Source: Bacteroidaceae bacterium (lineage in GTDB: Bacteria > Spirochaetota > Spirochaetia > Sphaerochaetales > Sphaerochaetaceae). Taken from it: a stretch of DNA of 64,000 nt. How positions within the stretch are numbered: position 1 is the stretch's first letter; each line of letters begins with the position of its first letter. The position numbers and the translations under genes were made by a program. The notes under the pieces are model-generated. The model did not search any database. It worked only from the letters and a program-made list of their open reading frames with translations, and was not told the DNA's origin. Positions 1 through 64,000 of this stretch are shown here, piece by piece. The stretch covers positions 11,811 to 75,810 of the forward strand of contig CAVBWZ010000012.1 of assembly GCA_963599445.1 (NCBI GenBank). Direction: 5' to 3'.

Positions 1-60
1 TTCTTGTATTCATTTAGATGAGGGACTTATGTTCCTCCAAAACTCGTTTGGAGGGTTTCT

Positions 61-1065
61 ATGGAATGCAAGGAAAGGTTCGCCGTTGTGCTTATGGTCG
101 TTGCACTTGCCGTCATGTCGTGTTCGTGCAAGGCTCAGCCAGAGGGTCGTCCAAGTGGAAGTGGGGCTTTGTGCATCGCCACTTGGAATGTCCAGAACAT
201 CTTCGATGCCGTGGATGATGGCACCGAGTACGAGGAGTACACAAAGGCATCGGGTTGGAACGAAGAGGCGTACGCAAGACGTCTTGCCGGTGCCGCTGAC
301 GTGCTTTCCCAAATCCCGTCATGTGGTGACTATATCGTTGTGTTGAATGAAGTTGAGAATGCCAATGTCGTGGAGGCTGTCTTTTCCCAGCGGGCCTTGT
401 CGGGGCATGAAGTCTCCCAGTTCGCGTTTGCAAAGGCGCCCGGTGGTGCCATGGGTCTTGCGGTGGCCTCGTCGTTGCCGATCGTGCACGCAAAGGTCCA
501 TGCCGTGGGTGATGGCCTAAGACCTGTCCTGGAGGTCGCCCTCAAGACCGATTCTGGTGTGCTCTTCGTCCTTGCGGTGCATTTCAAGTCCAATGTGGGA
601 GGTGTGGAGGAGACATCTTCCATGCGTGCGTTGGCCGGCGAGGTCGTGGCCCAGGTAGCTGCATCCATTTTGGAAGGGAATCCGGGGAGCCTTGTCGTTG
701 TATGCGGTGATTTCAACGAGGAGTGCTGGGATGGGAATTCAATGGGGCGCAGTCATGGGTCCAGTGCACCCCTTGCGGTTTCCAGTACGTTTGGACGTGG
801 CATGTGGTATTGTCCGTGGTTGGATTCGTCGAACGAAATATGGCCTGGAGGTTCGTACAGCTACAACGGGGTCTGGAAATGCTATGACAACATCCTGGTT
901 TCGTCTGCGGGCAGGGATGGTTTTGGATATGAGCTTGGCAGGTGCGGCGTTGTGTTCTCAGGCTCCATACGGGGAGCGGACGACAAGCCAAACGCATGGA
1001 GAAGGGATCTTCTGAAGGGTGTGTCGGATCACTTGCCTGTGTGGGCGGTGTTCGATGCGCTGTAG
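61..1065 (+). CDS. endonuclease/exonuclease/phosphatase (EEP) family lipoprotein
   Basis: 334-aa ORF. N-terminal signal peptide has a lipobox-like AVMSC. C-terminal GVSDHLPVWAVFD is typical of the EEP/DNase I-like fold. GGAGGG lies upstream of ATG 61. Confidence 0.7.
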   Translation: MECKERFAVVLMVVALAVMSCSCKAQPEGRPSGSGALCIATWNVQNIFDAVDDGTEYEEYTKASGWNEEAYARRLAGAADVLSQIPSCGDYIVVLNEVENANVVEAVFSQRALSGHEVSQFAFAKAPGGAMGLAVASSLPIVHAKVHAVGDGLRPVLEVALKTDSGVLFVLAVHFKSNVGGVEETSSMRALAGEVVAQVAASILEGNPGSLVVVCGDFNEECWDGNSMGRSHGSSAPLAVSSTFGRGMWYCPWLDSSNEIWPGGSYSYNGVWKCYDNILVSSAGRDGFGYELGRCGVVFSGSIRGADDKPNAWRRDLLKGVSDHLPVWAVFDAL

Positions 1066-1271
1066 AAGTTGGGTCTCTGGTTCGTTGCGTCGTGTATCGA
1101 GGGTTGCGGGTTGCTTGTTGAGGCCTGCTTGTTGTGGGGTTTCTTGTTGTGGTTGTAAATCCGCATTGCAGGATGTAGAATGTTGGAAGGGCCACGCTTT
1201 TGGAATGCCTGTAGGGTGTCCATGGTGCTTTTGAGGCGTTCGTGATGCGTGGCGGCTTAGGAGGAACCAAC

Positions 1272-2375
1272 GTGCATACAACACCTGTCTACGAGGCGTA
1301 CAAAGACTATCCACACATGAAGCTCATAGATTTTGGAGGATGGGACCTTCCCGTGAACTTCGAAGCTGGAATAATAGCCGAACACAATGCTGTCAGAAGC
1401 GATGCTGGGATGTTCGATGTTTCGCATATGGGTGAATGCCTTGTGCAAGGGCCTGGCGCGAGGGCTTTTCTGGATGGGCTTGTCACGAACGATGTTTCAA
1501 CTCAGCCCATAGGCCGTGCCCTCTATGCGGTGATGTGCTACGAAAACGGCACCTGCGTCGACGACCTTATTCTGTACTGTCTTAGGGAGGACCTCTTCTT
1601 TGTGGTGATGAACGCATCCAACGTTGAGAAGGACCTTGCTTGGATAATGGCCCATAAACCGCAGGAAGGCGTGGAAATCACGGATTTGAGCGGTGTTACG
1701 GCACAGATTGCGGTACAGGGGCCAAAGGCGGTGGAGTATGTTTCAAGGCTCCTTCCAACTGCTGGCGACCTTGGTTTCTTTGGTTTGGACTACAAGAGCG
1801 GAATGCTTGGAAAAGAGTGCATAGTTGGAAGGACTGGCTATACCGGAGAGGACGGCTTTGAGATATACTGCGCAGCTGAAGACGGAGTCATGCTGTGGAA
1901 CGAGTTTGCGAAGATGGGCGTGCAGCCCTGCGGCCTTGGAGCAAGGGACACCCTTAGGCTTGAGGCTAAGCTTCCTTTGTATGGACATGAGATATCTGAT
2001 GGCATAACGCCTCTTGAGGCCAACCTTGGCGTGTTCGTCAAGTTGGACAAGGCCGGTGACTTCATTGGGAAGGCAGCGCTTGCCAAACAGCAGGAGGAAG
2101 GCATCCCAAGGTCGTTGAGGGGTTTTGAGATGGTTGACGGCGGTGTCGCCCGCAACGGCTACCCCGTCTTGCTTGGAGACCGAGAGATTGGCTATGTAAC
2201 AAGCGGATGCAAGAGTCCTACGCTTGACAAGTTCGTGGGCCTTGCCCTCATGGAGAGGAAGACAGGTCTCAAGTTTGGAGACTCCATTGAGATCGTGATA
2301 CACAACAAGCCAAAGAAGGCGGTCCTCGTCAAGACTCCGTTCTACAAAAGAGGAAAGCGGAACGACGATAAGTAA
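1272..2375 (+). CDS. gcvT: aminomethyltransferase (glycine cleavage system T protein)
   Basis: TPVYE..KLIDFGGWDLPVNF..EHNAVRSDAGMFDVSHMGE and GYTGEDGFEIY match GcvT. ORF opens at 1242. GTG 1272 follows AGGAGGA with 6 nt spacing and is the likelier start. Confidence 0.85.
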   Translation: MHTTPVYEAYKDYPHMKLIDFGGWDLPVNFEAGIIAEHNAVRSDAGMFDVSHMGECLVQGPGARAFLDGLVTNDVSTQPIGRALYAVMCYENGTCVDDLILYCLREDLFFVVMNASNVEKDLAWIMAHKPQEGVEITDLSGVTAQIAVQGPKAVEYVSRLLPTAGDLGFFGLDYKSGMLGKECIVGRTGYTGEDGFEIYCAAEDGVMLWNEFAKMGVQPCGLGARDTLRLEAKLPLYGHEISDGITPLEANLGVFVKLDKAGDFIGKAALAKQQEEGIPRSLRGFEMVDGGVARNGYPVLLGDREIGYVTSGCKSPTLDKFVGLALMERKTGLKFGDSIEIVIHNKPKKAVLVKTPFYKRGKRNDDK

Positions 2376-2467
2376 CCATTTCCAACGGTGTTTCCCAACA
2401 TGTACGGCCCATCGTGTTGACGGGGTTTGTCCTGTACTGTATCCTAACAAAACGGAGAAAAAGAGGA

Positions 2468-3964
2468 ATGAAAGCAAACAAGACGCTCACGATGGTCGTT
2501 GTCCTTTTAGGGTTGGTGGTTTTGGGAGCATGGGCCGATGGTTTTGTGCAGTCCCCATTGTTTTCGGATACTGAAAGCTATTCGTATTGCTATCAACTGG
2601 GCATGGACGGAAGTTCTCCATCGATGCCATCGAATGCGGTCAGCATCGCCATTGCAAACGGCTCGTCCTATCCTGTCACACCGGGGGACTCATTCGTACT
2701 GACCTATGTGGATGGAAACAGAAACGTGTCAATGTCGTTCCAAGTGGACAACGGCTACAGAATAGTGGTTCCATCCCTTACGACGATAGATACGAAGGGA
2801 AGGACATTGAATGGTCTCAAGGAATATGTTGAAGGGTTGGTCTCCACCTACTATCCATATTCGACTCCAAAGCTAACACTGACCGGTTGTGGAATGTTCC
2901 AGGTTCAGGTGACTGGAGAGGTCCCGTATTCAAGGCTGGTCCAGACATGGGGCATGGCGACTTTGTCGGATTTCGCATCCCTTGCTGGCCAGTATGCTTC
3001 CACTAGGAGGGTTGAGGTCACATTTGCCAATGGTGAGGTGAAGGAGTTCGACCTCTACAAGGCCACTAGGGAGAACTCAAAGGATGATGACATCCTTGTT
3101 TCTCCGGGATGTTCGATTAGGTTCCTGAAGGCATCGACTACTGTGACGGTCAAAGGTGCGGTTTCAAGACCCGGTGCATACCAGCCGTTGGAAGGGGAAT
3201 CCCTTGGTGAAATAGTGGAGCGTTACTGCAATGGGTTGCTTCTCGATGCGGACTTCTCTTCTGTATCGGTCTCAAGGAACGAGAATGGTACGTATGTCTC
3301 AAGGCTCCTTGACGCACAGTCCTGGAAGTCCTACGTCCCGTGCGACGGAGACTACGTGAACTTTGGCTCGTACTACAAGTCAAAGCCTTATGTCACCATC
3401 ATTGGGGCTGTATCGGGCGGCTCGATGTATGGTTCGAGTTCGAACAAGATGACGTACTACTTCGTGGAGGGGGAGACCGTCGAGCAGTTGCTTAGAAGCA
3501 CATCCGGTCTCATTTCTTCCTCCTGCGACATTGAAGGCATATACCTGCTGAGAGGTGGAGAGGAGATTCCCGTGGATGGAGCGTCCGTATTCACTTCCGG
3601 AGAGAAAGGCTCTACAGTCCTGCAGCAAGGGGATGTAGTCGTTTTGCCTTTCGCGCAGCTGTTCGTTACGGTGAACGGCGCTGTTCAGAATCCCGGAAAC
3701 TATGCATATGTGCCGGGAGAGTCCGCGGAGTATTACATAGGCCTTGCAGGTGGACTTTCCTTGGATGCAAGGGCTGATAGGAAGCTCAATGTGTTCGATG
3801 AAACGGGAAAGGCGGTGAGACGCAGCGCACCGATAGGGGGGGGATATACCATCACCGCTGCAAAGGATACCCTTGGAAGGGACCTTGCGGTGGCATCCTC
3901 CGTGATCGTGTTTGCGACATCGGTGTTCATGATGATTTCAGGGATAAGCAATTTGGCCAAATAA
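2468..3964 (+). CDS. SLBB-domain polysaccharide export protein (Wza-like periplasmic component)
   Basis: Signal peptide MKANKTLTMVVVLLGLVVLGAWA. Three repeats of the V-T-V-x-G-A-V-x-x-P-G-x-Y beta-grasp (SLBB) pattern. Adjacent to a Wzz/Wzc-like gene. ATG 2468 follows AGAGGA. Confidence 0.6.
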   Translation: MKANKTLTMVVVLLGLVVLGAWADGFVQSPLFSDTESYSYCYQLGMDGSSPSMPSNAVSIAIANGSSYPVTPGDSFVLTYVDGNRNVSMSFQVDNGYRIVVPSLTTIDTKGRTLNGLKEYVEGLVSTYYPYSTPKLTLTGCGMFQVQVTGEVPYSRLVQTWGMATLSDFASLAGQYASTRRVEVTFANGEVKEFDLYKATRENSKDDDILVSPGCSIRFLKASTTVTVKGAVSRPGAYQPLEGESLGEIVERYCNGLLLDADFSSVSVSRNENGTYVSRLLDAQSWKSYVPCDGDYVNFGSYYKSKPYVTIIGAVSGGSMYGSSSNKMTYYFVEGETVEQLLRSTSGLISSSCDIEGIYLLRGGEEIPVDGASVFTSGEKGSTVLQQGDVVVLPFAQLFVTVNGAVQNPGNYAYVPGESAEYYIGLAGGLSLDARADRKLNVFDETGKAVRRSAPIGGGYTITAAKDTLGRDLAVASSVIVFATSVFMMISGISNLAK

Positions 3965-3989
3965 AGGGGTCGAATAAGGGAGAATTTAT

Positions 3990-6302
3990 ATGATTGAACA
4001 GAAAGAAGGGGCCACCATATACGAAACGATGACCCCAAACCATGAAGATAGCCAAGAAATTTCACTCATGCAGCTGTTTGAGATAGCAAAGAGGAGAAGA
4101 GGTCTCATTGCGTTGTGTACGTTTGCCGTAGTGCTGTGCGCCTTTGTGTACGTTATGTTCAAGGGTGTCTCGTATGAGTCCACATCCACAGTGGTCGTTG
4201 AGCCAATAGCCAACAATACGTCCATATTCTCCAGTGATGGAGGAAGCCGTTCATCGGATGTATCCATGGAGCTCCAGCTTCTCAAGTCGGACAAGGTCAT
4301 GCAGGATGCTTTGGCTATGTTGGACCTTTCCTCGTATGAGGATTCAAAGGGAGTCCCTTATTCCCAGAAACCGGCCAAGGACTGGGAGCTTGACAACGTT
4401 GCCAAGATGATAACCATATCGAATCCTGACAAGAGCAAGGTCATAACCGTTACCGTCAAGGATTCGAATCCTAGGTTCTGCGCGGATTTTGCCAATGCGT
4501 TGGTGAGCGCGTTTTCGGATCTCCTGTCAACGACGGCCAAGAGCACGAAGACCCAGCTTCTTGAATTTGTGGAGAAGCAGATCCCTGAGACGACTGCCCT
4601 GCTTGAAGCCTCCAACGATGCTCTTACGAAGTACAAGGAGGAGAACGAGACCATAAAGATATCGGATAGGGTGTCTCTGCTGTCCAACCGTATCGTGGCG
4701 TTCGATGTCATGATGGAGCCTCTGGAGATGCAGCTTGTCGAAAGCGAGACCTTGATGAACTCGCTTTCCTCTTTGGTGGATGGCCTTCCCTCCGTTGACG
4801 TGATCATGGCTGACGAGGGTATTGCGTCTCTTTTGAACGAATACAGGGCCGCCGCGACCGAGTTCTACATGTACAAGGGTTCTACTTCGATTGCCGATGA
4901 GACCAGAATCGCGACACTGGAGAACTCCCTTGGTACGAAGGAGAGGGAGCTTGCCGTCCAGATCGTCTCCGTAAGCGGAATGACCGGCGTGTCGTCGTAT
5001 GCCAAGGCTGTCATAGACTATCTTGGAGCGAAGATAAGGCTAAGCGTTCTGAAGACCCTAGAGGCTCAGTACAACGAAGAGCTTGCCAAATATCCTTCCA
5101 TAGAGAGGAAGCTTACGGAGCTTCAGGCCGATGTCTCCATATACAAGTCCCTGCAGTCGTCCCTCAAGACTACATACGAAAGGACCAAGATAGAGGAAGC
5201 CTCAATATCAAGCAACATAGAGATAGTCGACTATGCAGCGGTTCCTTCACAGTCGCTTCCAAGAAAGAGAGCCATGACGCTTGCCGTGGCGTTCGTCCTT
5301 GGTTTTGGAGGTGGATGCCTTTTGGCCTTTGTACTTGAACTTACTGATTCGCACATAAAGGACGAGGACGTCATAAGAGCCTGCATTGGAAAGTCTCCAA
5401 GGCCTTTGGGGTGGACATTGCATTGCGTTGAGCGAAGAAAGGCGAAGAAGGGTCGCACCTGCCTTGAGATGGTCGAGGATTCTGAATCCTGCTTTGCGGA
5501 GCGCTACAAGGCGATTGCGAACAACCTCATAAGCGTTGTGGATGGCTCTTCTGAAACCGGTGACCTTCGTGAAGGTGCCGGTACGGTCATTGCCTTTGGT
5601 TCAATGGATGAGCATGAAGGGGCTTCCCAGGTGCTTTGCAACGTTGGAGTCTATTATGCTTCGATTGGCCGCAAGACCTTGGTTGTAGATGTCGACGGTC
5701 GCACCTGCATGGTAGAGGGGCTGTTTGGAATCAAAAAGCCTGCCCTTGGTGTATCCGATGTAGTCAAGGAAGGAGTTCCTCTTGAAATGTGCATAGTCAA
5801 GCCTTTCAAGGGGCTGTCGAATCTGCATTTCCTTTCCAGTGGAAAAGCTCAGTTCAATCCAAATTCCATATACAGCGCAAAGGAGTTCCGTTCGATGATG
5901 GAAAAGCTCTCCAAGGTCTATGATCTCGTACTTGTGAATGCACCGGCTTTCGCCTATGCCTCGGAGATCCAGAGCCTTTCTTCTAGCATCGGCGGCATTG
6001 TCTTCGTTGCCAGAGCTGGTTTTGGGACCAAGGGTTCGTTGTACGGTTTTGCACAGGAGATTCCTTTCCTGGACGCTCCTGTAATCGGCTACGTATATCA
6101 CGGAGTGGTTCCTGCCAACCAAGGACGTTGCGGTGCAAACTGCAAATACGAGGTGTCCGGCAATGTGGGTACTGTGTATGAGGTTGGAAAGGGCTCCTAC
6201 AAAGCCATAAACAAAAATCAGATCAGGTGCCGTCGTTCGTTTGGCTCTTATCCTGCAGAGCTTGCGTTTGCAAAGGAGAAGGTCAAAGGGGTCGAAGGCT
6301 AA
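3990..6302 (+). CDS. Wzz/GumC-type chain-length determinant fused to a degenerate BY-kinase-like domain
   Basis: 770 aa. N-terminal TM, long coiled periplasmic region and second TM (LAVAFVLGFGGGCLLAFVL). The C-terminal domain keeps BY-kinase-like VVDVDGR and SSGK..NPNS motifs but lacks a GK[ST] P-loop. Confidence 0.65.
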   Translation: MIEQKEGATIYETMTPNHEDSQEISLMQLFEIAKRRRGLIALCTFAVVLCAFVYVMFKGVSYESTSTVVVEPIANNTSIFSSDGGSRSSDVSMELQLLKSDKVMQDALAMLDLSSYEDSKGVPYSQKPAKDWELDNVAKMITISNPDKSKVITVTVKDSNPRFCADFANALVSAFSDLLSTTAKSTKTQLLEFVEKQIPETTALLEASNDALTKYKEENETIKISDRVSLLSNRIVAFDVMMEPLEMQLVESETLMNSLSSLVDGLPSVDVIMADEGIASLLNEYRAAATEFYMYKGSTSIADETRIATLENSLGTKERELAVQIVSVSGMTGVSSYAKAVIDYLGAKIRLSVLKTLEAQYNEELAKYPSIERKLTELQADVSIYKSLQSSLKTTYERTKIEEASISSNIEIVDYAAVPSQSLPRKRAMTLAVAFVLGFGGGCLLAFVLELTDSHIKDEDVIRACIGKSPRPLGWTLHCVERRKAKKGRTCLEMVEDSESCFAERYKAIANNLISVVDGSSETGDLREGAGTVIAFGSMDEHEGASQVLCNVGVYYASIGRKTLVVDVDGRTCMVEGLFGIKKPALGVSDVVKEGVPLEMCIVKPFKGLSNLHFLSSGKAQFNPNSIYSAKEFRSMMEKLSKVYDLVLVNAPAFAYASEIQSLSSSIGGIVFVARAGFGTKGSLYGFAQEIPFLDAPVIGYVYHGVVPANQGRCGANCKYEVSGNVGTVYEVGKGSYKAINKNQIRCRRSFGSYPAELAFAKEKVKGVEG

Positions 6303-6327
6303 GGATTGGTTAAGATTCGCTTTCGGT

Positions 6328-6361
6328 GGAGGTCTCCTTTTGATGGAGACCTTTCTTTTTG
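6328..6361 (+). terminator. rho-independent terminator
   Basis: GGAGGTCTCC / GGAGACCT stem followed by TTCTTTTT, 26 nt after the stop at 6302. Confidence 0.7.
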
Positions 6362-6505
6362 ATGATTTTGCATGAATTGATGGTTCACAGTCCGTCTTGA
6401 TTCTTGCTATCTTAGATTTGTTGGTCGTTTGTCTTCAGCGGGGCCTTCGTTCTTGGATTTGAATGGCCGCCCGCTGATTTCTTTTCTGATACATGAGGAG
6501 TCAAG

Positions 6506-7972
6506 ATGGATTTCGTAGGAAAACTCAAGGAGACTTTGTACTCCGTCCTCCCCATTGTTGGAGTGGTGCTTGTTCTGAACTTCACCATAGCCCCGCTAGG
6601 TGACAGCCTTGCTCCGTTCCTTTTGGGATCCGTGTTCCTTGTGCTTGGACTTTCGCTGTTTCTGGCAGGAACTGACATTGGCATGGTTCCAATAGGCGAG
6701 AAGCTTGGATATGTCCTTGCACACAAGAGAAGTACGGTTCTTATGCTTGTGATTGGCTTCATCGTTGGATTCTGCGTCACGTTCGCAGAGCCCGATGTCA
6801 GTGTGCTTGCATCCCAGGTGCATAGCCTGAACCCTTCCATAAACCAGCAGTTCTTGGTATTCATGATTGCTCTGGGTCTTGGTGTGTTCGTTGACATAGG
6901 CCTTTTGAGAATTCTCAAGAGATATCCTCTCAAATGGGTCTTGATGGTGTTCTACATCATCGTGTTCGTGCTTGTCGCTTTTGCAGGGCAGTCCATGGCC
7001 TCCATTGCGTTCGATGCAAGCGGTGCCACGACAGGTCCTTTGGCCGTTCCTTTCCTTCTTGCCCTTGGACTTGGCGTTTCTTCCGCTACAAAGGATGGAC
7101 AGGACAGCAGCTTTGGCCTTACAGGTGTGGCCTCCATTGGCCCTATCCTTGCCGTTGCATTGATGGCCATCTTTGCAGGTCGTGGTGGTGCAGGTGAGTC
7201 CGCAGCTTTGGCTTCAGGCGAAACGGCTCATGCCTTGTCCCTGTGGGGTGTGATGCTTGAGAAGATAAAGACCACCGCCATTGGCTTTGGTCCGCTTGCA
7301 GCTATAATCATCATACTTCAATTCGTCCTGCTCCACTTTCCAACGGTGAAGTTCAGGAAGATAATCTTTGGTATCATATACAGTTTTGTTGGGATCGTAA
7401 TCTTCCTCACTGGTGTTGACTATGGTTTCGTCGGCGTTGGAAGACAGCTTGGACAGATGATTTCCGCAAACTACAGCCCTGCCGTGGTCATTGGTCTTGC
7501 CCTTGTGTTCGGTGGAATCGTCGTATGCGCAGAGCCTGCCGTATGGGTGCTCAAGAATCAGGTCGAAACTGTAACTGCTGGTAGGATAAAGGGTTCCCTT
7601 GTCATGATGTTCCTTTGCATAGGCGTTGCAGGCGCAGTTGCCCTTGCCATGGTGAGGATCCTGTTTGAAATAAACTATCTGTGGTTCGTGTTCATTGGTG
7701 TTGGCCTTGCATTGGTGCTTACGCTTTTCTCTCCGCCGCTGTTCACAGGCATTGCGTTCGATTCCGGTGGCGTTGCCAGCGGTCCAATGAGCACTACGTT
7801 CCTGCTTTCGTTCGCTTTGGGTGTGTCCGGGTCTGCAGAGCTGGGCTTTGGCCTTGTTGGACTTATTGCAATATCCCCATTGATTGCAATCCAGATTTTG
7901 GGCATTATCTTCCGTATAAAGGAGAAGAAAGGGCTTTCAAAGGAGGCGAAGAATGCTGTTTCTGAAAAATAA
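6506..7972 (+). CDS. DUF1538-family integral membrane protein (fused two-repeat form)
   Basis: 488-aa polytopic membrane ORF with internally duplicated architecture. Its start and Gly-rich TM segments resemble DUF1538. It is followed by a P-II-like gene, the usual DUF1538 partner. Confidence 0.55.
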   Translation: MDFVGKLKETLYSVLPIVGVVLVLNFTIAPLGDSLAPFLLGSVFLVLGLSLFLAGTDIGMVPIGEKLGYVLAHKRSTVLMLVIGFIVGFCVTFAEPDVSVLASQVHSLNPSINQQFLVFMIALGLGVFVDIGLLRILKRYPLKWVLMVFYIIVFVLVAFAGQSMASIAFDASGATTGPLAVPFLLALGLGVSSATKDGQDSSFGLTGVASIGPILAVALMAIFAGRGGAGESAALASGETAHALSLWGVMLEKIKTTAIGFGPLAAIIIILQFVLLHFPTVKFRKIIFGIIYSFVGIVIFLTGVDYGFVGVGRQLGQMISANYSPAVVIGLALVFGGIVVCAEPAVWVLKNQVETVTAGRIKGSLVMMFLCIGVAGAVALAMVRILFEINYLWFVFIGVGLALVLTLFSPPLFTGIAFDSGGVASGPMSTTFLLSFALGVSGSAELGFGLVGLIAISPLIAIQILGIIFRIKEKKGLSKEAKNAVSEK

Positions 7973-8561
7973 CCTTTTGGTTGCAATCGTTGACCGAGGA
8001 CATGCCGAGCGTTTCTTCGCAATCGCAAAGAAGGAGGGCGCTGGCGGCGGTACGATATTTCCTGCAAAGGGGACTGCCACGAACTCGATTCTGGCAGCCC
8101 TTGGCCTTGGCGACAAATCCAAGGAGGTTGTTCTCATCCTCTTGGACGACGACACCGCCTATCGCATTTTCAATTCTGTTCGCAGCGAGGACAGAATACA
8201 GGGCGTTCTTGCCTTGCTTACCAACGAAGAGGAGAAGGATATGGACTGCAAGTGGAAGATGATTACAGTCATAGTGAATACCGGTTATGCCGATGACATA
8301 ATGGATGCTGCAAGGAAGGCTGGAGCCACAGGCGGAACAGTGACCCACGCGAGGGGCACAGGTACTGCAGAGGATGCCCATTTCCTAGGTGTCACGATAG
8401 TCCCTGAGAAGGAGATGATAATGATTCTGTCAGAATCCGATAAGTCTCAGGCCATCATTGATGCAATCTCCAATCTGGAGTGCCTTGACGAACCCGGCAT
8501 TGGAATAATCTATACGAACGATGTGAAGGAGTTCAGAAACCTGAATTCCAAGAAGCATTGA
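7953..8561 (+). CDS. P-II family signal-transduction-like protein, two tandem P-II-like domains
   Basis: Two repeats of the same pattern: LLVAIVDRGHAERFFAIAKKEGAGGGTIFPAKGT and MITVIVNTGYADDIMDAARKAGATGGTVTHARGT. Overlaps the upstream gene by 20 nt. Confidence 0.55.
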   Translation: MLFLKNNLLVAIVDRGHAERFFAIAKKEGAGGGTIFPAKGTATNSILAALGLGDKSKEVVLILLDDDTAYRIFNSVRSEDRIQGVLALLTNEEEKDMDCKWKMITVIVNTGYADDIMDAARKAGATGGTVTHARGTGTAEDAHFLGVTIVPEKEMIMILSESDKSQAIIDAISNLECLDEPGIGIIYTNDVKEFRNLNSKKH

Positions 8562-9796
8562 GTCTTGGGGCTGACATGATTGCAATACTAGAGGGAAAGG
8601 AAAGGAACCTGTTCAAACACCACCCATGGGTCTTTTCAGGAGCCATGGACGCTTCGACTCTGCCTGCATGTGCAGGTGTGGAGAAGGTCGTAGCCTACGA
8701 TGGGCGCTTCATAGCTTGGGGTTGGTACGACAAGGACAGTCATATTCCTCTACGTCTTCTTTCGTGGAAGGAGGACGACATGCCGGACTCTGCATGGTGG
8801 GAGAGAAGCGTCCGCGAGTCCGTGCTGAGAAGAAAGTCCTTCTTCAGCGATATGTCGTCATCCACCAATGTCTTTAGGATAATCCATGGGGAGGCTGACC
8901 TCCTGCCAGGGCTTGTATCCGATGTCTACGGACGCATCGTGCGAATCATCGTGAGCGCCCGTGTGGCATGGGATATGCGAGAGGTCGTCGTACGTGCCAT
9001 AGAGGGGCTCTTGCACCCTCAGATGATAATCCTCAATACGGATTCCGCCTTCTGTGCCATAGAGAAGCTCCATGAGGTCGTGGAGTACTACCAAGGTGGT
9101 GTTCGCTTCACTCCAGCAGAGAAACTTCCTGAGATGCGCATACGAGAGGACGGCATCTGCTACGGCCTTGTGCCGGGAACGGGGCAGAAGAGCGGCTTCT
9201 ACTGCGACCAGCGCGAAAACCGCAGACGCCTTGAGCAATACGTCAAGGATGCGGTGGTCTTCGATGGCTGCTGCTACACCGGTGGCTTTACGTTGCATGC
9301 CCTTCGTGGTGGCTGCAGAAAGGTGGATGCATTCGACAGCTCGGCCGATGCCGTTCACAGACTTCTTTCCAATGTTCATTTGAACGTGGATCTTGGCGTC
9401 CTTCCTTCGTCCTCGTTGGAGAGGGTGACGGCAAACAAGGCCGATATCTTTGAGACCTTGCGTTCGATACCCCGCAATGCATACGATGTGATGATTCTTG
9501 ACCCTCCAAAGCTTGCACAGACCATCAAATCTCTTGAAAGCGCGAAGAAGGCATACAAGGACCTCAACAGGCTTGCCATGGAGAAGATTCGCAGCGGAGG
9601 CATCCTCATGACCTGTTCCTGCTCAGGCTCGCTGAAACGTGAGGATTTCAGGACGGTTCTTGCCTGGAGTGCAAAGGACGCCGGCGTAGAGGTTCAGATC
9701 CTTGAGACCCTTGGCCAGGGCATGGACCATCCCGTGCGTATGTCGTTTCCAGAGAGCGAATACTTGAAGGCATACATCCTTAGGGTGATAAAGTAG
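8558..9796 (+). CDS. class I SAM-dependent rRNA methyltransferase (RlmI-like, PUA + MTase)
   Basis: HPWVFSGA N-terminal PUA-like start, [10 protein letters not shown], and the DPPKL motif of RlmI/YccW-type 23S rRNA m5C methyltransferases. Alternative start ATG 8576. Confidence 0.7.
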
Positions 9797-9917
9797 CTTT
9801 CGCCCGTTGCCGTTGCCTTTTCAGCTTGAAAAAGTCCTCCGTGTTGAATATCCTTTGGATGTAAGTTCTATATGTGCACCCATAGCCCTTTGTTGTGGGT
9901 TCCAAAGGAGAAAACAA

Positions 9918-10916
9918 ATGACATTTGCAGAGAAAATGAAAGCGAAGGCTATTGCAGCGAAGAAAGCGCTCGTCCTCCCTGAAGGTCTTGAGCCAAGGAC
10001 GGTCAAGGCTGCAAGGTTGATTCTGGACCAGGGTATCGCTTCCTCTGTCACCCTTATAGGAAATCCTGACGAAGTGAAGGCCAATGCCGCCAATCTTGGT
10101 GTCGACCTCACTGGCATCGCAATCGTCGACCCAATGACAAGCGACAAGAGACAGGCATATGCCAACGAGTACTACGAGCTCAGAAAGGCCAAGGGAATGA
10201 CCCCTGAGCAGGCCTACGATCTCATCACAGCCCCTCTTCGCTGGGGTGCCATGATGACACGCCTTCATGATGCCGATGCCATGGTGGCCGGTGCCGAGAA
10301 CACGACAGGCAACGTCCTTCTTGCATCCTTCCAGATCATCAAGTGCAAGCCAGGCATCAAGAGCGCTTCCTCCTGTTTCGTTATGGCTACCGACAAGACC
10401 CAATACGGCCTCAACGGTTCGTTCATATTCGCCGACTGTGCAACCATTCCAAATCCAACGGCTGAACAGCTTGCAGAGATAGCAGAGGCCTCCGCAGAGT
10501 CCTGCCGCACGTTCCTTGATGCAGAGCCTGTCGTCGCCATGCTTTCATATTCCACAAAGGGTAGCGCCAATGGAGACCTCGTCGATAAGGTCACTCAGGC
10601 AACGGAGATGGTCAAGGCCAAGTGTCCTGAACTCAAGGTCGATGGCGAGCTCCAGCTCGATGCTGCAATCGTGGATTCCGTTGCAAAGCAGAAGGCTCCA
10701 GGCTCCACAGTCGCAGGACATGCCAACGTTCTCGTGTTCCCTGACCTCCAGGCTGGAAACATTGGCTACAAGCTCGTGCAGCGCCTTGCAGGTGCCCAGG
10801 CATATGGTCCTATCCTCCAGGGATTCGCAAGACCTGTGTCCGATCTGTCCAGGGGATGCAGTGTGGAGGACATTGTGGTCACTGCCTCCATCACCCTTGC
10901 CCAAGCTGCCTGCTAG
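9918..10916 (+). CDS. pta: phosphate acetyltransferase
   Basis: [34 protein letters not shown] and [27 protein letters not shown] are canonical short-form Pta. ATG 9918 follows AAAGGAG. Confidence 0.9.
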
Positions 10917-10998
10917 TTCTTTGGGTGGCAGCCGTTGTCGGTGCGCTCAAGCCGTGCATCCCAGCACTGTCATTCGCTTCCTTCTAGGCTGCCGCACC

Positions 10999-11202
10999 AA
11001 ATAACGTCGCAGTTTTCTTGGTCTTTGAGTCGTCTTCATCGTCACTTCGCACGGGCTGTACAAAAAGTACTATCTCGTGCTTGTATCCTTGAATACGGCT
11101 CAAATACCCTCGAAACGATTTCTCCAAATTACGTCGCAGGAGTTTATACTCTCTACTGCATCGCAAACGCACAGGCTGTACAGCTAGTACTATCCTGTGC
11201 GT
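10999..11202. repeat. tandem pair of about 100-130 bp noncoding repeats (family E), each with a GCACRGGCTGTAC-N5-GTACTATC-YGTGC hairpin
   Basis: AAATAACGTCGCAG...CGCACGGGCTGTACAAAAAGTACTATCTCGTGC repeats as AAATTACGTCGCAG...CGCACAGGCTGTACAGCTAGTACTATCCTGTGC. A related copy lies at 47391-47500. Confidence 0.7.
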
Positions 11203-11207
11203 TTTTT

Positions 11208-11623
11208 GGTTCTTCACGGAAAGTTCGGGGATTGGGAGATGAGAATCAAAAGAGATCATCCAGCCTTAGGCTGTCGGGGCTCTTTGGGCGTTTGGGGCTT
11301 ATGGGGCCGTTAGGGCTGTTGAAGACTGTTGAAACGATCGAGGGCGCTTGTGGCTCATGTGGCGGTTGAGACTCTTGTGGCTGTTATGGCGCTTGCAGAC
11401 GGTTGAATCGTGTTTGAAGTGGAGCGCTTTGGAGCGTGCCTGAGTGTACCTGATGGCTCCTGACCGCACCTGAGTGCCCCGCGTTCCTAAATTTAGACCG
11501 TTTGGGAAAGGCTGGAGCGTCCAGATAGGCTAGAGAGACTAGAGAGGCTAGAAAGGCCAGATCGTCCAGATGTACAATGACGCCGTCCATCGTTTACAAT
11601 CTCCGACTTTTCCGTGAAGAGCC
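11208..11623 (+). mobile_element. MITE-like nonautonomous element, copy A (416 bp, terminal inverted repeats)
   Basis: Starts GGTTCTTCACGGAAAGTTCGGGG and ends CCGACTTTTCCGTGAAGAGCC, an inverted match. About 93% identical to copy B over the first 135 bp or so. No credible ORF. Confidence 0.7.
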
Positions 11624-11702
11624 AATAAAAGCGGCGGATTCCGTTAAAAGGGCATCTGCCGCATCCTGAATATGCCTTTCAAAAGTGAATGAACATTATT
11701 CA

Positions 11703-11730
11703 TTGACATTTCAAAAAATGGTGTTATAAT
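11703..11730 (+). promoter_or_regulatory. sigma-70-type promoter of tetR (island)
   Basis: TTGACA, 16 nt spacer, TGTTATAAT (extended -10). Overlaps the inverted repeat AATGAA-N5-TTCATT at 11688-11704. Confidence 0.6.
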
Positions 11731-11755
11731 TGAGGACAGAAAGGGGGTTTGGACG

Positions 11756-12316
11756 ATGCGGATTACGAAGGAGCCGGAAGTGCGCAAGCAGGAGATCATA
11801 GATACCGCCCTCAGATTGTTCGGGGAAAAGGGATACGAAAAGACCTCAATTACAGATATAGCGAAAGCCATCGGTGTGGCGCAGGGGTTATGCTACCGCT
11901 ACTTCCCATCCAAGGAAGTGCTGTTTGACAGTGCAATCGAACAGTATGCCGACGTTCTGGTAGAGCAGATGGTCAGCTCTAAAGGGGATGAAAATCAGGC
12001 ATTGCGGCAGATTATAGAAAATATGCCTTCTGCAATGGAAGACAGGGACACAAAATATTACCGTGTTTTTCACGGAGCAGAAAATAAAAAATTCCACGAT
12101 CAGCTTACCCTCAAGGTGTGCGAGAAGCTGATTCCTTTTGTGGAGAAGATGTTGCAGAAGGCGAAGCAAAAGGGCGAGATCAAGTTTGACGATTTACAGA
12201 CCGTTGCGGCGTTCTGTGTCTACGGGCAGCTCGGCATTCTGCTGGCGGACGATTTGACGCAGGGAGAAAAGTCCAAAAGGATTCGAGAATTTCTCATTTT
12301 CGCACTTCACCTTTGA
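11756..12316 (+). CDS. TetR/AcrR family transcriptional regulator
   Basis: N-terminal HTH: RKQEIIDTALRLFGEKGYEKTSITDIAKAIGVAQGLCYRYFPSKE. Confidence 0.9.
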   Translation: MRITKEPEVRKQEIIDTALRLFGEKGYEKTSITDIAKAIGVAQGLCYRYFPSKEVLFDSAIEQYADVLVEQMVSSKGDENQALRQIIENMPSAMEDRDTKYYRVFHGAENKKFHDQLTLKVCEKLIPFVEKMLQKAKQKGEIKFDDLQTVAAFCVYGQLGILLADDLTQGEKSKRIREFLIFALHL

Positions 12317-12406
12317 AATAATCCCTCACTTTGTTGTGGGGGATTTTTAAGGCAAAATTATTGAATGTTATTCATTCATTTATTTATCAAGGAAAGGATG
12401 TTACTG

Positions 12407-13729
12407 ATGCAAACAAAACTTGATTTTATCGGCGGAAATACAAAGCGCTGCCTATTGGCGATGGCACTTCCGATGATTGCCGCCATGTTCCTCAACATGA
12501 TGTATAACCTCGTGGACAGCCTGTGGATTGGAAACCTGTTGGGCGAGACAGCCTATGCCGCACTCACGAACTCCACTCCCATCATTCTGATTCTGACCTC
12601 GGTTGCAATGGGTGCGACGAATGGAGTTTCCATTTTGCTTTCTCAGGCGATTGGAGCAGGGGACAAGGAGAAAACGGAAAGCCTGATTACTACATCGTTC
12701 TGCGCGGCCGTTGCATTTTCGTTGCTCGCGACGGTTTTGCTGGAGGTGTTTCTGCCGGGAATTTTGAAGGCACTGAATACCCCGGCTGAAACATATGACA
12801 TGGCATACAGCTATCTGTCCATCTATGTTCTGGGGTATTTGGCCGTCTACCTCTACCTTTACTTCACCGCCGTTCTGCGCAGTTTTGGCAATTCCATGTT
12901 TCAGGCTGTGGCTATGCTGGTATCCACGATTCTGAATGCAATTCTTGACCCGCTTTTCATTCACTTAATCGGCTTCCACGGAGCTGCGATTGCAACGCTT
13001 CTCTCTCAGCTGATTTGCTTGCTTTTCATGCTGGTTTATCTGAGAAAGAAAAATTTATTTGCGTTCAAGCTCTCTGCGTTTGACAGGTACGAAGTCTTGC
13101 CTCTCGTTCAAAAAGCGGTTCCGTCCGTGATTCAGCAGAGCATCCCCGCCATCAGCACCACATTTCTCACTGCGCTCGTCAGTACATACAGCGTCACGGC
13201 GATTGCGGCCTACGGTGTGACCGGCAAGTTGGAAACCATTCTGTTCTACCCTGCAATGGCGCTGAATATGGTCTTGACCACGATTGTCGGGCAATGCTCC
13301 GGCGGCAAGCGGTATGACCGAGCGAAGGACTATTTGAAATGCGCACTGGGCTACGGCTGCGGCCTGCTTGTGATCCTCTCCACTTTAGTGGTCGGATTCT
13401 CCAAACAGCTTTCCAGTTTGTTCGTCAAGAGCGACGGTGTGGCGGCCATTGTGGGAACGTATTTCCTAATCGTCAGTATTGGGTACATTCTGAATACAGT
13501 CACAAACTGCTATCTTGGAACGATTAACGGTATGGGAAAGCCCTCGAAAAGCATGTTCCTGATGATCTTCTATTACATCATTGTGCGGATGCCTTTGGCT
13601 TATCTGCTTTCCCATCTTGGTTTTGGCCTGAATGGGATTTGGACTGCGGTACTGGCCAGTCATGTGGTGGCAAGTTTTGCAGCAGCAACAACGGGGACGA
13701 TGGTTGTAAAAAGAGGTGAAAAATCATAA
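12407..13729 (+). CDS. MATE family efflux transporter
   Basis: LLAMALPMIAAMFLNMMYNLVDSLWIGNLLGETAYAALT is a typical MATE N-terminus. 12-TM profile. ATG 12407 follows AAGGAAAGGA; the ORF opens at 12365. Confidence 0.9.
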   Translation: MQTKLDFIGGNTKRCLLAMALPMIAAMFLNMMYNLVDSLWIGNLLGETAYAALTNSTPIILILTSVAMGATNGVSILLSQAIGAGDKEKTESLITTSFCAAVAFSLLATVLLEVFLPGILKALNTPAETYDMAYSYLSIYVLGYLAVYLYLYFTAVLRSFGNSMFQAVAMLVSTILNAILDPLFIHLIGFHGAAIATLLSQLICLLFMLVYLRKKNLFAFKLSAFDRYEVLPLVQKAVPSVIQQSIPAISTTFLTALVSTYSVTAIAAYGVTGKLETILFYPAMALNMVLTTIVGQCSGGKRYDRAKDYLKCALGYGCGLLVILSTLVVGFSKQLSSLFVKSDGVAAIVGTYFLIVSIGYILNTVTNCYLGTINGMGKPSKSMFLMIFYYIIVRMPLAYLLSHLGFGLNGIWTAVLASHVVASFAAATTGTMVVKRGEKS

Positions 13730-13748
13730 GGGATGCTTCTCTTTGCTA

Positions 13749-13777
13749 TTGACAGATACGCCTTTCATAAGTATAAC
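13749..13777 (+). promoter_or_regulatory. sigma-70-type promoter
   Basis: TTGACA, 17 nt spacer, TATAAC upstream of the second tetR. Confidence 0.5.
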
Positions 13778-13841
13778 GTCTAATATGCATTAGATGATAT
13801 GTATTGAACAATATGTTTTAGAGAATGAAAGGATGCAAACT

Positions 13842-14465
13842 ATGGCTCCAAAGAATAAGTTTACGAAGGAAGAAATGATAGAAGCTGCGATGCGCGTTGT
13901 GCAGACCAAAGGTATCGATGGCCTGACCGCAAAGACGATGGCAGACGAACTCGGAACCTCCACCCAGCCTGTTTTTACCGCTTTTGGCTCAATGGATACC
14001 GTCAAGCAGGAAGTCTATGCTGCAGCAGTGCGTGTGTATGACAGCTATGTGGATGCTGGGCTGAAGGAAAAGATTCCGTTCTTTGGTGTCGGGATGCAGT
14101 ATATCCGGTTTGCACGGGAAGAACCGGAGCTTTATCGGTTCCTCTTTTTGACGCGGACGCAAGATCAGGAATATAGCGTCATGAAAGCCATGCGGCATTT
14201 GCAGGAGTTTGTTCGGCCAATGCTGGTGAACATTTACCATGTTACTGACGAAGAAGCAGACCTTTATTTCCGTGATCTGTGGTTCGTCGTGCATAGTCTG
14301 TCCACTCTGATAGTGACCGGCGATTGCCCATACTCCGACTGGGAGATTGGGCAAATTCTAACGGGCTTCAGCATCAGCATCTGCAAATCCATCAAGGAAA
14401 TTCCCGGCTTTGCGGCAGGCACCTTTGACCGTGATGCTGCGTTTCGAGCGCTGAGTTCTAAATGA
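13842..14465 (+). CDS. TetR/AcrR family transcriptional regulator
   Basis: FTKEEMIEAAMRVVQTKGIDGLTAKTMADELGTSTQPVF is a TetR HTH. ATG 13842 lies 8 nt after AAAGGA. Confidence 0.85.
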   Translation: MAPKNKFTKEEMIEAAMRVVQTKGIDGLTAKTMADELGTSTQPVFTAFGSMDTVKQEVYAAAVRVYDSYVDAGLKEKIPFFGVGMQYIRFAREEPELYRFLFLTRTQDQEYSVMKAMRHLQEFVRPMLVNIYHVTDEEADLYFRDLWFVVHSLSTLIVTGDCPYSDWEIGQILTGFSISICKSIKEIPGFAAGTFDRDAAFRALSSK

Positions 14466-14481
14466 ACCGAGGTGATTTCAA

Positions 14482-14670
14482 GTGGCAGACAAAACGAATA
14501 CCAAAATTGATTGGCTTTGCTGCCCAAGATGCGGCGGCAAAACAAGAACGCAGATATTGCCGCACACGGTATTGGAGGAATATCCGCTATTCTGTCCGAA
14601 GTGCAAATACACCTGCGTAATCCGTTTCAAGGACGGAAGAATTGAAAAAATCAAAATGCCAGACGCTTAG
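14482..14670 (+). CDS. cysteine-rich KTR domain protein
   Basis: 62 aa with CPRCGGKTR...CPKCKY, matching the small 'cysteine-rich KTR' proteins of Firmicutes mobile elements. GTG start follows GAGGTGA. Confidence 0.7.
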   Translation: MADKTNTKIDWLCCPRCGGKTRTQILPHTVLEEYPLFCPKCKYTCVIRFKDGRIEKIKMPDA

Positions 14671-14716
14671 ACGCAGTGCAATCCGAGATGATTGGTTTGT
14701 GCTGCGTTTTTATTTT
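14671..14716 (+). terminator. rho-independent terminator
   Basis: 11-bp stem ACGCAGUGCAA / UUGUGCUGCGU (two G-U pairs) followed by TTTTTATTTT, directly after the stop at 14670. Confidence 0.55.
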
Positions 14717-14732
14717 GTAAGGAGGCATATGG

Positions 14733-14861
14733 ATGAAAGATGTGTTTCTTGCATATGTCGATTTCGCGGTTGAAGTTGCAAAGAAGTTAAACCTGTTCGC
14801 CAGTGAATCTGATCTTCAGGAAACCATCAATTTCTGGAAACATTGTCAAAGAGTGCAGTAG
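14733..14861 (+). CDS. hypothetical 42-aa ORF (MKDVFLAYVDFAVEVAKKLNLF...)
   Basis: ATG lies 8 nt after AGGAGG. Shorter than the smallest ORF in the track (60 aa). No recognisable family. Confidence 0.2.
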   Translation: MKDVFLAYVDFAVEVAKKLNLFASESDLQETINFWKHCQRVQ

Positions 14862-14903
14862 AGAGGGAACCTACGCAAAAACGTGAATTGAAATGCTTAA
14901 TGC

Positions 14904-15182
14904 TTGAAGCGAGGAGGGCTGAAGTATCCGTCTATGCAAAAAGGAAATAAAAATGGCCGAAAACTTGAGCCGTGGAGAATAGTCGTAGGCACATTGTCCA
15001 TAGCGTTCATCATATTTCTATGGGTAAAAAATGATATTGCATCTACTTTGGTTGCAATGCCGAAGGAACAGGCCATACCGCTTGCTGTTACAACCATTGC
15101 AGTTTCTGTGGTTAAAGTTGCTGTAATTGCAGGTGTGCTTCTTTTGGCTAAATGGGTTATCGGAAAAATCAAAAGCAAATGA
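14904..15182 (+). CDS. small membrane protein, two TM segments
   Basis: 92-aa ORF with two hydrophobic helices (IVVGTLSIAFIIFLW and TTIAVSVVKVAVIAGVLLLA). No family recognised. Confidence 0.35.
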   Translation: MKRGGLKYPSMQKGNKNGRKLEPWRIVVGTLSIAFIIFLWVKNDIASTLVAMPKEQAIPLAVTTIAVSVVKVAVIAGVLLLAKWVIGKIKSK

Positions 15183-15211
15183 GCGCGAGAATAAGCACAG
15201 AAGGAGAGTAT

Positions 15212-16192
15212 ATGAAGCAGGAGAAAATTGCAGCAATGGAAACCGCTATTGATGTGGACTACAGCAATATTGCTGGTCTGGTCGTGCTGAAAGATGGCCA
15301 AACGGTTTATGAAAACTATTTTGGGGGCTGCACAGCAGAAAGTCGCATCCATGTTTTCTCGGTGACAAAGAGCATTGTTTCCATCCTGTTCGGAATCGTG
15401 CTGGACAAAGGCTATCTTGACAGCATTGACCGAAAGGTATTGGAGTTTTACCCGGAATACGTTATCAAACGTGGTGAAAAGACAATTCAGCATGTCACAA
15501 TTCGGGATATGCTCACCATGACAGCACCCTATAAATATAAGTCCACTCCCTACACAAAGTATTTCACAAGCCTGGATTGGGCGAAATTTTCTCTTGATGT
15601 ATTAGGTGGAAAGGGACGGATTGGTGTGTTCCGCTACACGCCGCTGATCGGGCCGGACATTCTGACCGGCATTCTTGTAAAAGTAACTGGGCAATCCGTT
15701 CTCGACTTTGCAAGAGAGAACTTGTTTTCTCCGCTGGGTATTGCTTTGAAGCAGAATATCACGTTCCACAGCAAAGAAGAACAGATGGCGTTTTATAAAG
15801 CGACTGATAGGAGCGTTTGGGTTGCTGACCCAAACGGAGTGAATGCGGGCGGTTGGGGGCTCACTCTTTCTCCGATGGATATGGCGAAAATCGGTGAGCT
15901 TATCCGGAATAGCGGTGTCTGTGATGGAAGGCGCATTGTATCTGAAGAATGGGTGCGTGAGAGTACATCTGAGCAAAGTCGGTGGATGGAGCGGGATTTG
16001 CCCTATGGATATTTGTGGTGGATTCTTGAGCAGGAGCACGGATGTGCTGCGATGGGTGACGGTGGAAATATCATCTATGTCAGCCAAGATAAGAATATGG
16101 TTGTTGCGATTGCCTCCCGCTTTCAGCAAAGAGCGAAAGACAGAATCGAATTCATTAAGGAGTATGTCGAGCCAATATTTGCCAATATTTGA
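15212..16192 (+). CDS. serine hydrolase, beta-lactamase/transpeptidase-like family
   Basis: S-x-x-K motif (FSVTKS) near the N-terminus; GGWGL and YGYLWW segments are typical of class C-like/PBP4* hydrolases. ATG follows AAGGAGAG. Confidence 0.8.
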   Translation: MKQEKIAAMETAIDVDYSNIAGLVVLKDGQTVYENYFGGCTAESRIHVFSVTKSIVSILFGIVLDKGYLDSIDRKVLEFYPEYVIKRGEKTIQHVTIRDMLTMTAPYKYKSTPYTKYFTSLDWAKFSLDVLGGKGRIGVFRYTPLIGPDILTGILVKVTGQSVLDFARENLFSPLGIALKQNITFHSKEEQMAFYKATDRSVWVADPNGVNAGGWGLTLSPMDMAKIGELIRNSGVCDGRRIVSEEWVRESTSEQSRWMERDLPYGYLWWILEQEHGCAAMGDGGNIIYVSQDKNMVVAIASRFQQRAKDRIEFIKEYVEPIFANI

Positions 16193-16231
16193 TTGAAACG
16201 CCATTGGCGCGGAAATGGAGAATGAAAAACA

Positions 16232-16774
16232 ATGAAGATTGAAACAGAGCGCCTTTTTCTGAGGGAAATGGCACCAGAGGATTTTAATGCGCTGTACGCC
16301 GTGCTTGCTGATTCTGACATCATGCAGCATTACCCTTACACCTTTGACGAGGCTCGCGTCAAAAACTGGATCAGCAAAAACACCGAGCGTTACCATGTGT
16401 TCGGCTTCGGCCTGTGGGCCGTCTGTTTGAAACCTACGGGTGAGATGATCGGTGACTGCGGGCTAACCATGCAGAATATAGGCGGTACGATTCTGCCAGA
16501 GATCGGCTATCATATCGCAAAGGCACACCAGCGCCAAGGCTTTGCAACAGAAGCGGCGCAGGCTGTTCGTGACTGGACATTTACGCATACGACTTTAGGC
16601 ATGGTGTATTCCTATATGAAAAAGGCAAACACTCCGTCCTCCGCCACCGCCCGTGCAAACGGTATGACGTTGCTAAATGAGTTTACCGGTGACGAGGGCG
16701 AGCAGACCGTTGTATATGGCATCAGCCGCAAAGAATGGCAGAATCAGGAAATATCAAAGGAGATTGTCAAATAA
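16232..16774 (+). CDS. GNAT family N-acetyltransferase (RimJ/RimL-like)
   Basis: IETERLFLREM start and HQRQGFATEAAQAV acetyl-CoA binding segment. Confidence 0.85.
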   Translation: MKIETERLFLREMAPEDFNALYAVLADSDIMQHYPYTFDEARVKNWISKNTERYHVFGFGLWAVCLKPTGEMIGDCGLTMQNIGGTILPEIGYHIAKAHQRQGFATEAAQAVRDWTFTHTTLGMVYSYMKKANTPSSATARANGMTLLNEFTGDEGEQTVVYGISRKEWQNQEISKEIVK

Positions 16775-17027
16775 AAACCTTAAATGTTATCCAAAAGTTG
16801 TCAAAAATCGGAAAAATCCCCAGCAGGATTATGTTCTTCTTCTGCATCGTTGGTACGGTATATGCGGTGATGTCAGCAGGCATGCACATGAATGCGTTTG
16901 ATTCCTATGACGTATCGGGTGTGGCAATCCCCAGACACCATATATGATTCTATGATTTTGTACCGGCAACAACGCCGACGGTTATTTTGCCTGCTGAATA
17001 AGGCGATTGTGAGAGGAGGGATTGAAT

Positions 17028-17693
17028 ATGAGCGTCTTGCAGACAATCAATCTCAAAAAATACTACGGCACGAAGCCAAACATTGTCCGTGCGCTGGACG
17101 GCGTGAATTTCTCCGTGGACGATGGCGAGTTCGTTGCGGTCATTGGAGCCTCCGGCAGCGGCAAATCCACGCTTCTCAATATGATAGGCGGTCTGGATAC
17201 CCCCACCTCTGGCCGCGTGATTGTGCGCGGACAGGATTTGGCAGGGATGGATGACGAAGCGTTGACGCTGTTTCGGCGGCGTAATATTGGCTTTGTCTTT
17301 CAGAATTACAATCTCGTTCCAATGCTGAGCGTACAGGAAAACATTGTTCTGCCTGTGGAGCTGGACGGGCATACCGCAGAACGCAGTTTCCTGGAGGACA
17401 TCGTTTCCATGCTGGGGCTGAAAGACCGGCTGTATGCCATGCCGAATACACTTTCAGGAGGTCAGCAGCAGCGCGTCGCCATTGCCCGCGCCCTGATTAC
17501 CAAACCGGCTATCATTCTAGCCGATGAGCCTACCGGAAGTCTGGACAGCCAGACCAGCACAGATGTGCTGGAGCTGCTTCGGCGCAGTAGCCGCCAGTTT
17601 CACCAGACCATCGTGATGATTACCCACAATGACTCCATCACCCGCCTTGCGGATAGAATCGTATGCATTGGTGACGGCAGGATTGTGGGATGA
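17028..17693 (+). CDS. ABC transporter ATP-binding protein (MacB/LolD-like)
   Basis: Walker [10 protein letters not shown], signature LSGGQQQR, Walker [12 protein letters not shown] 17028 lies 7 nt after GAGGAGGG. Confidence 0.9.
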
Positions 17694-19726
17694 GGGGCGG
17701 TGCTATGAAGAAGAAGGCTATTACCCCCATCGTAAAGACGGTTGCCAAACGGGATATGCGTCCTGACAGTATCAAAAATGTATTTTCCCTGCTGACGGTC
17801 TGCCTTGTGACGGCGCTTCTGCTGTCGCTGGCACTCTATGAAAGCGGCTATGAAACAGCAAAGGACAGAGCCGCCGCAGGACAACCGCAGGTCGTTTTCT
17901 GCGACCTCTCCGTACAGCAGGCCGCAGCCCTGCAAGCGGATGAAGATATTACTTCCATCACTCTGAACGAATCAGAGAATGGCTTGGATGCGTCAGTTAC
18001 GCTTTTCGGTGCGGAGAAAATGACGCAGACCGGATTTTCGGATTATATTGCTGAGATCAGTGCAAAGTACGGCATCTGTCACCCTGTAAAGAACACCATG
18101 TTTCTGGACAGCCTATCGGACGGCAACCTGTTCAGTTCCGAACGGCTGCTCCTTGTGGGTGTGGCGTTGTTTGTCCTGCTGGTCAGCGCACTGGTAATCT
18201 ACAATATCTTCTACTTGTCCATAACGATGCAGATTCGACAGTTTGGGCAGTTCCGCACCATCGGAATGACCGCAAAACAGATCAGCGGCATCATCCGTAC
18301 AGAGCGGAAGCTGCTGTGCAGACGGGCAATTCCGGTTGGTCTGGTGATTGGAACATTCATTGCCTACTTGTTGCAGCCAAAAGGCTTTGCATGGAAACCT
18401 GTGGTTCTGTGGGGCCTCGTGATTGCTCTGGTGGTTGCGTTGGTAGTGCAGCTTGCGCTCAATCAGCCCACCAAAATCGCCAGCAGTGTTATACCAGCAC
18501 GTTCTGCAAGGTTTTTTGAAGGTGCATCTGAAAATCGCATACCGCGAAGTAAAAAACGGAAGCTGTCTGCGTGGGGGCTTGCGCGAATCCATGTGACAGG
18601 CAGCCGCAAAAAGGTTATGGTGTCTGTGCTTTCTCTGGCTCTCAGCGGACTGCTGTTCACGCTGGCTGCAACCTATACGACCTCCGTAGATGCGAAGACC
18701 ATTGTAGAGCGGGAGCTTTACCAATACGGCCAATTTATCGTGGAAGAATCAGGACTGTACACGCAATCCGCACCGGAGCTGGACAATCTGACCTCTCGGA
18801 TCACGAAGCTCCCTGGTGTGCAAGGCATCGAAAAAGTCACCGAAACCAGCATCAACTGGTCTACGGGTGGTAGCAGCGATGCTGATCAGCTTTCCATCAT
18901 CGAAGCGGACGATATGCAGATGATCCAGCCATTTGTCAGAAGCGGCGAGGCCGATTATCAGCAGTTGGTAGCGGAAAACCAAGTCCTTGCCGTGGACGGC
19001 GCAGAGGGTGTTTCCATTGGTAGCTCCGTTGCGCTGATCTTTGAAGATGGCATAACGCAGCAATATACTGTTGGGGCAATACTGGACGATGGCATTTACC
19101 ATGATACTGCGGTATATGGTGGCTGGTTTCTGCTTCCGCGAGAGCTGCTGCCCGAAACGCCGGGGATGTTTGCAGTTTCTACAAAGTTGATTGTCGATGC
19201 GGACAATGCCGAATTAAGCAATGTCGAAGCTGATTTGAGGGATTTGCTTAAAACCTCCAATCAGGCGACTTTGACCACCAAGCAGGAGGCTATCATTGAA
19301 AAGGATGCCGCCATTCGCCAAGTTAGCCTGTCCGTTGTGGGGATTACGCTGCTGTTTCTCTGTTTCAGCATCCTGATTTTTGCCAACACGATTCTGATGA
19401 ACATTATTGTCCGAAAAAATGAGTACGCCATGCTGCAATCCATCGGCATGACCTACCGACAGGTTCGGGCAATGCAGATTATGGAGAGTATTCTGGAAGC
19501 GGGGGTTGGATTTGTTATTACACTGGTGCTGGGCATTATCTTCGGAATCGGGATGATTCAGGTTTTGACGCGCATGGGGATGTTCTATCTGGCCTATACA
19601 TTCCCGTCTGCCATGTTCGCCCTGTACTGCGCCATCACGTTGATTGTCATGTTCGCCATTACATTCATTGCGTTCAATTCCATGCAGAAAGCGCCGCTGG
19701 TCGAGCGTATGCGGACAGTAGAGTGA
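17690..19726 (+). CDS. ABC transporter permease, FtsX/MacB family (BceB-like size)
   Basis: 678 aa, multi-TM, with two FtsX-type 4-helix modules and a large extracytoplasmic loop. Start overlaps the ATPase stop. Confidence 0.8.
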   Translation: MRGGAMKKKAITPIVKTVAKRDMRPDSIKNVFSLLTVCLVTALLLSLALYESGYETAKDRAAAGQPQVVFCDLSVQQAAALQADEDITSITLNESENGLDASVTLFGAEKMTQTGFSDYIAEISAKYGICHPVKNTMFLDSLSDGNLFSSERLLLVGVALFVLLVSALVIYNIFYLSITMQIRQFGQFRTIGMTAKQISGIIRTERKLLCRRAIPVGLVIGTFIAYLLQPKGFAWKPVVLWGLVIALVVALVVQLALNQPTKIASSVIPARSARFFEGASENRIPRSKKRKLSAWGLARIHVTGSRKKVMVSVLSLALSGLLFTLAATYTTSVDAKTIVERELYQYGQFIVEESGLYTQSAPELDNLTSRITKLPGVQGIEKVTETSINWSTGGSSDADQLSIIEADDMQMIQPFVRSGEADYQQLVAENQVLAVDGAEGVSIGSSVALIFEDGITQQYTVGAILDDGIYHDTAVYGGWFLLPRELLPETPGMFAVSTKLIVDADNAELSNVEADLRDLLKTSNQATLTTKQEAIIEKDAAIRQVSLSVVGITLLFLCFSILIFANTILMNIIVRKNEYAMLQSIGMTYRQVRAMQIMESILEAGVGFVITLVLGIIFGIGMIQVLTRMGMFYLAYTFPSAMFALYCAITLIVMFAITFIAFNSMQKAPLVERMRTVE

Positions 19727-19915
19727 GCCTGCACCACCTAAGGAAATGGAACATGAACCGAAAAATTGATCGAGCAAAACTATTTACATAGGAGATTCAT
19801 CAAATGAGTATTCATAATCCAAAACGAAAGCGCAGCGTTACTTGTTCCATGTTGCTGGACGGCCAGGACAGCGATTCTGTTGCCCTGGAAGTCTCAAAGA
19901 TATTTCCATATTTTT

Positions 19916-20304
19916 GGTTCTTCACGGAAAGTTCGGGGATTGGGAGATGGGAATCGAAGGAGATCATCCGGCCTTGGGCTGTCGGGGCTCTCTGGGCGTT
20001 TGGGGCCTATGGGGCCGTTAGGGCTGTTGAAGGCTGTTTAAACAATAGAGGTATCTGAGGCTTTTAAGATGGTTGCGGCGCTTGTGGCGGATGAGACGCC
20101 TAAGGCGCTTCAAGACGGTTGAAGTAGAGCGCTTCAGAGCGTGCCTGAATGTACCTGATAGTACCTGAGCGAACCCGAGTGTTCCGCATTTCCAAATCCA
20201 GACTGTTCTAGAGTGGCACGAGCGGCTAGAACGGCTGGAACGTCCAGTTGAACAATGGAGGCACTGCGGCTTGTTTCAAATCCCCGACTTTTCCGTGAAG
20301 AGCC
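19916..20304 (+). mobile_element. MITE-like nonautonomous element, copy B (389 bp)
   Basis: Same termini as copy A (GGTTCTTCACGGAAAGTTCGGGG ... CCCCGACTTTTCCGTGAAGAGCC) and same orientation. Confidence 0.7.
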
Positions 20305-20323
20305 TAAATTCTCCTGTTCCCTG

Positions 20324-21904
20324 CTATGTGTATTGATGTGGGTTTTGAGCTTCGTTTACCTTTCTTCTCATTGATTCCATATCGTAGGTGGGTGGGATTG
20401 ATTTCCTTCTTATGAGCTTTGCAGTGATGAGTGTGGTCGTTTCCAAGAAGACTACCGTTCCTGTCATGACGAAGTATGCTGGCCATCCGGCTTGTGGCAG
20501 GTTCGCAAAAGCTGAAAAGAGAGTGTAGAAAAGGCTATAGATGGTGTCACTTGCCCAAAGCAGCATTGGAAGTCTGCCAAGAGCCAGGACGAGAAGACCT
20601 GTTGTCATTGATGCTGCCGCCAGAAGTCCTGCAAGGGGTGATATGAGTATCGCAATGGGATTCCATGAGCCTGTCGTGGCAATCTGGATTGGAGCGCAGA
20701 AGAGCAGAACAATGACCGAGGGCCAGAAGGGCGAGAGAGTTCGCTTTCCTGTGAAGACTGCGATTGGAGAATAGGAGAGATCCTGGAGGAATACTATTGC
20801 CGTAACCGCTGCATAGCCATAGCAGTTGCCAAGGTCTACCATGGAGAAGGGAAAGAGCAGTGCTTGTATGAAGAACGCCGCACATAACCTGCGTTTTGCA
20901 GATTTCATATCCAACGCACCGTCAAACATATCACTGAACATTCCAAAGCAGAACATCATGGATGCTCTTAGAAGCGATGGTCTTGGACCTGCTGTGAATA
21001 CAAACGCTCCAATAAGAAGGAATGACATGAACCTTGCAGCCATTTTGATTCTGTTTTTTCCAATTCCTTCAAGCAGCTTGCAGATTCCTGCAAGTATTCC
21101 AAGGTGCATTCCTGACAATGCCAGAACGTGGGAGCAGCCGCACTTTTGTGCAAGTTCCTTCAAAGGAAAGCCGTAGTCTTCGGACCTTCCCAATAGAAGC
21201 ATGGCGCTCAGGAGGTCGGAATCCTGAGGTGAAGCTCTCGTCCCCAAAAAGGCTTCGCTTCCAAAGAGGCGTCTTTCCAACACTTCTATCAGCGATTCCC
21301 TTATGTCGTTGATTCTGTTTCGTTTGAGAACCTGCAGTTCTTCGAATATGAAAAGCTCATTGCTGAAACGTCCTGTGAGGCGTACCTTTACGCCGTATGA
21401 GACGATGGACTTGGAGGAAGGAGGCTTTCCAATTGCCGTTGCAAGGCCGCTTGCCGTGGCTCTGTAGCTGTGTATGGAGCCGCAGGTGCTGACTTTGAGC
21501 TTTATCATATAGTTGCCTGACGTGGAGAACGATGAGTCCTGCACCAAGGTGCCTTCCAGAATGCAGACCGATTCTTTGGGGAGTGAAGTCCTTAGCTGCG
21601 CTTCCCTTGCTATGATTGATACCATGAACGCTGCGACTGCTATGAATATGATGCAGCGCAGCATCGACATGAAGTTGATGTTCTTTCTGTTTGTAGAGTT
21701 GCCTCTAAACAAAAGGGTGCCGGACGGGGCTAGGGAAACGGCTGCAGCGCCAAGGACCGCTGCCGCAAGCCCCATACCCCGTCCGGCGATGGGAAAGTAT
21801 GATGAGACGATGAGAAACAGAAAGGAGTGGGACAGAAGAAAGGTTTGGGGTAAGGTGTTTCTCACGCTCATACAAAATGAATACGTGGAACTTGCAGCTT
21901 CCAT
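20324..21904 (-). CDS. comEC: ComEC/Rec2 family competence protein (no C-terminal metallo-beta-lactamase domain)
   Basis: Polytopic membrane protein with an OB-like insert and the SGMHLGIL competence-domain motif. At 526 aa it is shorter than full-length ComEC. Confidence 0.7.
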   Translation of the reverse strand: MEAASSTYSFCMSVRNTLPQTFLLSHSFLFLIVSSYFPIAGRGMGLAAAVLGAAAVSLAPSGTLLFRGNSTNRKNINFMSMLRCIIFIAVAAFMVSIIAREAQLRTSLPKESVCILEGTLVQDSSFSTSGNYMIKLKVSTCGSIHSYRATASGLATAIGKPPSSKSIVSYGVKVRLTGRFSNELFIFEELQVLKRNRINDIRESLIEVLERRLFGSEAFLGTRASPQDSDLLSAMLLLGRSEDYGFPLKELAQKCGCSHVLALSGMHLGILAGICKLLEGIGKNRIKMAARFMSFLLIGAFVFTAGPRPSLLRASMMFCFGMFSDMFDGALDMKSAKRRLCAAFFIQALLFPFSMVDLGNCYGYAAVTAIVFLQDLSYSPIAVFTGKRTLSPFWPSVIVLLFCAPIQIATTGSWNPIAILISPLAGLLAAASMTTGLLVLALGRLPMLLWASDTIYSLFYTLFSAFANLPQAGWPAYFVMTGTVVFLETTTLITAKLIRRKSIPPTYDMESMRRKVNEAQNPHQYT

Positions 21905-22065
21905 TCACGGTTTTTGGGTGTGTTTTCTTTGTTTTTAGCATAACTCAATGCAATGCAACGAAATAAAAATTCAAAAAATTTTTCGTGATACCAGCGTGTG
22001 TACTTGAATACGTAGACGTTGGGTACAATTGACTTGCACTGCACTGGTGCTTTAAACTCCAAGGG

Positions 22066-22956
22066 ATGATTTGGGATTTTGACTACAGCTCAGTGTCCGC
22101 AATAGCAAAGCTACTCGAAGAGAACGGCCTTTCCATGACCAAGAAGTTTGGTCAGAACTTCCTTGTATCCCAGCAGGTGTTGGATAGGATAGTCTCTCAG
22201 TGCGGGGACCTTGAAGGGAAAACCGTTTGGGAAGTAGGGCCTGGAATAGGGGCTTTGACCACAAAACTCCTCAAAGCGGGGGCTGTTGTGACATCGTTTG
22301 AGATAGACCATGGCTTCTGTCGCATACTCAGGGAACAGGCTTACAGAGAAGAGCCCCGGTTCAGGCTCATAGAAGGCGATGCCCTCAAGAACTGGAAGGA
22401 GCTATACAACAAGGAAGGCGCCCCCGATGTGATATGCGCAAATCTCCCGTACAACGTAGGCTCAATATTCATAGCCTCACTCATAGAAGGCCGCTGCGTT
22501 CCGCAGCGCATGGTCTATACCCTTCAGAGCGAGGTCGTGCAACGCATGTGCGCCAAGGTGGGTGGCGAGGATTACAGTGGCTTCACGGTTCTTACCAACA
22601 TAGACTACGAGAACAGAGAGGCCTTTAGGATAAAGGCCGGTTGCTTCTTTCCACCTCCAAATGTGGACAGCTCGGTTGTTGTTATGCAGAGACGACAGGA
22701 AAAACTCGTACCTGAAGGACTCGTCCTCCGTTTCATATCGCTTGTACGGGTTCTGTTCTCGCAGAGAAGGAAGACTGTCAAGAACAACCTCAAGGGGATC
22801 GGTCTGACAAGCGATGAGCTTGAGAATGCGCTTTCGGCGGCTGGAATACCTTCAGGTGAACGTGCAGAAAAGCTTTCCATGGACCAGATGGTTACTTTGG
22901 CCCAGGAGCTTGAAGATGCGGCGTATCGCAGTCCCTCCAAGGAGGCATTTGAGTGA
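22066..22956 (+). CDS. rsmA: 16S rRNA (adenine1518/1519-N6)-dimethyltransferase
   Basis: KKFGQNFL, VWEVGPGIGALT and NLPYN motifs. Confidence 0.9.
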   Translation: MIWDFDYSSVSAIAKLLEENGLSMTKKFGQNFLVSQQVLDRIVSQCGDLEGKTVWEVGPGIGALTTKLLKAGAVVTSFEIDHGFCRILREQAYREEPRFRLIEGDALKNWKELYNKEGAPDVICANLPYNVGSIFIASLIEGRCVPQRMVYTLQSEVVQRMCAKVGGEDYSGFTVLTNIDYENREAFRIKAGCFFPPPNVDSSVVVMQRRQEKLVPEGLVLRFISLVRVLFSQRRKTVKNNLKGIGLTSDELENALSAAGIPSGERAEKLSMDQMVTLAQELEDAAYRSPSKEAFE

Positions 22957-24326
22957 ACCTATACATCTACACCCTTGGTTGCCGCTTGAACCAGTGCGAG
23001 AGCGAGGCCGTGGCGGAATCCTTTGAGAAGAGCGGACATGAAGTCCTGAAGCAGTTCGACAACGGATTCGATGGTAGCGGGAAGGTCGCAGACCTTGTCA
23101 TTGTAAATACCTGTACCGTAACGAGCAAGGCGGAGCAGAAGGCTCGCCGTATGATACGGCTCTTTGCTGCAAAGTGCCCTGTCCTTGTGACTGGGTGCTA
23201 TGCCCAGATGGCTGCAAACGAAATCGAAAGGCTTGCCCCAAATGTGGTGGTTCTTCCTCTCTCCCGCAAGCCTGAACTCCTGAGCCTGTCGCAATTTCTG
23301 GAAGGCAGACTCTGCGAATGCTCGCAGCATGCCCTTCTTCACACCCATGAAGCATCCCATCATGCTCTTCTTGAGGCCCTCCGTGAATTTGCAAGCCTCA
23401 AGGTCCCTTTGGGGGAAAACTGCCCTAAGGAGAACAGGTTCGACTATGCACCAAGCGGGTTTACATACCACTGCCGTTCCTATCTCAAGGTCCAGGACGG
23501 GTGCGACAACAACTGCGGCTACTGCCGTGTCCACATAGCCCGCGGACCATCGTCCTTCCTCGATGCGGACATAGCCGTCCAAAGGGCACTTGAAATAGAA
23601 CGACGAGGCTATCACGAGATAGTCCTGACCGGTGTGAACCTTACGATGTACGACCACAATGGAAGGGGATTGGGTGGCCTGATGGAGAAACTTCTCAAGA
23701 ATCTAGGCCAGGATATGCGTTTTAGGCTATCGTCCATGGAACCTGACAATGTGGACGACCTCCTGCTTGAGCAGCTTGCAGACCTTCGTGTGCAGCCTCA
23801 TTTCCACATTCCAATCCAAAGCGCAGCGCCAAAGGTCATGGCAAGGATAAACCGCAACTACAGCCTTGAACACCTTGAGTACGTGGTCAAAAGGCTAAGG
23901 GAGATAAAGGACGATCCGTTCCTTGCGTGCGACATAATCACCGGCCTTCCGGCTGAGGGGGATGAAGAGTTCGAGCAGACCCGTAGGTTCCTCGTGGACA
24001 ACGGCTTTGCCATGATGCACGTCTTCCCTTTCAGTCCTCGCCCGAACACTGCACTTGAGAAGGCCAAGGACAAGGCCCCTGAAAGCGTGAGGGACGAACG
24101 CGCAGCAGTCCTAAGGGCCCTTGCCTTGGAGATGAACCAACGCTATCTGGAACGCCAGGTCGGAAAGCCCGCGGAGGTCATCCTTGAAGAGAACAGAAAC
24201 GGCACTTGGTATGGCCTCACCGGCAACTACATGCGCGTAAAGGCCGATTCCATAGGGCAATCCGCAAAATGCGGAGACCTTGTGAGTGGTGTTGTAACTT
24301 TAACCAATACAGTGAGTTGCAAGTGA
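22953..24326 (+). CDS. mtaB: tRNA t6A37 methylthiotransferase MtaB (radical SAM)
   Basis: TLGCRLNQCESEA N-terminal UPF0004 domain, radical-SAM CDNNCGYC cluster motif and a TRAM-like C-terminus. Confidence 0.8.
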   Translation: MNLYIYTLGCRLNQCESEAVAESFEKSGHEVLKQFDNGFDGSGKVADLVIVNTCTVTSKAEQKARRMIRLFAAKCPVLVTGCYAQMAANEIERLAPNVVVLPLSRKPELLSLSQFLEGRLCECSQHALLHTHEASHHALLEALREFASLKVPLGENCPKENRFDYAPSGFTYHCRSYLKVQDGCDNNCGYCRVHIARGPSSFLDADIAVQRALEIERRGYHEIVLTGVNLTMYDHNGRGLGGLMEKLLKNLGQDMRFRLSSMEPDNVDDLLLEQLADLRVQPHFHIPIQSAAPKVMARINRNYSLEHLEYVVKRLREIKDDPFLACDIITGLPAEGDEEFEQTRRFLVDNGFAMMHVFPFSPRPNTALEKAKDKAPESVRDERAAVLRALALEMNQRYLERQVGKPAEVILEENRNGTWYGLTGNYMRVKADSIGQSAKCGDLVSGVVTLTNTVSCK

Positions 24327-24409
24327 AATACTGGTAAGTTGCAACTGCCTTTATATTGGTGTAGCATTAGTACGAAATGCGTGAAATCTACTAAAGAGGA
24401 AAAAGCTAG

Positions 24410-25336
24410 ATGAAGAGAAAAGACGGAACAAGGGTCAAAGATGCAGATCCAATGTACTGTATCGTTCCATACATAATGAACAAGCGCTACGACGCAATGA
24501 ACATGATTACATTGGACATCCCTGTCATGCCAATAAAGAAGTACCTTAGGGAGAAGAGGCAGGAAGGGAAGTTCGTAAGCCATCTTGGAATCGTCGTGGC
24601 AACATACCTTAGGACCGTGTGCAAGTATCCTCTTCTCAACAGGTTCATAGTCAACAAGAAGATATACGACCGCAAGAACTTCGATGTGGCCATGGTCGTC
24701 CTCAAGGAGGGCGACGGGGACATGGAAGGTACGATGAGCAAGATACGCTTCGACCTCAGCGACAACATCTTCCAGGTCCAGGAGAAGATAGACCACTACA
24801 TAGAGGAGAACCGCAAGGAGACGAACAAGAACTCCACGGACAAGCTCATCAAGAAGCTCCTGAAGATCCCAGGTCTTGCGAACTTTGGCGTAGGGCTTTT
24901 CAAGTGGATGGACAGACGCGGCATCCTCCCTATGAGCGTAATAGATGCAAGTCCTTTCCACACAAGTCTTACCGTGTCAAATCTTGCCAGTATAAAGACC
25001 AACCACATCTACCACCACTGCTATGAGTTTGGAACCACCAGCGTGTTCATAACCATGGGTAATGCAAGGGAGGTCGCCTTTAGGGAGAAGGGCGAAATCG
25101 TGTTCAAGACCTGCCTTCCCCTTGGTGTTGTAATGGACGAGAGGATATGCAGCGGACATTATTTTGCATCGGCGTTCCAGAACATGAAGCGCTATTTCGC
25201 CAATCCTTCGCTTCTTGAAATGTCTCCAGAAGAGGAGAAGGCCTACGAGGAGAGGCTGAGCGAAGGAAAGGAAAGTAAGGCCGATGATTCCATGGAGGCT
25301 TCCAGTGGAGAGGTTTTGGTTACAAGAGGTATCTGA
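24410..25336 (+). CDS. 2-oxoacid dehydrogenase acyltransferase (E2 catalytic domain)-like protein, no lipoyl domain
   Basis: 308 aa. CAT/E2-like layout with DERICSGHYFASAF where E2 enzymes carry DHRxxDG. Confidence 0.45.
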   Translation: MKRKDGTRVKDADPMYCIVPYIMNKRYDAMNMITLDIPVMPIKKYLREKRQEGKFVSHLGIVVATYLRTVCKYPLLNRFIVNKKIYDRKNFDVAMVVLKEGDGDMEGTMSKIRFDLSDNIFQVQEKIDHYIEENRKETNKNSTDKLIKKLLKIPGLANFGVGLFKWMDRRGILPMSVIDASPFHTSLTVSNLASIKTNHIYHHCYEFGTTSVFITMGNAREVAFREKGEIVFKTCLPLGVVMDERICSGHYFASAFQNMKRYFANPSLLEMSPEEEKAYEERLSEGKESKADDSMEASSGEVLVTRGI

Positions 25337-26177
25337 CGCCGTTTGTCCTGGTGAATATGAAGTTCCAAGGGACCTTGCCATAGAGCTCCATGAACTTGAA
25401 TGCACAGGTTCCACGAATGCAATCCTCATGGAGATGGCCCGTAGCGGCGCTTCCATTGGAACCGTTGTCTGGGCCCACAGGCAGGAGGGTGGAAGAGGGC
25501 GTCTTGGACGTTCCTTCTCGTCTCCTGTTGGAGGTGTCTACATAAGCATGCTTGTGCCTTGTCCGCGTGACCCCAAGGACATCGGTTTTGCATTGACTGC
25601 AAAGGCCGGTGTTGCGGTGAGGCGTGCAATCAGGGACGTGTGCGGTGTCCAGTGTGGCATAAAATGGGTCAACGACATAGTGCTGGACGGCCTTAAGGTG
25701 TGCGGGATTCTTGCCCAAATGGTTGCACGTGAAGAAGGAAACGTCGTGGTCGTGGGCATTGGCGTGAACTATGCAACGCCGTTGTCGTGCTTTGCAGAGG
25801 ACCTCAAAGGCGTTGTCGGCTCTTTGTACGATGCGGACAAGGTGCCAGCCAAGGACGTGCCTTCCATGCGAAGCTTCGTGATGGCACTTGTTGCAAACCT
25901 GTACGGCCTTGTGTGCGGCAGAGAGCTTTGTGGTTGCGCTGAAGGCCAAACCATGGAAAACGGTGTGAAAAGCGAGCCTAAATGGCTTTGCGAATACAAA
26001 GGCTCTAGCACAATTCTGGGAAACGAAGTAAAAATAATCCAAGCGGGAGCTGTCGTAGGCGAGGGGCGTGCCGTCCTGATAGACGATGACTGCCACCTTC
26101 ACGTATTGTGCGACGATGGGCGTGAGATTGTCCTTTCCACGGGAGAGGTGAGCGTCAGGAAGAGAGGTTTGAGATGA
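25305..26177 (+). CDS. birA: biotin--[acetyl-CoA-carboxylase] ligase
   Basis: GSTN and Q..GRGRLGRSF..P.GG motifs. ORF opens at ATG 25284. GTG 25305 lies 6 nt after GGAGG. Either start overlaps the upstream gene. Confidence 0.8.
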   Translation: MERFWLQEVSDAVCPGEYEVPRDLAIELHELECTGSTNAILMEMARSGASIGTVVWAHRQEGGRGRLGRSFSSPVGGVYISMLVPCPRDPKDIGFALTAKAGVAVRRAIRDVCGVQCGIKWVNDIVLDGLKVCGILAQMVAREEGNVVVVGIGVNYATPLSCFAEDLKGVVGSLYDADKVPAKDVPSMRSFVMALVANLYGLVCGRELCGCAEGQTMENGVKSEPKWLCEYKGSSTILGNEVKIIQAGAVVGEGRAVLIDDDCHLHVLCDDGREIVLSTGEVSVRKRGLR

Positions 26178-28027
26178 TAAACAAGGAAGAATGGAAGAGT
26201 TTGGTTCAGAACACCTTGCAGGTGATGTACGAGGAGAGCGGACATGAAGGTGCGCTTTCGCCTGTCGTTCTGCAGGTCCCTCCAAAGCCTGAGATGGGAG
26301 ACCTTGCGTTCCCTCTCTTTGCATATGCAAAGGCCTTCTCGAAGGCTCCAAACATCCTTGCTCAGGAGCTGAGTTCAAGGATCAATGCACTTCCCAGCGG
26401 CTCGAACGCATCCGAACAGGACGTTTCCAAACCAGATGGCGAGGCGTTCGCCCTTGGTCCATACATGAACGTAAGGGTGAACATGGACGATGTCGTCTCC
26501 CAGATGTACGAAAAGATAAAGACCAGCGGTGCTTCCTACGGACACACGGACCTTCTTGGCGCAAAGAAGGTCATGATAGAGTTCAGCTGCCCAAACACCA
26601 ACAAGCCGCTTCACCTTGGACATGTGAGAAACGACTGCATAGGCCAGAGCATGAGCCAGATCCTCAAGGCCTGCGGTGCCAACGTCATGAAGGTGAACCT
26701 CATAAACAACCGTGGTGTGCATATATGCAAGTCCATGCTTGCGTACCAGAAGTTCGGCAACGGGGAGACCCCTCAGTCATCGGGCATAAAAGGCGACCAC
26801 CTTGTTGGCAACTACTACGTGCGCTTTGCACAATGGGAGTCGGACGAACTCAAGAAGGACACAGAGGCCAACATTGCAAAGGGAATGTCCGAGGAAGACG
26901 CAAAGGCCCTTGCCAAGAAGGAGAACGGTCCTGACATGGAAGCCCAGGCTATGCTTCGCAAGTGGGAGCAGGGCGACCCTCAGGTCATGGAGCTGTGGAA
27001 GCTTATGAACGGCTGGACCCTCGATGGCGTTGCACAGACATACGAACGCACAGGCATAAGCTTTGACAAATACTACTACGAAAGCGATACGTACAAGCTT
27101 GGAAAGGACAAGGTCCTCGAAGGGCTTGAAAGGGGCATCTTCCAAAAGGCCGACGACGGTTCCATATACATAGACAACTCCGATATAGGCCTTGATCGCA
27201 AGATCCTCCTAAGGCGTGACGGCACGTCCATCTACATCACACAGGACATTGGAACGGCAATCAACAGGCATGAGGACTGGCCTTTCGACAGCCTTATCTA
27301 CGTTGTTGCAAGCGAGCAGAACTACCACTTCAAGGTCCTATTCCACGTCTTGGACAAACTTGGATACTCGTGGGCCAAGGATCTCCACCACCTTTCATAC
27401 GGTATGGTATTCCTACCTGAAGGCAAGATGAAGAGCCGCGAAGGCACGGTCGTGGATGCAGACGACCTCATCCAGTCCCTCACCGATATGGCAAAGGAGC
27501 AGATTCTTGAGAAGGGCCGCGAGGACGATCTCGACGATGTTGACGAAACGGCACACAAAATAGCCCTTGGAGCTCTGGACTACTACATCCTTCAGTTCAA
27601 TCCAAGCAAGGACTTCGTCTTCAATCCAAAGGAGTCCCTCTCCTTCAACGGCAACACCGGGCCATACCTTCAGTACATGGGGGCCCGCATCTCATCAATG
27701 CTCAGAAAGTACGACGAGGTGGCCTATCGTGACGTGGCGTTCAATCCCGCCGTGCTCTCCCTTGAGGACGAACGCGAAATGCTCAAGATGCTCGCTTCCT
27801 TCCCTGAAGTCGTGGGCAAAGCCTGCAAACAGTACGATCCAAGCATCGTGTGCGCCTTCCTATACGACCTCTCCAAACGGTTCTCACACTGGTACCACGA
27901 CAACCAGATCCTCAAGGCCGATACCCCTGAGCTTGTCAAAGCCCGTGTATCACTATGCGAGATGGTGCTCCAGGTCATGAGGAACGCATTCGACCTCGTA
28001 GGAATTCCGTTCCTAGAGAAGATGTGA
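26174..28027 (+). CDS. argS: arginine--tRNA ligase
   Basis: Class I HIGH variant PNTNKPLHLGHVRN and a C-terminal anticodon-binding domain. 617 aa. Confidence 0.9.
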   Translation: MINKEEWKSLVQNTLQVMYEESGHEGALSPVVLQVPPKPEMGDLAFPLFAYAKAFSKAPNILAQELSSRINALPSGSNASEQDVSKPDGEAFALGPYMNVRVNMDDVVSQMYEKIKTSGASYGHTDLLGAKKVMIEFSCPNTNKPLHLGHVRNDCIGQSMSQILKACGANVMKVNLINNRGVHICKSMLAYQKFGNGETPQSSGIKGDHLVGNYYVRFAQWESDELKKDTEANIAKGMSEEDAKALAKKENGPDMEAQAMLRKWEQGDPQVMELWKLMNGWTLDGVAQTYERTGISFDKYYYESDTYKLGKDKVLEGLERGIFQKADDGSIYIDNSDIGLDRKILLRRDGTSIYITQDIGTAINRHEDWPFDSLIYVVASEQNYHFKVLFHVLDKLGYSWAKDLHHLSYGMVFLPEGKMKSREGTVVDADDLIQSLTDMAKEQILEKGREDDLDDVDETAHKIALGALDYYILQFNPSKDFVFNPKESLSFNGNTGPYLQYMGARISSMLRKYDEVAYRDVAFNPAVLSLEDEREMLKMLASFPEVVGKACKQYDPSIVCAFLYDLSKRFSHWYHDNQILKADTPELVKARVSLCEMVLQVMRNAFDLVGIPFLEKM

Positions 28028-28057
28028 GCGCTGAATAGGCAATACGCGATAATACAT

Positions 28058-28089
28058 GGGCCGCTCCTTTGAGCGGCCTTGTGCTTTTT
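28058..28089 (+). terminator. rho-independent terminator of argS
   Basis: GGCCGCTC / GAGCGGCC stem followed by TTGTGCTTTTT. Confidence 0.7.
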
Positions 28090-28110
28090 ATGGATTATGT
28101 CAATTGATTC

Positions 28111-28433
28111 GGCTCTTCACGCTTTTTCCGGGATGAATCCCTGACGGGGGGGGGTGAGGTGCCATCATGGGGGAGTGAAGAGCATGTCCGAAATGACATG
28201 AAAACAGTGAAAAAGCGCTTTTCTAGGCAAAACCATGCACACAGACAACTAAAGCAAGGTCTTTTATGTCATCATGCATGTCATGCGAGGCGCCTTGTTG
28301 GAGTAAAGGAAGGACGATGATGCAGGAAGTTGCCCATAGAAGTCCGTTCCAAGCGCTTTATGGGCAACTAAGTGCCCATAAATGCAGAAAAAAGGGAATT
28401 TATGGGTAACTTTCCGACCCTTCTGTGAAATCG
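28111..28433 (-). mobile_element. MITE-like element, copy D (one end degenerate)
   Basis: Starts GGCTCTTCACG. Residues 28111-28290 align with copy C (47869-48060), including GAAATGACATGAAAAC...TTTCTAGGCAAAAC. The far end is only CTTTCCGACCCTTCTGTGAAATCG. Confidence 0.55.
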
Positions 28434-28473
28434 TCCGTAGAATCTACATACGTCTGCAAGTTGGATTTTCATG

Positions 28474-29085
28474 CTATACGGAGAAACCGTTGTTTGTCTT
28501 GACTTCAAACAGCATCAGTAGGTTGTCCACGAGGCGGTTGAGCTCCCAGTCCGTGTCTTCACAGCCTAAGGCTGTGGCCGCCTCCTGTGTGGCTGCGAGC
28601 TTTGCAAGACAGTTCTGGACCGCACTTGAGAAAAGCTCCCCTGCGGCATCGGTGTCTGGAATGTTCAGCCAACTGCGCTGTACGCAGTATTCGAGCGCCA
28701 CTTTGACTCGGGCTGTGATCATGGACTCAAGCCCGTGCGCTGCAGAGGCGAAGCCTTTGTCGTAGAGCCTTTGCTGCTGGACCACAGCGTAGTAGTGGGA
28801 AAGCGGTGGCTCAGCGAACGTTTCAATGAAGCTTTCAATCAACGAGACTAAAAGCTCCTGGGCGTCCTTTGCCTTGAAATCAACCAGAAACGTCTTCTTT
28901 GCAAGTATGTCATGGCAGTGGTCCATCATGCTTTGGATTATATCGTCCTTGCTTTTGAAGTGGCTGTAGAGGCTGGACTTCCTAAGCCCTGTCGCTGTCG
29001 CTATGTCAAGGATGCTTACGTTTGCAAGACCCTTTTCGCAACCAAGCTCCAGCGTCTTTAGGATTATGTCTTCGTTCGTGTTCAT
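28474..29085 (-). CDS. TetR/AcrR family transcriptional regulator
   Basis: HTH: IILKTLELGCEKGLANVSILDIATATGLRKSSLYSHFKSKDD. Confidence 0.9.
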   Translation of the reverse strand: MNTNEDIILKTLELGCEKGLANVSILDIATATGLRKSSLYSHFKSKDDIIQSMMDHCHDILAKKTFLVDFKAKDAQELLVSLIESFIETFAEPPLSHYYAVVQQQRLYDKGFASAAHGLESMITARVKVALEYCVQRSWLNIPDTDAAGELFSSAVQNCLAKLAATQEAATALGCEDTDWELNRLVDNLLMLFEVKTNNGFSV

Positions 29086-29152
29086 TGTCGTTTCTCCTGT
29101 ATTTTGGTGGACACCTTCAAGTCCTCTTGAAGTCCTATATCACCAATATATG

Positions 29153-29170
29153 CGAACGAATGTTCGTTCG
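29153..29170. promoter_or_regulatory. perfect palindrome, candidate TetR operator
   Basis: CGAACGAA-TG-TTCGTTCG lies in the divergent region between tetR (28474-29085, -) and rplU (+). Confidence 0.45.
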
Positions 29171-29271
29171 TCAAGAGCGTTTTCCCGCATTTTCCAATGG
29201 AATGCTATGGAACAAGGACATCGGTTTTGGGTATAAAGCCAAGGAAATCAAATTTTAAGGATGTGTTTTCA

Positions 29272-29583
29272 ATGTACGCACTCGTAGAAATTCTTGGAAA
29301 GCAGTACAAGGCAGAAGAAGGAAAGTCCATCCAGGTCGATCTCGTCAAGGCTGAGGTCGGCGGGACAGTAACATACGATTCCGTCCTTGCAGTTGTCAAA
29401 GAAGATGAAGTCAAGTTTGGCGCTCCATACGTTGAAGGTGCCAGCATTGTAGCCACACTCGAGTCCAACATCAAGGACGGCAAGGTTCGTGTCTACAAGT
29501 TCCGCAGGAGAAAGGGATATCGCAGGACCCAGGGTCATCGTCAGCAGTATTCCATTCTCAAGATCGAAAAGATCAACGCTTAA
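29272..29583 (+). CDS. rplU: 50S ribosomal protein L21
   Basis: MYALVEILGKQYK...YKFRRRKGYRRTQGHRQ. Confidence 0.95.
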   Translation: MYALVEILGKQYKAEEGKSIQVDLVKAEVGGTVTYDSVLAVVKEDEVKFGAPYVEGASIVATLESNIKDGKVRVYKFRRRKGYRRTQGHRQQYSILKIEKINA

Positions 29584-29595
29584 GGGAGGCAATCA

Positions 29596-29850
29596 ATGGC
29601 TCATCATAAAGGTGGTGGTTCATCCAGAAACGGAAGAGACTCTAATGCACAGCGCCTTGGCGTAAAGCGTTACGGCGGACAGGTCGTGAAGGGCGGCGAG
29701 GTTCTCGTTCGTCAGCACGGCACAAAGATTCACCCGGGCCAGAACGTTGGTTTGGGCTCCGACTACACACTCTTTGCAAAGGTTGGTGGAAAGGTCCTTT
29801 ATCACTCAAGGAACAACCGCAACTACGTAAGCATAGTCGTCGAAGAGTAA
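29596..29850 (+). CDS. rpmA: 50S ribosomal protein L27
   Basis: [24 protein letters not shown]. Confidence 0.95.
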
Positions 29851-29868
29851 GTTCGAGAAAAGATCTCT

Positions 29869-30933
29869 ATGTTTGGTTTTTCAGATGAAACCTATATCGA
29901 CATTGCCTCCGGAAACGGAGGCAATGGCTGTGTTTCCTTCAGGCGTGAGAAGTTCGTAGCCAAAGGCGGCCCTGACGGCGGTGATGGTGGAAAGGGCGGA
30001 GACGTCGTCTTCGTCGTGAAGAACAATCTGAGGACGCTTGCGCATCTCAAGGTCATACGTTCCTTCCGTGCAGAGAACGGCAGGGGCGGCAGCGGTGCGC
30101 GCTGCTATGGTCGCAATGGAAACGACATGGAGATACCAGTCCCTCCTGGGACCGTAATCAAGGACGCCAGCACAGGGGAGGTCATAAAGGACCTTACGGG
30201 CGTCGACCGCTTCGTATTCCTCAAGGGCGGTCGCGGCGGCCTTGGCAACTATCATTTCAGAACCTCTACGAGACAGGCTCCAAAGTTCGCCCAGCCAGGC
30301 GAGCCAGGTGTTGAAATGAGAGTTGGAGTTGAGCTTTTGGTCATAGCGGACGTAGGTTTCGTAGGATTCCCGAACGCAGGCAAGAGCTCACTTATGAACA
30401 TGCTCACCAACGCACGCAGCAAAGTGGCCTCGTATCCGTTCACCACGAAGATCCCTCAGCTTGGCATGATGCGTCTTGGAGACCAGGATGTGGTGATCGC
30501 CGACATCCCTGGAATCATAGAAGGTGCAAGCCAGGGTGCAGGCATGGGCTTCAAGTTCCTCAAGCACATTGCAAGGACGGGCGGCTTGGCATACCTCATC
30601 GACATGTCGGATCCTCAGTGCCTTGACCAATATGAGCTTCTCAGAAACGAACTTGGAACGTATTCTACGGACCTCCTTGAGAAACGCGAAGTCCTCATTG
30701 GCACGAAGCTTGACGAGGATGGTGCGCCTGAGAACTTCGAGAAATTCAAGGCAAAGTACGCAGACAAGAAGGTCTTTGGGATGAGCATATTCGACGAGGA
30801 TTCCGTCAAACCAATCATGAAGGCGTTCGTGGACATGCTGGAGGAGCCTTCCGTAGAGAGGGGGTTCACGACAAAGCCCAACGAAGATGCCTTCTACCCT
30901 GAGACGGACGATAGGTTCCTGCCTCAGGACTAG
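29869..30933 (+). CDS. obg: GTPase ObgE/CgtA
   Basis: Obg-fold GNGGNGCVSFRREKF. G1 GFPNAGKSS, G3 DIPG, G4 TKLD. Confidence 0.95.
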   Translation: MFGFSDETYIDIASGNGGNGCVSFRREKFVAKGGPDGGDGGKGGDVVFVVKNNLRTLAHLKVIRSFRAENGRGGSGARCYGRNGNDMEIPVPPGTVIKDASTGEVIKDLTGVDRFVFLKGGRGGLGNYHFRTSTRQAPKFAQPGEPGVEMRVGVELLVIADVGFVGFPNAGKSSLMNMLTNARSKVASYPFTTKIPQLGMMRLGDQDVVIADIPGIIEGASQGAGMGFKFLKHIARTGGLAYLIDMSDPQCLDQYELLRNELGTYSTDLLEKREVLIGTKLDEDGAPENFEKFKAKYADKKVFGMSIFDEDSVKPIMKAFVDMLEEPSVERGFTTKPNEDAFYPETDDRFLPQD

Positions 30934-30961
30934 TGAGCGAATGGGTGAGGGAAGAGACGAA

Positions 30962-31564
30962 ATGAAGATTGCCATGCTGGGAGGAAGCTTCGATCCCGTT
31001 CATTTGGGTCATTTGTTCCTCCTTCACTGTGCTGTCTCCATGTCTGACTATGATACGTTCATGGTCGTGCCCGCCGCTTTGAGCAACTTCAAACGCACCA
31101 ACGCCCCAAAGGCCACGGACAAGGACAGGCTTGAGATGTTGCGCCTTGCACTTCTTGACTACAAGGACATCTATCCCAACGACGACGCGGACATAAGGCT
31201 ATCCACAATGGAGCTGGATCGCGGCGGGGTTTCGTACACATACGACACCGTCATGGCTTTGAAGCGTGAAATGGACATCCACACCCGGCTTGGCCTCATA
31301 ATGGGCGACGACCAGATTCCTTCTCTAGACCGATGGTATCGATTCGACGACCTCAAGGCCGAAGTCCGTTTTCTGATATGCCGCCGCAATCAGGATGGAG
31401 CTCTCTGGAACCTCATGCCTGAAGGCGTCGTCTATTCAAGGCTTGAGCCTGCTGAGCTTGCAATGCAGTCTTCAAGCGGTTTCAAAGGGGATGTCCACGG
31501 TAGAATGGGAGACCTTCCAAAAAGGGTTGCAGAGTATGTCAGAGAACACAACCTATACAGTTGA
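30962..31564 (+). CDS. nadD: nicotinate-nucleotide adenylyltransferase
   Basis: GGSFDPVHLGH motif and position in the obg-nadD-yqeK-rsfS cluster. Confidence 0.85.
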   Translation: MKIAMLGGSFDPVHLGHLFLLHCAVSMSDYDTFMVVPAALSNFKRTNAPKATDKDRLEMLRLALLDYKDIYPNDDADIRLSTMELDRGGVSYTYDTVMALKREMDIHTRLGLIMGDDQIPSLDRWYRFDDLKAEVRFLICRRNQDGALWNLMPEGVVYSRLEPAELAMQSSSGFKGDVHGRMGDLPKRVAEYVREHNLYS

Positions 31565-32228
31565 TGCGATTGCGAATATAGAGGACCTTGACCGCTTCCT
31601 GAAAGGCAAGGTCTCGGAGAAGAGATACATACACAGCCAAGGGGTTGCTGAAACCACGGCTAGGCTCTTGGAGCAGTATCCTTCATGCGACTATCCAAAG
31701 ACCTGGAAGGGCTTCGATGCAGCGCTTTTCTGCGGTCTTTCACATGATATCGCACGGGAGATGGACGATGCCTCAATCCTTGCATATTGCCATGAAAACT
31801 CCATTGGACTTACGCAACAGGAAATCGATGCGCCTGTTCTGGCGCATGGCAAGGTGTCGGCTGACATCGTTTCAAATCTATGTCCCGACTATCCATCTTC
31901 CTGGAGGAGAGCCATAGAAGTCCATACCACGGGATGTGCTGGGATGGACAGCCTTGCGCTTGCCTTGTTCGTCGCCGATTTCATAGAACCCTCACGAAGG
32001 TTCATGACCGATGAAAGACGCTCCTACTACTTGGCCTCTCCAAACCTTGGATCCTGTGCGTATAGAGTCCTATGTGATATGATAGACCACTGGAGGGAAA
32101 GCGGATTCCGTAGCATAGCCAATGGTTCACTTGAAATGAAGGCTGACCTTGAAGCTAAAGGATGCGACGAAGGCCGGTTTCCATGGATGGACAGAAATGC
32201 AGCAGGAGGAGGGTGCAGTTGTTCATAG
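31536..32228 (+). CDS. yqeK: HD-domain bis(5'-nucleosyl)-tetraphosphatase YqeK
   Basis: RYIHSQGVAETT and LSHDIARE HD motifs. Overlaps the nadD end by 29 nt. Confidence 0.75.
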   Translation: MSENTTYTVDAIANIEDLDRFLKGKVSEKRYIHSQGVAETTARLLEQYPSCDYPKTWKGFDAALFCGLSHDIAREMDDASILAYCHENSIGLTQQEIDAPVLAHGKVSADIVSNLCPDYPSSWRRAIEVHTTGCAGMDSLALALFVADFIEPSRRFMTDERRSYYLASPNLGSCAYRVLCDMIDHWRESGFRSIANGSLEMKADLEAKGCDEGRFPWMDRNAAGGGCSCS

Positions 32229-32812
32229 AGAAAGGAAGGCTTCCAAAGATTCTCTTTGTTCTCATGGCCGTTGTGTGCCTGGCCGTTCTATGTTCGTGCA
32301 CTTCGTCCAACAGAGACTGCTTCTATGCATACTTCGAGGACACTGCATTCATTTTGGTGTACGACAGGAACCAAGACACCCTCTATGAAGTGATACTTCC
32401 CCTTGAACCCATACTCCTTTGGGGAAAGGATGCAGGATTGGACTCCATCCCCGTTGCCATGAGGAACTTTGTGGGCCTCAAGGAAAGCGGCTTCCTCGTT
32501 GGGACAAGCATCTCTCTTCAGACCCTGCGCGATATGCTGGATGTCATGGGTACCGATATGGAAGGAGAACCTAGCGGAGCCAAGAGGCTTGCAACGTTTG
32601 CGGACAACGTTGCAGTATTGAGCAAAAAACCGTTGTCAGATAATATGAACAGGCTTTGCGGACAGGACATGTCCAAAGTCCTGGACGTACTTGAAAACAA
32701 AAGTCCAAATGCCGTCTACTATGATGCAGGAGGGCTTTTCGACAACGAAGATCTGAACTTCTCCCAGCGGTACTTCACTCAGTGGCTGGGCCAGGTTCTT
32801 GGAGGATATTGA
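32219..32812 (+). CDS. hypothetical lipoprotein
   Basis: Signal peptide with lipobox LAVLCSC. ORF opens at 32162. TTG 32219 follows GGAGG; start uncertain. No family recognised. Confidence 0.45.
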   Translation: MFIEKGRLPKILFVLMAVVCLAVLCSCTSSNRDCFYAYFEDTAFILVYDRNQDTLYEVILPLEPILLWGKDAGLDSIPVAMRNFVGLKESGFLVGTSISLQTLRDMLDVMGTDMEGEPSGAKRLATFADNVAVLSKKPLSDNMNRLCGQDMSKVLDVLENKSPNAVYYDAGGLFDNEDLNFSQRYFTQWLGQVLGGY

Positions 32813-33153
32813 TGATGAAAGAAGAGATTAGGGAGAAGGCGGCAGCCATAAGCGAATTCCTCGTTGACCACAAGGGCCTTGAAGTCACAACAATAGACGT
32901 GTCGGAGGAGTGTTCCTGGACCGAGTGCTTCGTGATCTGTACGGTTACGAGCCTTGGACACCTGAGAGGTCTGGCCCGTGAGCTCTGGGGCCTTTTGGAT
33001 GAGCTTGGGCTAGAGGTGAACAACCGCCACAAGGCCGTTGGCGACGACGGCTGGGAGCTCATCGACTGCGGAGACATCGTGATTCATCTCATGAGCCAGG
33101 AGCTCAGGGACTTCTACTCCCTTGAGAAGCTTTGGCAGAAGATTGGAAAATGA
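32812..33153 (+). CDS. rsfS: ribosome silencing factor
   Basis: Small protein with FVICTVTS..H and DCGDIVIHLM motifs. ATG overlaps the upstream TGA. Confidence 0.85.
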   Translation: MMKEEIREKAAAISEFLVDHKGLEVTTIDVSEECSWTECFVICTVTSLGHLRGLARELWGLLDELGLEVNNRHKAVGDDGWELIDCGDIVIHLMSQELRDFYSLEKLWQKIGK

Positions 33154-33175
33154 CCAATGAAATGGGTGCGGAGAT

Positions 33176-34753
33176 TTACCGTGCCTTGATCACCATCCCG
33201 CTCCTACTTTTCGTAGGGGCGTTTTCGTATACGGCGAACTCTCCGTTGACCATTACATACTCCAGACCTGTGCACATTGCAAACGGATTGGAAGGGCTTG
33301 AATTGTCATGAAGCGTCTTTGGGTCGAACACCACAAGGTCTGCCTTCATGCCTTCTTGGATTGTGCCTCTGTCTTCGATTCCAATTCTTTTCGCTACCTT
33401 GGATGTCATCTTGGCTATGGCTTCAGGCAAAGTCGCAACCTGGTCTTTCAGACACATGGTCTCCAGTAGATGTATGGCGGCGTTGGCGCTTCTTGGATGG
33501 CTAAGCTCTCCAGTGTAAAGGGCATCCGTTCCAAAGAGCATTAGAGGGTCCTTGAATATCCTTCTAAGGTTCTCCGTGCTTTGGGTTGTATCGGTCATGA
33601 GCGCAAGCTCGCTTTCCTTTGACAGTAGGAAGAAGAGGGTGTCGAACGGGTCTTTGTCTAGTTTTTCCGCTGCTTCCCTCAGTGTCAGGCCATCGTATTC
33701 GGGGGAACTCTCAAGGCTTGCTATGGTTATGTCGTCCCAGGTGCACAGCTCCACTATGCTGTCCCATCCATGCGGGTGCATTATCTCATCTATTGTACGA
33801 GCCCTTAGCGAGGGATTGTTCTCCATCTCCGCCAAGGTCTTTGAAAGCTCGTCCTTCCCAAGCCTTAGAAGGAACGGAGGTAGCAGGCTGAATAGGCTTG
33901 TGCTTCCGTATTCGTATGGATATTGGTCGAACTGTACGTCAAAGCCTTCGTCCCTGAAGCGGTGTATCTTTCCAAGCACTTCGCCCACTTTGCTTTGGTT
34001 GTCCCTTCCAATGGCCTTGAGATGGGAGATTTCAAGCTTTACACCTGTCTTCCTTACGTATCCAAGCACTTCGTCTATGGAGGGGAGAATTTCGTCCCCC
34101 TCGCATCTGTGGTGCACTGCGAAGATTCCATCGTGTTTTTTTACAGTCCTAAGCAGTTCTATGATTTCATGTTCGTCTGCAAAGAGGCATGGTGCGTAGT
34201 ACAGTCCTGTCGATAGCCCAAAGCAACCTTGCTGCAGTGAGATTTCAAGCAACCGACACATTATGGACACTTCTTCCTGTGTCGCAACCCTGTTTGGATT
34301 TCCTTCCATAGCCATCATGCGAAGCATGCTGTGGCTTTGGAGGAACCCCATGTTGATGCCGGGTGCAAGCTTTTGGGAGAACGACTTGAAGTCCGTCCAA
34401 TCCCACGGCTTTGCGTAGTGTCCAAGTATGTCTGCAAAGACAGCCGGGTCTTCAAGTCTTCTTGGATAGATTCCAATGCCGCAGTTGCTGGAAAGGTCGA
34501 ATGTTATGCCCTGCTGTGCCTTGTGCACCATTGAAGGATTGCGTATTGCTTCAAGCTCGCTGTGTGCATGTATGTCCATGAAGCCGGGGCATAGGATTTT
34601 GCCATCTATGTCCTTTATATCCACAGGGGTGAAGGATGGTGCCTTCAGGTCTTTGCCAACGGCTGCAACAAGAGAGCCGTCCACAAGGACATCGGCTTTG
34701 AATGGGGTGCCGCCTTTTCCGTCGATGACGAGGGCGTGTCTGAAGAGTGTCAT
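33176..34753 (-). CDS. N-acyl-D-amino-acid deacylase (D-aminoacylase) family amidohydrolase
   Basis: PGFMDIHAHSE metal-binding start and the C-terminal ADLVVFDP segment typical of the family. Confidence 0.7.
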   Translation of the reverse strand: MTLFRHALVIDGKGGTPFKADVLVDGSLVAAVGKDLKAPSFTPVDIKDIDGKILCPGFMDIHAHSELEAIRNPSMVHKAQQGITFDLSSNCGIGIYPRRLEDPAVFADILGHYAKPWDWTDFKSFSQKLAPGINMGFLQSHSMLRMMAMEGNPNRVATQEEVSIMCRLLEISLQQGCFGLSTGLYYAPCLFADEHEIIELLRTVKKHDGIFAVHHRCEGDEILPSIDEVLGYVRKTGVKLEISHLKAIGRDNQSKVGEVLGKIHRFRDEGFDVQFDQYPYEYGSTSLFSLLPPFLLRLGKDELSKTLAEMENNPSLRARTIDEIMHPHGWDSIVELCTWDDITIASLESSPEYDGLTLREAAEKLDKDPFDTLFFLLSKESELALMTDTTQSTENLRRIFKDPLMLFGTDALYTGELSHPRSANAAIHLLETMCLKDQVATLPEAIAKMTSKVAKRIGIEDRGTIQEGMKADLVVFDPKTLHDNSSPSNPFAMCTGLEYVMVNGEFAVYENAPTKSRSGMVIKAR

Positions 34754-34754
34754 G

Positions 34755-35573
34755 CTAGGCCCGTGCGACCGCGTCCAGTATCATGGCCACGAGGGTTTGG
34801 CTGTTGCCTCGTATCTTCGTGGAGGCGAGGGCTGCCTTGAGCTCAGGGATCTTAGTCTCCCCAAAGAGAGCTGGTGGAAGCTTTGCCTTGTACATTTCGT
34901 TTGCAAGCAGGATGAAGGCAATGAGGGTGCTCCCTTCCTCGAACGGTGCTATCCTGAGGACTTCGGAGAAGAGGAACGCCGCCCTTGCCACGGGGTGCAG
35001 TACGGACCATGGACCTGCGTACTGCTCGAGCATTGCCTCCGTCTCCTGCGACTGTGGGCCTCCCAGCTTGTAGTAGCCTGCGCTCTTTTCGTTGATTGAG
35101 CTCATGAGACGCCTATGGATGTCAAGGAGCTTCTTCTCGTTGAGGTCGAACGGTATGGAGGAGAGTATGGAACCGGCGTTGAGAGCCATGACCTGTTGCT
35201 TGAGGGTGAGGGAGGTCTGGTTTTGCAGGTTCAGAACGCCTTCGAGAGCCTGTGAGGTGGTTTCGTCTCCGTCGTATGTCATGGCTTCAAGTATCAGCTG
35301 GGCCTTTTGTCTGTTGTCCAATGGTGTGACCGTTAGGCTTGAGCGTATGGAATCCGCCTTGCTGTAGTCCTGGATGCCTGTCCTAAGGCTCCTGTTCTTC
35401 ATATATCTGAGAGTTCTTCCATCGGCCGGCTTCTGGGTTCCCACCGGAATGCTCCACACCCAGTCTCCGCAGCGTGCGGCTCCTTCTATCTTGCCTTCTG
35501 CGCACAGAGACCTCACGCGCCTTTCGCTTATGCCCCATTTCTGTGCAGCTTCCTTCGTGCTTATGTACTCCAT
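34755..35573 (-). CDS. HTH DNA-binding protein with a degenerate Fic/DOC domain
   Basis: N-terminal MerR/excisionase-type HTH (ISTKEAAQKWGISERRVRSLCAEGKI). The C-terminal Fic-like helix bundle carries IAPFEEGSTLIAF in place of HPFxxGNGRxxR. Confidence 0.55.
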   Translation of the reverse strand: MEYISTKEAAQKWGISERRVRSLCAEGKIEGAARCGDWVWSIPVGTQKPADGRTLRYMKNRSLRTGIQDYSKADSIRSSLTVTPLDNRQKAQLILEAMTYDGDETTSQALEGVLNLQNQTSLTLKQQVMALNAGSILSSIPFDLNEKKLLDIHRRLMSSINEKSAGYYKLGGPQSQETEAMLEQYAGPWSVLHPVARAAFLFSEVLRIAPFEEGSTLIAFILLANEMYKAKLPPALFGETKIPELKAALASTKIRGNSQTLVAMILDAVARA

Positions 35574-35824
35574 GGAATTCCCTCCAAAGTGGTCGTTTCA
35601 ACGCCCACTGGTTTAGGATATTCCGAACTCGGATGGAATTTCAAGTGTAGTTTTACGTTGTTTTTACCTGATAGGGGATATGCTTCTCAAGTCTGTGCAA
35701 CAAATTGCAACAGTTTTTGCGCTTCTGACCTCCTTTATGTAAAAAAAATTTTACTTTTTCCTTTCAAATGGATGAATTGCGTGAGATAATTACTAGTAGC
35801 ATTTTTTTCTAGGAGGAGAAAAAC

Positions 35825-37117
35825 ATGAAAAAAGCTCTTATCGCTATGCTTCTTGTCCTCGCAATTGCATTCCCAATGTTCGCACAGGGTGCAGTCGAAG
35901 AGGATAATTCACCAATCGAATTGAATTTCTGGACACATGAGGATGCCGCAAGAGCAGAACTCGAAGACAAGTGGATCAAGGAATTCCAGGAAATCCATCC
36001 AAACGTAACTGTTACTGTCACGAGACAGAGCGCTGAAAAGCTCCGTGAGCTTGTCCAGACGGCTTTCGCTTCCGGCGAGGGTCCATCTTTCTTCAACCTT
36101 CCTATCGAGAACGAGTATCAGTACATCGAAGCCGGCCGTGTAGCTCCATGTGACTACAAGACCCTTGGTTTCAAGGATGCAGCAGATCTTCTCGACCACT
36201 ATCAGGATGGCATGATCGATGCAGTCGTCTACGACGGCGATGTCTACGGCCTTCCTCTTGAGCTGACCAACTGGTCAATCTTCATCAACAAGAACGTCTT
36301 CCGTGCAGCCGGCCTCGATGCTGAGACTGACTATCCAAAGACTTGGGAGGACATGGTAGAAGTCTCCAGCAAGATCGTCCTTCGCGATGGCGACATCATC
36401 ACAAGACGTGGTTTCGACTTCAGATACTCCTATGAGCTTACATACTTCGTTCCAATGGTAGAGCAGCTTGGTGGCGAGCTCAACGAGAAGGAAGGATGCG
36501 TCAACAAGGACGCTTGGGTGAAGGCTCTTACTTTCATGCAGAACTGGGGACCTCAGGGCAACAACCTTGGAAACCCAACCCTCACGGCTGCCAGAAAACT
36601 CTTCAACAAGAACAACGGTGACATGGCAATGGCCAACACAGGTCTCTATCAGGAGTCCAGAATCCTCACCGACAACCCAGACTTCTACAACAGCGGCGAG
36701 TGGATGGTCGTTCCATATCCAGTGTTCGAGGATGCTGTCAAGGACGTTGCAGGCTGCTACTATGGACACTTCTACATGGTCAACGCAGACAAGTCAGAGC
36801 GCGAGCAGAAGATGGCTTGGGAACTCATCAAGTACTTCCTCCTCACAGAGGGACATGCTGAAGAGTACCTCACCAAAGTCGGTCTCATCCAGCCTCTCAA
36901 GACTCTCATGAACGGCGAGACTTACCAGAGCATGCCTTACTCGGATGTCTTCAGCGGCGACTTCGCAAGATCCCACATCGTATACTACGGAAAGGGTGCT
37001 GCAGAGATCCAGTCCGCAATCAACAGTGCAGTCAAGTCCGTCATGCTCCAGGGCACGGATCCAGCAGCTGCATACGATGCTCTCCAGAAGAACGTTCTCG
37101 AGATCCTCGCAGACTGA
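35825..37117 (+). CDS. ABC transporter substrate-binding protein (carbohydrate, family 1)
   Basis: Signal peptide, then IELNFWTHED...; size and context with two MalF/MalG-type permeases. Confidence 0.85.
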   Translation: MKKALIAMLLVLAIAFPMFAQGAVEEDNSPIELNFWTHEDAARAELEDKWIKEFQEIHPNVTVTVTRQSAEKLRELVQTAFASGEGPSFFNLPIENEYQYIEAGRVAPCDYKTLGFKDAADLLDHYQDGMIDAVVYDGDVYGLPLELTNWSIFINKNVFRAAGLDAETDYPKTWEDMVEVSSKIVLRDGDIITRRGFDFRYSYELTYFVPMVEQLGGELNEKEGCVNKDAWVKALTFMQNWGPQGNNLGNPTLTAARKLFNKNNGDMAMANTGLYQESRILTDNPDFYNSGEWMVVPYPVFEDAVKDVAGCYYGHFYMVNADKSEREQKMAWELIKYFLLTEGHAEEYLTKVGLIQPLKTLMNGETYQSMPYSDVFSGDFARSHIVYYGKGAAEIQSAINSAVKSVMLQGTDPAAAYDALQKNVLEILAD

Positions 37118-37143
37118 TTGCCCTTCAATTAGGTGTTTTTCAT

Positions 37144-37176
37144 GCAGTGGACCACTTTGCTGGTCCACTGCTTTTA
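37144..37176 (+). terminator. intra-operon hairpin/attenuating terminator after the binding-protein gene
   Basis: GCAGTGGACCA / TGGTCCACTGC 11-bp stem followed by TTTT. Confidence 0.6.
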
Positions 37177-37199
37177 GATTTTAGAAAGGTCATATTTTT

Positions 37200-38129
37200 A
37201 TGAAAAAGAAACTAACTCCATACAGCATAGAGAAGAAACAGGCGCGCTGGGGATTCCTTTTCACCGTTCCATGCCTTGCCTTCTTTGTTGTGTTCAGCTT
37301 CTACCCAATCATAAGCGCGTTCATAACCAGCCTTACGAACCGCGATGCAATAAGAAGGACCTATGACTTCATAGGCTTCCAGAACTACAAATATCTGTTC
37401 ACGCAGAGCAACGGAGGCTTCTCCCTTCTCAATTCATTGAAGGCTACAGCAATATTCACAGTTGGTACGTTCGTTCCAATGGTCGTAGTCTCCCTTGTAC
37501 TTGCCGTGCTTATCATGCAACTTCGCAAGCCGGGTCATTCCAAGATGTTCGAGCTTGCTTACTATACCCCTGCAGTCCTTTCGTCGGTCGTAGCGGCCAC
37601 GATATGGATGATCCTGTTCCAGCCTACAGGTCTTTTCAACCAGATCTCCAACTTCGTGATGCATACATCAGGCAAGGACTATCAGTGGCTCACCAACAAC
37701 TCAATGCTCAGGGCTTCCACCATCATAGTGTATTTCTGGAAGTACATTGGATACTTCACGATTCTGTTCATAACAGGCCTTGCATCCATTCCTCCAACGA
37801 TCTACGAGGCTGCCATCGTCGACGGCTCCTCACGTTGGCACACGTTCTGGAAGATCACGCTTCCTCTTCTCAAGCCAACCGTAGTGCTTGTATCCATCAT
37901 GGCAATGCTCCAGTGCCTGAAGACGTTCAGCACCCAGTACATGTTCGTGCAGGGTGGAACGGCAAGGGAACCTATAGATGTCATAACCATGAACATCTAC
38001 TACACAGGCGTCGTGAACAGGCGTCTTGGACGTTCGAGTGCAATGTCCATAATCCTGTTCCTCATCATGCTTTGCTTCACCTATCTGCAGTTCTCGACGC
38101 AGAAGGGCGGCGACGACGTAGAGTATTGA
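37200..38129 (+). CDS. carbohydrate ABC transporter permease (MalF-like)
   Basis: 6-TM BPD_transp_1 profile with the EAAxxDG-type loop (YEAAIVDGSSRWHTFWKITLP). Confidence 0.9.
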   Translation: MKKKLTPYSIEKKQARWGFLFTVPCLAFFVVFSFYPIISAFITSLTNRDAIRRTYDFIGFQNYKYLFTQSNGGFSLLNSLKATAIFTVGTFVPMVVVSLVLAVLIMQLRKPGHSKMFELAYYTPAVLSSVVAATIWMILFQPTGLFNQISNFVMHTSGKDYQWLTNNSMLRASTIIVYFWKYIGYFTILFITGLASIPPTIYEAAIVDGSSRWHTFWKITLPLLKPTVVLVSIMAMLQCLKTFSTQYMFVQGGTAREPIDVITMNIYYTGVVNRRLGRSSAMSIILFLIMLCFTYLQFSTQKGGDDVEY

Positions 38130-38141
38130 TGGAGGTGTAGC

Positions 38142-39023
38142 ATGAACAACAACAAATTCGTTGGAAAGGTAGGTATTGGAGAGATACTCACGTATGTTGT
38201 CCTCATCCTCGTGCTTCTGTTCACCATAATGCCGCTTCTCTTCATGGTGACTGCGGCCTTCATGGATGCGAAGCAGATCATGGCCATGCCATACACTTGG
38301 ATTCCAAGCAGCAAGTACTTCACGACATCCTCCAGGACGTTCTTCACGAACTTCCAGAAGGCCATCGTTGGAAACCACAACGACCATATCTTCTTCAGGA
38401 ACCTGTGGAACTCCCTTATAGTGGCGTTCACCTGTGCCTTGACGACGGTTCTTCTGGCTTCGCTGTGTGGCTATGGACTTGCAAAGTTCAACTTCAAGGG
38501 CAAGACGGTCGTATTCATGGCAATCATGAGTACAATGATGATTCCCTTCGAGGCCATCATGATTCCGTTGTATCTTGTCGCTTCCAAGCTCAAGATAATC
38601 AACACCATCCCAGGTCTCATAATCCCGTTCCTTGTAAGCGCCTTTGGTGTCTTCCAGATGAGGCAGTACCTCATAACGTTCCCAAGCGAATACCTGGACG
38701 CCGCCAGAGTGGACGGCCTTACGGAATTTGGAATCTATGCAAGGATAGTCCTTCCAAACTCGACTCCTGTCATTGCTACCCTTGGAATCCTGTCGTTCAG
38801 GAACCAATGGGACAACCTCCTTTGGCCTCTGCTCTGCTCACAGGCCGAGAAGATGAAGACCATCCCTCTGTACATCTCCAAGTTCGCAGAGGAGAAGCAG
38901 ACGGACGAAGGAGCCCTCATGGCCTGCGCCCTGCTGGCTTCCATTCCAATGTTCATCCTGTTCTTCTCGCTTTCCAAGTACTTCCTCGGCGGTGCTGCGG
39001 TATACGAATCAAGAAAGGGTTGA
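38142..39023 (+). CDS. carbohydrate ABC transporter permease (MalG-like)
   Basis: LDAARVDGLTEFGIYARIVLP EAA loop; 6 TM. Confidence 0.9.
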   Translation: MNNNKFVGKVGIGEILTYVVLILVLLFTIMPLLFMVTAAFMDAKQIMAMPYTWIPSSKYFTTSSRTFFTNFQKAIVGNHNDHIFFRNLWNSLIVAFTCALTTVLLASLCGYGLAKFNFKGKTVVFMAIMSTMMIPFEAIMIPLYLVASKLKIINTIPGLIIPFLVSAFGVFQMRQYLITFPSEYLDAARVDGLTEFGIYARIVLPNSTPVIATLGILSFRNQWDNLLWPLLCSQAEKMKTIPLYISKFAEEKQTDEGALMACALLASIPMFILFFSLSKYFLGGAAVYESRKG

Positions 39024-39032
39024 TTTCCTTGT

Positions 39033-39611
39033 ATGGCAAAACTATATGTCTTTGATTTGGGAGGCGTTGTCCTAAAGAACATCGACTTCCGCGACAGAAT
39101 GATCGAACTCCTTGGCGTGGATGCCAAGGAGTTCCTTGTAGAGTACAGACACTACGATTTTCCAATCATGGACGGAAACTACGACATCCACGATTTCTAC
39201 AGGCATTTGGAGCATGTCTTTGGCGTAAAGGTTCCTGGCGACCCTTTCAAGGATCTTTTCCATCCTGTAGAGAACGCTCCCATGGTGGAGCTCATCAAGG
39301 CCCTCAAGGCCCGTGGAAGCCGTGTAGTGTGCGCCACGAACAACTGCACTCCCCATTGGAACATAATCCAGGAGAAGGGTTGGGACAAGCTCTTCGATGC
39401 CTGCTACGTTTCGCATCTCATTGGCCTTACAAAGCCTTCAAGGGCTTTCTTCAATTACGTCCTGTCCCACGAAGGTGTGGAAGGGGAGGATGTCGTCTTC
39501 CTTGACGACTACGAGGAGAACATCCTTGGGGCAAGGGCTTTGGGTATAAACGCCCTTTGGTATGACACAAAGCTCTTGGACAAGGATCTGATGACGGTCC
39601 TTGATATGTAG
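39033..39611 (+). CDS. HAD family hydrolase
   Basis: DLGGV motif I (FDLGGVV) and C-terminal FLDD motif. Confidence 0.75.
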   Translation: MAKLYVFDLGGVVLKNIDFRDRMIELLGVDAKEFLVEYRHYDFPIMDGNYDIHDFYRHLEHVFGVKVPGDPFKDLFHPVENAPMVELIKALKARGSRVVCATNNCTPHWNIIQEKGWDKLFDACYVSHLIGLTKPSRAFFNYVLSHEGVEGEDVVFLDDYEENILGARALGINALWYDTKLLDKDLMTVLDM

Positions 39612-39624
39612 TTCAACGTATAGT

Positions 39625-40488
39625 TCAGCGAACCACGAACCTTTCCAAAGCCTCGGCGACTGCGCTGTTGTTGCAGTCGTTTTCCGTTATATAGCGGGCA
39701 ACCGCCTTTATGTCGTCAGGTGCGTTCTTCACCGTCACGGGAACGCCTACGATTCTAAGCATGTCTATGTCGTTGTAATAGTCTCCTATGGCAAGGACGT
39801 TGCCTCTTTCTATGCCATAGTGGCGGCACAGGGCATCGACGGCGGTTCCCTTGTTCACTCCCTTTGGAACTATCTCAAGGTACATTGGAGAGGATAGGAA
39901 GCAGTCCACTTCATTGGAGTACCTTTCAAGGATGGCGTCCATGAGCCTTTTCACTTTGTCCGTGTCGCTGTGGACCCCCAAAAGCTTGTTGGGGCTTGTG
40001 TGGTTGAAGAACTCTGTCAAATTCTCAACGACTCCAATGGTGTCGGTGGCATCGGCCTCCGATTTGACCCAGTCGGGATGTCCCGGGTCTATGTACCAGT
40101 CGTTGCGGTGGTATGCAAAGCAAAGGCACCCCATGGCCTTTATGAGGTCGTTTATCTTGGTCGCAAGCCTTCCGTCCACGATGTTCTCTTCTATTATCGT
40201 TCCGTCCCAGTCCTCTATGAGGCAGCCTCCCAAGGATGGCACGACGCCCGTTATCCCAATCTCGTTCATGTAGCGTCTTACGGACGGTGCAATGCGGCCC
40301 GATATTATCGCAAAGTGTATTCCTTCCTCCAAAACGGCCTTTCGTATGGCCTCTCTGTTTCTTGGGGAGAGCTTCTTGTAGTCGTCGACGAGGGTGCTGT
40401 CGACATCGCTGCATATCAGTTTCGTCTTCATTGCATTACTATTGGAATTGTTCATTTTGCGTGTCCCATCCATAAAGTTGCTCCTCAA
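39625..40488 (-). CDS. Cof-type HAD-IIB family hydrolase
   Basis: LICSDVDSTLVDD motif I and GDYYNDIDML motif IV. The likely start is an internal Met at 40455 or 40431. Confidence 0.85.
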   Translation of the reverse strand: MRSNFMDGTRKMNNSNSNAMKTKLICSDVDSTLVDDYKKLSPRNREAIRKAVLEEGIHFAIISGRIAPSVRRYMNEIGITGVVPSLGGCLIEDWDGTIIEENIVDGRLATKINDLIKAMGCLCFAYHRNDWYIDPGHPDWVKSEADATDTIGVVENLTEFFNHTSPNKLLGVHSDTDKVKRLMDAILERYSNEVDCFLSSPMYLEIVPKGVNKGTAVDALCRHYGIERGNVLAIGDYYNDIDMLRIVGVPVTVKNAPDDIKAVARYITENDCNNSAVAEALERFVVR

Positions 40489-40509
40489 TGAAAGACTTTT
40501 AATGTATGA

Positions 40510-41619
40510 TTGTCAAGAAGAGGTTTTGATGGAGGTTTCGCTTTGAAGAGATTCCTTAAAGTCCTGTTAGGCATCGTGGCGTTCGTTCTGTTGGTTGTTC
40601 TCATCTATGTGGCGTATGTTCTCATCGACTACCACAGACTGGACGACAATATGGTCCTTGCTGTTGAGGACCCCGTTTCGCCTCAAAGGTCTGTCCCTGT
40701 AGGCACGCAGCAGAGCATCGTTTCGTGGAACATAGGTTTTGGGGCGTATGAGGACGACTATGACTTCTTCATGGACGGCGGTAGGCAGTCCTGGGCCAAG
40801 AGCAAGGAAGATCTAGAGGCCAACATGTCCAAGATAGGAGCTGCTTTGAAGACTTTGGACGCACCGTTCAACCTCATCCAGGAAGTGGACTTCGATGCGA
40901 CACGGTCATATCACGTTGACGAAAGGACGTACATAACTCATGCCCTTGAGGGTCAGAACCATGTGTTCGCCCAGAACTACGATTCTCCGTTCCTTTTCTA
41001 TCCGTTCTACCAGCCGCACGGAAAGTCCAGGGCCGGAATCATGACGTTCTCCGTCTACTCCATTGCAAGCGCCGTGCGCCGCAGCCTGCCGATAGAGGAC
41101 TCGCTCATGAAGCTCGTGGATCTTGACCGCTGCTACAGCGTGTCGCGCATCCCAACTGACAACGGAAGGGAGCTTGTGCTGTACAATCTTCACCTATCTG
41201 CATATACATCAGATGGCACGATTGCCATAGAGCAGCTTGAAATGCTCCTTTCCGACATGCAGGCGGAATACGAGAAGGGAAACTACTGCATTGGCGGCGG
41301 CGACTTCAACAAGGATGTCGTAGGCCGTGGAGTGGAGGCCTTTGGCATAGAGGAGACTGAGTTCTCGTGGGCCCAGCCAATCCCAGCAGAGGTGTTCGAG
41401 TCCAAAGAGATACGTCTGGTAGCACCATACGATGAGTCCAATCCCATCGCCAGCTGCCGCAACCCAAGCGAGGCCTATTGGGAAGGCCAGTATCAGATAA
41501 CGGTGGACGGCTTCCTGGTAAGTCCAAACGTAACTGTGATGGAGAGCCATGTTGTTGATGAGCGCTTTGAGTGCTCGGACCACAACCCTGTGTATATGAC
41601 GTTCGTTCTTGAGCCTTGA
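40510..41619 (+). CDS. membrane-anchored endonuclease/exonuclease/phosphatase family protein
   Basis: N-terminal TM anchor, WNIGFG and CSDHNPVYMTF EEP motifs. Alternative TTG start at 40543 follows GGAGG. Confidence 0.75.
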   Translation: MSRRGFDGGFALKRFLKVLLGIVAFVLLVVLIYVAYVLIDYHRLDDNMVLAVEDPVSPQRSVPVGTQQSIVSWNIGFGAYEDDYDFFMDGGRQSWAKSKEDLEANMSKIGAALKTLDAPFNLIQEVDFDATRSYHVDERTYITHALEGQNHVFAQNYDSPFLFYPFYQPHGKSRAGIMTFSVYSIASAVRRSLPIEDSLMKLVDLDRCYSVSRIPTDNGRELVLYNLHLSAYTSDGTIAIEQLEMLLSDMQAEYEKGNYCIGGGDFNKDVVGRGVEAFGIEETEFSWAQPIPAEVFESKEIRLVAPYDESNPIASCRNPSEAYWEGQYQITVDGFLVSPNVTVMESHVVDERFECSDHNPVYMTFVLEP

Positions 41620-41699
41620 ATGTGGATTTTTGTGTGTTTGCGACCGTTTGGGACATCGGTCTGTTGAAAAAATGCGTTCAAGTAGGTAAATGATTCGTT

Positions 41700-42482
41700 A
41701 TGAAGTTGATATATATCGTGGAAGACCATAGCGTGATAAGGGAGGGCGTGAGGAGATACCTTGAGCTTGCGGGATACAAGGCCATGTCGTTTCCAAATCT
41801 GGCCTCTGCCCGTGAGGCTTTCAGAATAAAGAAGGCCGACCTGTTGATTCAGGATGTCATGCTTCCTGACGGGGATGGATTCGAATTCGTGAAGGAGCTT
41901 CGCAGTACATGCGATGTCCCGGTCATCTTCATGACGGCAAGGATCGCCGAGGAGGACCGCATCCACGGCTTTGAACTTGGTGCCGACGACTATATAACCA
42001 AGCCTTTCTCTCCAAAGGAGCTGGTGCTCAGGGTCCAGGCGATATTCAGGCGCATAGACGGCACTTCCGTAGAAGACGGTGCATCAAACGGCGTTGTCTC
42101 CAGCCTGCGGTTCTTCAGGGCCGGCCCGTCTTCAATGCTTTTCAGCGAAGCCGAGCACCGCATCGAGGTCGATGGTGTTTCCATGTCGTTGACTGCGGCC
42201 GAGTGGCGAATATTGACGCTTCTTATCGAAAACTCAAATAGGGTCATTCCTAGGTCCGAGATGCTTCAGAAATGCTTCGACTATTCGTCTGAGGCCTACG
42301 AGAGGATCGTTGACACGCACATAAAGAACCTTAGGGCCAAGCTTGGCGATGCGCCTTGGATAGAGACCGTTAGGGGCTACGGCTACAGGTTCATAGGATA
42401 TGCATCCGAGCCTGGGCTGTCCGATGTGAAGAACGCATCCGGCATGAAGGGCGAATACGGAACAGAGGAAGAGGATAGATGA
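41700..42482 (+). CDS. OmpR-family response regulator
   Basis: Receiver domain (DLLIQDVMLPDGDG) plus winged-helix C-terminus (IETVRGYGYRF). Confidence 0.9.
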   Translation: MKLIYIVEDHSVIREGVRRYLELAGYKAMSFPNLASAREAFRIKKADLLIQDVMLPDGDGFEFVKELRSTCDVPVIFMTARIAEEDRIHGFELGADDYITKPFSPKELVLRVQAIFRRIDGTSVEDGASNGVVSSLRFFRAGPSSMLFSEAEHRIEVDGVSMSLTAAEWRILTLLIENSNRVIPRSEMLQKCFDYSSEAYERIVDTHIKNLRAKLGDAPWIETVRGYGYRFIGYASEPGLSDVKNASGMKGEYGTEEEDR

Positions 42483-44023
42483 AAAAGGCCTTCTTCAAGT
42501 ACTTCATAAGCATATTCTCCATAACCGTCGTGACGATCCTCCTTCAAAGCATCATCCTTGTGGTGCAGTATTCGCACAGCCAGACCAAGTGGAGGACCAG
42601 CGTCTACAACGATTTCGTGGATGCCTTGGAGGAGAGCATAGAAAGCGGACGCTTCAAGGACTTTGGCCTTGGAAGCCTGAGGCTTATAATGTCGTCCTTG
42701 GATGACAACAGGGTATCGGGCTACGTGGTCAGAGACACCAAGGGCAGTACAATGTTCACCTTTGGAAAGACATCAGAGGGCAGGATGCTTGCAGCCATAC
42801 TTCCTGCCGACCAGGAGCCATCGGCCTCATCTGCATCAGATGGAAGGCTCATGTCCACGGATTCTCACAACACGGTGAGGCTCAACGTCGTGTTCTCGGA
42901 CGATTCCCTGGAAAGCGTGGAGGGCTCGGATGCCTTTGTCCTGTCCAGCGATGCAGACAGCTTCATGGTCGTGGAACGAAAATCCCCCTACGGCAAGTAC
43001 CAGACGTATCTTGTTCTCCCAAATGCAATAAATGCCGATGACATAGTGGGTTCCATAACATTGGCCTTCGAAGGGGAGGATCTTTTCATAATAGACCTTT
43101 TGACATACTCCCCAAGGACCTACGCCTACTCCAAGGATGTCTTCGACTCCTGTCTTAGAGGTGTGGTGGTGTCGATTCCTGTGTGTCTTGTAATAGCATT
43201 GATCGCCGCATGGGTCATAAGCTCCCGTAACATAAGGTTCATAGACAACGTGCGCAATGCATTGAAGAAACTGGCAAGGGGAGAGACCAATGTCAAGCTT
43301 GAGCGCAACCACAACAGCGAGCTTGATGAGATCTCCATTGCCGTAGAGGACCTGGACGAGGAGCTTCAGAAGAACGCCATGAGCCGTAGGGCTTGGCTCA
43401 GCAGTATATCCCATGACCTCAACACACCGGCAAGTGCAATCAAGATGATGGTGGACGGCATGGGTGACGGAGTGTTCCCTCTTGATGAAACATCAATTGA
43501 GGAGCTTCGCAGGGAATCCGATACCCTCAACGAGCGTATAGGCAAGGTCATAGACTTCTCCTCCATGCAGGCGGACTCTACGCCCGTCATAGACGAGGTT
43601 CCCGTGGCGGTGCTTGAGAACTGCATAGTGAACAGTCTTCCTTTCCTGAAGGATGGCTCCAGACATGTAACGTTTGAGCATGTTTCAGACAATGTGAAAT
43701 GCGATGTGGTACTCATGACACGTGCCTGCATGGAGCTTATAAAGAACGCATTCGAATATGGAGAGGTCGATGGTCCTGTCGTCCTCCGCGCAGGAGAAGA
43801 CGCCCGTGGTTGCTTCGTATGCGTAGAGAACAAGGGCTCTATTCCAAAGGACATCGAGGACGGAAGCTTCCTTGAACCTTGGATAAGGGGTGACTGGTCC
43901 AGAACCAGAGGTGGTTCAGGCCTTGGCCTTCCAATAGTATGCACCGTAGCCAGACTCCACGGCGGGGCTGTGGCTTTGGAGAATGTGGAAGGCGGTATGG
44001 TGAGGGCTACGATTCGTTGGTAG
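42479..44023 (+). CDS. sensor histidine kinase
   Basis: H-box SISHDLNTPASAI, N-box and G2 GGSGLGLPIV. Two TM segments flank a sensor domain of about 190 aa. Start overlaps the regulator stop. Confidence 0.9.
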   Translation: MKKAFFKYFISIFSITVVTILLQSIILVVQYSHSQTKWRTSVYNDFVDALEESIESGRFKDFGLGSLRLIMSSLDDNRVSGYVVRDTKGSTMFTFGKTSEGRMLAAILPADQEPSASSASDGRLMSTDSHNTVRLNVVFSDDSLESVEGSDAFVLSSDADSFMVVERKSPYGKYQTYLVLPNAINADDIVGSITLAFEGEDLFIIDLLTYSPRTYAYSKDVFDSCLRGVVVSIPVCLVIALIAAWVISSRNIRFIDNVRNALKKLARGETNVKLERNHNSELDEISIAVEDLDEELQKNAMSRRAWLSSISHDLNTPASAIKMMVDGMGDGVFPLDETSIEELRRESDTLNERIGKVIDFSSMQADSTPVIDEVPVAVLENCIVNSLPFLKDGSRHVTFEHVSDNVKCDVVLMTRACMELIKNAFEYGEVDGPVVLRAGEDARGCFVCVENKGSIPKDIEDGSFLEPWIRGDWSRTRGGSGLGLPIVCTVARLHGGAVALENVEGGMVRATIRW

Positions 44024-44061
44024 CCCTAGCTGGTTTGTTCCAGGTTCGAATGGAGACGCAC

Positions 44062-46386
44062 TCAGGCCTTGAACCTCTTGAGGCTCAAGGCGTTGAGCAC
44101 GACGGACAGGCTTGAAAGGCTCATGCACAGCGCCGCTATCATTGGATCAAGCGTTGGTCCTCCAAACAGTGTGAGAAGTCCCGCCGCAACTGGAATTCCA
44201 AGCGTATTGTAGAAGAATGCCCAGAACAGGCTGTGTTTTATGTTCCTGATGGTCGCTCTGCTAAGGCGTATTGCAGTAGGTACTGAGTTGAGGTTGCTGT
44301 TCATGATCACAACGTCTGCAACCTGCATTGCGGCATCCGTTCCACAGCCCATTGCAATGCCTATGCCTGCTTTTTCAAGGGCAGGTGCATCGTTTATGCC
44401 ATCGCCAACCATTATGCTGTCCTTTGCCTTTTCTATGAACGAGAGCTTGTCCTGTGGCATGAGCGATGCATGGAAACCGTCAAGACCCGCCTGCTTTGCA
44501 ATGACTGCGGCTGTCTTCTGGTTGTCTCCTGTAAGCATGGTGGATTCAAGTCCAAGCCCACGGAGCTTTGCAACCGCTTCCTTCGCCTCCGGCCTCAAGG
44601 TGTCCTCTATCATGACAAGTCCCTTGTACTGACCGTTGAGCGCAACGTATATCTGAGCTTGGGCGTCCTCCTTTGGCATCTCTATGTTGTTGTCCTCCAT
44701 GAGGGCTCTGTTTCCTGCAAGGATCACACCCTCTGGAACGGTCGCCCTTATGCCTTTGCCTACTATGGCTTCGAAGGAGACGCCTTCAGCGGAGTCTGAA
44801 GCTCCGAGTCTTTCTATCGTGCAGCTTTGGTCGCATTCTTTGCCTTCGTTTCCATTGTTTCCATTGCCGCCCTCTATGGCGTTCTTCGAGGCTTCGTCCT
44901 CGTATGCTTCAAGGATGGCCTTTGCGTAGGGGTGTTCGGATCTGCGCTCGGCCAATGCGGCTAAGCGGAGCGTGCCAAAATCGGTATAGAATGAGACTTT
45001 GGGCTTTCCTTGGGTCAGAGTCCCTGTCTTGTCGAACATGACGGTTTTCATGCTGGATAGCTGTTCGAGGGCCTGTGCACTGCGAAAGAGTATTCCAAGT
45101 GAGGCCGCCTTGCCGGTCGAGACCATTATTGCAATTGGGGTGGCAAGTCCAAGTGAGCATGGGCAGGCTATGACGAGTACGCTTACGGCGCACCTAAGGG
45201 CGAACGAGATGTCTCGTCCTGCAAGAAGCCATGCAACGAGGGTGACAAGCGAGATCGACATGACGATTGGCACGAACACTCCCGATACCTTGTCCGCAAG
45301 CCTTGCTATTGGGGCCTTGGATGCCTGTGCCTGTTTGACCATCTCTATGATGGATGAGAGGACAGTGTCCTTGCCTATCTTCTGCGTTTTGAATATGAAC
45401 GAGCCGTTGGTGTTTATCGTGGCGCCCCATACCTGAGAGCCAACCGTTTTGGATACGGGTAGGCTTTCGCCCGTGAGCATGCTTTCGTCTATGTCGCTTG
45501 CGCCTTCCACCACGATTCCGTCTGCGGCTATCTTCTCGCCGGGATGCACCAGAATGAGGTCGCCAACCGCTATGTCCTTTGCGTCTATCTCAACGTTCTT
45601 TCCGTCCTTGACAAGCGTGGCCTTGGCCGGTGCAAGGTTCATGAGGCTTCGTATGGAGTCGCCGGCCTTCCTTCTTGACCTGAGCTCTATGTGCTTTCCC
45701 ACCATCACCAGCGTGATTATCATTGCCACGCCCTCAAAGTATAGGTGAGGGTGCTCCATTGCCATGCCCGCCATCTCCATTGCTTCCATCGTGTGGCCCA
45801 TTGCCATGTGCTGGGCCGCTGTTTGTGCCGCCTGGGCATTGGCTACCGTAGTCTGTATGAGGTTCACAAGGCTGTACACAAAGCTCGCCGTCGCACCCGT
45901 GGCCACAAGGCTGTCCATGTTGGGCTGTAGCTTGAACAGGTTGAAGAACCCCTTGGTGAAGAACGTGTAGCCCGCAATCATCACCGGTATGCATAGGGCC
46001 ATCTGGATCCAGCCCGATGTCATTGGCATTGACGGCACCACCATGGGACCCATGCACAATATGAAAAGCGGAACGGTGAACGCAATGCAGGTGTAGAGCC
46101 TTATGAGGTGCATCCTCTCGCTTTTCTTCTCCTGCCTTGATTCCTCGTCGCTCATGCCTCCTTGGCTATCGTCCTGCGGTGGGAGAAGCTGGAATCCAGC
46201 TTTCTTCACTATGCTTTGAAGTTCTTCGAAGGAGACCTTCTCTTCGTCGTATACTATGGTGGCTTCTTCGGCTGCAAGGCTCACCTGGGCGCTTTCCACG
46301 CCTTCCTTTCTTGAAAGTACCCTTTCCACGGATGCACTGCACGCCGCGCAGCTCATCCCTTTGACTCTGCAAATGACTTTCTTCAT
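44062..46386 (-). CDS. copA: copper-translocating P1B-type ATPase
   Basis: N-terminal [14 protein letters not shown] in TM6, DKTGTLT phosphorylation site, GDGINDAP hinge, and a Met/His-rich loop. Confidence 0.9.
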
Positions 46387-46393
46387 GTGTTAG

Positions 46394-46422
46394 ATTATAC
46401 TAACTGCCCTTTTCTACGGCAA
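46394..46422 (-). promoter_or_regulatory. copA promoter (TTGCCG - 17 nt - TATAAT), -10 ends 7 nt before the ATG
   Basis: Read on the minus strand: TTGCCGTAGAAAAGGGCAGTTAGTATAATCTAACACATG. No Shine-Dalgarno between the -10 and the start codon. Confidence 0.5.
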
Positions 46423-46469
46423 GTGTTGTATCAAACGGGTGTTGTATTAAACGGTGTTGTATTAAACGG
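46423..46469. repeat. three tandem 15-16 bp direct repeats GTGTTGTAT(C/T)AAACGG abutting the copA -35
   Basis: Repeat units at 46423-46438, 46439-46453 and 46454-46469. Confidence 0.8.
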
Positions 46470-46556
46470 ACAAGCTCTGTATGATTGCTGTCGTGTGGGT
46501 TGAACCACGATTTTTGTTTGGCTGGCATCGTCGATGTCCTAGCAAAGGAGAGTACT

Positions 46557-47390
46557 ATGGATTTCAAAAGAATTCTTACAATTCAGGACATTTCATGTGT
46601 AGGACAGTGCTCACTCACCGTTGCACTTCCAATACTCTCCGCCTGTGGGCTTGAGACTGCAATCCTTCCTTCCGCGGTTCTTTCGACGCATACCGGAGGA
46701 TTCACCGGCTACACATTCCGCGACCTCACGGACGATATACCAGCCATAGCTGCGCATTGGGAGAAGGAAGGCATTGGCTTCGATGCCGTCTACACCGGTT
46801 ATCTTGGAAGCTCAAAGCAGATTTCATACGTCATGGACATCATGTCATCTCCTCTTATGAATGCAGGGGCTTTGAAGATCGTCGACCCAGCCATGGCTGA
46901 CAACGGTACCCTCTACTACGGCTTCAACAATGCCTTCGTAAAGGAAATGAAGAAGCTTTGCTCAGTTGCCGACTTCGTCCTTCCCAACATAACGGAAGCC
47001 TGTTTTCTTACAGACCACGAGTACAAGGAAGTCTATGACGAAGCCTATATAAAGGGTCTTCTTGTAGAGCTTGCCTCATTCTGCAAAGGTACGATTGTTC
47101 TCACAGGTGTGAGCTACGACAGCGCTTCTACAGGTGTCGTCGTCTACCATGACGGCAAGATGGACTACTACCGCCACGTCAAGATAGAGGGTGGCTGCCA
47201 TGGAACAGGCGACATCTACGCCTCTGCATTCGTTGGAGCCCTCATGAACAGCCACGATGCGGTTTCATCCGCCAAGATAGCCGCTGACTACACTGTCAAG
47301 TGCATAGAAGTCACTCAGAGCGACAAGGACCACTGGTACGGAGCCCGCTTTGAGCCGGTGTTGGGCTCTCTCATCTCCGCAGTAAGGTAA
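46557..47390 (+). CDS. pdxK: pyridoxamine/pyridoxal kinase
   Basis: ILTIQDISCVGQCSLTVALPILSACG start and GTGDIYASAF ATP-site motif. ATG 46557 follows AAAGGAGAG. Confidence 0.85.
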   Translation: MDFKRILTIQDISCVGQCSLTVALPILSACGLETAILPSAVLSTHTGGFTGYTFRDLTDDIPAIAAHWEKEGIGFDAVYTGYLGSSKQISYVMDIMSSPLMNAGALKIVDPAMADNGTLYYGFNNAFVKEMKKLCSVADFVLPNITEACFLTDHEYKEVYDEAYIKGLLVELASFCKGTIVLTGVSYDSASTGVVVYHDGKMDYYRHVKIEGGCHGTGDIYASAFVGALMNSHDAVSSAKIAADYTVKCIEVTQSDKDHWYGARFEPVLGSLISAVR

Positions 47391-47500
47391 TTCTTGGTCT
47401 TTGAGTCGTCTTCTGCGTCACTGCACTCGGGTCGTACAGAGAGTACTGTCCCTTGCTCCTGTCCTTGTAGCTGAGCCAAAATCCCTGCGAATCGAGACTC
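47391..47500. repeat. family E noncoding repeat, second locus
   Basis: TTCTTGGTCTTTGAGTCGTCTTC..GTCACT.C..CGGG..GTACA.A.AGTACT.TC aligns at about 75% with 11015-11122. Starts at the base after the pdxK stop codon. Confidence 0.65.
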
Positions 47501-47868
47501 TTGGGCTTTTGGCTTCCACAAAAACTTGGAAAAACTCATTTCAGTGGAAGATTTTCCACTTCTTTTGCAGATTCTTCGATTTTTGTGGAAGTTTCCTCTT
47601 TGCGTTTTATATCGATTTCACAGAAAACGCGATTTAAATAGAAAAAAGTATATCGAAAACGAGAAAAACAAGATTTGGATACAAAACATTCGACTGTGTG
47701 CCAACCAAAAAACTGTTTTTGTGAAAGTTGCTTATTTTGCATCTCAACATTTTGCACGCGGTGCGTGCAAAATTTGGACAATTGTGAAATGGTCTTTGCA
47801 TAAAAACAGTAAAAGCAGCCTTTTATGCAAACAAAGTTTAATACTTGGGGTAAAATGCCGTTTTTATT

Positions 47869-48267
47869 GGCTCTTCACGTTTTCCTGGGGGATGAGCCTC
47901 TGACGGATGGGCAGGAGATGCCTCATGGAAGCTATTAGTCGGCCGTCTCGGCATCCGCTTCATGGCCGAAATGACATGAAAACATCGAAAAGGCATCTTT
48001 CTAGGCAAAACAATGCACACAAACAGCGGAAACAAGGCCTTTCATGTCATCATGCGTCGCCTGTACATCTGGACGCTCCAGAGCGCTCTACTTAAACCGT
48101 CTTGAAGCGTCATGACCGACACAAGAGCCTCAACCATCTCAAGGGCCACAGACATCCTCTATTGTTTCAACGGTCTTCAACGGCCCAGTGAGCCCCAACA
48201 GCCCCAAAGCTGGATGCTCTCTTTCGATTTCCACCCCAATACCCCCCCCAGCTTTCCGTGAAGAGCC
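47869..48267 (-). mobile_element. MITE-like element, copy C (399 bp), flanked by an 8-bp direct duplication
   Basis: GGCTCTTCACG ... CTTTCCGTGAAGAGCC termini. The right half is the reverse complement of the left half of copies A/B. TTTTTATT occurs at 47861-47868 and again at 48268-48275. Confidence 0.75.
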
Positions 48268-48421
48268 TTTTTATTACACCCTGAGATGTCTCCTTGATGG
48301 AAAGGACTTGGCTATGAAAAAGCTGGATTTTTCAAAGTTTTTTCAAAAACCGTGAATGGAAATGCGAGGTTTTCTTGAATTAGTTAGATAGAAGGCAAAA
48401 AACACAGAAAAGGAGGTGCTT

Positions 48422-49336
48422 ATGTTTTCTTATCTAAGGTTCGAGATGGAGAATTCCCAGGGGATTCCTGTGAAGGTGGAGATCGACCACAAAGCAGGGC
48501 TTTTGTCCTATGGAATTGCATTTGGAGAAGAGGGTGCGAAGGAATCCAAACGCCGCACGATGAGCAAATGGAAGTCTGACAGGTTCATCCGCAAGTGGCA
48601 CAAGGTAAGCTGCAACGACCTGCTCAAAGAGCTTGCGGCTTACCAGGAAACGCAGAAAGGTGATTATTGGCAGCTTTTCGTCAAGTACGACGATGTGGAT
48701 CTGGCCATTTCAGGGCAAAGGCCGGGTGCATCGCTGTTCGATTCGTTCATAGAGCCGCTCATGGAGCTGCTTGACGATACGTTTGGAATCACGCAGTTCG
48801 TGAAGGCTTCAAGGGTGGACCGGCTTGAGATAGAACTGTTCGATCCTTTTCCGGTTCCTGAAGAGCTTTCCTTCATGGAAGGTTCCGATGAATGCTGCCA
48901 TGTGGAGCATGTGAGCCTTTCAAGGGATGATTGGACTCTGGCCTATACGAGAAGATTCCCGCAAGGTTGTTTCCATAACAGCTATGAATGTCACTGTGAA
49001 GGTGAGATCCGCCAACTGTTGGACCAGACCTCCGACATCTTCGATGGAGGGGATTTGTTCAAAGGACATATAGGCGAGGAAGACGACCCAATCCTTACAT
49101 TCACATTCCATTTCCATGATGGAAACCAAGCGATGGTCAACAGAAGTCTTTCAAAGGATGGGACGGGCAGCCAGGTCTATGATGAATTGCTTGAAGTCAT
49201 TGGTCAGACCATAGGATGCACCGTCTTTGGAGGAGGGATGTTCGACCCTGATAGGAATGATGGCGGGAACGAACCTTCTGAAACGGCTTTCTTTGATGAA
49301 AGCTCTTCTATAGACCGATGCATGGGCGGTTCGTGA
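48422..49336 (+). CDS. hypothetical protein (acidic, Cys/His cluster)
   Basis: ATG lies 5 nt after AGGAGG. 304 aa. No family recognised. Contains ECCHVEH...CFHNSYECHC. Confidence 0.5.
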   Translation: MFSYLRFEMENSQGIPVKVEIDHKAGLLSYGIAFGEEGAKESKRRTMSKWKSDRFIRKWHKVSCNDLLKELAAYQETQKGDYWQLFVKYDDVDLAISGQRPGASLFDSFIEPLMELLDDTFGITQFVKASRVDRLEIELFDPFPVPEELSFMEGSDECCHVEHVSLSRDDWTLAYTRRFPQGCFHNSYECHCEGEIRQLLDQTSDIFDGGDLFKGHIGEEDDPILTFTFHFHDGNQAMVNRSLSKDGTGSQVYDELLEVIGQTIGCTVFGGGMFDPDRNDGGNEPSETAFFDESSSIDRCMGGS

Positions 49337-49399
49337 ATGGAATGCATTTGACATCGGTCTGTTTGATGTATATCATGATATATATCAAGGAGGATTCCT

Positions 49400-49627
49400 A
49401 TGGACACTGCAAAGGTTTTCGAAAACGGGAGGAGCCAGGCTGTAAGGCTTCCAAAGGATTTCAGATTCAAGGAGGACGAGGTGTTTGTGAATAAGATTGG
49501 TGATGTTGTGTTTTTGGTTCCAAAGGACAGCCCTTGGAGTGGGACCATGGCTGGTCTTGCAATGTTCTCTGGCGATTTCATGGAGGGCGGACGCAACCAA
49601 GGGGAGTTCGATGAAAGGTCGCTATGA
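49400..49627 (+). CDS. vapB: type II antitoxin VapB (AbrB/SpoVT fold)
   Basis: [19 protein letters not shown] is the canonical AbrB-type VapB start. Overlaps vapC by 4 nt. Confidence 0.85.
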
Positions 49628-50022
49628 GATACATGCTTGATACGAATATTTGCATATATGCAATAAAGAAGAGTCCAAAGAGTCTTTTGAATAGGCTTTC
49701 ACGTTGCGAGCCGGGGGACTGCTGCATCTCGTCCATAACTTTCTCCGAGCTTATGTATGGAGTGGAGAAAAGTTCGTCGCCAGAGAGGAATCGCATGGCT
49801 CTTGCATTGTTCCTTTCCTCCTTGGAGGTCCTTTGTTTCGATTCCAACGCTGCAATAGAGTTTGGGGACATCAGGGCTTCTTTGGAGAGAAAAGGACTTC
49901 CTATAGGACCAATGGACACCCTCATAGCAGCACATGCACGTTCGAGAGGGCTTGTGCTTGTGACTAACAATGGAAGGGAGTTCTCTAGGGTGGATGGTCT
50001 TTTGTTGGAGAATTGGGTGTAG
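49624..50022 (+). CDS. vapC: type II toxin VapC (PIN-domain ribonuclease)
   Basis: [10 protein letters not shown], the acidic PIN residues and C-terminal LVLVTNN.EF. Confidence 0.9.
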
Positions 50023-50277
50023 CCGGCTCCTTTGTGTTGCAAAAATGTTGCAGCCTGACCGGTCTGTTGCTTTTGTGTTGCCAAAATAACGCTTTTGAAA
50101 ACTTGTGGGGCATCGCAAACGACGGAGGAGAAAGTTTTATGGCAAAGGCAAGGATACTGTGGTATACTGCCTGTATCAAACTAGTGGGCGTTGGAAGATT
50201 GTGCATAGGGGTCTTGGACAAAAGTCTCATAGCCGTGTACGTTGGACGACGAAGACATCATTCCTTGGAGGTATGAA

Positions 50278-50874
50278 ATGGAAGAAAAGAAGAACATCGG
50301 CAAGCTGCTTTTGGGTGAGTGGAACACGAAGACGATTGTTGCCGTCGCTGTTGGTGCAGCTCTGTTCGGAGTCCTTATGTGCTACGGTGGAATCCCTGTA
50401 TTCACGAATACGAGCCTTACGACCGCAATGCTTGTGCCTGTCATCGTAGGCGGTCTCTTTGGACCTCTTCCTGCATTCGTCGCAGCAGGCGTGGGCAACG
50501 TGATCGCTGACCTCATCGGCGGTTGGGGAATGTGGTTCGACTGGTCCGTTGGAAACGCCGTCATGGCTTTCTGCGTTGGACTTCTTCCAGTCTACGGTGC
50601 AAACATCAAGGAAGGCGTGTTCGAAGTCAAGCACATGATCATCTATGCAATATGCTGCATTCTTGGAAACGTGATTTCGTTTGGAGTCATAACACCAATC
50701 TTCACGGTTCTCTTCTATGGTGGAGACCTTGAGGTTACGTTCCTCCAGGCTTTCGCCGCAACCGTTGGAAACTTCGCAGTTCTGGTCGTGGTTGGCATAC
50801 CTGTACTCAAGGTCCTTGCAAACCGCTACAAGTCAAGGTCCAACCTGGCTCAGGAGCACAGTGACAACTACTGA
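50278..50874 (+). CDS. ECF transporter S (substrate-capture) component, specificity unknown
   Basis: 198 aa with about 6 TM. Gly-rich helices are typical of S components. ATG 50278 follows TTGGAGG. Followed by ECF A and T genes. Confidence 0.7.
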   Translation: MEEKKNIGKLLLGEWNTKTIVAVAVGAALFGVLMCYGGIPVFTNTSLTTAMLVPVIVGGLFGPLPAFVAAGVGNVIADLIGGWGMWFDWSVGNAVMAFCVGLLPVYGANIKEGVFEVKHMIIYAICCILGNVISFGVITPIFTVLFYGGDLEVTFLQAFAATVGNFAVLVVVGIPVLKVLANRYKSRSNLAQEHSDNY

Positions 50875-50890
50875 TCCTGTTCTGTGGATT

Positions 50891-50922
50891 GGGGCTGTTG
50901 TATGGCAACAGCCCCTTTTTTT
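50891..50922 (+). terminator. strong rho-independent terminator between the S gene and the ATPase gene
   Basis: GGGGCTGTTG / CAACAGCCCC perfect 10-bp stem, 5-nt loop, then TTTTTTT. Confidence 0.75.
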
Positions 50923-51009
50923 GGTTTTCCGTTCGATTGCTTGGAGATTGCTTGGGCAATTGGACGAGGAAGCTTTGACATCATCCAAAAACAATGATAG
51001 GAACGATCA

Positions 51010-52806
51010 ATGGCTGATACGGTAATCAGATTCAAGGACTTTGGGTTCCAGTACAAGGTTCAGCAGAAACCTACGCTGTACGATATAAACCTGGAGATTC
51101 ACAAAGGGGAGAAGGTCCTGATCCTTGGAGGGTCAGGCAGTGGAAAGTCCACATTGGCCAACTGCATAAACGGTCTCATCCCATTTTCATACGAAGGAAC
51201 CATAACGGGGTCCGTTGAGGTCAACGGACATGAAACCAAGGGTTCTTCCATATACAAACTCAGCAAGGAAGTTGGAACGGTCCTCCAAGACAGCGACGCC
51301 CAGTTCGTTGGCCTTTCGGTTGCTGAAGACATAGCCTTTGCAATGGAGAACGAGTGCATACCGCGTTCCCAGATGGTCCCCATCGTTGAGGAGCATGCCG
51401 CAACGGTTGGCATGCAGGACTTCCTTAAGGCTGTGCCGTTCGACCTTTCAGGAGGTCAGAAGCAAAAGGTTGGCATTGCAGGTGTCCTTGGAAGCAACGT
51501 GGACATCCTCATATTCGATGAGCCTTTGGCGGCTTTGGACCCCAGAATGGGTGAGACGGCCATAGAGCTCATAGACCAGCTTGCTCAGGACAAGGACAGG
51601 ACTATAGTCATCATAGAGCACAGACTGGAGGATGTTCTTCATAGACGAGTGGACAGGATCATCCTCATGTCGGAAGGCCGCATAGTGGCGGACACGACAC
51701 CGGATGACATCCTCAAAGGCACGCTTCTTCAGCAGTATGGCATCAGAGAACCGTTGTACATAACCGCAATGAAGTATGCCGGCTGCGATCTTGAAGGAAA
51801 CGATGGCCTAAGCAGCATAGACAATGTGGTATTCTCTAATGAAAGCCGTGAAAGACTCCTCCGTTTCTTTGAGAGCGAGGTTGAATCGCACGAGCCTCAT
51901 CCTGGCGACGAACTTGTATCCGTGAAGGATGTGTCCTTCTCCTACGATGACAGCCGCAAGGTCCTTGAAGACGTTTCGTTTACAATCCGCAAAGGCGAAC
52001 GCATAGCCGTAGTTGGCAGAAACGGTGCTGGAAAGTCCACGGCCGCAAAGCTCATATGCGGAATCTGCCGTCCAAACAAGGGTTCCATAACCATAGACGG
52101 CAAGGATGCCAAAGGTCTTTCCATAAAGGAGATTGGAGAGCGCGTTGGCTATGTCATGCAGAACCCCAACCAAATGATCGTGAAGGACACCATAAAGAAC
52201 GAGGTCGAATATGCGCTTACGCTGCGCAACATGCCAAGGGAGCAGATAATAGCCCGCGCAACGGATGCACTCAATGCCTGCAGCCTCTTTCCAATGCGCA
52301 ACTGGCCTGTGGATACGGTGAGCTATGGTCAGAAGAAAAGGATAACGGTTGCATCCATACTGGTGCTTCAGCCAGATGTGATAATCCTTGACGAGCCGTC
52401 TGCCGGTCAGGACTACAGAAGCTACACGGAGATCATGAAGTTCCTCGACGTCCTAAACAAGGAGTACGGCAAGACCATCGTGTTCATAACCCATGACATG
52501 CACCTCGCTCTGGAGAACACTGACAGAGCCATAGTCTTCACTGATGGAAGGCTTCTCAAGGACGACAGGACGTTTGCAGTGCTTGCGGACAACGATACAA
52601 TAGAAAAGGCCAACCTCAAGCAGACATCCCTCTACAGACTTGCCCAAAGGCTTGGACTCGAACCTGAAAGGGTCATACGCCATTTCATAGACTATGAGAA
52701 CTACAAAGGCCGCAAAGGCTCAAAGCCTGAAGCAATGCTTGAAGACGGAGAACCTGAAACTGTAGAACCCATAGGCCAGAATGCAAAGGAGGGAGAACGG
52801 TCATGA
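51010..52806 (+). CDS. ECF transporter duplicated ATPase (EcfA-EcfA' fusion, YkoD-like)
   Basis: Two ABC cassettes: [21 protein letters not shown] and GRNGAGKST/VSYGQKKR/LDEP. Confidence 0.9.
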   Translation: MADTVIRFKDFGFQYKVQQKPTLYDINLEIHKGEKVLILGGSGSGKSTLANCINGLIPFSYEGTITGSVEVNGHETKGSSIYKLSKEVGTVLQDSDAQFVGLSVAEDIAFAMENECIPRSQMVPIVEEHAATVGMQDFLKAVPFDLSGGQKQKVGIAGVLGSNVDILIFDEPLAALDPRMGETAIELIDQLAQDKDRTIVIIEHRLEDVLHRRVDRIILMSEGRIVADTTPDDILKGTLLQQYGIREPLYITAMKYAGCDLEGNDGLSSIDNVVFSNESRERLLRFFESEVESHEPHPGDELVSVKDVSFSYDDSRKVLEDVSFTIRKGERIAVVGRNGAGKSTAAKLICGICRPNKGSITIDGKDAKGLSIKEIGERVGYVMQNPNQMIVKDTIKNEVEYALTLRNMPREQIIARATDALNACSLFPMRNWPVDTVSYGQKKRITVASILVLQPDVIILDEPSAGQDYRSYTEIMKFLDVLNKEYGKTIVFITHDMHLALENTDRAIVFTDGRLLKDDRTFAVLADNDTIEKANLKQTSLYRLAQRLGLEPERVIRHFIDYENYKGRKGSKPEAMLEDGEPETVEPIGQNAKEGERS

Positions 52807-53723
52807 ACAATAGGTTTCTGATAAACTTCACCCCCGGCAACACGATGATGCACAAGCTTACAGGAGGCACCAAGGTTCTGCTGTTCGTGCTGTTTACGGT
52901 TGCCATAATAGCTACGTTCGATGTAAGGGTCATAGCTCTTCTTGCCATCCTGCCAATAGCCGCAATCATATCGATGAAGCCCAACTACAAGCCAATAAGG
53001 TTCATGATAGGCTTCATGGTGCTGGTGGTTGGCGTGATAGGTTCGCTCATGCTTCTGCTTGTATCTCCTGATGCAGGACTTACAAACGTTGGCGGCAGCA
53101 CCGTGATATGGCGCCTTGGAGAGAACTTCTTCGTCACCAAGGAGACCCTTTGGTACATATTCGCAATGTTCGTCAAAAGGCTTGCCTCGTTCATGGTCGT
53201 CATAGCCTTCGTGCTTGCAACGACTCCAAGCGAGTTCGCATCGGGCTTGGCCTTCCTGCACGTACCATACAAGGTGTGCACCATCGTCTCCCTTGCATAC
53301 AGGACCATCCCCGACATAGCAAGACGCTACACGGACATAAAGAACAGTATGCAGATGCGCGGCGTGGAGCTCTCGAAGAAAGCCTCCCTTGGAAAGAGGC
53401 TCAAGGCCACCGCAGCGTTGTTGGTTCCGCTTGTCGTATCATCGTTTGGCAAGGTGGAGGTCATAGCCAACGCAATGGACCTCAGGGGTTTTGGACGCCT
53501 CAAGAAAAGGACTTGGTACTCCGAGCACGAACTCACCAAGGCTGACAAAGTTCTGAGGAAGCTTTGCATCCTGTTCGCAGTTGGAATCGTGGCCTACATC
53601 GTATGGTTCAGAATCATAAATCCATGGCCTGTAACATATTGGAGTCCATTCATCGCCCGCAAGGACATAGTCAAGGTAGGGCGTTTCGAAACCCTGTCCA
53701 TCCTCAAGTGGTTTGGCAAATAG
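52803..53723 (+). CDS. ecfT: ECF transporter transmembrane (T) component
   Basis: Polytopic membrane protein with the two x-R-G coupling motifs (MQMRGV, MDLRGF). Start overlaps the ATPase stop. Confidence 0.85.
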   Translation: MNNRFLINFTPGNTMMHKLTGGTKVLLFVLFTVAIIATFDVRVIALLAILPIAAIISMKPNYKPIRFMIGFMVLVVGVIGSLMLLLVSPDAGLTNVGGSTVIWRLGENFFVTKETLWYIFAMFVKRLASFMVVIAFVLATTPSEFASGLAFLHVPYKVCTIVSLAYRTIPDIARRYTDIKNSMQMRGVELSKKASLGKRLKATAALLVPLVVSSFGKVEVIANAMDLRGFGRLKKRTWYSEHELTKADKVLRKLCILFAVGIVAYIVWFRIINPWPVTYWSPFIARKDIVKVGRFETLSILKWFGK

Positions 53724-53759
53724 GCATCACGACAAGGCCGCTTCAACAAGGAGTTCGCA

Positions 53760-54599
53760 ATGAAGAGAGCAATAGTACTACAGACCGATTTTGGCGAAGG
53801 CAGCGTATCGGTATCCACAATGAAGGGTGTCTGCAGAATCGTCGATCCAACGCTTGAGGTATTCGATTCAACGCACAGCGTAAGGCAGTTCGATGTCCTC
53901 AAGGCAAGCGACGCCCTGTTCTACGTGATACCTTTCTGGCCTGCCGGGACTGTGTTCGTATCCGTCGTCGATCCAGGGGTTGGAACGTCCCGCAGATCGT
54001 GCGTTGCGCTTTTGGAGAACGGAAGCTACGTTGTGACTCCGGACAACGGTACGCTCACATACATGAAGGATAGGATTGGCATAAAGCAGGTTAGGGAGAT
54101 AGACGAGTCCGTGAACCGCTATCCAACGACCCGTGACGTACACATCTTCCATGGAAGGGATGTCTATGCCTATACCGCCGCCCGTCTTGCGAGCGGGGTG
54201 ATCGACTACGAGGGTGTAGGTCCTGAATATCCTGTTGACCAAATCGTCGAAGCCCCTTATGTAAGGCCGGAGAAGAGGGCGGGCGAAGTCTACGGAATGA
54301 TCGCCGACTCCTCCAAGCACTTTGGACTTGTCACTACGAACATTCCGTTCCGCTGGCTGTCTGAATGCGGTATGGAATATGGCGACAACGTAAGGATACG
54401 CATCGAGCATGCAGGACAGTGCGTCCTTGAAGAGGTCGTCCCAATTGCAAAGAGCTTTGGATTCGTGCCCGATGGCAGCGATTTGGTCTACAACTCGGAG
54501 ACTTCCATGATAGAGGTTGCCACGAACCGCAGGAACATGGTCGTGGAACGCAATCTTGGAGATGGCGCGGACTGGACTCTAAGAGTTAGAAAGGTTTGA
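53760..54599 (+). CDS. DUF62 SAM hydrolase / SAM-dependent halogenase family protein, paralog 1 (motifs intact)
   Basis: LQTDFG, VVDPGVGTSRR, TPDNGTLT and FHGRDVYAY motifs. 279 aa. AAGGAG RBS. Confidence 0.85.
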   Translation: MKRAIVLQTDFGEGSVSVSTMKGVCRIVDPTLEVFDSTHSVRQFDVLKASDALFYVIPFWPAGTVFVSVVDPGVGTSRRSCVALLENGSYVVTPDNGTLTYMKDRIGIKQVREIDESVNRYPTTRDVHIFHGRDVYAYTAARLASGVIDYEGVGPEYPVDQIVEAPYVRPEKRAGEVYGMIADSSKHFGLVTTNIPFRWLSECGMEYGDNVRIRIEHAGQCVLEEVVPIAKSFGFVPDGSDLVYNSETSMIEVATNRRNMVVERNLGDGADWTLRVRKV

Positions 54600-54613
54600 A
54601 AGGAGCATTCGAT

Positions 54614-55450
54614 ATGGAGAACACAAGGAAATCGGTCCCAAATGGTGGACTTGTGGCCGTGCAGAGCGACTATGGCATGGGCGGTGAGGCCTGCAGGATC
54701 GTTGGCAGCATATTGTCTACAAGTCCAAACACGACCGTGTACGATGTGACAAGTGCAATTCCCAAAGGGGATGTCGCCACGGCTTCGTGTGCAATGTATT
54801 CGTTCTTCCAGTTCTTCCCTGTGGGAAGCGTGTGCCTTTCCCTTGTCGGCGAAGGAAGGCCTTGTGTCGTGAGGACTGCACAGGGACGGTACATAGTGAC
54901 GCCTGACAACGGCACGCTTACGGCTTGGTACTCCAAGTTCCCATTCGAGGACGTTCGTGAGGTTGACCTTGCCTGCGCACCTGATGGCTGCATCCCCCTT
55001 GCATGGGCCGCAGCCCGTCTTGCAAGTGGGAAGTGTTCCTTCGAGGACATGGGGCCTGCTTATCCTGCAAAGGACATAGTGCTCATCGACGCCAAGCCTG
55101 CAAAGGTTGGGGACGGCATTGTTGAGTGCGGGGTGTTCAGTCTTGTAAGGAACTTTGGGAACCTGAACCTGAGCGCCACATACGAGGAGTTCGAGAAGTC
55201 AGGCATACGCTTTGGAGACCATGTCAATGTTCTGATGCGTAGGGATGGTGATGAAATATTCAACGAGGATATGCTTTACGAGCATTCTTTTGGATTTGCA
55301 AAGCCAGGCGACCCGATCCTTTTCAATGGAAGCACCGGCTACATGGGACTGGGGCTCAATCTTGAAAGCTTCGTCTCCAAGTATATGCCTGAGTCAATGC
55401 AGGAAGGGTTCGACCTGTCTCGCTATGAGATTGTTATAAGAAGGATCTGA
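54614..55450 (+). CDS. DUF62 family protein, paralog 2 (catalytic motifs degenerate)
   Basis: Keeps SDYG and TPDNGTLT. Has SLVGEGRP where DPGVGTSR is expected and CAPDG where FHGRD is expected. Confidence 0.7.
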   Translation: MENTRKSVPNGGLVAVQSDYGMGGEACRIVGSILSTSPNTTVYDVTSAIPKGDVATASCAMYSFFQFFPVGSVCLSLVGEGRPCVVRTAQGRYIVTPDNGTLTAWYSKFPFEDVREVDLACAPDGCIPLAWAAARLASGKCSFEDMGPAYPAKDIVLIDAKPAKVGDGIVECGVFSLVRNFGNLNLSATYEEFEKSGIRFGDHVNVLMRRDGDEIFNEDMLYEHSFGFAKPGDPILFNGSTGYMGLGLNLESFVSKYMPESMQEGFDLSRYEIVIRRI

Positions 55451-55454
55451 AGAT

Positions 55455-56381
55455 ATGCAAGAGAATTGTGCAGCTAATCATGCAAATGCAGATAAGCCAG
55501 ACATCGTCCTCATGACGGACTTTGGACTTACGACGGGTTTCGTAGGTTCCATGTATGGGGTCATACGCAAAGTGGACCAGAGCCTTGGGGTGTTCGACCT
55601 GAACCATGAGATACGCCCATATGACATGCGTCAGGCTGCGTTTCTGCTTTCAGACACCGTCATGTACTGGAAGGACGGCACTGTGTTCGTGTCCGTCGTG
55701 GATCCTGGCGTTGGAACATCCCGTCGCTCGTGCGTGGCGCTTCTTGACAACGGAAGCTACATTGTCACACCTGACAACGGAACGCTCACTGCTGTGAAGG
55801 ACCATGTGGTTGCGGTTCGTGAGATAGACGAGAAGGTCAACCGCCTCTCTGGATCAGAGCGTGCCAACAGCTTCCATGGTCGTGATGTCTATGCCTATAC
55901 CGCAGCCCGTCTTGCAAGCGGAGTGATCGACTACGAGGGGGTCGGGCCTGAGTATCCTGTAGATGAAATAGTGCTGTTCCCACAGACCAAGGGCCACGTG
56001 GAACCAGGTCTTGCAAAGGGGCATCTCACAGGATGCCTCAAGCACTTTGGCTCCCCTGAGACCGATATTTCCGTGGTTGACTTCGAGAAGACCGGCATAG
56101 TGTACGGCGACATGGTCCATGTCCGCATTTCAAAGGGCGGAAGAGTTCTCTTCGATATGCCAGTGCTCTATCATAAGTCGTTTGGATTCGTGCCTGAAGG
56201 CGAGCCCATTCTGTGCAATGGAAGCACCAGCCCGTACATGGAGATAAGCCTTAACAAGCGCAGTTTCGCCCAAAAGTACCTTCCAGACATCTTCGATGAC
56301 GGGGAGGTGTTTACAGACTATTCTATCGAGATTTCAAAGCTATCGGGCTATGATGCCCCACAGCTTTCCAAGGAGGCGTGA
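55455..56381 (+). CDS. DUF62 SAM hydrolase / halogenase family protein, paralog 3 (motifs intact)
   Basis: MTDFG, VVDPGVGTSRR, TPDNGTLT and FHGRDVYAY. 308 aa. Confidence 0.85.
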   Translation: MQENCAANHANADKPDIVLMTDFGLTTGFVGSMYGVIRKVDQSLGVFDLNHEIRPYDMRQAAFLLSDTVMYWKDGTVFVSVVDPGVGTSRRSCVALLDNGSYIVTPDNGTLTAVKDHVVAVREIDEKVNRLSGSERANSFHGRDVYAYTAARLASGVIDYEGVGPEYPVDEIVLFPQTKGHVEPGLAKGHLTGCLKHFGSPETDISVVDFEKTGIVYGDMVHVRISKGGRVLFDMPVLYHKSFGFVPEGEPILCNGSTSPYMEISLNKRSFAQKYLPDIFDDGEVFTDYSIEISKLSGYDAPQLSKEA

Positions 56382-56382
56382 T

Positions 56383-56874
56383 ATGAAACCATTTGTCGTG
56401 ATGCAGACCGATTTTGGTGTAGGTGGCGGTGGTGCCATGTATGGCGTGTGCAAGACGATTGACCCTGACCTTGGAGTCTATGACCTGAGCCATGTCATTC
56501 CAAAGTTCAATGTGGAGGCGGCGTCCAAGTCCTTGGTGTCAGTGATTCCATACTGGCCCGTTGGAACCGTGTTCGTGTCCGTCGTGGACCCAGGTGTTGG
56601 AACATCAAGGTGCGCATGCGTTGCAAAGACATCCAACGGCTACTATGTGGTCACGCCTGACAACGGCACGCTTACGCTTCTCAAGAAGGAGTTTGGCATA
56701 GATGCAGTCAGGGAGATAGACGAGACGGTCAACCGTCTCAAAGGCACGGAGAAGACAAGCATCTTCCATGGCAGAGACCTCTTTGCATACTGTGCAGCCC
56801 GCTTGGCCTCTGGAGTGATAGACTTCGAAGGGGTAGGGCCGCAGTATCCAGTGGAGGAGATTGTACTTTACTAG
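56383..56874 (+). CDS. DUF62 family protein, paralog 4, N-terminal domain only
   Basis: 163 aa with QTDFG, DPGVGTSR, TPDNGTLT and FHGRD. Ends at ...YPVEEIVLY* where paralogs 1 and 3 continue into a C-terminal domain of about 110 aa. AGGAGG RBS. May be a truncation or pseudogene. Confidence 0.6.
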   Translation: MKPFVVMQTDFGVGGGGAMYGVCKTIDPDLGVYDLSHVIPKFNVEAASKSLVSVIPYWPVGTVFVSVVDPGVGTSRCACVAKTSNGYYVVTPDNGTLTLLKKEFGIDAVREIDETVNRLKGTEKTSIFHGRDLFAYCAARLASGVIDFEGVGPQYPVEEIVLY

Positions 56875-56924
56875 TTCAAGAGAGGCGTTTCAGAAAGTGC
56901 TTCAGAAGGCGAGTCCGTTGGATG

Positions 56925-57812
56925 TCAGGCCTTCTGGAGCTTTATGGCCCAGTTCTCGCCGGATCCAATCCTGTACTCCTGCGCAAAGCTTCCTTGGTTG
57001 AGTGCAAGGCCCACGTTCAAGAGACTGTTTATGTAAAGAAGCGGTTCGCCTATCTCCACCTCAGTGAAGTTCCTGCACATGCGCATCGTATAGCCAAAGA
57101 CTATCTTGTGGTTGTGGCTTATGAGAACCCTCACATCGTCTCCGTACTTGATGCCGTACTGCTCAAAGATCATGGTGTCAGGTATGTTCGTCCAAAGGCT
57201 GCCGTAGCGGGTGTCTAGGACGTCTATGTTTCCACAGACCTCTCCGCCTTCTATGACTGGGTCAGATACGTTGAGCATGACAGGGTTCGGTTCAAGGAGA
57301 GGTCCTACTTCGTCGAACGTTATGGTCCCGCTTGCAATCCTGGCTCCAGTGTATGCATACACGTCACGTCCATAGAATGTGAACGACCTTTGGCTGTTCT
57401 TGAGTCTGTTGACGGTCTCGCTTATCCTTCGCCTTTCAAGGATTCCAATCTCCTTTGCGACATGTGACAAGGTTCCGTTGTCAGGTGTTACTATGACGTG
57501 CCCTGACTTTGTAAGCACCGCCACGCTTTCGCGCTCCGATCCCACTCCTGGGTCTACGACTGATACGAAAACGGTTCCGGGTGCCCAGAACGACATCGTT
57601 TGTATGAGTCTGTAGCTTGCCTCCCATATGTTGAACTGGGGGATTTCATGCGTAAGGTCTTCAAGTTTGAGGTTATGGTCCACTTCGTCCGCAACTCCAT
57701 GCATGGCGCTCACAGCTCCGTCCACATATCCAAAGTCCGACATGAACACAACCGTACCCTTTTTCGTCCATGGTGCAAGCTCCTTGAGCTCCTTTGCGCT
57801 TTCGTATGTCAT
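56925..57812 (-). CDS. DUF62 family protein, paralog 5 (His to Tyr in the FHGRD motif)
   Basis: MSDFG, VVDPGVGSER, TPDNGTLS and FYGRDVYAY. ATG 57812 lies 7 nt after GGAGG; the ORF opens at 57932. Confidence 0.8.
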   Translation of the reverse strand: MTYESAKELKELAPWTKKGTVVFMSDFGYVDGAVSAMHGVADEVDHNLKLEDLTHEIPQFNIWEASYRLIQTMSFWAPGTVFVSVVDPGVGSERESVAVLTKSGHVIVTPDNGTLSHVAKEIGILERRRISETVNRLKNSQRSFTFYGRDVYAYTGARIASGTITFDEVGPLLEPNPVMLNVSDPVIEGGEVCGNIDVLDTRYGSLWTNIPDTMIFEQYGIKYGDDVRVLISHNHKIVFGYTMRMCRNFTEVEIGEPLLYINSLLNVGLALNQGSFAQEYRIGSGENWAIKLQKA

Positions 57813-57849
57813 GTGTTCATACCTCCGTAGTCGTTGTATTACAGACCTA

Positions 57850-58293
57850 TCATCGCCCAATGATTTTTTGGACCTCGCCGATGTCAAGTGAAGCACATTT
57901 TGCAATGGTTGGGATTGGGATTCCATTTGCATTCATCTCCTTGACCATGCGGCTTCTTTCGTTGGAGACACCTCTGGCCTCTCCAATGGAGATTCCCTCG
58001 GCCTCACCGGCGGTTCTACCCTCATCGTATTTGTCCTTTAGAAGGAACTCCAGCTTCATGTACTCTTTCCTCCAGTCGTCGTCTCTGTTGTACTTCTGCA
58101 CATATTTGTCCAGAATGGTCACAAGCCCGCTTCTGGTCTCCATGCCTATGGCTCCGACACCGCCGTTCAGATACCTGAACAGCTCGTCCATGTCCAGGTT
58201 GGAGACACCCTTGGAGCCTCTGCTGTTCAGGAACATGATATATCTACGGTCCCCAAGTGGCAAGCCTTGGACGTTCTCGCAGATGGTTGCAGC
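57850..58293 (-). pseudogene. C-terminal fragment of an Rpn/YhgA-like (PD-(D/E)XK) recombination-promoting nuclease/putative transposase
   Basis: ...CENVQGLPLGDRRYIMFLNSRG...REYMKLEFLLKDKYDEGR..GIPIPTIAKCASLDIGEVQKI matches the C-terminal half of the family. The N-terminal nuclease core is absent. Confidence 0.55.
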
Positions 58294-58424
58294 TAAGGAA
58301 CTGGAGGCTGATTGGCAAAGACATGTTGAGGACTAATACTAAAGATCAATCCAAACCGTTCTTGACGATGCAAAGGTCGACTGATACCATTGTAATTGAA
58401 AGCCCGAGAAAGAATAAATACAGG

Positions 58425-59900
58425 ATGGTGAAAACAATGATCGACCGCTGGATTGCGGAGGCGACCGAGTGTGATTTCAAGGTTGCCTTGGAGGTGAAAA
58501 AGCCGAAAAGCTGGCTCAAAAGTGTCAGTGCCTTTGCAAACGGCATTGGTGGAACGTTGTTTTTTGGTGTTGACAATGATAGGAATATTGTCGGTCTATC
58601 TGATGTGCAGAATGATGCTGAAACGATTAGTCGATTGATCAAAGAGCGGATTACACCTTATCCCGATTTTATTCTCAAACCAGAACGTAAGGACTGCGAG
58701 GATGTTCTTGTGTTGTCTGTGTCTGCAGGGCGCTCCACGCCATATTACTACAAGGCAGACGGTATTATGGAGGCCTATATACGTATCGGCAATGAAAGCG
58801 TGATTGCTCCGTCCTATGTCCTGAATCAACTCATTCTGAAAGGAATGCACCGTTCCTACGACGAATTGGTTTCCGAGTATTATTTCAATGATTACTCTTT
58901 TTCTAAATTACGTGAGCGCTATAAGGCTTGGACTGGTAATGGCATGGAGGAAAAGCTGTTCGATTCCTTTTGTATGCGGAACGAAAACGGCAAGTTGACC
59001 AATGCTGGTGCTCTGCTTGCAGATGATTCTCCCATCAGGCATTCCCGCCTGTTCTGTACGCGTTGGAATGGAATTGATAAAAGCGGTGGCGTAGTAGATG
59101 CACTTGACAGTGCAGAATACTCCGGCAGTCTGATTATTCTACTCAATGAAGGTGTCAGCTTTGTCAGGCGGAATATGAAGACACTTTGGAAGAAAACCAC
59201 TGATTCCCGCATTGAGATGCCTGACTACTGTGAGCGAAGCGTCTTTGAAGCTCTTGTGAATGCGCTGATTCATAGGGATTACCTGATTCTTGGCAGTGAG
59301 GTTCACATTGACATCTACGATGACCGCCTTACAATCTGTTCTCCTGGCGGTATGGCAGATGGTACCAGGATACAGGAACGAAATCTGCTCAGCATTTCCT
59401 CTACGCGTCGCAATCCCGTTTTGGCGGATATTTTTGGGCGATTGGGCTATATGGAGCGGCAAGGCAGTGGCTTTAGGAAAATCATGGAAACGTACCATGC
59501 TGCACACAATTATCATGACGAATTGGAGCCCCAATTCTATTCTGATGCTAGCTTCTTTCAAGTTACGTTGTATAACTTGAATTACGGGCAGGCAATCGAG
59601 AAAACAGGCCTTCAAGACGAAAAACAGGCCTTCGAAAATGAAAAAACAGGCCTTCAAGACGAAAAACAGGCCTTCGAGAACCTGCTGATGGGGCTTGAGA
59701 GCAGTACACCGACCAGGGAAAACATTCTGAAACTGTTCTTGCATTTCGGTTTCGGCAATGCTTTTGCAAGGGCCGATGTTATGAAGGTTACAGGAATAAC
59801 GGCTACCCCTGCAACGGAGCTTATGCGAAAGATGAAGGACGCAAAGTTGATCGAGAACGGAATGGGTCGAGGGAAATATGTTTTTACAGAACCTAAATGA
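58425..59900 (+). CDS. AlbA_2/Schlafen-like DNA-binding domain + HATPase_c_4 + wHTH protein ('RecG-like' putative transcriptional regulator)
   Basis: ECDFKVALEVKK...SAFANGIGGTLFFGVDNDRNIVGL (AlbA_2) and LVNALIHRDY...SPGG (ATPase-like). Start is 58425 or 58437. Codon usage is unlike the backbone. Confidence 0.7.
   Translation: MVKTMIDRWIAEATECDFKVALEVKKPKSWLKSVSAFANGIGGTLFFGVDNDRNIVGLSDVQNDAETISRLIKERITPYPDFILKPERKDCEDVLVLSVSAGRSTPYYYKADGIMEAYIRIGNESVIAPSYVLNQLILKGMHRSYDELVSEYYFNDYSFSKLRERYKAWTGNGMEEKLFDSFCMRNENGKLTNAGALLADDSPIRHSRLFCTRWNGIDKSGGVVDALDSAEYSGSLIILLNEGVSFVRRNMKTLWKKTTDSRIEMPDYCERSVFEALVNALIHRDYLILGSEVHIDIYDDRLTICSPGGMADGTRIQERNLLSISSTRRNPVLADIFGRLGYMERQGSGFRKIMETYHAAHNYHDELEPQFYSDASFFQVTLYNLNYGQAIEKTGLQDEKQAFENEKTGLQDEKQAFENLLMGLESSTPTRENILKLFLHFGFGNAFARADVMKVTGITATPATELMRKMKDAKLIENGMGRGKYVFTEPK
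59598..59681 (+). repeat. in-frame 2 x 42 bp tandem duplication (each itself 2 x 21 bp)
   Basis: GAGAAAACAGGCCTTCAAGACGAAAAACAGGCCTTCGAAAAT then GAAAAAACAGGCCTTCAAGACGAAAAACAGGCCTTCGAGAAC, encoding EKTGLQDEKQAFEN twice. Confidence 0.9.
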
Positions 59901-60098
59901 TAAAGTGTTAAGGTTAGCTTTTTAACGAAAGGTTGAGCTTGAAGGGGAAGAGTGGTAGAATTGCAGGCATCAAACCTGTTTGGATTCGAGGGGATATGGA
60001 AAGGGTATCCTTTAGTTGCTCAACATTGTCTCTTTTGCTCTGCAATACGCTTAAAAAAGCCGCAGAAGACGATGATTTCGCAATCTCCTTGAAATCCT

Positions 60099-60111
60099 CC
60101 CCCCCCCCCCC
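60099..60111. repeat. poly-C tract (13 C) upstream of the surface-protein gene
   Basis: Uninterrupted C13, ending 106 nt upstream of ATG 60218. Confidence 0.95.
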
Positions 60112-60217
60112 GAAGTCGGGTATGCGCTTGTCGCTTAACCAGCTTAACTGAATCAAACGCAAGTAAATACAAACATATCCATATAGCCTCAATGTACACA
60201 CCAAAGGAGATGTCGCT

Positions 60218-61519
60218 ATGACCAAAGGAAGATCTTTTGTCATTTCAATCGTTCTCTTTGCAATCCTTGCGTTGTCTGCATCATGCAACCAGGATGTAAA
60301 GGAACCGGAGAAGACCAAGGGTTACGGAACGCTGTCTGTGTCTGTTGAGAGGCCAAAGGGTGTTGCGGACTGCAATGTCTACGTAAAGTCCTCGACTACG
60401 GCATATTCAAATGCACTCCAGACCTCTGGAGAACTTTACAAGGTGGAGAACCTTGAAGAAGGTGATTATGTCGTGTACGCAGAAGGCCTCGATGCAAATG
60501 GCAATGCGATACTGAAATCTTATGAGACGAGGGTTCTAATTGGAAACAATCTGACCACATCTGTAACACTGGGCCTTGACCTATATGTTGAGGGCACTGG
60601 AATGCTCAGTCTTACAGTAGGAGTTCCTACAGATAATGGATATGTCGATGGAATACTTCTCAGGCTCACAGATACCTCCGATACGACCTTTGAGTATGCA
60701 TTGGGGAATCCGTCCACTTCAATGGACGGGCTTTGTCTCATGTATTCTACAGAGCTCCAATTGAATGCAGGGAAATATGTCTTGTCTGTTGGCGCATTCC
60801 ATGTAAACGGTGATGGCAGTCGTGAACAGTTGGGTGCAAATCATGTAGAACAGCTTGAAGTCTTCAGAAACCATTCCTATTCGTTCTCCCTTTCATGGGA
60901 TGATGGATTCTCGCAAGCTGTAGAAAACCCAACCATCTATCCTGCAGGAGGTCTTTGCAAGGAAGGGACGCTTGTAAGAATCGAGACTTCCAATCCAAGA
61001 GCTTCAATATACTACACAACCGATGGAACAGAACCTTCCACAAGTTCGAACAGATACGTCAATCCAATCATCATAGACAAGTGTATGACAATCAAGACAA
61101 TCGCCGTCATAGAAGGACTTGGTTCCTCGGCTGTGGTTGAAGAGAGCTACAGGGTCAAGGTCGAAGACCCAGTCTTAAGCATAAAGGACAAGTCTATAGT
61201 GGACTACGATGCACTTTCAATAAGTACGACTACAAGCGATGCCACAATCGTCTACACCGTGGACGATACGGAACCTTCGCTCTCCAACGGAACTGTATAT
61301 GACGGCCCAATCTCGATTGAAAGGACTTTGACTGTCAAGGTAAGAGCCTTCAAAGACGGACTTGAACCTTCAAATGTGGTTTCAGCCCAGTATTATGATG
61401 GAAACACACCTTCCGCCGACAGATACTTCTCAATTGATGCGAACGGAGCCATATCCGTGAACAAGGATCTCAAGGAGAGGTTGCCTAGTGTTGTGATAAT
61501 CCCTTCAAGGCTAAATTGA
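60218..61519 (+). CDS. surface lipoprotein with chitobiase/hexosaminidase C-terminal-type (Fn3-associated) repeats; N-terminal part of an interrupted larger gene
   Basis: Lipobox LALSASC. Two IYYTTDGTEPS / IVYTVDDTEPS modules. AAAGGAGA RBS. Ends at TGA 61517-61519, in frame with the next ORF. Confidence 0.7.
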   Translation: MTKGRSFVISIVLFAILALSASCNQDVKEPEKTKGYGTLSVSVERPKGVADCNVYVKSSTTAYSNALQTSGELYKVENLEEGDYVVYAEGLDANGNAILKSYETRVLIGNNLTTSVTLGLDLYVEGTGMLSLTVGVPTDNGYVDGILLRLTDTSDTTFEYALGNPSTSMDGLCLMYSTELQLNAGKYVLSVGAFHVNGDGSREQLGANHVEQLEVFRNHSYSFSLSWDDGFSQAVENPTIYPAGGLCKEGTLVRIETSNPRASIYYTTDGTEPSTSSNRYVNPIIIDKCMTIKTIAVIEGLGSSAVVEESYRVKVEDPVLSIKDKSIVDYDALSISTTTSDATIVYTVDDTEPSLSNGTVYDGPISIERTLTVKVRAFKDGLEPSNVVSAQYYDGNTPSADRYFSIDANGAISVNKDLKERLPSVVIIPSRLN

Positions 61520-61525
61520 ATCGAT

Positions 61526-64000
61526 GTGGTTGAGATTGCAACCAACGGGTTTGCAAACCATTGGGAGATAGAGAACATAGCCATTCCTGCATCGGTAAGG
61601 AAGATAAGTGCAAGAGCCTTCAAAGGTTGTACAGGAATAGAGAGCATAGAACTCAGTGAATACATAACGTACATAGATAAGGATGCTTTCTCCGGTTGGA
61701 CGTCCAATCAGAGGATAAACGATGAATCCGGTCTCATAAACAAGGCATACTCCCTTGGTGACTGCAATGCAAGGATATACACGACTGTGAGGAATGATAC
61801 GCAGGTGGTGTCCGGCTATACAGGGATGAAGAACCTCTATGGCATAAAGCTGACTGGTGATATAACAGCCATAGCCGCCAATGCATTCTCAGGTTGCGTG
61901 AACCTTGAGGAGTTCGAGCTTCCTTCGTACGTCACTTCGATAGGTTCCCTTGCCTTCAACGACTGCACGAAGATAGAGTCCATTACTTTGCCAAAGACCC
62001 TTTCTACATTGGCTCTTGATGCCTTCACAGGCTGGACGAACGAACAGAGCATAATCGACAACAGCTGCATTGCCTTCAGTGAAAGGTTTGTTGGGTCGGA
62101 TGCCAAAGTTTACACCAGAATGCCTTCCAAGAAGACGAACAACGAACCTATTACGGAGATTCCTTCAAATATGTGCGCTGGTCGAAGCGACCTCTATGGA
62201 CTTTGGCTTCCAAGTACTATAGAGACCATTGGCGACTATGCATTCGAAGGGACGAACATAGAGGAAATAGAGATTCCGTCATCAGTGAAATCCCTTGGTC
62301 TTGAATTGTTCAGAGGTTGGAATGACTCCCAGAGAGTCTCTCTCGTCTACAACGGCTATGAAGCAAGTGTCTCCGATGATGGTCTTCAGACTCCATTTAC
62401 AAGTTCAGATGCCATGTTCGAAGTCTCGATTGCAAAAGGTGTCACAGAGATAAAGGACGATGCATTCAACGGAATGGCAAGCCTCAGTGAGATTGAAATA
62501 CCAAATTCCGTGAAGAAGATAGGGAACAGGGCCTTTGCATGGACTTCCCCTCGGTCTGTCTCTATGGGATCCAACGTCATTTCAATTGGAGACGAAAGTT
62601 TCATTGGATGTGACTTGCTTGAAGAAGTGGGTTTTGGTTCCAGATTGGGGAGCATTGGAGAAAAGGCATTCCTTGGATGTGATTCTTTGGCGGAGGTCAA
62701 GCTTCCTGATTCAGTGTACCACATAGGCGATATGGCTTTTGCCTATTGTTCTAGTCTGGAGAAGGTTGACTTGGGAACTAGCGTTTCCAACATACCTTCC
62801 AAAGCGTTCCATTGTAGCGACAGGCTTTCCTCCATAACGGCTCCAAGCTGTATGGGAAGCATGGCTGTGACAGTCAAGGTCCCTCTGAACCAGCTTATAG
62901 TTCACGACATCGATGTCTTGGTTCATCCAACCTATGCAAGTATAGATGGGTTCTCTACGAGTTTTGCAAGAAATGAGCAGAAGATTGATGGTGACTTTAG
63001 GGTGTTTTCCTACGAGATTCCAAGTATGCTGGGTTTGGATTATACGGTCGATGTAGAGCTCAATGATTTCAATGGAGAGAATGCCGGCTCCCAGTCTAAG
63101 ACCGTGGCGGTTGAAAACGAAAAGAAAAGCTCGGTATTGGTGGATTTCTTCTTGGGAGATTTGGTCAGCCGCACATTGTCGAACACAAAGATGACTCCAT
63201 CGAGCGGAATAATCCTCGATGGAGAAGCTATAGAGATCGAGAACGAAGAGGCGGATGCAATCTACTACACATTGGACGGAAGCGATCCATCTCCGGAGAA
63301 GGGGATTGGAACTCTCTATGCAGAACCAATCGTCCTCCATTCGCTTGAGACCATCAAAGCCATAGCTGTAAAGGAGGGCTATGCACACTCGGCGGTTGCT
63401 AGGACGACTTTCAGCAACATGAAGACGCTTCCGCCTGAACTGCTGCTCGATTCCTCCGTCACATATCCGTCCACGCAGTATGTGGAGATCAAGCCCGTCA
63501 CGGAAGGCTCTTCGATAATCTATACACTGGATGGAACGAATCCTTCGGATGCAGGTCTTGAATACACTGGTTCAATAGAGATAGGAGAGACAACCACACT
63601 TAGGGCCGTTGCATGGAAGAAAGGTTTCCTCCCTTCTGACGAGGTGAGTGCGGAATATGTGATATCCATCCCAAGCCATGAAGTGGAGACTCCAATTATA
63701 CGCAGCCTTTCGATAGAAAGGAACGTGGAGGATGGGAACGTAAGCTTCGAAGCCGTCCTAAGCCCTTCATCTGACAATGTCACCTACGAATGGTATCTTG
63801 ACGGAGAAAAGGTATGTACAGATAAGGTCTATGCATTCCCCAACGACACCGAGTTGGGCTGGCACATAATCGAGGCGAAGGCCAAGGTTGATGGCCGTTC
63901 GTACTCCAGCGAGCTTATGTACGAACACAGGGGCTGGTATCGCATGGAGTTCTATGAGAAGTGGTCCAAGGACCCGTCCTACCACAACCCCGACCCAACC
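61526..64000 (+). CDS. BspA-type leucine-rich-repeat surface protein with further chitobiase-C-type modules (partial; runs off the window)
   Basis: I translated it by hand: the frame is open from 61520 to 64000, 827 codons with no stop. It is absent from the ORF track, probably because it has no terminating stop. Repeats of I.IP.SV..IG..AF.GC; also IYYTLDGSDPS and IIYTLDGTNPS modules. Confidence 0.75.
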   Translation, partial: MVEIATNGFANHWEIENIAIPASVRKISARAFKGCTGIESIELSEYITYIDKDAFSGWTSNQRINDESGLINKAYSLGDCNARIYTTVRNDTQVVSGYTGMKNLYGIKLTGDITAIAANAFSGCVNLEEFELPSYVTSIGSLAFNDCTKIESITLPKTLSTLALDAFTGWTNEQSIIDNSCIAFSERFVGSDAKVYTRMPSKKTNNEPITEIPSNMCAGRSDLYGLWLPSTIETIGDYAFEGTNIEEIEIPSSVKSLGLELFRGWNDSQRVSLVYNGYEASVSDDGLQTPFTSSDAMFEVSIAKGVTEIKDDAFNGMASLSEIEIPNSVKKIGNRAFAWTSPRSVSMGSNVISIGDESFIGCDLLEEVGFGSRLGSIGEKAFLGCDSLAEVKLPDSVYHIGDMAFAYCSSLEKVDLGTSVSNIPSKAFHCSDRLSSITAPSCMGSMAVTVKVPLNQLIVHDIDVLVHPTYASIDGFSTSFARNEQKIDGDFRVFSYEIPSMLGLDYTVDVELNDFNGENAGSQSKTVAVENEKKSSVLVDFFLGDLVSRTLSNTKMTPSSGIILDGEAIEIENEEADAIYYTLDGSDPSPEKGIGTLYAEPIVLHSLETIKAIAVKEGYAHSAVARTTFSNMKTLPPELLLDSSVTYPSTQYVEIKPVTEGSSIIYTLDGTNPSDAGLEYTGSIEIGETTTLRAVAWKKGFLPSDEVSAEYVISIPSHEVETPIIRSLSIERNVEDGNVSFEAVLSPSSDNVTYEWYLDGEKVCTDKVYAFPNDTELGWHIIEAKAKVDGRSYSSELMYEHRGWYRMEFYEKWSKDPSYHNPDPT

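Follow-up and report, generated by a model that had tools for sequence, protein, structure and literature searches.

A gene block of Clostridia type between two MITE copies in a gut member of the Sphaerochaetaceae: origin and possible route of entry

Between the host genes pta and comEC, the 64,000-nucleotide window (the whole stretch of DNA that was analysed) from a gut Sphaerochaetaceae MAG carries an ~8 kb block of efflux/resistance-type genes, bracketed by two copies, A and B, of the same short element. The host assignment is backed by ribosomal protein S7, whose cluster includes members named Sphaerochaeta and Sphaerochaetaceae. The locus raises the question of where these genes came from and by what route they could have entered the chromosome. 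A preliminary description of the stretch had proposed a horizontally acquired, Firmicutes-like island that was either captured between two non-autonomous elements in the manner of a composite transposon or integrated by recombination at a resident repeat. The horizontal acquisition from Clostridia is well supported, as detailed below, and neither of the two simple routes agrees with the junctions.

Cargo genes and their origin

Nine intact genes and two gene remnants, identified with Pfam and NCBIfam, lie between A and B. The features of the locus, including a third copy of the element elsewhere in the window, are the following.

10917-11207, plus strand: host pta 3' region (direct repeat D7), with two ~120-nt tandem units, each closing with a terminator hairpin
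11208-11623, plus strand: copy A, ISL3-derived MITE (inverted repeat I1); the host/insert junction lies at its left end; no 8-bp target duplication
11624-11685, no strand assigned: spacer of 62 nt containing a terminator-like hairpin on the minus strand; no match in this genome or five relatives
11703-11730, plus strand: perfect sigma-70-type promoter upstream of the TetR-MATE pair, 12 of 12 consensus matches (TTGACA-N16-TGnTATAAT, extended -10 TG)
11756-12316, plus strand: TetR-family regulator (PF00440, E 3.9e-18), syntenic in contigs L060-L063
12407-13729, plus strand: MATE efflux transporter (PF01554, TIGR00797)
13794-14465, plus strand: second TetR-family regulator (PF13305, PF00440), gene order as in L061
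14482-14670, plus strand: cysteine-rich KTR small protein (PF14205, E 1.4e-24)
14904-15182, plus strand: small membrane protein, without a Pfam match, homologous to an 87-aa gene that L065 and L066 carry ahead of the hydrolase
15212-16192, plus strand: serine hydrolase with beta-lactamase fold (PF00144)
16232-16774, plus strand: GNAT acetyltransferase (PF13302, E 4.7e-30)
16749-16853, plus strand: remnant, the 5' end of a 183-aa gene, 74-82% identical in nucleotides to the gene start in L051, L052, L060 and L065-L067
17028-17693, plus strand: ABC transporter ATPase, MacB/LolD/FtsE-like (PF00005, NCBIfam matches)
17690-19726, plus strand: FtsX-family permease of 678 aa with two FtsX stretches (PF02687)
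19804-19915, plus strand: donor lipoprotein gene remnant with an internal deletion, truncated by copy B
19916-20304, plus strand: copy B, ISL3-derived MITE (inverted repeat I4, alignment with A); its right end is the insert/host junction
20305-20323, minus strand: ribosome-binding region left over from the lost DUF1016/YhcG gene, lying shortly after the comEC stop; aligns with the pre-ATG sequence in the sister species G006 and G010
47869-48267, minus strand: copy C, another member of the family (the third in this window), flanked by a perfect duplication of TTTTTATT

Judged solely by family membership, the cargo probably provides regulated efflux and drug-modification functions. As the preliminary description had stated, no transposase or integrase is encoded in the block: Pfam and NCBIfam searches found no recombinase or transposase domain in any cargo product, and among the hallmarks of ICEs and IMEs no Pfam domain of an integrase, recombinase or relaxase was present in any of them. 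The only large serine recombinase of the genome is encoded on another contig (C17).

The closest relatives of this DNA are found in Clostridia. The segment 11686-19840 is 83-91% identical in nucleotide sequence to Clostridia-type metagenome contigs with the same modules, and in those donor-type contigs the modules adjoin ICE-like genes (PcfJ, YodL, DUF3560, VanZ and a large serine recombinase). Identity reaches 91% for the ABC ATPase and permease together (against L052) and 87% for 14906-16232 (against L065 and L066), and the GNAT gene has 68-77% matches in four sampled Clostridia. At the protein level, the best MATE homologs are 93% identical, and a further homolog (79%) bears the name Candidatus Blautia faecavium; serine hydrolase homologs reach 90%, with one at 73% named Coprococcus sp.; and the FtsX permease has homologs of 91%, 85% and 83% identity, whose contigs also carry VanZ and the large serine recombinase. 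Altogether, the named homologs of the island proteins come from Blautia, Coprococcus and Lachnospiraceae. Homology to the donor-type contigs begins at 11686 in three separate contexts, and the 62-nt spacer that precedes it is probably donor DNA as well. The cargo has also been trimmed: the 183-aa gene is intact in donor-type arrays and survives here as a remnant, which indicates an internal deletion, and the lipoprotein gene, recognizable by its N-terminus (MSIHN.KRK) and a later segment that match a 207-aa protein encoded in L065 and its homolog in L052, is interrupted by copy B.

The distribution of these sequences points the same way. Island DNA was matched in 14 of the 399 sampled Clostridia versus one of 400 Spirochaetota genomes, that one match being weak. 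KTR proteins, which had been described as typical of Firmicutes mobile elements, were detected in 30 of 301 Clostridia versus one of 300 other Spirochaetota, and the KTR gene of the island is the single PF14205 match in its genome. Among the 26 other species of the genus, only short stretches of the conserved ABC ATPase gene (at most ~120 nt) were matched; the island was not found in 10 further related-strain contigs, and neither the 26 genus genomes nor exact junction scans of JGI metagenomes revealed a second location of the A-cargo-B unit.

Codon choice and the tetranucleotide signature of the island differ from those of the genome. Leu CTG is used at 0.44 versus 0.16 and Arg CGG at 0.28 versus 0.04, with the opposite bias for Ile ATA (0.09 versus 0.40) and Arg AGG (0.12 versus 0.35). 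All 7 long, consecutive island genes rank 49-219 of 1633 by codon-choice score (z from -1.15 to -2.37), compared with +1.21 for the flanking pta and -0.45 for comEC, and the tetranucleotide distance of the island falls within the top 3.1% of 8-kb windows. The proposed compositional contrast thus holds for codon choice and tetranucleotides but not for GC3 (0.50-0.65 in the island versus 0.58 +/- 0.09). Similarly, the claim of near-consensus promoters is borne out only in part, by the perfect one at 11703-11730; promoter-like sites are overall no more common than in shuffled sequences (10 versus 11.0). Taken together, the atypical composition, the absence from close relatives and the closest homologs in a distant taxon identify the block as horizontally acquired.

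Bracketing elements and the insertion site

Alignment and the terminal inverted repeats confirm that A and B are same-orientation members of one ~400-nt family. They are 416 and 389 nt in length, respectively, lack a transposase ORF and are bounded by inverted terminal repeats of ~30 nt (GGYTCTTCACGGAAA...); three instances of the 26-nt terminus were counted in the window versus 0 in 100 shuffles. Identity between A and B is about 80-85% overall, with the first 39 nt identical, 92% in the first 141 nt and about 75% in the rest, so that both copies look chimeric. Each is ~20% diverged from the other and from every other family copy, and they are not clearly each other's closest relatives. The family comprises about 44 dispersed pieces in this 2.2-Mb genome, where closely spaced pairs are common, and 27-35 matches each in G010 and G006; it was found only in these three genomes, and none of nine donor-type contigs contains the MITE sequence.

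Elements of the ISL3 family have termini starting with GGYTCTT, generate 8-bp AT-rich target duplications, and encode a transposase with Zn-ribbon, HTH and DDE_Tnp_ISL3 domains. The family described here shares the GGYTCTT-type termini, the 8-bp duplications and the matching transposase domains, but its internal ~350 nt are unrelated to the insertion sequence and made of degenerate short repeats. The left end of A equals the left terminal repeat of an ISL3 element at C9:43100 in 26 of 27 positions, and the 465-aa product of the latter matches PF01610 (197 bits) and NF033550 (289 bits, cut-off 180), both above threshold. To judge from these matches, A and B are non-autonomous MITEs derived from ISL3; the family is confined to the host clade. 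Transposase genes of this type were found at C9:43100-44530 (open frame), at C16:56032-57058 and at contig ends; the first is the sole full-length one assembled, and its right terminal repeat lacks the last ~13 nt. A candidate cognate transposase is therefore available in trans elsewhere in the genome, in line with the preliminary description of the flanking elements as non-autonomous.

Perfect 8-bp target duplications (CTTTGTTA, TTTTTATT and AACATTTC) surround three other two-ended family copies. For copy C, both sister species retain the precise empty site with a single TTTTTATT, which indicates that the family transposed after the species split. In contrast to ISL3 elements and their derivatives, neither A (flanks CGTTTTTT/AATAAAAG) nor B (flanks ATATTTTT/TAAATTCT) individually has a target duplication, and no 8-bp duplication surrounds the whole A-cargo-B unit, which has CGTTTTTT on its outer left side and TAAATTCT on its outer right. 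One or more additional rearrangements, not observed, therefore have to be assumed.

At 12 related loci (in G006, G010 and 10 contigs), pta is followed by a DUF1016/YhcG gene and then comEC; the middle gene is intact in most loci, decayed in several and replaced in one. A, B and the island are absent from all 12. These relatives have the site without the insert and without a repeat copy, with pta and comEC not directly adjoining. Homology of the pta 3' region to these loci (G006, G010 and L069-L078) continues up to 11208, where the T-run after the tandem units abuts copy A. For 11 of these loci, homology to the window stops at 11203-11211 and is back at 20305/20306; in the remaining one (L073), an IS200-like gene occupies the place of the DUF1016 gene and homology resumes at 20358. 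Synteny is lost, to the base, at the outer termini of A and B. As read from these alignments, the MITEs mark both host/foreign junctions, and the A-cargo-B unit takes the place of the DUF1016/YhcG nuclease gene. For the pta-A and B-comEC joins the evidence comes from a single MAG assembly.

Routes of entry

The reading that is favoured, with reasonable though incomplete confidence, is that a piece of Clostridia DNA came to lie between ISL3-derived MITEs and replaced the DUF1016/YhcG gene, with junctions formed by transposase-driven events. An ~8.2 kb piece (11686-19915) of a Lachnospiraceae-type accessory gene array, comprising TetR-MATE, TetR, KTR, the small membrane protein, the serine hydrolase, GNAT and the ABC/FtsX exporter, would have entered the host chromosome after the species split from the nearest sampled relatives, and the ISL3 transposase rather than a site-specific recombinase would have produced the junctions. 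Most likely this involved transposase-mediated insertion with element-adjacent deletion, or recombination between copies. A MITE-bounded composite could have inserted, after which such a deletion took away the resident gene together with one of the two target-duplication copies; alternatively, two MITEs could have inserted separately into the foreign DNA, each insertion being followed by adjacent deletion or inter-copy recombination.

Simpler schemes fit less well. One-step composite transposition, in which A-cargo-B moved by its two outer ends (left of A, right of B) and nothing further happened, would account for the same-family elements with intact outer termini and could draw on the transposase in trans and on a family that was active after the species split; with unlike outer flanks and, in relatives, a gene of 1.2 kb or a 146-nt remnant of it instead of a clean empty target, it is very unlikely. 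In a Campbell-type integration, a foreign circle with one element would have crossed over with a copy already resident beside pta, leaving flanking direct repeats. The direct orientation and chimeric look of A and B suit this scheme, which is nonetheless unlikely: a resident copy is missing from all 12 related loci, the expected correspondence of flanks (left of A with right of B, right of A with left of B) is absent, and the elements are specific to the host clade and missing from donor-type contigs. No better odds attach to the MITEs being bystanders that landed by chance at the edges of a block brought in by illegitimate or homology-facilitated recombination. Family members are numerous and often closely paired, and genome-wide they show no association with atypical genes (permutation p 0.11-0.59); however, the change from host to foreign DNA coincides exactly with an element terminus on both sides, and later insertions would predict 8-bp duplications and the original junction still visible outside, neither of which is seen.

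An assembly artefact, with the contig misjoined through the shared element and the foreign DNA located elsewhere or on a separate one-MITE circle, could be invited by the identical first 39 nt of A and B, and independent Logan contigs of the same run do break before A, one of them ending 130 nt after pta. Another Logan contig, however, is 100% identical across a stretch that links the interior of A to TetR-MATE; the divergence of A and B makes each effectively unique, which argues against a misjoin; and the alternative resolution likewise yields no target duplications and still joins foreign DNA to host-specific elements on both sides, so that this explanation is, if anything, slightly less probable than one-step transposition. 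An ancestral origin of the block, with later loss in the relatives, has almost no probability: nothing beyond its presence in this genome speaks for it, and against it stand the foreign codon choice, the lack of matches in 26 species of the genus and 400 sampled genomes of the phylum (bar the one weak case), and the different gene or its remnant that relatives retain at the site.

Comparison with known systems

The locus is a clear but fairly ordinary case of cross-phylum gene capture, MITE-bracketed cargo being already known as a type. TIME-COMP elements of Pseudomonas consist of MITE-bracketed cargo that was caught transposing, with a target duplication flanking the unit (PMC4133298), and a review covers the 439-bp MITEs of Acinetobacter on either side of class 1 integrons, as well as a 76-kb region bordered by MITE-297 (PMC6382973). 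Shared features are two non-autonomous elements with terminal inverted repeats around genes without a role in transposition, the possibility of the same orientation, and the need for a transposase in trans. The known units have target duplications and Tn3 or IS parents, whereas here there is none, a resident gene is replaced and the parent is ISL3; transposition was observed for TIME-COMP, while A-cargo-B is known from sequence at a single location. The cargo regions of Clostridia ICEs contain the same modules (TetR-MATE-TetR-KTR, hydrolase, VanZ, ABC/FtsX) variously combined and accompanied by PcfJ, YodL, DUF3560 and a large serine recombinase; the island differs in lacking the backbone (recombinase, relaxase and conjugation genes) and in carrying three deletion scars.

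More than 40% of Sphaerochaeta genes were acquired, mostly from clostridia, according to Caro-Quintero et al. 2012 (PMC3372971). The donor and recipient groups and the direction of transfer are the same here, but those were mostly old metabolic genes with no vehicle named, whereas the present case is one lineage-specific efflux/resistance-type block with readable junctions. At C16:50596-57058, a further MITE-cargo-ISL3 structure lies at a synteny break, a hint that such capture may recur. It is a long shot that paired ISL3-derived MITEs of the host, or one MITE together with an ISL3 element, with the transposase in trans, serve as a recurrent vehicle for fixing and trimming Clostridia DNA in Sphaerochaetaceae; if true, this would provide a concrete mechanism for the unusually heavy gene flow from Clostridia to Sphaerochaeta.

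Organization of the island and the repeat family that bounds it

Efflux and resistance-type genes lie between two MITE copies, A and B, in the order pta, A, cargo, B, comEC. Repeat alignment confirmed the positions and common orientation assigned to both copies in the preliminary description, and, in agreement with the absence of a transposase, integrase, or relaxase reported there, none of the island products contains such a domain in Pfam or NCBIfam.

Features of the island (proteins assigned with Pfam/NCBIfam, except for the small membrane ORF; elements assigned by repeat alignment)
11208-11623, + strand: MITE copy A
11756-12316: TetR
12407-13729: MATE
13794-14465: second TetR
14482-14670: Cys_rich_KTR
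14904-15182: small membrane ORF
15212-16192: serine hydrolase, beta-lactamase fold
16232-16774: GNAT
17028-17693: ABC ATPase
17690-19726: FtsX permease, 678 aa
19916-20304, + strand: MITE copy B

Of the near-consensus promoters described earlier, one perfect consensus was found (11703-11730), but promoter-like sites are not enriched across the island. A and B are 92% identical over the first 141 nt and ∼80 to 85% identical over their whole lengths, and each carries imperfect inverted repeats of ∼30 nt at its ends, starting with GGYTCTTCACGGAAA. The window contains three occurrences of the 26-nt terminus, versus none in 100 shuffles. The pta-A and B-comEC joins are known from a single MAG assembly; an independent Logan contig from the same run matches 11445-12771 at 100%, a second one matches 14258-17489, and a Logan contig with pta ends 130 nt past the gene; the run indicated by the Logan contigs is SRR13434657. 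A misjoin at A or B is unlikely because the two copies share exactly just their first 39 nt, the remainder of each being unique.

The A/B family is represented by ∼44 pieces in the host genome (G000) and is similarly abundant in the two nearest species (G006 and G010); among the remaining 24 members of the genus, there are at most matches confined to the first ∼57 nt. Its termini match an insertion sequence of the host (contig C9, 43100-44530) whose 465-aa product combines Zn-ribbon, HTH, and DDE_Tnp_ISL3 domains and scores above the NCBIfam ISL3 equivalog cut-off. The right terminal repeat of this ISL3 copy ends ∼13 nt short, and further copies are found at contig ends. Perfect 8-bp duplications (CTTTGTTA, TTTTTATT, and AACATTTC) accompany three other two-ended elements, and the site of the third family copy in the window (47869-48267) is unoccupied in G006 and G010, which have a single TTTTTATT there; the family therefore transposed in the G000 lineage after the species split. 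The A/B family consists of ISL3-derived MITEs that are native to the host clade. A 118-nt mini-element (contig C19, 8606-8723) consists of the two ISL3 terminal repeats and nothing else; its duplication, AACATTTC, is perfect. A second bracketed arrangement, with cargo between a MITE and an ISL3 element, is present on another host contig (C16:50596-57058, equivalent to L083:3597-10059): synteny with G006 and G010 stops at a MITE (50596-50888) followed by two genes with atypical codons (z = −2.75 and −2.29) that encode large Lcl_C-domain proteins and by an ISL3 element that reaches nearly to the contig end.

The pta-comEC locus in related genomes

The foreign origin proposed in the preliminary description was set against possible conservation of the same block in relatives, and the 26 other species of the genus indeed lack the island, matching it only in short segments of the conserved gene for the ABC ATPase. 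Homology of G006 and G010 to the window extends up to 11208/11211 and starts again from 20305/20306. Between these breakpoints, G010 carries a minus-strand gene for a 404-aa DUF1016/YhcG protein of the PD-(D/E)XK type, and G006 retains an internally deleted 146-nt remnant of it. Ten more metagenome contigs (L069 to L078), which represent the G010-like species at ∼89% nucleotide identity (conspecific strains were not found), contain pta, the DUF1016 slot, and comEC; the slot is taken by an intact or a frameshifted DUF1016 gene or, in one contig, by an IS200-like gene. The same two breakpoints are seen in 9 of the 10; in L073, the replaced case, homology is back at 20358. Neither a repeat copy nor the island was detected at this locus in any of the ten contigs, and G000 has no DUF1016 ortholog, just a 30% paralog. 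From the homology breaks and the empty relatives it follows that A, the cargo, and B together constitute the difference from the relatives and replace a resident gene. The replaced stretch runs from just past the T-run of the pta terminator to the DUF1016 start codon, and the DUF1016 ribosome-binding region is still present at 20305-20323. The empty-site comparison suggested earlier was thus borne out in that the relatives have no A, B, or island, but pta and comEC are not directly adjacent in them, being separated by the DUF1016 gene, its remnant, or the IS200-like gene.

The pta-comEC slot is a hot spot for decay and replacement. The gene in the slot of L073 (11339-12067) encodes an IS200-like Y1 transposase, and the DUF1016 gene is split in L071 and L072. 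The pta 3' region (11048-11200 in the window, ∼11000-11430 in L069 to L078) consists of one to three tandem units of ∼95 to 120 nt, each with a terminator-like hairpin, and the unit copy number differs among related strains. In G000, G006, and G010, comEC (20324-21904 in the window) and pta occupy opposite strands, and in more distant species of the genus that have both genes on one contig (e.g., G012, G016, and G001), they occupy the same strand, which suggests a single-gene inversion in the G000/G006/G010 clade.

Composition and donor-type sequences

The host, a 96% complete MAG of 2.2 Mb in 27 contigs, belongs to Sphaerochaetaceae, because the ribosomal protein S7 of G000 falls into a cluster of at least 90% identity with proteins named Sphaerochaeta sp., Sphaerochaetaceae bacterium, and Spirochaetales bacterium. 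The distinct codon usage of the island noted in the preliminary description was quantified against 1,633 long ORFs of the whole genome, with each gene scored by the fit of its synonymous codon choices to genome usage. All seven long island genes rank between 49 and 219 of 1,633 (z = −1.15 to −2.37), compared to z values of +1.21 for pta and −0.45 for comEC. Leu CTG (0.44 in the island versus 0.16 in the genome) and Arg CGG (0.28 versus 0.04) are favored, and Ile ATA (0.09 versus 0.40) and Arg AGG (0.12 versus 0.35) are avoided. The tetranucleotide distance between the island and the genome is in the top 3.1% among 8-kb windows. GC content was rejected as a discriminator, the island GC3 being no different from that of the genome; the difference is one of codon choice and tetranucleotides, not of base content. 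Contig C17 of G000 (52 kb, GC content of 46.1%; e.g., 32291-32605 and 42881-43459) may be an integrated foreign element: it is low in GC and has a long run of atypical-codon genes, the only large serine recombinase of the genome, ISL3/MITE fragments, and a TIR-domain protein.

The closest metagenome homologs are 93% (MATE), 90% (hydrolase), and 91% (permease) identical at the amino acid level, and the few named homologs of island proteins come from “Candidatus Blautia faecavium,” Coprococcus sp., and Lachnospiraceae bacterium. Nine Clostridia-type (donor-type) contigs cover nearly all of 11686-19840 at 83 to 91% nucleotide identity: L061 has TetR, MATE, TetR, and KTR in the island order, L065 and L066 contain the small-protein and hydrolase genes, and L052 and L051 contain the ABC-FtsX pair. 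The modules occur there in changing combinations next to a large serine recombinase, PcfJ, YodL, DUF3560, and VanZ, an arrangement that resembles the cargo regions found in integrative elements of Clostridia. No MITE of the A/B family was found in them. Relative to these contigs, the island shows three deletion scars.

Deletion scars in the island
16749-16853: 5' stub of a 183-aa gene
after FtsX: Lactamase_B region gone
ending at 19915: lipoprotein gene internally deleted, then cut by B

The same short genes and modules (KTR, a 48-aa ORF, Flavodoxin_2, CDP-OH_P_transf, 183-aa and 89-aa ORFs, VanZ, ABC/FtsX, and Lactamase_B) recur in L052, L060, L061, L065, and L066 in differing orders and subsets, suggesting a heavily reshuffled accessory array in Clostridia.

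When Clostridia and Spirochaetota were sampled evenly, 14 of 399 genomes of the former and, with the host left out, 1 of 400 of the latter matched island DNA at E ≤ 1e-30 (Fisher p = 5e-4, although related genomes are not independent), and KTR proteins scored above the cut-off in 30 of 301 Clostridia versus 1 of 300 Spirochaetota. Apart from the host, just one of the sampled Spirochaetota, G652, a member of a different family, contained island-like DNA. Its four KTR genes lie on small contigs (C52, C85, C138, and C153), one of them adjoining a hydrolase homolog; this is either a parallel transfer or a case of Firmicutes contigs binned into the MAG. Searches for near-identical donor DNA returned just a 46-nt ABC motif from the plasmid database, just a 32% relative from an Anaerovoracaceae MAG in the permease scan of GTDB genomes, and no match among viral contigs. 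Large-scale transfer from Clostridiales to Sphaerochaeta across phyla has been documented, with no vehicle named and no junctions shown (PMC3372971).

Junctions, possible routes, and comparison with known systems

The outer ends of both MITEs meet host DNA and the inner ends of both meet foreign DNA: B truncates a donor gene at 19915, and a host origin of the 62-nt spacer 11624-11685 was rejected, as it has no match in G000 or five relatives. The coincidence of the host/foreign transitions with the MITE ends argues that the elements made the junctions. The flanks read CGTTTTTT, A, AATAAAAG and ATATTTTT, B, TAAATTCT; neither copy, nor the A-cargo-B unit as a whole, is flanked by an 8-bp duplication.

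As judged from these junctions, no one-step model fits the structure. A replicative cointegrate into a foreign circle is at odds with the unequal inner flanks of A and B, and A and B are not its fresh sister duplicates either, being only ∼80% identical overall, with other copies equally close. Campbell integration at a resident copy fails because it would have left the outer and inner flanks exchanged, which they are not, and inspection of all 30 termini in the genome revealed no swapped target duplications with other element ends. Recombination at a resident repeat, the second origin offered in the preliminary description, is not supported, the loci of the relatives having no repeat copy. As for capture between two nonautonomous elements, the first, same-family elements do bracket foreign cargo, but the unit has no duplication and a resident gene was replaced.

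Two routes are the least demanding, and we rank neither above the other. A composite could have inserted near the DUF1016 start, after which an element-adjacent deletion reached leftwards as far as the pta T-run; adjacent deletions mediated by a transposase stop exactly at the element terminus. Alternatively, two MITEs could have inserted independently into a larger foreign insert, with adjacent deletions or recombination then removing the foreign backbone and the resident gene. The MITE family shows no significant genome-wide link with atypical-codon genes (p = 0.11 to 0.59), so the island is a local event and not a demonstrated general mechanism.

The locus records a lineage-specific transfer whose four junctions are all legible and whose insert-free site is kept in sister species, with boundaries marked by host transposable elements and not by a site-specific recombinase. 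It is a worked example of foreign cargo, stripped of its mobile backbone, being fixed in a distant host, and a candidate system for asking whether pairs of ISL3-derived MITEs can mobilize cargo. The locus reveals no new kind of system; the most fitting label is that of an island gained by horizontal transfer, with ISL3-derived MITEs as its boundaries. There are precedents for cargo between paired MITEs: TIME-COMP elements have been caught transposing in Pseudomonas (PMC4133298), 439-bp MITEs of Acinetobacter lie on both sides of integrons, and a 76-kb region is bordered by MITE-297 (PMC6382973). Although the island lacks the flanking duplication and the clean empty site that define such units, it shares with them its architecture and its dependence on a transposase acting in trans.

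Follow-up and report, generated by a model that had tools for sequence, protein, structure and literature searches.

The ~400-bp repeats of the window, meaning the whole 64,000-nucleotide stretch analysed here (G000:C12:11811-75810), are very probably non-autonomous MITEs which derive from and are moved by an ISL3-family insertion sequence, and which hold captured repeats between their ends. Support for this reading comes from common termini, perfect 8-bp duplications, precise empty sites in sister species, the gene of the partner transposase and a deletion derivative. The preliminary description of this DNA had already read the repeats as a non-autonomous transposon family, and the partner, the duplications and the empty sites of one copy now bear it out.

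The window belongs to a genome of 2.22 Mb in 27 contigs (G000; 49% G+C), whose ArgS is 93-94% identical to that of two gut Sphaerochaetaceae MAGs (a Hadza-sample 'uncultured Spirochaetales' and 'Sphaerochaeta sp. Phil3'). Two sister species, G006 and G010, were used for the comparison of orthologous sites, and G012 is a more distant congener.

Termini, duplications and empty sites

All four copies announced for the window were found in place by direct reading. The terminus GGYTCTTCACG stands at both ends, in inverted orientation, of copies A, B and C; GGCTCTTCACG is the start of copy D, at 28111. The decayed second end that had been proposed for D at 28433 proved to be internal sequence: CTTCTGTGAAATCG (28420-28433) aligns inside a complete D-type copy, G000:C1:82128-82356, and the homology continues to ~28452, so that D is truncated. 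The features of the window copies are as follows, with the strand given where one was assigned; PRE and module M are repeats treated below.

11208-11623: MITE copy A (416 bp), both ends IRL-type, with PRE (11274-11570) as cargo; its left flank CGTTTTTT and right flank AATAAAAG do not form a duplication
19916-20304: MITE copy B (389 bp), oriented as A, with PRE (19982-20254) as cargo; its left flank ATATTTTT and right flank TAAATTCT do not form a duplication
28111-28452: MITE copy D, right end missing; IRR-type end, module M (28183-28277) and hairpin module (~28330-28410); no right terminus or duplication recognised
47861-47868: left 8-bp target-site duplication of copy C, TTTTTATT, read directly; single at the G006 and G010 empty sites
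47869-48267: MITE copy C (399 bp), whose left end is IRR-type and whose right end is IRL-type, from terminus and repeat searches
47869-47911, plus strand: IRR-derived end of copy C, GGCTCTTCACGTTTTCCTGGGGGATGAGCCTCTGACGGATGGG, matching the ISL3 right end and the end of the transposase gene
47961-48055: module M (GAAATGACATGAAAAC...TTTCTAGGCAAAAC...), common to copies C and D (repeat family D8)
48071-48208, minus strand: PRE segment of copy C in reverse orientation (nhmmer match C12:59881-60018, minus strand; inverted matches I1 and I2 to copy B)
48244-48267, minus strand: IRL-derived end of copy C, reverse complement GGCTCTTCACGGAAAGCTGGGGGG (inverted pairs I24 and I25)
48268-48275: right target-site duplication of copy C, TTTTTATT, read directly and abutting the terminus

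The 11-mer has seven exact matches in the window, and 12 when up to one mismatch is allowed, against 2.3 expected (12 was reached in none of 100 shuffles). Across the genome, 24 exact matches were found where ~2.1 are expected. Pairing of facing termini yields ~13 two-ended short elements and roughly 8 one-ended ones. These MITEs are about 118-500 bp long, multi-copy and without a transposase gene, and are 74-95% identical to one another.

Perfect 8-bp duplications flank five of the ~13 two-ended copies of G000. Copy C is one of them, with the exact TTTTTATT pair reported earlier, and the genome-wide terminus search added four; A, B and D have none. The four further copies are:

C1:82128-82356: two-ended copy, 8/8 duplication CCAATCTG, not T-rich
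C5:63469-63834: two-ended copy, 8/8 duplication CTTTGTTA, not T-rich
C9:34328-34740: two-ended copy, 8/8 duplication AAGAAAAA
C19:8606-8723: two-ended copy of 118 bp, 8/8 duplication AACATTTC, not T-rich

Since three of the five duplications are not T-runs, the objection that the TTTTTATT match could reflect ubiquitous T-rich tails is disposed of. In the more distant congener G012, a MITE with the same ends has the 8-bp duplication TAAAAAAA. The 8-mers adjoining the 24 exact termini are 83% A+T, against 51% for the genome and 56% for intergenic DNA; the insertion target is thus an A/T-rich 8-mer, often the T-run after a terminator. Copy A was inserted directly after such a T-run, and both sister species, G006 and G010, have this run intact.

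Copy C was inserted recently. Both sister species have an empty site for it (G006:C2:37798-37805 and G010:C52:19487-19494) with one TTTTTATT each; they align to both flanks of the copy with an 8-bp overlap, and each reads ...CGTTTTTATTACACC.... Copy C is 95% identical over 342 bp to G000:C9:116600-116941, and its IRR-derived end matches C19:8723, C16:56032 and position 1489 of the congener locus L086. A promoter and terminator scan across copy C gave nothing above the shuffled expectation.

Other sites also differ between species. The spacer downstream of argS (window 28028-28473; loci L005 and L006) carries three different MITE insertions in three sister species and is ~120 bp long, without a MITE, in more distant relatives; it is an insertion hot spot. 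At the terminator C16:50601, the MITE lies in opposite orientations in G000 and G006. A joined-flank search covered 18 further loci in G006 and G010, most of which were rearranged or on other contigs. In this search, the C9:116600 copy is absent from G006, at a site that is not clean, the spacers that correspond to C8:71153 (in G006) and C4:95185 (in G010) leave no room for an element, and several PRE loci without termini are common to the compared species.

The statement that no copy has a credible ORF needs some qualification. Mechanical ORFs do overlap A (10935-11369), B (19804-20058) and the first 35 nt of C (47526-47903), and the last of these has no match in NCBIfam or Pfam. Because they are sited in repeat DNA with a 9-bp (three-codon) periodicity, these ORFs are read here as probably spurious.

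An ISL3-family insertion sequence as partner

The autonomous partner that had been sought outside the window is an ISL3-family insertion sequence at G000:C9:43100-44536, which has the same termini as the MITEs. Its terminus GGTTCTTCACGGAAAGTT lies at C9:43100 (GGTTCTTCACGGAAAGTTGGGGGATTG) and a 465-codon ORF begins 100 nt further on. This ORF matches PF01610 (DDE_Tnp_ISL3) at 4.3e-58, well above the cut-off. Its matches to PF13542 (1.1e-5, 25.3 bits against a gathering cut-off of 27.4) and PF14690 (5.2e-4, 20.8 bits against 25.5) fall below theirs, and the ISL3 helix-turn-helix and zinc-ribbon N-terminal domains are therefore only weakly indicated. PF01610 matches in G000 lie on contigs C9, C4 and C16; as had been noted, the window, on contig C12, has no ISL3 transposase.

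The parent element is ~1.45 kb long, with left end GGTTCTTCACGGAAAGTTGGGGGAT and right end GGYTCTTCACGTTTTTCTGTGGGAT, and its single gene product is a DDE transposase of ~445 residues; the stop codon of this gene falls within the right end. After the first 11 nt the left end reads GAAAGTT.GGGGAT and the right end TTTTTCT.GGGGAT, and it is this difference that gives the MITEs two types of terminus. Intact copies are found in three congeners:

L086, 1489-2938: intact ISL3 copy, 1450 bp, both termini, 8-bp duplication AAAAGATT
L087, 1406-2826: intact ISL3 copy, 1421 bp, both termini, 8-bp duplication AAAAAAGA
L088, 1489-2936: intact ISL3 copy, 1448 bp, both termini, 8-bp duplication AAAAATTT

Elements of the ISL3 family are ~1.2-2.3 kb long, with terminal inverted repeats starting with GG and 8-bp direct repeats. 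The partner fits these features by its length (1421-1450 bp), its GGYTCTTCACG ends and its 8-bp duplications, which are A/T-rich, in addition to the DDE_Tnp_ISL3 domain; its subgroup is common to gut Spirochaetota and Clostridia MAGs. The sequence of the partner is new: a comparison with 72,556 plasmid records gave ISL3 matches that were all remote, the best DNA match covering 13% of the element at 69% identity.

The C9 copy is the only near-complete ISL3 copy assembled in G000, and the last 13 nt of its right end are lost: where AAACGTGAAGAGCC should follow ...GGTTCATCCCACAGAAG, the sequence instead reads TAGGATGTTCATAGC..., which is the end of another element. The tail of the transposase is altered because this other insertion removed the tip of the right end. 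The intact-looking ORF and the youth of copy C suggest that ISL3 may still be active in this strain.

The intruding second element (G000:C9:44537-45100; locus L001, ~2349-2931) has an IS110-like N-terminal ORF, MDNRPLKFEAKRIFGLDLSKK, without a match in Pfam. Its left end TAGGATGTTCATAGCTGAGG is inserted after ...AGAAG or ...AAAAG, and further sites are G000:C3:156765, C11:96796 (minus strand), C21:44 (minus strand) and C16:50958, the last being a 20-bp remnant within an ISL3 right end. Three of its insertions lie within ISL3 ends, including the one which removes the right-end tip on C9. IS110-family elements, which it recalls, can target the inverted repeats of other transposons.

A link between the partner and the short elements is provided by the simplest copy, C19:8606-8723 (118 bp), which consists of 22 nt of the left end and the last ~95 nt of ISL3, transposase C-terminus included, and is a direct internal-deletion derivative of the ISL3 element. 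Transposase-gene remnants are also held by C9:34328-34740. In the proposed mechanism, the ISL3 transposase would act in trans on the short elements and insert them, like ISL3 itself, into A/T-rich 8-mers with duplication of 8 bp; the MITEs retain only the ISL3 ends, and the ~400-bp forms enclose intergenic repeats of the host, a cargo probably captured once and then copied as a MITE.

Probably captured interiors and alternative readings

What a MITE keeps of ISL3 is only ~30 nt (27-30 nt) from the left end, ~45 nt from the right end, or both. Between these ends, the ~400-bp copies enclose the intergenic repeats PRE, module M and the hairpin module. The family had been described as mosaic, and it looks so because ISL3 ends captured pieces of separate intergenic repeat families. 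The shared modules on which that description relied were recovered by the repeat finder (D4, D6, D8, D17, I1, I2, I7, I8). The left part of A/B indeed matches the reverse complement of the right part of C (I1, 70 nt at 73%; I2, 53 nt at 77%), and module M of C (47961-48055) is shared with D (28183-28277) over 95 nt at 84% identity. Other copies in the genome carry module M too, and combined stretches of the IRR end and module M recur in G006 and G010 at 80-86% identity. Both module M and the hairpin module of D also stand alone elsewhere in the genome. The hairpin repeat (GTTGCCCATAAATGC...TTTATGGGCAAC; window ~28330-28410) occurs singly after gene ends, for example at G000:C1:201266-201352, C3:146017-146105 and C7:131882-131942, and as cargo in D-type MITEs.

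PRE was found at ~55 loci in G000 by iterated nhmmer searches. Nearly all loci are intergenic, as judged, like all such calls here, from gene positions on a crude longest-ORF map, and most have no termini. Most lie between convergent terminators; examples are G000:C15:38949-39243 and C3:97794-98035. PRE consists of ordered blocks of ~9-bp repeats, with a lag-9 identity of 0.40-0.45 against ~0.25 at other lags (0.35 in the short segment of copy C), and in three of the six segments checked (A, B and the C15 copy) its first block is a quadruplex-type motif, G3+N1-7. PRE was detected in three of the 41 genomes searched (G000, G006 and G010), and it was not found in other genomes carrying the same left end. 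The PRE at C3:97794 is orthologous and without termini in all three species, its repeat numbers varying by species. In a tree of PRE segments, eight of the nine terminus-bearing segments form one clade among those without termini. The terminus label changes twice on this tree, against a shuffled mean of 7.0, a value as low being reached in none of 500 shuffles; the tree is short, unrooted and weakly supported, with an SH-aLRT of 83 for the key clade.

Tandem arrays of this kind recall the STRR sequences of heterocystous cyanobacteria, which are intergenic blocks of short tandem repeats with 7-bp units present at many loci. Both are dispersed intergenic tandem blocks, and PRE differs by its ~9-bp units, its fixed block order and its restriction to three sister species.

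Three other readings have to be weighed against that of ISL3-derived MITEs with captured cargo. The copies could represent a structured intergenic element that is conserved and does not move, REP/BIME-like or a small RNA, with the TTTTTATT pair as a T-rich coincidence. Their intergenic position beside terminators would suit such an element, as would the genuine orthology of PRE without termini across three species. Against this stand perfect 8-bp duplications that are not T-rich, the precise empty sites of copy C in two sister species, termini identical to those of a transposase-bearing element and the polymorphism of terminus-bearing copies between species; moreover, Rfam gave no match for the whole window at the gathering thresholds, and permissive searches of the A and C regions gave no family, only sub-threshold chance matches. 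None of the situations that had been put forward as speaking against a mobile element, namely a lack of other duplications, orthologous structured RNA or T-rich tails, is found for the terminus-bearing copies, and a structured element is extremely improbable. It is barely more credible that each copy is an independent, in-place relic of a full-length ISL3 and that no short element was ever mobilised in trans, even though the 118-bp copy and C9:34328-34740 do keep transposase-gene remnants and solo and truncated ends exist. Copies A, B, C8:71153 and C11:53835 share their end-to-cargo junctions and their non-IS interiors, which argues that MITEs are copied as short units; in addition, C is 95% identical to the C9:116600 copy at another locus, no ISL3 DNA is present in the interiors past ~45 nt, and the flanks of copies sharing cargo are unrelated.

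As a third reading, PRE might have been spread wholly by MITEs, the ~40 PRE loci without termini then being old MITEs that have lost their ends. The restriction of PRE to three terminus-rich genomes among the 41 searched (G000, G006 and G010) and the existence of one-ended and truncated MITEs lend this view some weight, but it remains rather unlikely: the C3:97794 PRE is orthologous and terminus-less in all three species, most of the PRE diversity lies in loci without termini with the terminus-bearing ones nested among them, full-length PRE copies without termini show no degenerate remains of them, and other cargo is found between the same ends elsewhere, G012 and Clostridia MAGs having the same ends with unrelated interiors. 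Taken together, the orthologous terminus-less PRE, its restricted range, the nested clade and the other cargo favour a resident PRE that would have been captured once between two ISL3 ends and then amplified.

The bracketed island, distribution and related systems

Copies A and B enclose a gene island:

11624-19915, plus strand: 8.3-kb accessory island between A and B, from family matches and congener searches

It encodes a TetR regulator, a MATE efflux protein, a second TetR, a PF00144 serine-hydrolase-family protein, a GNAT acetyltransferase, and an ABC ATPase with an FtsX permease. In five congeners, the island has no match at E<=1e-20, and between the left flank of A and the right flank of B, G006 has 147 bp and G010 1.24 kb of unrelated DNA. 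When the source of the island was sought through its FtsX-type permease, none emerged, the only relative, in an Anaerovoracaceae MAG, being 32% identical. The A-island-B unit was not classified as a composite transposon because it replaces ancestral DNA and has no target-site duplication around it (outer flanks CGTTTTTT and TAAATTCT). It may have arrived by recombination through resident MITEs, or by an insertion with later deletions next to it. Among the window copies, A, B and D are older insertions or have been rearranged. An exchange of duplications through recombination between copies was considered for A, B and C and set aside, as their flanks do not pair by eye. An extended inverted repeat around A (I4) is not part of the element and corresponds to two different terminators facing each other.

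The window contains further repeats. An interspersed intergenic hairpin repeat, TTCTTGGTCTTTGAG...GTACA...AGTACTATC..., lies directly after stop codons at 11015-11110 and 47391-47486, and also at 11140-11207; it has many copies in G006 and G010, sometimes in tandem, and the terminator before copy A is itself such a hairpin. At 59598-59680, a 41-42-nt unit, GAGAAAACAGGCCTTCAAGACGAAAAACAGGCCTTCGAAAA (repeat D20), occurs twice in tandem, with 95% identity between the copies.

Exact matches to the 25-nt left end were obtained in 109 stretches of species-representative genomes. Among the 80 of these that were listed are Sphaerochaetaceae, Ornithospirochaeta and many gut and rumen Clostridia MAGs, some of the latter having dozens of left-end copies and their own 300-360-bp MITEs with unrelated interiors. 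The Clostridia left-end loci are among L142-L221 (e.g., L168, L188 and L203); at L168, the same terminator hairpin stands on each side of the element, the two copies being inverted. Compared with the G000 protein, transposases adjoining these ends show 71-77% identity in Spirochaetota, and ~56% in one Clostridia MAG and one MAG labelled Bacteroidales. The presence of the same ISL3 ends in gut Clostridia and Spirochaetota suggests a spread of the ISL3 subgroup across phyla in gut communities.

Microcystis is already known to have MITEs that derive from ISL3, with termini of the GGCTCTTC type and 8-nt repeats. In Microcystis aeruginosa PCC 7806, a 187-nt MITE and ISL3 elements have termini starting with GGCTCTTCG and 8-nt direct repeats (PMC11448079). 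Like the present family, this MITE is short, non-coding and mostly intergenic, its ends begin with GGCTCTTC and match an ISL3 of the same genome, and it is flanked by 8-nt repeats; the similarity is evident only in the first eight terminal bases (GGCTCTTC), as judged without alignment from the sequence quoted in the paper (PMC11448079). The present family differs in that it resides in gut Sphaerochaetaceae, another phylum, its copies measure 118-500 bp and are 74-95% identical rather than identical, and its interiors are assembled from other repeat families of the host. An ISL3-type transposase is also associated with Tn7546, whose inverted repeat is GGGTCTTCGGA and which makes a direct repeat of 8 bp (PMC9782665). 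Tn3-derived TIMEs are mosaic non-autonomous elements (PMC4133298), and the present copies resemble them and MITE-bracketed cassettes as short end-only derivatives enclosing foreign DNA, with A and B bracketing genes. They differ by the transposase family, and the A-island-B unit by its lack of a flanking duplication and its replacement of ancestral DNA.

Less usual here are the captured cargo with its periodicity and the pair of copies that encloses an island. One may tentatively go further and see in PRE not junk but a separate and hitherto undescribed class of intergenic element, captured once and hitch-hiking on the MITEs, and in MITE pairs portable homology or composite ends for the swapping of gene islands like the one between A and B; this wider proposal is possible, and we consider it doubtful for now. 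The general understanding of how MITEs work is unchanged by these findings. They provide a case of MITEs in an uncultured gut spirochaete lineage that is documented down to the partner, the empty sites and one deletion intermediate. Several contig breaks and spurious tripeptide-repeat ORFs find their explanation in these elements, which also show where insertion hot spots lie behind terminators and draw attention to an imported efflux and hydrolase island.

Follow-up and report, generated by a model that had tools for sequence, protein, structure and literature searches.

The described systems closest to the locus analyzed here are group I ECF importers and proteins of the DUF62 family. In group I importers, such as YkoEDC, MtsTUV and MtaTUV (TCDB 3.A.1.29, 3.A.1.30 and 3.A.1.33), the genes for the S component (about 195 aa), the fused A-A' ATPase and the T component of CbiQ type lie together, as they do here. 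The DUF62 family includes the (R)-SAM hydrolases PH0463, MJ1651, the TTHA homolog and Salinispora StDUF62 (EC 3.13.2.3) as well as the halogenases SalL and FlA, and its members have in common the fold and the SN2 chemistry at C5'. In the solved members of the family, the active site is formed where the N-domain of one protomer of the trimer meets the C-domain of the next, and an Asp-Arg-His triad activates water (PMC4859513, PMC10491745, PMC12120602). The physiological role of DUF62 is openly disputed. A large conserved subfamily that is tied to an importer and, in some species, linked to a SAM riboswitch offers a concrete hypothesis for this role, namely that methionine and adenosine are salvaged from exogenous SAM-like compounds.

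Gene layout and the ECF transporter module

The window, i.e., the whole stretch of DNA that was analyzed, comprises 64,000 nt from a Bacteroidaceae bacterium (GCA_963599445.1, CAVBWZ010000012.1:11811-75810), and positions are counted from its first letter. An ORF check found eight genes encoding an S component, a fused double ATPase, a T component, four same-strand DUF62 proteins (D1 to D4) and one convergent DUF62 protein (D5). All eight ORFs matched the coordinates of the original prediction, and identical proteins with the predicted starts (198, 598, 306, 279, 278, 308, 163 and 295 aa) were found in the public collection. The measured gaps of 36 nt (T-D1), 14 nt (D1-D2), 4 nt (D2-D3) and 1 nt (D3-D4) agree with the predicted spacing of 36 nt after the T gene and 1-14 nt between paralogs. 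The convergent genes D4 and D5 are separated by a 50-nt spacer. The dN/dS values across all eight genes were in the range of 0.013-0.086.

The first gene (50278-50874, plus strand) encodes an ECF S component, the substrate-capture subunit, of 198 aa, which belongs to the PF07155 subfamily. Profile searches gave an E value of 5.5e-30 for PF07155 and 129 bits for NCBIfam PRK13661 (cut-off: 99). The AF2 model (pLDDT 82.5) showed TM values of 0.5-0.66 to the S components FolT, RibU, ThiT and BioY and also matched PanT. By these PF07155, PRK13661 and AF2 matches the product has the six-helix S-component fold, and the fold comparison gave no hint as to the substrate. The dN/dS of this gene is 0.02-0.03. 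The second gene (51010-52806, plus strand) encodes a fused A-A' ECF ATPase of 598 aa with two ABC_tran domains and DUF3744, which exceeds the cut-offs of both ECF equivalogs (TIGR04520, 430 vs. 315 bits; TIGR04521, 367 vs. 330 bits). The T component of 306 aa (52803-53723, plus strand) was attributed to the CbiQ family (PF02361, E 6.5e-26), and its gene overlaps the ATPase gene by 4 nt at the stop codon. The A/A' ATPases and the CbiQ-type T component are encoded beside the S gene, adjacent or overlapping, which is the arrangement of group I.

A tentative promoter-like site (50139-50168, plus strand; consensus scan, 9/12 with an extended TG) precedes the S gene by about 110 nt; the leader at this place was not conserved across genera. 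A terminator-like hairpin with a T-run is located between the S and ATPase genes (50891-50922, plus strand) and consists of an 11-bp stem at 50891-50915, in which 7 pairs are G-C, with a T7 run behind it. Of 77 related loci, 21 have similar hairpins at the equivalent position. The strength of this hairpin suggests that the S gene may be uncoupled, in part, from the other genes of the unit, and it could possibly be an attenuator that sets the S:module ratio.

Divergence of the five DUF62 proteins

Four of the paralogs, namely D1 (53760-54599, plus strand, class c1), D2 (54614-55450, plus strand, class c2), D3 (55455-56381, plus strand, class c3) and D5 (56925-57812, minus strand, type B of two-gene systems), have the two-domain SAM_HAT_N and SAM_HAT_C architecture, like the (R)-SAM hydrolases. 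D4, or D4n (56383-56874, plus strand, 163 aa), contains the N-terminal domain only. The E values for SAM_HAT_N and SAM_HAT_C were 7.8e-43 and 2e-11 in D1, 3.2e-17 and 4.1e-8 in D2, 1.5e-46 and 2.7e-9 in D3, and 5.8e-45 and 1.1e-18 in D5; D4 matched SAM_HAT_N (7.6e-44) and had no SAM_HAT_C match. Five DUF62 matches inside 4 kb cannot be due to chance. The best PDB match of the window DUF62 proteins was 2ZBU (E 1.4e-37).

Analysis of the triad (D68-R75-H127 in PH0463) revealed that it is intact in D1, D3 and D4n, as in the (R)-SAM hydrolases, that His is replaced by Tyr in D5 and that all three residues are missing in D2. The original prediction that all five proteins carry some or all of the family motifs needs correction for D2, which lacks DPGVGTSR and FHGRD, and for D5, where the latter reads FYGRD. 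The five proteins also do not form an equivalent SAM-cleaving set, since D2 is without the triad and D4 is without the C-terminal domain, by which the active site is completed in solved members of the family.

In D2, DPGVGxxR and FHGRD are both absent, while PDNG, the Asp that binds ribose and the FGN of the C-domain are retained. Its dN/dS is 0.06-0.08 overall, 0.08-0.09 in the N half and about 0.05 in the C half. This protein is likely a non-catalytic subunit, judging by the residues kept and lost. D4n terminates precisely at the interdomain linker and is orthologous to the N-terminal half of the c4 class, whose members are full-length; its identity is 71-80% to d4 and 39-64% to d5n, the usual N-only class. 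Among 15 listed members of its public cluster (118 members), 14 have a length of 163 aa and one of 145 aa. The dN/dS of D4n is 0.03-0.06. Purifying selection on D2 and D4 is strong (dN/dS 0.03-0.09), which means that neither is a pseudogene.

D5 retains the Asp and Arg of the triad, and its best matches are of the type B / u1r / d4r group (53-78% identity); its dN/dS is 0.013-0.028. A promoter-like site lies upstream of D5 (57860-57887, minus strand; TTGACA-16-AATCAT, 10/12, a consensus match only), and D5 is transcribed separately. The Tyr of D5 at the aligned position of the hydrolase triad His is a feature in common with SalL. D5 differs from SalL and FlA in that the Asp and Arg of the triad are still present, and no natural-product gene cluster was found around the window locus. 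A SAM-dependent halogenase function was rejected for the paralogs: with the fluorinase equivalog TIGR04507 (cut-off: 400 bits) they scored 28-82 bits, D1, D3 and D4n have the triad, and D5 alters only its His.

The scores of the window paralogs were also far below the cut-offs of the (R)-SAM hydrolase equivalogs (NF058624, 45.9-125.5 vs. 350 bits; NF053629, 32-101 vs. 470 bits), and the activity of the paralogs toward SAM is for this reason an extrapolation. They differ from the (R)-SAM hydrolases in being multi-copy, position-specific and linked to an importer, in including one class without the triad and one without the C-domain, and in the motif of the C-domain. The latter is FGL in D1, FGS in D3 and YGS in D5, so the adenine-contacting Asn of FGN is substituted in three of four C-domains (c1, c3 and type B) and the ligand may differ from adenosine.

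The divergence of the paralogs can be read in two ways. The original prediction offered, as its second option, that several 5'-substituted adenosines are processed; here each paralog would be an independent homo-trimeric enzyme for its own 5'-substituted nucleoside behind one importer. The paralogs within one genome are just 28-63% identical, yet every class is conserved across genera, and the base-contacting residue of the C-domain is class-specific (Leu, Asn, Ser or Gly), as such a battery would lead one to expect. However, at least D2 and D4n cannot work in this manner, lacking the triad and the C-domain, respectively, and both are under purifying selection. In addition, triad-less and N-only members co-occur: both were found in 26 loci and neither in 37, the N-only member alone in 2 (one of which ends at a contig end) and the triad-less member alone in none, these counts not being phylogenetically independent. 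A set of independent homo-trimers is therefore considered unlikely. The preferred reading is that the classes probably form hetero-oligomers, as the active site spans two protomers and a triad-less full-length subunit could donate its C-domain to an N-only subunit. The losses are complementary, like those in hetero-oligomers of enzymes and pseudoenzymes: c2 has lost the N-side triad and kept the C-side FGN, c1 shows the reverse, and D4n has the N side only. In the window the genes with these losses are under purifying selection, and the assembly is a prediction from sequence patterns.

Conservation and regulation of related loci

To evaluate conservation, 49 informative species-level loci with at least 2.5 kb on each side of the S-A-T module were compared. 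DUF62 genes (1-6) were found beside the transporter in 46 of the 49 loci with this S-component subfamily. The coupling claimed in the original prediction is thus real and conserved and is no local accident, and in it the window module type differs from group I ECF importers, being almost always linked to 1-6 DUF62 genes. The number of DUF62 genes per locus was 0 in 3 loci, 1 in 6, 2 in 18, 4 in 8, 5 in 12 and 6 in 2. By these counts, the multi-copy array is no oddity but the norm in the ECF-linked subfamily. Coupled loci were found in MAGs labelled Oscillospiraceae, Christensenellaceae, Erysipelotrichaceae, Lachnospiraceae and Spirochaetota. The positions d1 to d4 correspond to the classes c1 to c4, each in 16/16 five-gene arrays, and D1 is 57-81% identical to its positional ortholog d1 in these 16 arrays. 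By contrast, four canonical, 2ZBU-like DUF62 genes (Thermotogota, Atribacterota) are single-copy, with no such S-A-T module adjoining.

A search of the window for the SAM-I riboswitch (RF00162) found none. In only four species out of about 72, all of them Oscillospiraceae (L029, L034, L035 and L050), it is located directly upstream of the orthologous DUF62-DUF62-S-A-T-FGase operon, with scores of 77-81 bits (gathering score: 44.4). This links the system to the supply of SAM or methionine and makes some orthologs of the window module similar to methionine-related ECF systems. SAM-I control of the orthologous operons is what an import-and-cleave route of methionine/SAM salvage predicts. A riboswitch for an unrelated vitamin at the S component, which the original prediction had counted as evidence against itself, was not seen; the four orthologous operons carry SAM-I instead.

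The same control suits any importer for methionine salvage. The transporter could take up 5'-methylthioadenosine (MTA) or another methionine precursor, with the DUF62 genes sharing the regulon only. The TCDB 3.A.1.33 family, which we take to have the architecture of the window module (S component, fused double ATPase and T component), speaks for this. However, MTA is a thioether without the sulfonium leaving group used by the DUF62 family, no MTA nucleosidase or phosphorylase was recurrent among the neighbours, and the DUF62 synteny is too tight for mere co-regulation. MtaTUV is listed in TCDB as a putative methylthioadenosine ECF family (PMC3654945), and the window module may correspond to this predicted system. 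Import of MTA or another precursor with co-regulated DUF62 is considered decidedly unlikely.

A reading with two unrelated functions was also considered, in which the role of the DUF62 proteins is the repair of endogenous (R)-SAM and the transporter imports an unrelated compound, e.g., a B6 vitamer in the manner of PdxU and HmpT. The DUF62 enzymes that have been characterised hydrolyse (R)-SAM (PMC10491745), PF07155/COG4720 takes in PdxU and HmpT (PMC9997740), and a pyridoxal/HMP-kinase-family gene is located 3 kb upstream (46485-47390). Against this, the kinase neighbour is limited to this species, and none of the PDB S components, HmpT included, could be detected from the window S component by sequence or profile at E<=10. 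A repair enzyme turned off at high SAM by a SAM-I riboswitch makes little sense, and the linkage in 46/49 loci across phyla argues for a common pathway. Separate repair and vitamin import are very improbable. Assignment of the S component to the PdxU/HmpT type was rejected, as the Pfam family is common to them but a specific similarity is absent and the PdxK-like neighbour is species-specific.

A possible import-and-cleave route

That an ECF pump occurs together with diverged relatives of SAM hydrolases, in the window and in dozens of other gut and anaerobe species, points to an import-and-cleave route, acting on SAM-like compounds, that has gone unstudied. According to the preferred reading, the importer and the DUF62 hetero-oligomers would be one functional unit that imports and cleaves SAM or a related adenosyl-sulfonium compound; we regard the chances of this as evenly balanced. 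The dedicated (group I) importer would take up an adenosyl-sulfonium compound, of which exogenous S-adenosylmethionine, including the inactive (R)-sulfonium epimer, seems the likeliest. In the cytoplasm, the DUF62 proteins would next split the C5'-S bond through attack by hydroxide, which gives adenosine and methionine. They would make up a fixed set of subunits that belong to diverged classes (c1, triad-less c2, c3, half-length c4 and type B) and probably form hetero-oligomers. Here we infer the direction of transport as a property of the ECF family, and the substrate, the reaction and the hetero-oligomeric assembly from the sequences.

To our knowledge, there is essentially no description of SAM uptake in free-living bacteria, and it would be new in such organisms. 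As a natural example of enzyme evolution, the conserved subunits that lack the triad or are of half length would illustrate complementary degeneration around an active site shared by two protomers. A more specific and rather doubtful version is that in free-living anaerobes there is an obligatory coupling between the importer and a hetero-oligomeric DUF62 hydrolase made up of catalytic, triad-less and half-length subunits, and that this hydrolase sorts or cleaves imported sulfonium epimers ("import and proofread"). If true, it would give DUF62 a physiological role beyond the repair of intracellular (R)-SAM.

The operon versions with one or two DUF62 genes contain an FGase-family or M20 dipeptidase gene, which suggests a substrate with an amide bond, a bond that SAM does not have. 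A reverse query with a type A DUF62 retrieved Anaerocolumna sedimenticola, a cultured isolate with a locus of the order S-A-T-M20-DUF62. Cultured carriers also include three Diplocloster species and Thermoclostridium caenicola.

Transporter genes and operon layout

The original prediction placed eight genes here, namely an S component, an ATPase, a T component and five DUF62 paralogs (D1–D5), and their coordinates were borne out. The exact products of all eight genes, with the same start codons, are present in public assemblies, and profile searches upheld every family call. The S component (50278–50874, plus strand) matched PF07155 (E = 5.5e-30) and PRK13661 (129 bits, cut-off 99). The ATPase gene (51010–52806, plus strand) encodes a fused double protein with two ABC_tran domains and DUF3744, scoring above both ECF ATPase equivalogs, and the T component (52803–53723, plus strand) is of the CbiQ type. 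SAM_HAT_N was matched by all five DUF62 genes (E-values from 3e-17 to 1.5e-46). Sequence and profile searches of the S component against the PDB matched no chain even at E ≤ 10. An AlphaFold2 model of this protein (pLDDT 82.5, pTM 0.81) was used in a fold search, and the solved ECF S components FolT, RibU, ThiT, BioY and PanT were found at TM-scores of 0.5–0.66; at the level of the model, this shows a generic S-component fold only.

The genes from the ATPase through D4n (D4, which has only an N-domain) are closely packed, with a 4-nt overlap followed by spacings of 36, 14, 4 and 1 nt, which is consistent with a single transcript. D5 is convergent with D4n and has a promoter-like site of its own. 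A strong terminator-like hairpin with an 11-bp stem and a T7 tail (50891–50915; 50891–50922 with the tail) is located between the S and ATPase genes, inside the transporter unit. Of 77 related loci, 21 have a comparable hairpin at this position; most of the others have abutting S and ATPase genes, and a few have a gap of at least 70 nt yet no hairpin. The hairpin is a possible attenuator that would raise the S component relative to the rest of the module.

Located 3 kb upstream, in the same orientation, is a pyridoxal/HMP-kinase-family gene (PF08543; 46485–47390). It deserves mention as the B6 transporters PdxU and HmpT are members of PF07155; conservation of this neighbour is limited to the conspecific loci L001–L004 and does not extend to other genera. 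An ORF of 132 aa (49624–50022), VapC/PIN-like at its N-terminus, is found just 5' of the S gene. No such ORF was called in L001–L004, which come from metagenomes and where the spacer is about 450 nt shorter. Downstream of D5, the window encodes a Schlafen/AlbA_2 and HATPase_c_4 protein (58257–59900), and L001–L004 (Hadza contigs) encode a PDDEXK_2 protein instead (17576–18451). This is a strain-variable spot bordering the locus.

Conservation and regulation of the ECF–DUF62 linkage

The predicted coupling of the transporter to DUF62 genes was found to be conserved. In a census, each species was represented by one genome, which was scanned using an S-component profile, and the loci were annotated using HMMs made from the window proteins; its scope was the window's S subfamily rather than the whole of PF07155. 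The census yielded 80 loci (S identity 62–99%) from MAGs labelled as Oscillospiraceae, Christensenellaceae, Erysipelotrichaceae, Spirochaetota and others, and from the cultured genera Diplocloster and Thermoclostridium. DUF62 genes were present in 46 of the 49 loci with flanks of 2.5 kb or more on each side of the transporter genes: no copy was found in three loci, one in six, two in 18, four in eight, five in 12 and six in two. With A for the ATPase, D for DUF62, Dn for an N-only DUF62 and X for another gene, the layouts included S-A-T-D-D-D-D-Dn, S-A-T-D-D-D-Dn, D-D-S-A-T, S-A-T-X-D-D and D-S-A-T-D. The layout of the window itself recurs in human-gut (Hadza) metagenome contigs, and in a different Oscillospiraceae MAG, S-A-T is accompanied by four full DUF62 genes, an N-only gene of 168 aa and a further, divergent copy. 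A reverse check with a type A DUF62 query (one member of the two-gene systems) led, in the complete Anaerocolumna sedimenticola genome, to a locus with the layout S-A-T-M20-DUF62. As controls, four canonical DUF62 genes resembling 2ZBU (Thermotoga, Mesotoga, Atribacter and Fervidobacterium) were examined; all were single-copy, and none adjoined such a module. The Fervidobacterium gene, whose locus also has an M20 gene and a lone CbiQ gene after an IS, was considered as ECF-linked and rejected, since the neighbouring 186-aa protein does not belong to the S components.

The S component of the window shares 62–76% identity with those of Bacillota loci. In L007, L008, L009, L022 and L068 the S component is 84–99% identical to that of the window, yet the MAG labels range from Sphaerochaeta/Spirochaetales to Bacteroidaceae and Coriobacteriaceae, which reflects mis-binned contigs or else a lateral transfer of the entire cluster.

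In four Oscillospiraceae species, a SAM-I riboswitch (RF00162) is located directly 5' of the first DUF62 gene of a D-D-S-A-T-FGase operon (L029, 7637–7733; L034, 8033–8129; L035, 8030–8126; L050, 519–619), with scores of 77–81 bits against a gathering score of 44.4. SAM-I riboswitches turn genes off at high SAM, so expression of these operons is expected under a shortage of SAM or methionine, like that of a salvage importer. Such riboswitches were found in only these four among 25 related loci scanned with Rfam, and a divergent GntR/UTRA regulator is present instead in thirteen other loci. The Rfam scan of the whole window at gathering thresholds returned nothing, and the leader of its S gene at E ≤ 10 gave chance-level matches alone, the best being the S/ATPase hairpin. 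A covariance model built from the four SAM-I copies found no further copies in 79 sources, including the window, although this model is narrow (effective sequence number 0.88) and may therefore have missed divergent copies. When the 220-nt regions preceding S in 12 array-type loci were aligned, the columns averaged 34% identity, with neither a conserved element nor any sign of a new leader RNA. In Thermoclostridium caenicola (L084), a lysine riboswitch (9358–9531, minus strand; 104 bits) adjoins the S gene, points away from the operon and presumably controls the divergent neighbour.

Diversity of the DUF62 paralogs and complementary losses

The five window paralogs were aligned and their motifs were tabulated. 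Published work on DUF62 hydrolases assigns the activation of water to an Asp-Arg-His triad (PMC4859513; PMC10491745). It is intact in D1 (C-domain motif FGL), D3 (FGS) and D4n, the last being a 163-aa protein without a C-domain that ends at the interdomain linker. D5 (YGS) retains Asp and Arg with His replaced by Tyr, and D2 (FGN) has no triad, lacking both DPGVGxxR and FHGRD, while the ribose-binding Asp and PDNG are kept. Thus, the anticipated diversified set was found (28–63% pairwise identity), but its members are not five equivalent SAM-cleaving enzymes, D2 being triad-less and D4 lacking the C-domain. The base-contacting Asn is replaced in most window C-domains. None of the five paralogs reached the curated equivalog cut-offs for (R)-SAM hydrolase (46–126 bits versus 350) or fluorinase (28–82 bits versus 400). 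Several DUF62 proteins (PDB 7ccg; P0374, P0407, P0475 and P0477) are publicly named "DNA-directed RNA polymerase subunit delta", which looks like a propagated misannotation.

That D2 and D4n are pseudogenes was ruled out by dN/dS, estimated against three conspecific or near-conspecific loci (dS 0.2–0.9). The values of 0.06–0.08 for D2, both halves of which are constrained, and 0.03–0.06 for D4n lie in the range of the transporter genes. For D4n, conserved length also speaks against decay: among 15 listed members of its public cluster of 118, 14 have 163 aa and one has 145 aa.

In five-gene arrays, the genes at positions d1, d2, d3 and d4 belong to classes c1, c2, c3 and c4, respectively, in 16 of 16 loci each, and in 15 of 16 d5n falls into a separate N-only class. 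The paralog classes are old and position-specific. D1 belongs to c1 (57–81% identity to orthologs), D2 to c2 (33–82%) and D3 to c3 (51–83%). D5 corresponds to type B (53–78%) of the two-gene systems, which consist of type A (DFTY ... FGN) and type B (DFGL ... FGS). D4n shares 71–80% identity with the N half of full-length c4 proteins and just 39–64% with the usual N-only class; the half-size subunit thus had a separate origin in the window's lineage.

The triad-less and N-only members were both present in 26 loci and both absent in 37, the N-only member stood alone in two (L025 and L080, the latter truncated at the end of its contig) and the triad-less member in none; these counts are not phylogenetically independent, but the same pairing is still found in three different array types. 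A strict rule equating the numbers of intact N-sites and C-sites fits many arrays and was rejected because it fails in others (e.g., L025 and L005). In Clostridium sp. CAG:1024 (L014, 10324–10910), two ORFs of 123 and 129 aa stand in place of a single N-only gene, owing to a frameshift or to an error in the assembly.

The solved homologs are trimers with active sites located at the interfaces of their protomers (PMC12120602). The losses are complementary: c2 lacks the N-side triad yet retains FGN on the C-side, c1 still has the triad and has lost the C-side Asn, and D4n offers the N-side only. Given such a shared site, hetero-oligomers would fit these sequences better than five independent homo-trimers.

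Possible pathway and substrate

The window's module, whose S, fused-AA and T architecture is presumably the same as that of MtaTUV, may be MtaTUV; this system was reportedly predicted by Rodionov et al. in 2009. In TCDB it is listed as the putative "Methylthioadenosine (MTA)" ECF family (3.A.1.33; PMC3654945). Among the papers searched, none linked DUF62 with ECF transporters. To our knowledge, there is no earlier description of this conserved kit of several DUF62 classes, of the triad-less and half-length DUF62 subunits and their co-occurrence, or of the SAM-riboswitch–DUF62–ECF operons.

ECF systems are importers, and in DUF62 enzymes hydroxide displaces the sulfonium leaving group at C5'. 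In the simplest pathway, exogenous SAM or a related adenosyl-sulfonium compound would be taken up and then cleaved to adenosine and methionine. Extracellular SAM should be partly epimerised, and a coupled (R)-SAM hydrolase would then serve both detoxification and salvage.

Two features do not fit a plain SAM pathway, namely the replaced base-contacting Asn and amidohydrolase genes in the operon. Operon versions with one or two DUF62 genes contain an FGase-family (PF05013) amidohydrolase (12 loci) or an M20 Sapep/PepV-like dipeptidase (at least nine loci), and the riboswitch-controlled operons are among those with an amidohydrolase gene. Since SAM contains no amide bond, a conjugate related to SAM may be the real substrate. 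Examples of these two unrelated amidohydrolases are encoded in L041 (13142–13933), L036 (8069–8851), L047 (8614–9984) and L091 (6491–7912).

Follow-up and report, generated by a model that had tools for sequence, protein, structure and literature searches.

The window analysed here, a 64,000-nucleotide stretch of DNA from a Sphaerochaetaceae genome (contig CAVBWZ010000012.1), contains five neighbouring genes, P1 to P5, whose DUF62 products differ at their catalytic motifs. The question it raises is why one locus should keep a full-length member that has lost both catalytic loops, and a member reduced to its N-terminal domain, beside members that appear complete. DUF62 active sites are located at the protomer interfaces of a trimer (PMC12120602), and the known reaction converts SAM to adenosine and methionine (PMC10491745); repair of (R,S)-SAM has been questioned as the true DUF62 function and the physiological role is still debated (PMC12120602). 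The initial annotation of the locus proposed that P2 and P4 either complement each other in heteromers or are decay products of tandem duplication, and that P5 may use a different nucleophile. P1 to P4 represent, in Sphaerochaeta, a conserved module to which P5 does not belong. On balance, and by a modest measure, we judge it probable that this module specifies a hetero-oligomeric DUF62 enzyme, which would process the cargo of an adjoining importer.

Organization of the locus

A dedicated ECF importer with S, fused AA' and T components is encoded immediately upstream of P1 to P4, and together they form one contiguous operon (Table 1). The contiguous order of PF07155, two PF00005 domains with PF12558, and PF02361 identifies the importer as a dedicated ECF transporter with a duplicated ATPase. 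The start of the T gene overlaps the ecfAA' stop by 4 nt, the intergenic gaps within the window array are 1-14 nt (in locus L030 successive genes overlap by 4 nt), and neighbouring array genes are all in different frames, leaving no natural read-through fusion. The window S component is 73-78% identical to those of the Bacillota arrays described below, and no solved homolog of it was found by sequence search. The predicted hairpin between ecfS and ecfAA' may attenuate transcription and so control how much S component is made relative to the ECF module. The transporter context was missing from the initial annotation, and it explains the array.

Table 1. Features of the ECF-DUF62 locus, in coordinates of the window.
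Feature	Coordinates	Strand	Assignment	Supporting details
ecfS	50278..50874	+	ECF transporter S (substrate-capture) component, array type	PF07155 105 bits; NF010182 128.7 bits (cut-off 99)
Hairpin	50891..50915	+	Terminator-like, between ecfS and ecfAA'	11-bp stem, 7 GC pairs, then TTTTTTT
EcfAA'	51010..52806	+	Fused (duplicated) ECF ATPase with DUF3744 linker domain	PF00005 x2, PF12558, TIGR04520, TIGR04521
ECF T	52803..53723	+	Transmembrane coupling component	PF02361 CbiQ
P1	53760-54599	+	Paralog A, DUF62, 279 aa	N and C domains, complete triad
P2	54614-55450	+	Paralog B, DUF62, 278 aa	Weak N domain (63 bits) and C domain; triad-less
P3	55455-56381	+	Paralog C, DUF62, 308 aa	N and C domains, complete triad
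P4	56383-56874	+	Paralog D, N-domain-only, 163 aa	SAM_HAT_N (PF01887) only
P5	56925-57812	-	Generic single-copy DUF62, 295 aa	N and C domains, FYGRD
Promoter-like site	57887-57860		For P5	

Catalytic motifs and domain content

The differences at motif positions described in the initial annotation are confirmed, and its account of the Asp-Arg-His triad and of the interface active site is correct. All five paralogs match the N-terminal domain PF01887 (63-158 bits, cut-off 26.3), and P1, P2, P3 and P5 match the C-terminal domain PF20257 (34-68 bits, cut-off 25.5). P1 and P3 are canonical, with VVDPGVGTSRR and FHGRD (alignment A1), and P1 also carries NRYPTTRDVHIFHGRD and the C-domain motif HFGLVTTNI. 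When aligned to the solved DUF62 structure 2zbu, the triad is complete in P1, P3 and P4 (DPGVGTSR and FHGRD). Residue equivalence was checked on solved structures, and the substituted residues are indeed triad positions: the FHGRD His aligns with the His of Thermotoga 2zbu (FTFHGRD), with Tyr130 of SalL (TWYGKD) and with the equivalent Tyr of the chlorinase ClA1, and the P-loop Asp and Arg correspond to Tyr72 and Thr79 in SalL. The best score of any paralog against the NCBIfam (R)-SAM hydrolase equivalog models, which are archaeal and Thermus-specific, is 125.5 bits, below the cut-offs of 350 and 470. By our own reading of the alignments, the array paralogs are without an Asp that P5 and SalL keep at the third position ahead of the FGN/YGS motif, so the array substrate may not be SAM.

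P2 lacks the triad, as does every one of its orthologs. Its Asp/Arg loop reads LSLVGEG--RP, with a 5-residue deletion and Asp replaced by Gly, and a 10-residue deletion removes NR..FHGRD (A1); across the P2 homologs, all of which have it, this second deletion measures 12-13 residues. The ribose-binding Asp (QSDYG), TPDNGTLT and the full C-domain are kept. Homologs at 92-34% identity are all without DPGVGxxR, and all retain QSDxG, TPDNG, NFGNLNL, SFGF and LFNGSTGYMGLGLN. An AlphaFold2 model of P2 (pLDDT 88.8) retains the two-domain fold and matches ClA1, SalL, 2zbu and PH0463 at TM 0.70-0.76.

P4 has VVDPGVGTSRC and IFHGRD and ends in EEIVLY at the inter-domain linker; it has no PF20257 match, and no C-domain remnant was found downstream of it. 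The Cys replaces the second Arg (SRC vs SRR in the closest relatives), a position that is not the triad Arg. The best Bacillota matches of P4 are full-length D paralogs of 276-281 aa, with 73-80% identity over the N-domain and the signature NRLKGTEKTSIFHGRDLFAY in common with P4. P4 is orthologous to this full-length Bacillota paralog and is a clean truncation of it. Many matches of P4 among 50% representatives are contig-end fragments, a poor basis for counting N-domain-only against full-length forms.

Conservation of the array

Loci with the order S-AA'-T-DUF62 array were collected with the P2 subfamily (20 loci) and independently through D-like proteins (3 loci). The operon was found in 23 complete arrays, from Sphaerochaetaceae and gut Bacillota. 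All 23 contain exactly one triad-less full-length member, always the P2 type and always the second DUF62 gene, together with exactly one N-domain-only member. This holds for arrays of three paralogs (L017), four (the window type) and five (Bacillota). P1 belongs to orthogroup A of all arrays and P3 to orthogroup C; the set is A, B, C, D and E in Bacillota and A, B, C and a truncated D in the window, such that the N-domain-only member is E in the former and P4 in the latter. An ecfS gene is found upstream of every array wherever the contig extends that far. The carrier protein P0360 appears in 958 blocks of the assembly collection, and the operon may thus be common in gut Bacillota.

N-domain-only forms arose independently at least twice. 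They comprise the E clade of Bacillota, the truncated D (N-domain-only in 8/8 Sphaerochaetaceae arrays) and the D-like proteins L026_6 and L030_5, and all of them stop at the inter-domain linker. E-type proteins mostly lack the triad Arg, with Gln/Glu in its place and Arg/Lys one residue later.

Selection and rate covariation

Each of the five genes is under purifying selection, with dN/dS values of about 0.01-0.10 (P1, 0.05-0.07; P2, 0.06-0.10; P3, 0.06-0.09; P4, 0.04-0.06; P5, 0.013-0.016), calculated with the distant orthologs L009-L017 excluded on account of saturated dS. These values, and the retention of orthologs in two phyla, refute the suggestion that P2 and P4 are decaying duplicates. 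Half of P4 is missing, and P2 evolves fastest, with 34-43% identity between phyla compared with 58-80% for the other paralogs. Nevertheless, P2 orthologs share their own invariant motifs in both phyla, the N-domain of P4 is the most conserved among all paralogs, the P4 cut falls exactly at the domain boundary, and reading frames are intact in all 23 arrays. We therefore reject the view that P2 and P4 are pseudogenes being lost, which is very improbable.

B proteins from different arrays have a mean pairwise identity of 0.44 (N-domain) and 0.50 (C-domain), compared with 0.75-0.77 and 0.55-0.63 for A, C and D. Constraint has been lost in P2 specifically on the N-domain, and the C-domain stays constrained. 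In Bacillota, partial Mantel correlations with ECF distance removed (13 arrays, 18 tests) show that the rate of E covaries with that of B (r = 0.42, p = 0.0016) and with that of the B N-domain (r = 0.55, p = 0.0002), and no link was seen between E and A, C or D, or between E and the B C-domain. The covariation could merely reflect two relaxed, fast-evolving modules.

P5 and the FYGRD variant

P5 forms a clade separate from the array paralogs and is convergent with the operon. Homologs in L032 and L033 occupy the same convergent position adjoining a related ECF operon, and Tyr and His forms share this position beside the same ECF type (L032 vs L033). P5 is the ordinary DUF62 of Sphaerochaetaceae, a single-copy gene whose native partner is a related ECF transporter, and it is outside the array set.

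The motifs VVDPGVGSERE and FYGRD show that P5 keeps the triad Asp and Arg and has Tyr in place of the triad His. Changed chemistry, either halogenase-like or hydrolytic with another nucleophile as the initial annotation supposed, could be argued from the alignment of this Tyr with Tyr130 in the WYGKD of SalL and its ClA1 equivalent, and from purifying selection that is very strong. However, the Asp and Arg that P5 retains are absent from the halogenases, where SalL has Tyr72 and Thr79, and with 82.5 bits P5 is far below the cut-off of 400 for the fluorinase model TIGR04507. Its 120 closest homologs have Tyr (67), His (49), Gln (2) or Phe (2) at this position, with at least about 11 switches between His and Tyr (rarely Gln or Phe) on a neighbour-joining tree. 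Because His and Tyr toggle repeatedly among the closest homologs, and given the generic clade and the retained Asp and Arg, a new nucleophile is unsupported and the halogenase reading is rejected; we regard changed chemistry of either kind as improbable. Most likely the His-to-Tyr change is a common recurrent variant that would be compatible with normal function. Such frequent exchange shows that a large clade can either dispense with the 'strictly conserved' triad His or replace it.

Importer cargo and a possible link to methionine

Association of DUF62 genes with ECF transporters extends beyond the arrays: all four sampled single DUF62 genes adjoin the same ECF architecture, and the linkage is seen in about 30 of roughly 40 informative metagenome loci. 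Ten related operons with a single DUF62 gene and an ECF transporter have a T-box whose specifier loop is an invariant AUG followed by a purine, plus a UGGU bulge, and this methionine specifier points to methionine salvage. Upstream of the window operon and 14 other array-type loci no methionine- or SAM-responsive RNA element was found at gathering or E-value thresholds; a methionine-specifier T-box, such as an MtsTUV-like system might have, was seen only in the single-DUF62 type, and the array-type S component is only ~28% identical to that of the T-box-regulated type. In the literature searched, no paper brought DUF62 or SAM hydrolase together with ECF transporters, and none described an ECF-type SAM importer.

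A proposed mixed-subunit enzyme and its alternative

A DUF62 set that is conserved in gut bacteria, invariably beside a vitamin-type importer and with one dead and one half-length copy, suggests a mixed-subunit enzyme acting on an imported compound. Since DUF62 active sites are built at interfaces, where the N-domain of one protomer meets the C-domain of its neighbour, an obligate hetero-oligomer is the most economical reading. P2 would give a C-domain half-site and no catalytic half-site, P4 would give a catalytic half-site and no C-domain, and triad-bearing N-domains and C-domains would then be equal in number, a rule that would be only approximate in Bacillota, where the triad Arg is missing from most E-type proteins. 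Of the interfaces in the ring, one would be silenced, or rebuilt out of two genes. One feature expected of a pseudoenzyme working in a heteromer is present, in that a dead paralog under purifying selection (0.06-0.10) is co-inherited with active paralogs in 23/23 arrays.

The earlier idea that the dead-N-domain and N-domain-only proteins belong together is strongly supported, on comparative grounds, by this co-occurrence, by the independent N-domain-only origins, by purifying selection and by the rate covariation. Its simplest form, in which the N-domain of P4 complements the C-domain of P2, is not favoured, as the covariation is with the N-domain of P2 rather than with the C-domain.

The substrate of the hetero-oligomer would be whatever the co-encoded importer brings in. 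The likeliest candidate is an S-adenosyl sulfonium compound, for instance SAM, which would be cut to adenosine and methionine for salvage. We offer only tentatively, and as a proposal that may well be wrong, the specific version in which complementary losses have produced an asymmetric ring, an obligate DUF62 hetero-oligomer coupled to a previously unrecognised ECF importer of SAM or a related adenosyl-sulfonium.

The alternative that survives best is that P1, P3 and, where present, full-length D are separate homotrimeric hydrolases with differing substrate or stereo-specificities for imported compounds, and that no defined mixed complex exists; P2 would then have no catalytic role but bind a ligand, or serve as a chaperone or regulator, and P4 would be a fragment that regulates or caps. 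A, C and full-length D could act as homotrimers, since none of them lacks a domain or any part of the triad, and the loop preceding FHGRD has a conserved signature peculiar to each (NRYPTTRxIHI, NRLxGSxxxxT and NRLKGTEKTSI respectively). The ribose-binding Asp and TPDNG kept in P2 would also suit a ligand-binding role. However, an N-domain-only protein cannot form a DUF62 site by itself, and independent isozymes leave unexplained the strict 1:1 co-occurrence of B with an N-domain-only member across array sizes, the repeated N-domain-only origins and the covariation of B and E rates. We consider such a set of isozymes possible but rather unlikely.

The repeated, tight DUF62-ECF linkage, joined in one clade by control of the operon through a methionine-specifier T-box, gives rise to the hypothesis that an adenosyl compound yielding methionine is taken up and cleaved. 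If this is true, many bacterial DUF62 proteins would serve methionine and adenosine salvage from import, instead of or besides (R,S)-SAM repair. The array offers a natural case of a pseudoenzyme and a half-enzyme maintained at 1:1 in a fold with interface active sites, informing the evolution of hetero-oligomers from homo-oligomers and bearing on the engineering of fluorinase- and chlorinase-type biocatalysts.

Relation to known systems

Heteromers of an enzyme and a 'prozyme' occur in trypanosomatids, both for AdoMetDC and its prozyme and for the paralog pairs of deoxyhypusine synthase. There, too, a dead paralog is kept under selection beside active paralogs, and with active sites at subunit interfaces the dead subunit can still supply half a site. 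The proposed DUF62 complex differs in its fold, in its organisms and in having an extra half-length subunit.

The importer resembles the group I ECF transporters with duplicated ATPases (YkoEDC, MtsTUV and HtsTUV) in having S, fused AA' (DUF3744) and T in one operon. The family names, 'methionine-regulated' MtsTUV and HtsTUV of unknown substrate, are those of the TCDB tables cited in PMC3654945. Methionine regulation like that of MtsTUV is represented by the methionine-specifier T-box of the single-DUF62 type, with no RNA element upstream of the array-type operon.

The halogenases SalL, ClA1 and FlA share the same fold. P5 has the Tyr of SalL and ClA1 in place of the triad His but, unlike all three halogenases, keeps Asp and Arg. 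P2 is triad-less like them, but whole loops are missing rather than substituted, and its sequence shows no likeness to the halogenase motifs.

With the DUF62 SAM hydroxide adenosyltransferases and (R)-SAM hydrolases (PH0463, MJ1651, StDUF62 and SaciSAMH) the paralogs share their Pfam families and the two-domain fold, and P1, P3 and P4 keep the Asp-Arg-His triad of these enzymes. Unlike the known (R)-SAM hydrolases, no window paralog reaches the NCBIfam equivalog cut-offs. The known DUF62 enzymes are single-gene homo-oligomers, whereas the arrays linked to an ECF importer combine 3-5 co-evolving paralogs, one of them triad-less and another N-domain-only.

Organization and distribution of the DUF62 array

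The window carries an eight-gene cluster that encodes an ECF importer, composed of a substrate-capture component (S), a fused ATPase (AA') and a transmembrane coupling component (T), together with five DUF62 paralogs, P1-P5, the last of which has its own promoter-like site. The nearest public contigs come from gut MAGs of Sphaerochaeta and Spirochaetales, whose counterparts of P2 are 93% identical, and the related locus L008 has an S component that matches the window's at 100% identity. The strong terminator-like hairpin within the cluster might attenuate read-through and so fix how much S component is made relative to the ECF module. The VapBC-like pair is missing at the equivalent place in the close relative L003. 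Synteny of the pyridoxamine kinase, copper ATPase and two-component genes is confined to the closest relatives (L003, L007 and L008), and its comparison reveals no evident tie of these genes to the array.

Locations of features in the window and in related loci
Feature	Locus	Position	Strand	Remarks
Two-component system	window	41700-44023		upstream of array
Copper P-type ATPase	window	44062-46386		upstream of array
Pyridoxamine kinase	window	46485-47390		upstream of array
VapBC-like toxin-antitoxin pair	window	49400-50022	+	MazE-like antitoxin, PIN toxin; just 5' of ECF operon
Eight-gene cluster	window	50278-57812		
ECF S component	window			PF07155; first gene of cluster
Terminator-like hairpin	window	50891-50915	+	between ecfS and ATPase gene; 11-bp stem then T7
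ECF ATPase (AA')	window			after S; fused, duplicated, DUF3744 linker
ECF T component	window			CbiQ family; in cluster
P1-P4	window		+	co-directional; spacings 36, 14, 4 and 1 nt
S-R-C codons of P4	window	56611-56619	+	
P5	window	56925-57812	-	convergent with operon; 50 nt from P4 stop
Schlafen AlbA_2 and HATPase_c_4 protein	window	58257-59900	+	internal tandem duplication, KTGLQDEKQAFEN twice
T-box leader	L036	5674-5919		also in L037, L040, L045, L046, L051, L056, L058, L049, L069
Homoserine O-acyltransferase (HTS family), Cys/Met PLP enzyme	L032	2482-4705		Spirochaetales-like contig; adjoin P5-like DUF62 and ECF
N-domain-only D, 187 aa	L004	5169-5732		deviant, longer C-terminus; one metagenome assembly
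DUF62 gene in three ORFs	L041	652-1493		single-type; 1.1x coverage contig

Arrays were compared at 20 species-level genome loci with a P2-type gene (Sphaerochaetaceae, Christensenellaceae, Oscillospiraceae, Clostridia and Mageeibacillus) and at three more retrieved independently through the D-like proteins P0348, P0360 and P0430 (Solobacterium). The S-AA'-T genes lie immediately upstream of the DUF62 genes at every locus where the contig permits, and the DUF62 genes follow a fixed order. The operon is thereby conserved in two phyla. A neighbour-joining tree of the N-domains contains six clades: A (P1), B (P2), C (P3), D (P4), the P5 clade, and E, a diverged N-domain-only protein of 145-166 aa encoded by the final gene of Bacillota arrays. 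The order is A-B-C-D-E in 13 Bacillota arrays, A-B-C-D with a D-like N-domain-only gene in L026 and L030, A-B-C-Dn (Dn being an N-domain-only D) in seven Sphaerochaetaceae arrays including that of the window, and A-B-Dn in L017. Whatever the array size, exactly one triad-less and exactly one N-domain-only member are present in 23 of 23 complete arrays, and we hold it very probable that these genes form a selected, conserved module. The long D terminus in L004 and the split gene in L041 probably reflect errors of assembly or frameshifts at the strain level.

Catalytic motifs of the paralogs

The Asp-Arg-His triad of characterised hydrolases (Asp and Arg in DPGVGxxR, His in FHGRD) is specific to DUF62 (PMC10491745), and the active sites lie at the protomer interfaces of a trimer (PMC12120602), as the initial annotation had it; all of its motif statements on P1-P5 likewise hold in the paralog alignment and in alignments to solved structures. 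P1 and P3 contain both VVDPGVGTSRR and FHGRD. In P2 the Asp is replaced by Gly in a loop that also has a 5-residue deletion, and the His loop is gone through a 10-residue deletion; QSDYG, TPDNGTLT and the whole C-domain are retained. P4 is a complete N-domain ending at the inter-domain linker, and P5 has the Asp and Arg with Tyr at the triad His. Alignment with 2zbu (Thermotoga DUF62), SalL and the chlorinase ClA1 places these substitutions at the triad positions themselves, the His position corresponding to the His of 2zbu and to Tyr130 of SalL with its equivalent Tyr in ClA1, and the Asp and Arg positions to SalL Tyr72 and Thr79. A predicted model of P2 (pLDDT 88.8) keeps the fold, with TM-scores of 0.70-0.76 to ClA1, SalL, 2zbu and PH0463. 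P4 also has a Cys in place of the second Arg of all close orthologs (SRC versus SRR); this position is not the triad Arg, and the same sequence is found in L001, the sole exact-match contig.

A database search with P2 recovers homologs ranging from 92% to about 34% identity. DPGVGxxR is absent from all those found, a 12-13 residue deletion replaces NR..FHGRD in each, and they have the invariant C-domain motifs NFGNLNL, SFGF and LFNGSxGYxGxGxN in common; as judged from these alignments, P2 belongs to a conserved triad-less subfamily. The best Bacillota matches of P4 are full-length D paralogs (73-80% identity across 162 residues), with which it has the signature NRLKGTEKTSIFHGRDLFAY in common. 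All N-domain-only proteins terminate close to the linker motif GVGPxYPVxEI, at most a few residues away, and no C-domain remnant is present downstream of P4 or its orthologs. P4 is thus a cleanly truncated D, and a single deletion taking out both the C-domain of D and the E gene would account for the Sphaerochaetaceae state. N-domain-only forms therefore have at least two, and probably three, separate origins. Other forms occur among database proteins: P0256 and P0284 are stand-alone N-domain-only proteins of 161 aa, P0254 joins a DUF62 to an alpha/beta hydrolase, and P0197, P0198 and P0199, which come with no genomic context, have a canonical D-like N-domain, a linker of ~40 residues and a second, degenerate N-like domain, but no C-domain.

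Selection on the paralogs

Nei-Gojobori dN/dS values were calculated for the window genes against L008 and L007. In a separate comparison, of L009 with L010, the value is 0.096 for P2 and 0.058 for P4.

Selection on P1-P5, and mean pairwise identity by domain within paralog types
Paralog (type)	dN/dS vs L008	dN/dS vs L007	N-domain identity	C-domain identity
P1 (A)	0.05	0.07	0.77	0.55
P2 (B)	0.076	0.058	0.44	0.50
P3 (C)	0.086	0.062	0.75	0.62
P4 (D)	0.056	0.036	0.77	0.63
P5	0.016	0.013		

P2 is the fastest-evolving protein, and its constraint is lost in one domain specifically. This domain-specific loss and the low dN/dS (0.058-0.096 for P2, 0.036-0.058 for P4) thus refute the alternative that P2 and P4 are decay products.

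Proposed partnership of the dead and half-length members

Across the 13 Bacillota arrays, the divergence of B, like that of E, is roughly double that of A, C and D. Shared phylogenetic signal was removed by quadratic regression on mean ECF distance before partial Mantel testing; E distances then correlate only with B (r = 0.42, p = 0.0016; r = -0.11, -0.11 and 0.15 with A, C and D), and with the N-domain of B (r = 0.55, p = 0.0002) versus r = 0.11 for its C-domain. With 13 taxa, 18 tests and two fast-evolving partners, this covariation is suggestive only, though it does point to joint evolution of the dead N-domain of B and the N-domain-only protein.

P2 and P4 are functional and conserved, and they most likely act together in a mixed, importer-linked DUF62 assembly. 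Heteromers of the two had been proposed in the initial annotation, and this part of its interpretation survives as likely, given the 23 arrays and the rate covariation. With active sites at interfaces, a ring could be arranged in two ways: as the initial annotation envisaged, the N-domain-only subunit would use the C-domain of B; alternatively, its absent C-domain would face the dead N-domain of B, and one site would be lost from both sides. Triad-bearing N-domains and C-domains are in the ratio 3:3 in window-type arrays and 2:2 in L017, and the equality is approximate in Bacillota, since most E proteins carry Gln or Glu in place of the triad Arg. We lean slightly toward a heteromer mechanism together with a role in processing cargo.

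P5 and the His/Tyr exchange

P5 is one of many generic DUF62 proteins that make up a large clade. At the triad His position, the 120 homologs nearest to P5 (68-99% identity) have Tyr (67), His (49), Gln (2) or Phe (2), and their neighbour-joining tree requires at least about 11 changes there. The P5-like genes of L032 (FYGRD) and L033 (FHGRD) are both convergent to an S-AA'-T operon, the placement that P5 has in the window. With both residues frequent and in the same genomic setting, Tyr is a common, apparently tolerated variant and an ordinary polymorphism of the clade, and the proposal that P5 uses a new nucleophile finds no support. A halogenase-like P5 is rejected, as the likeness ends at the Tyr.

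The ECF components of single-type loci (beside one DUF62 gene) are about 28% (S), 51% (AA') and 35% (T) identical to those of the window, whose S is 73-78% identical to the S of Bacillota arrays. The position of P5 is conserved but its ECF is of the other subtype, which suggests that the native ECF was replaced by a horizontally acquired array-type operon.

The importer and methionine

The generic DUF62 genes P0044 and P0073 also adjoin the same ECF architecture. Single-type S homologs were surveyed at 62 metagenome loci; a DUF62 gene is immediately upstream of S in about 30, and about 10 informative loci are without one. T-box leaders precede the operon in ten single-type loci (99-131 bits; gathering score 93), and in L049 and L069 the T-box is directly before an S gene that has no DUF62 gene. 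In all ten, the sequence GAA-[A/C]-AUG-[G/A] forms the 3' strand of the specifier loop, immediately ahead of the lower helix; the methionine specifier AUG is invariant and the flanking bases are variable. The UGGU of the antiterminator bulge would pair with an A at the discriminator position, which fits tRNA-Met, so these operons should be induced by methionine limitation. DUF62 enzymes convert SAM to adenosine and methionine, and the simplest model is therefore that a methionine-yielding adenosyl compound would be imported and then cleaved. Its application to the window is less certain because no RNA leader is recognisable upstream of the array-type operons; a divergent GntR/UTRA regulator lies beside some of them.

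Comparison with known systems

A literature search found no paper that links DUF62 to ECF transporters, describes arrays of DUF62 paralogs or reports a SAM importer of the ECF type; the papers of 2004 and 2009 in which methionine-regulated ECF systems were defined by comparative genomics lay outside its scope and may mention them. None of P1-P5 reaches the NCBIfam equivalog cut-offs. The characterised DUF62 hydrolases belong to the same fold family, but P2, P4 and P5 each miss one defining feature. The halogenases SalL and ClA1 share the Tyr with P5 but differ from it at its Asp and Arg, where SalL has Tyr72 and Thr79. The nearest functional analogy is with pseudoenzyme ('prozyme') heteromers.
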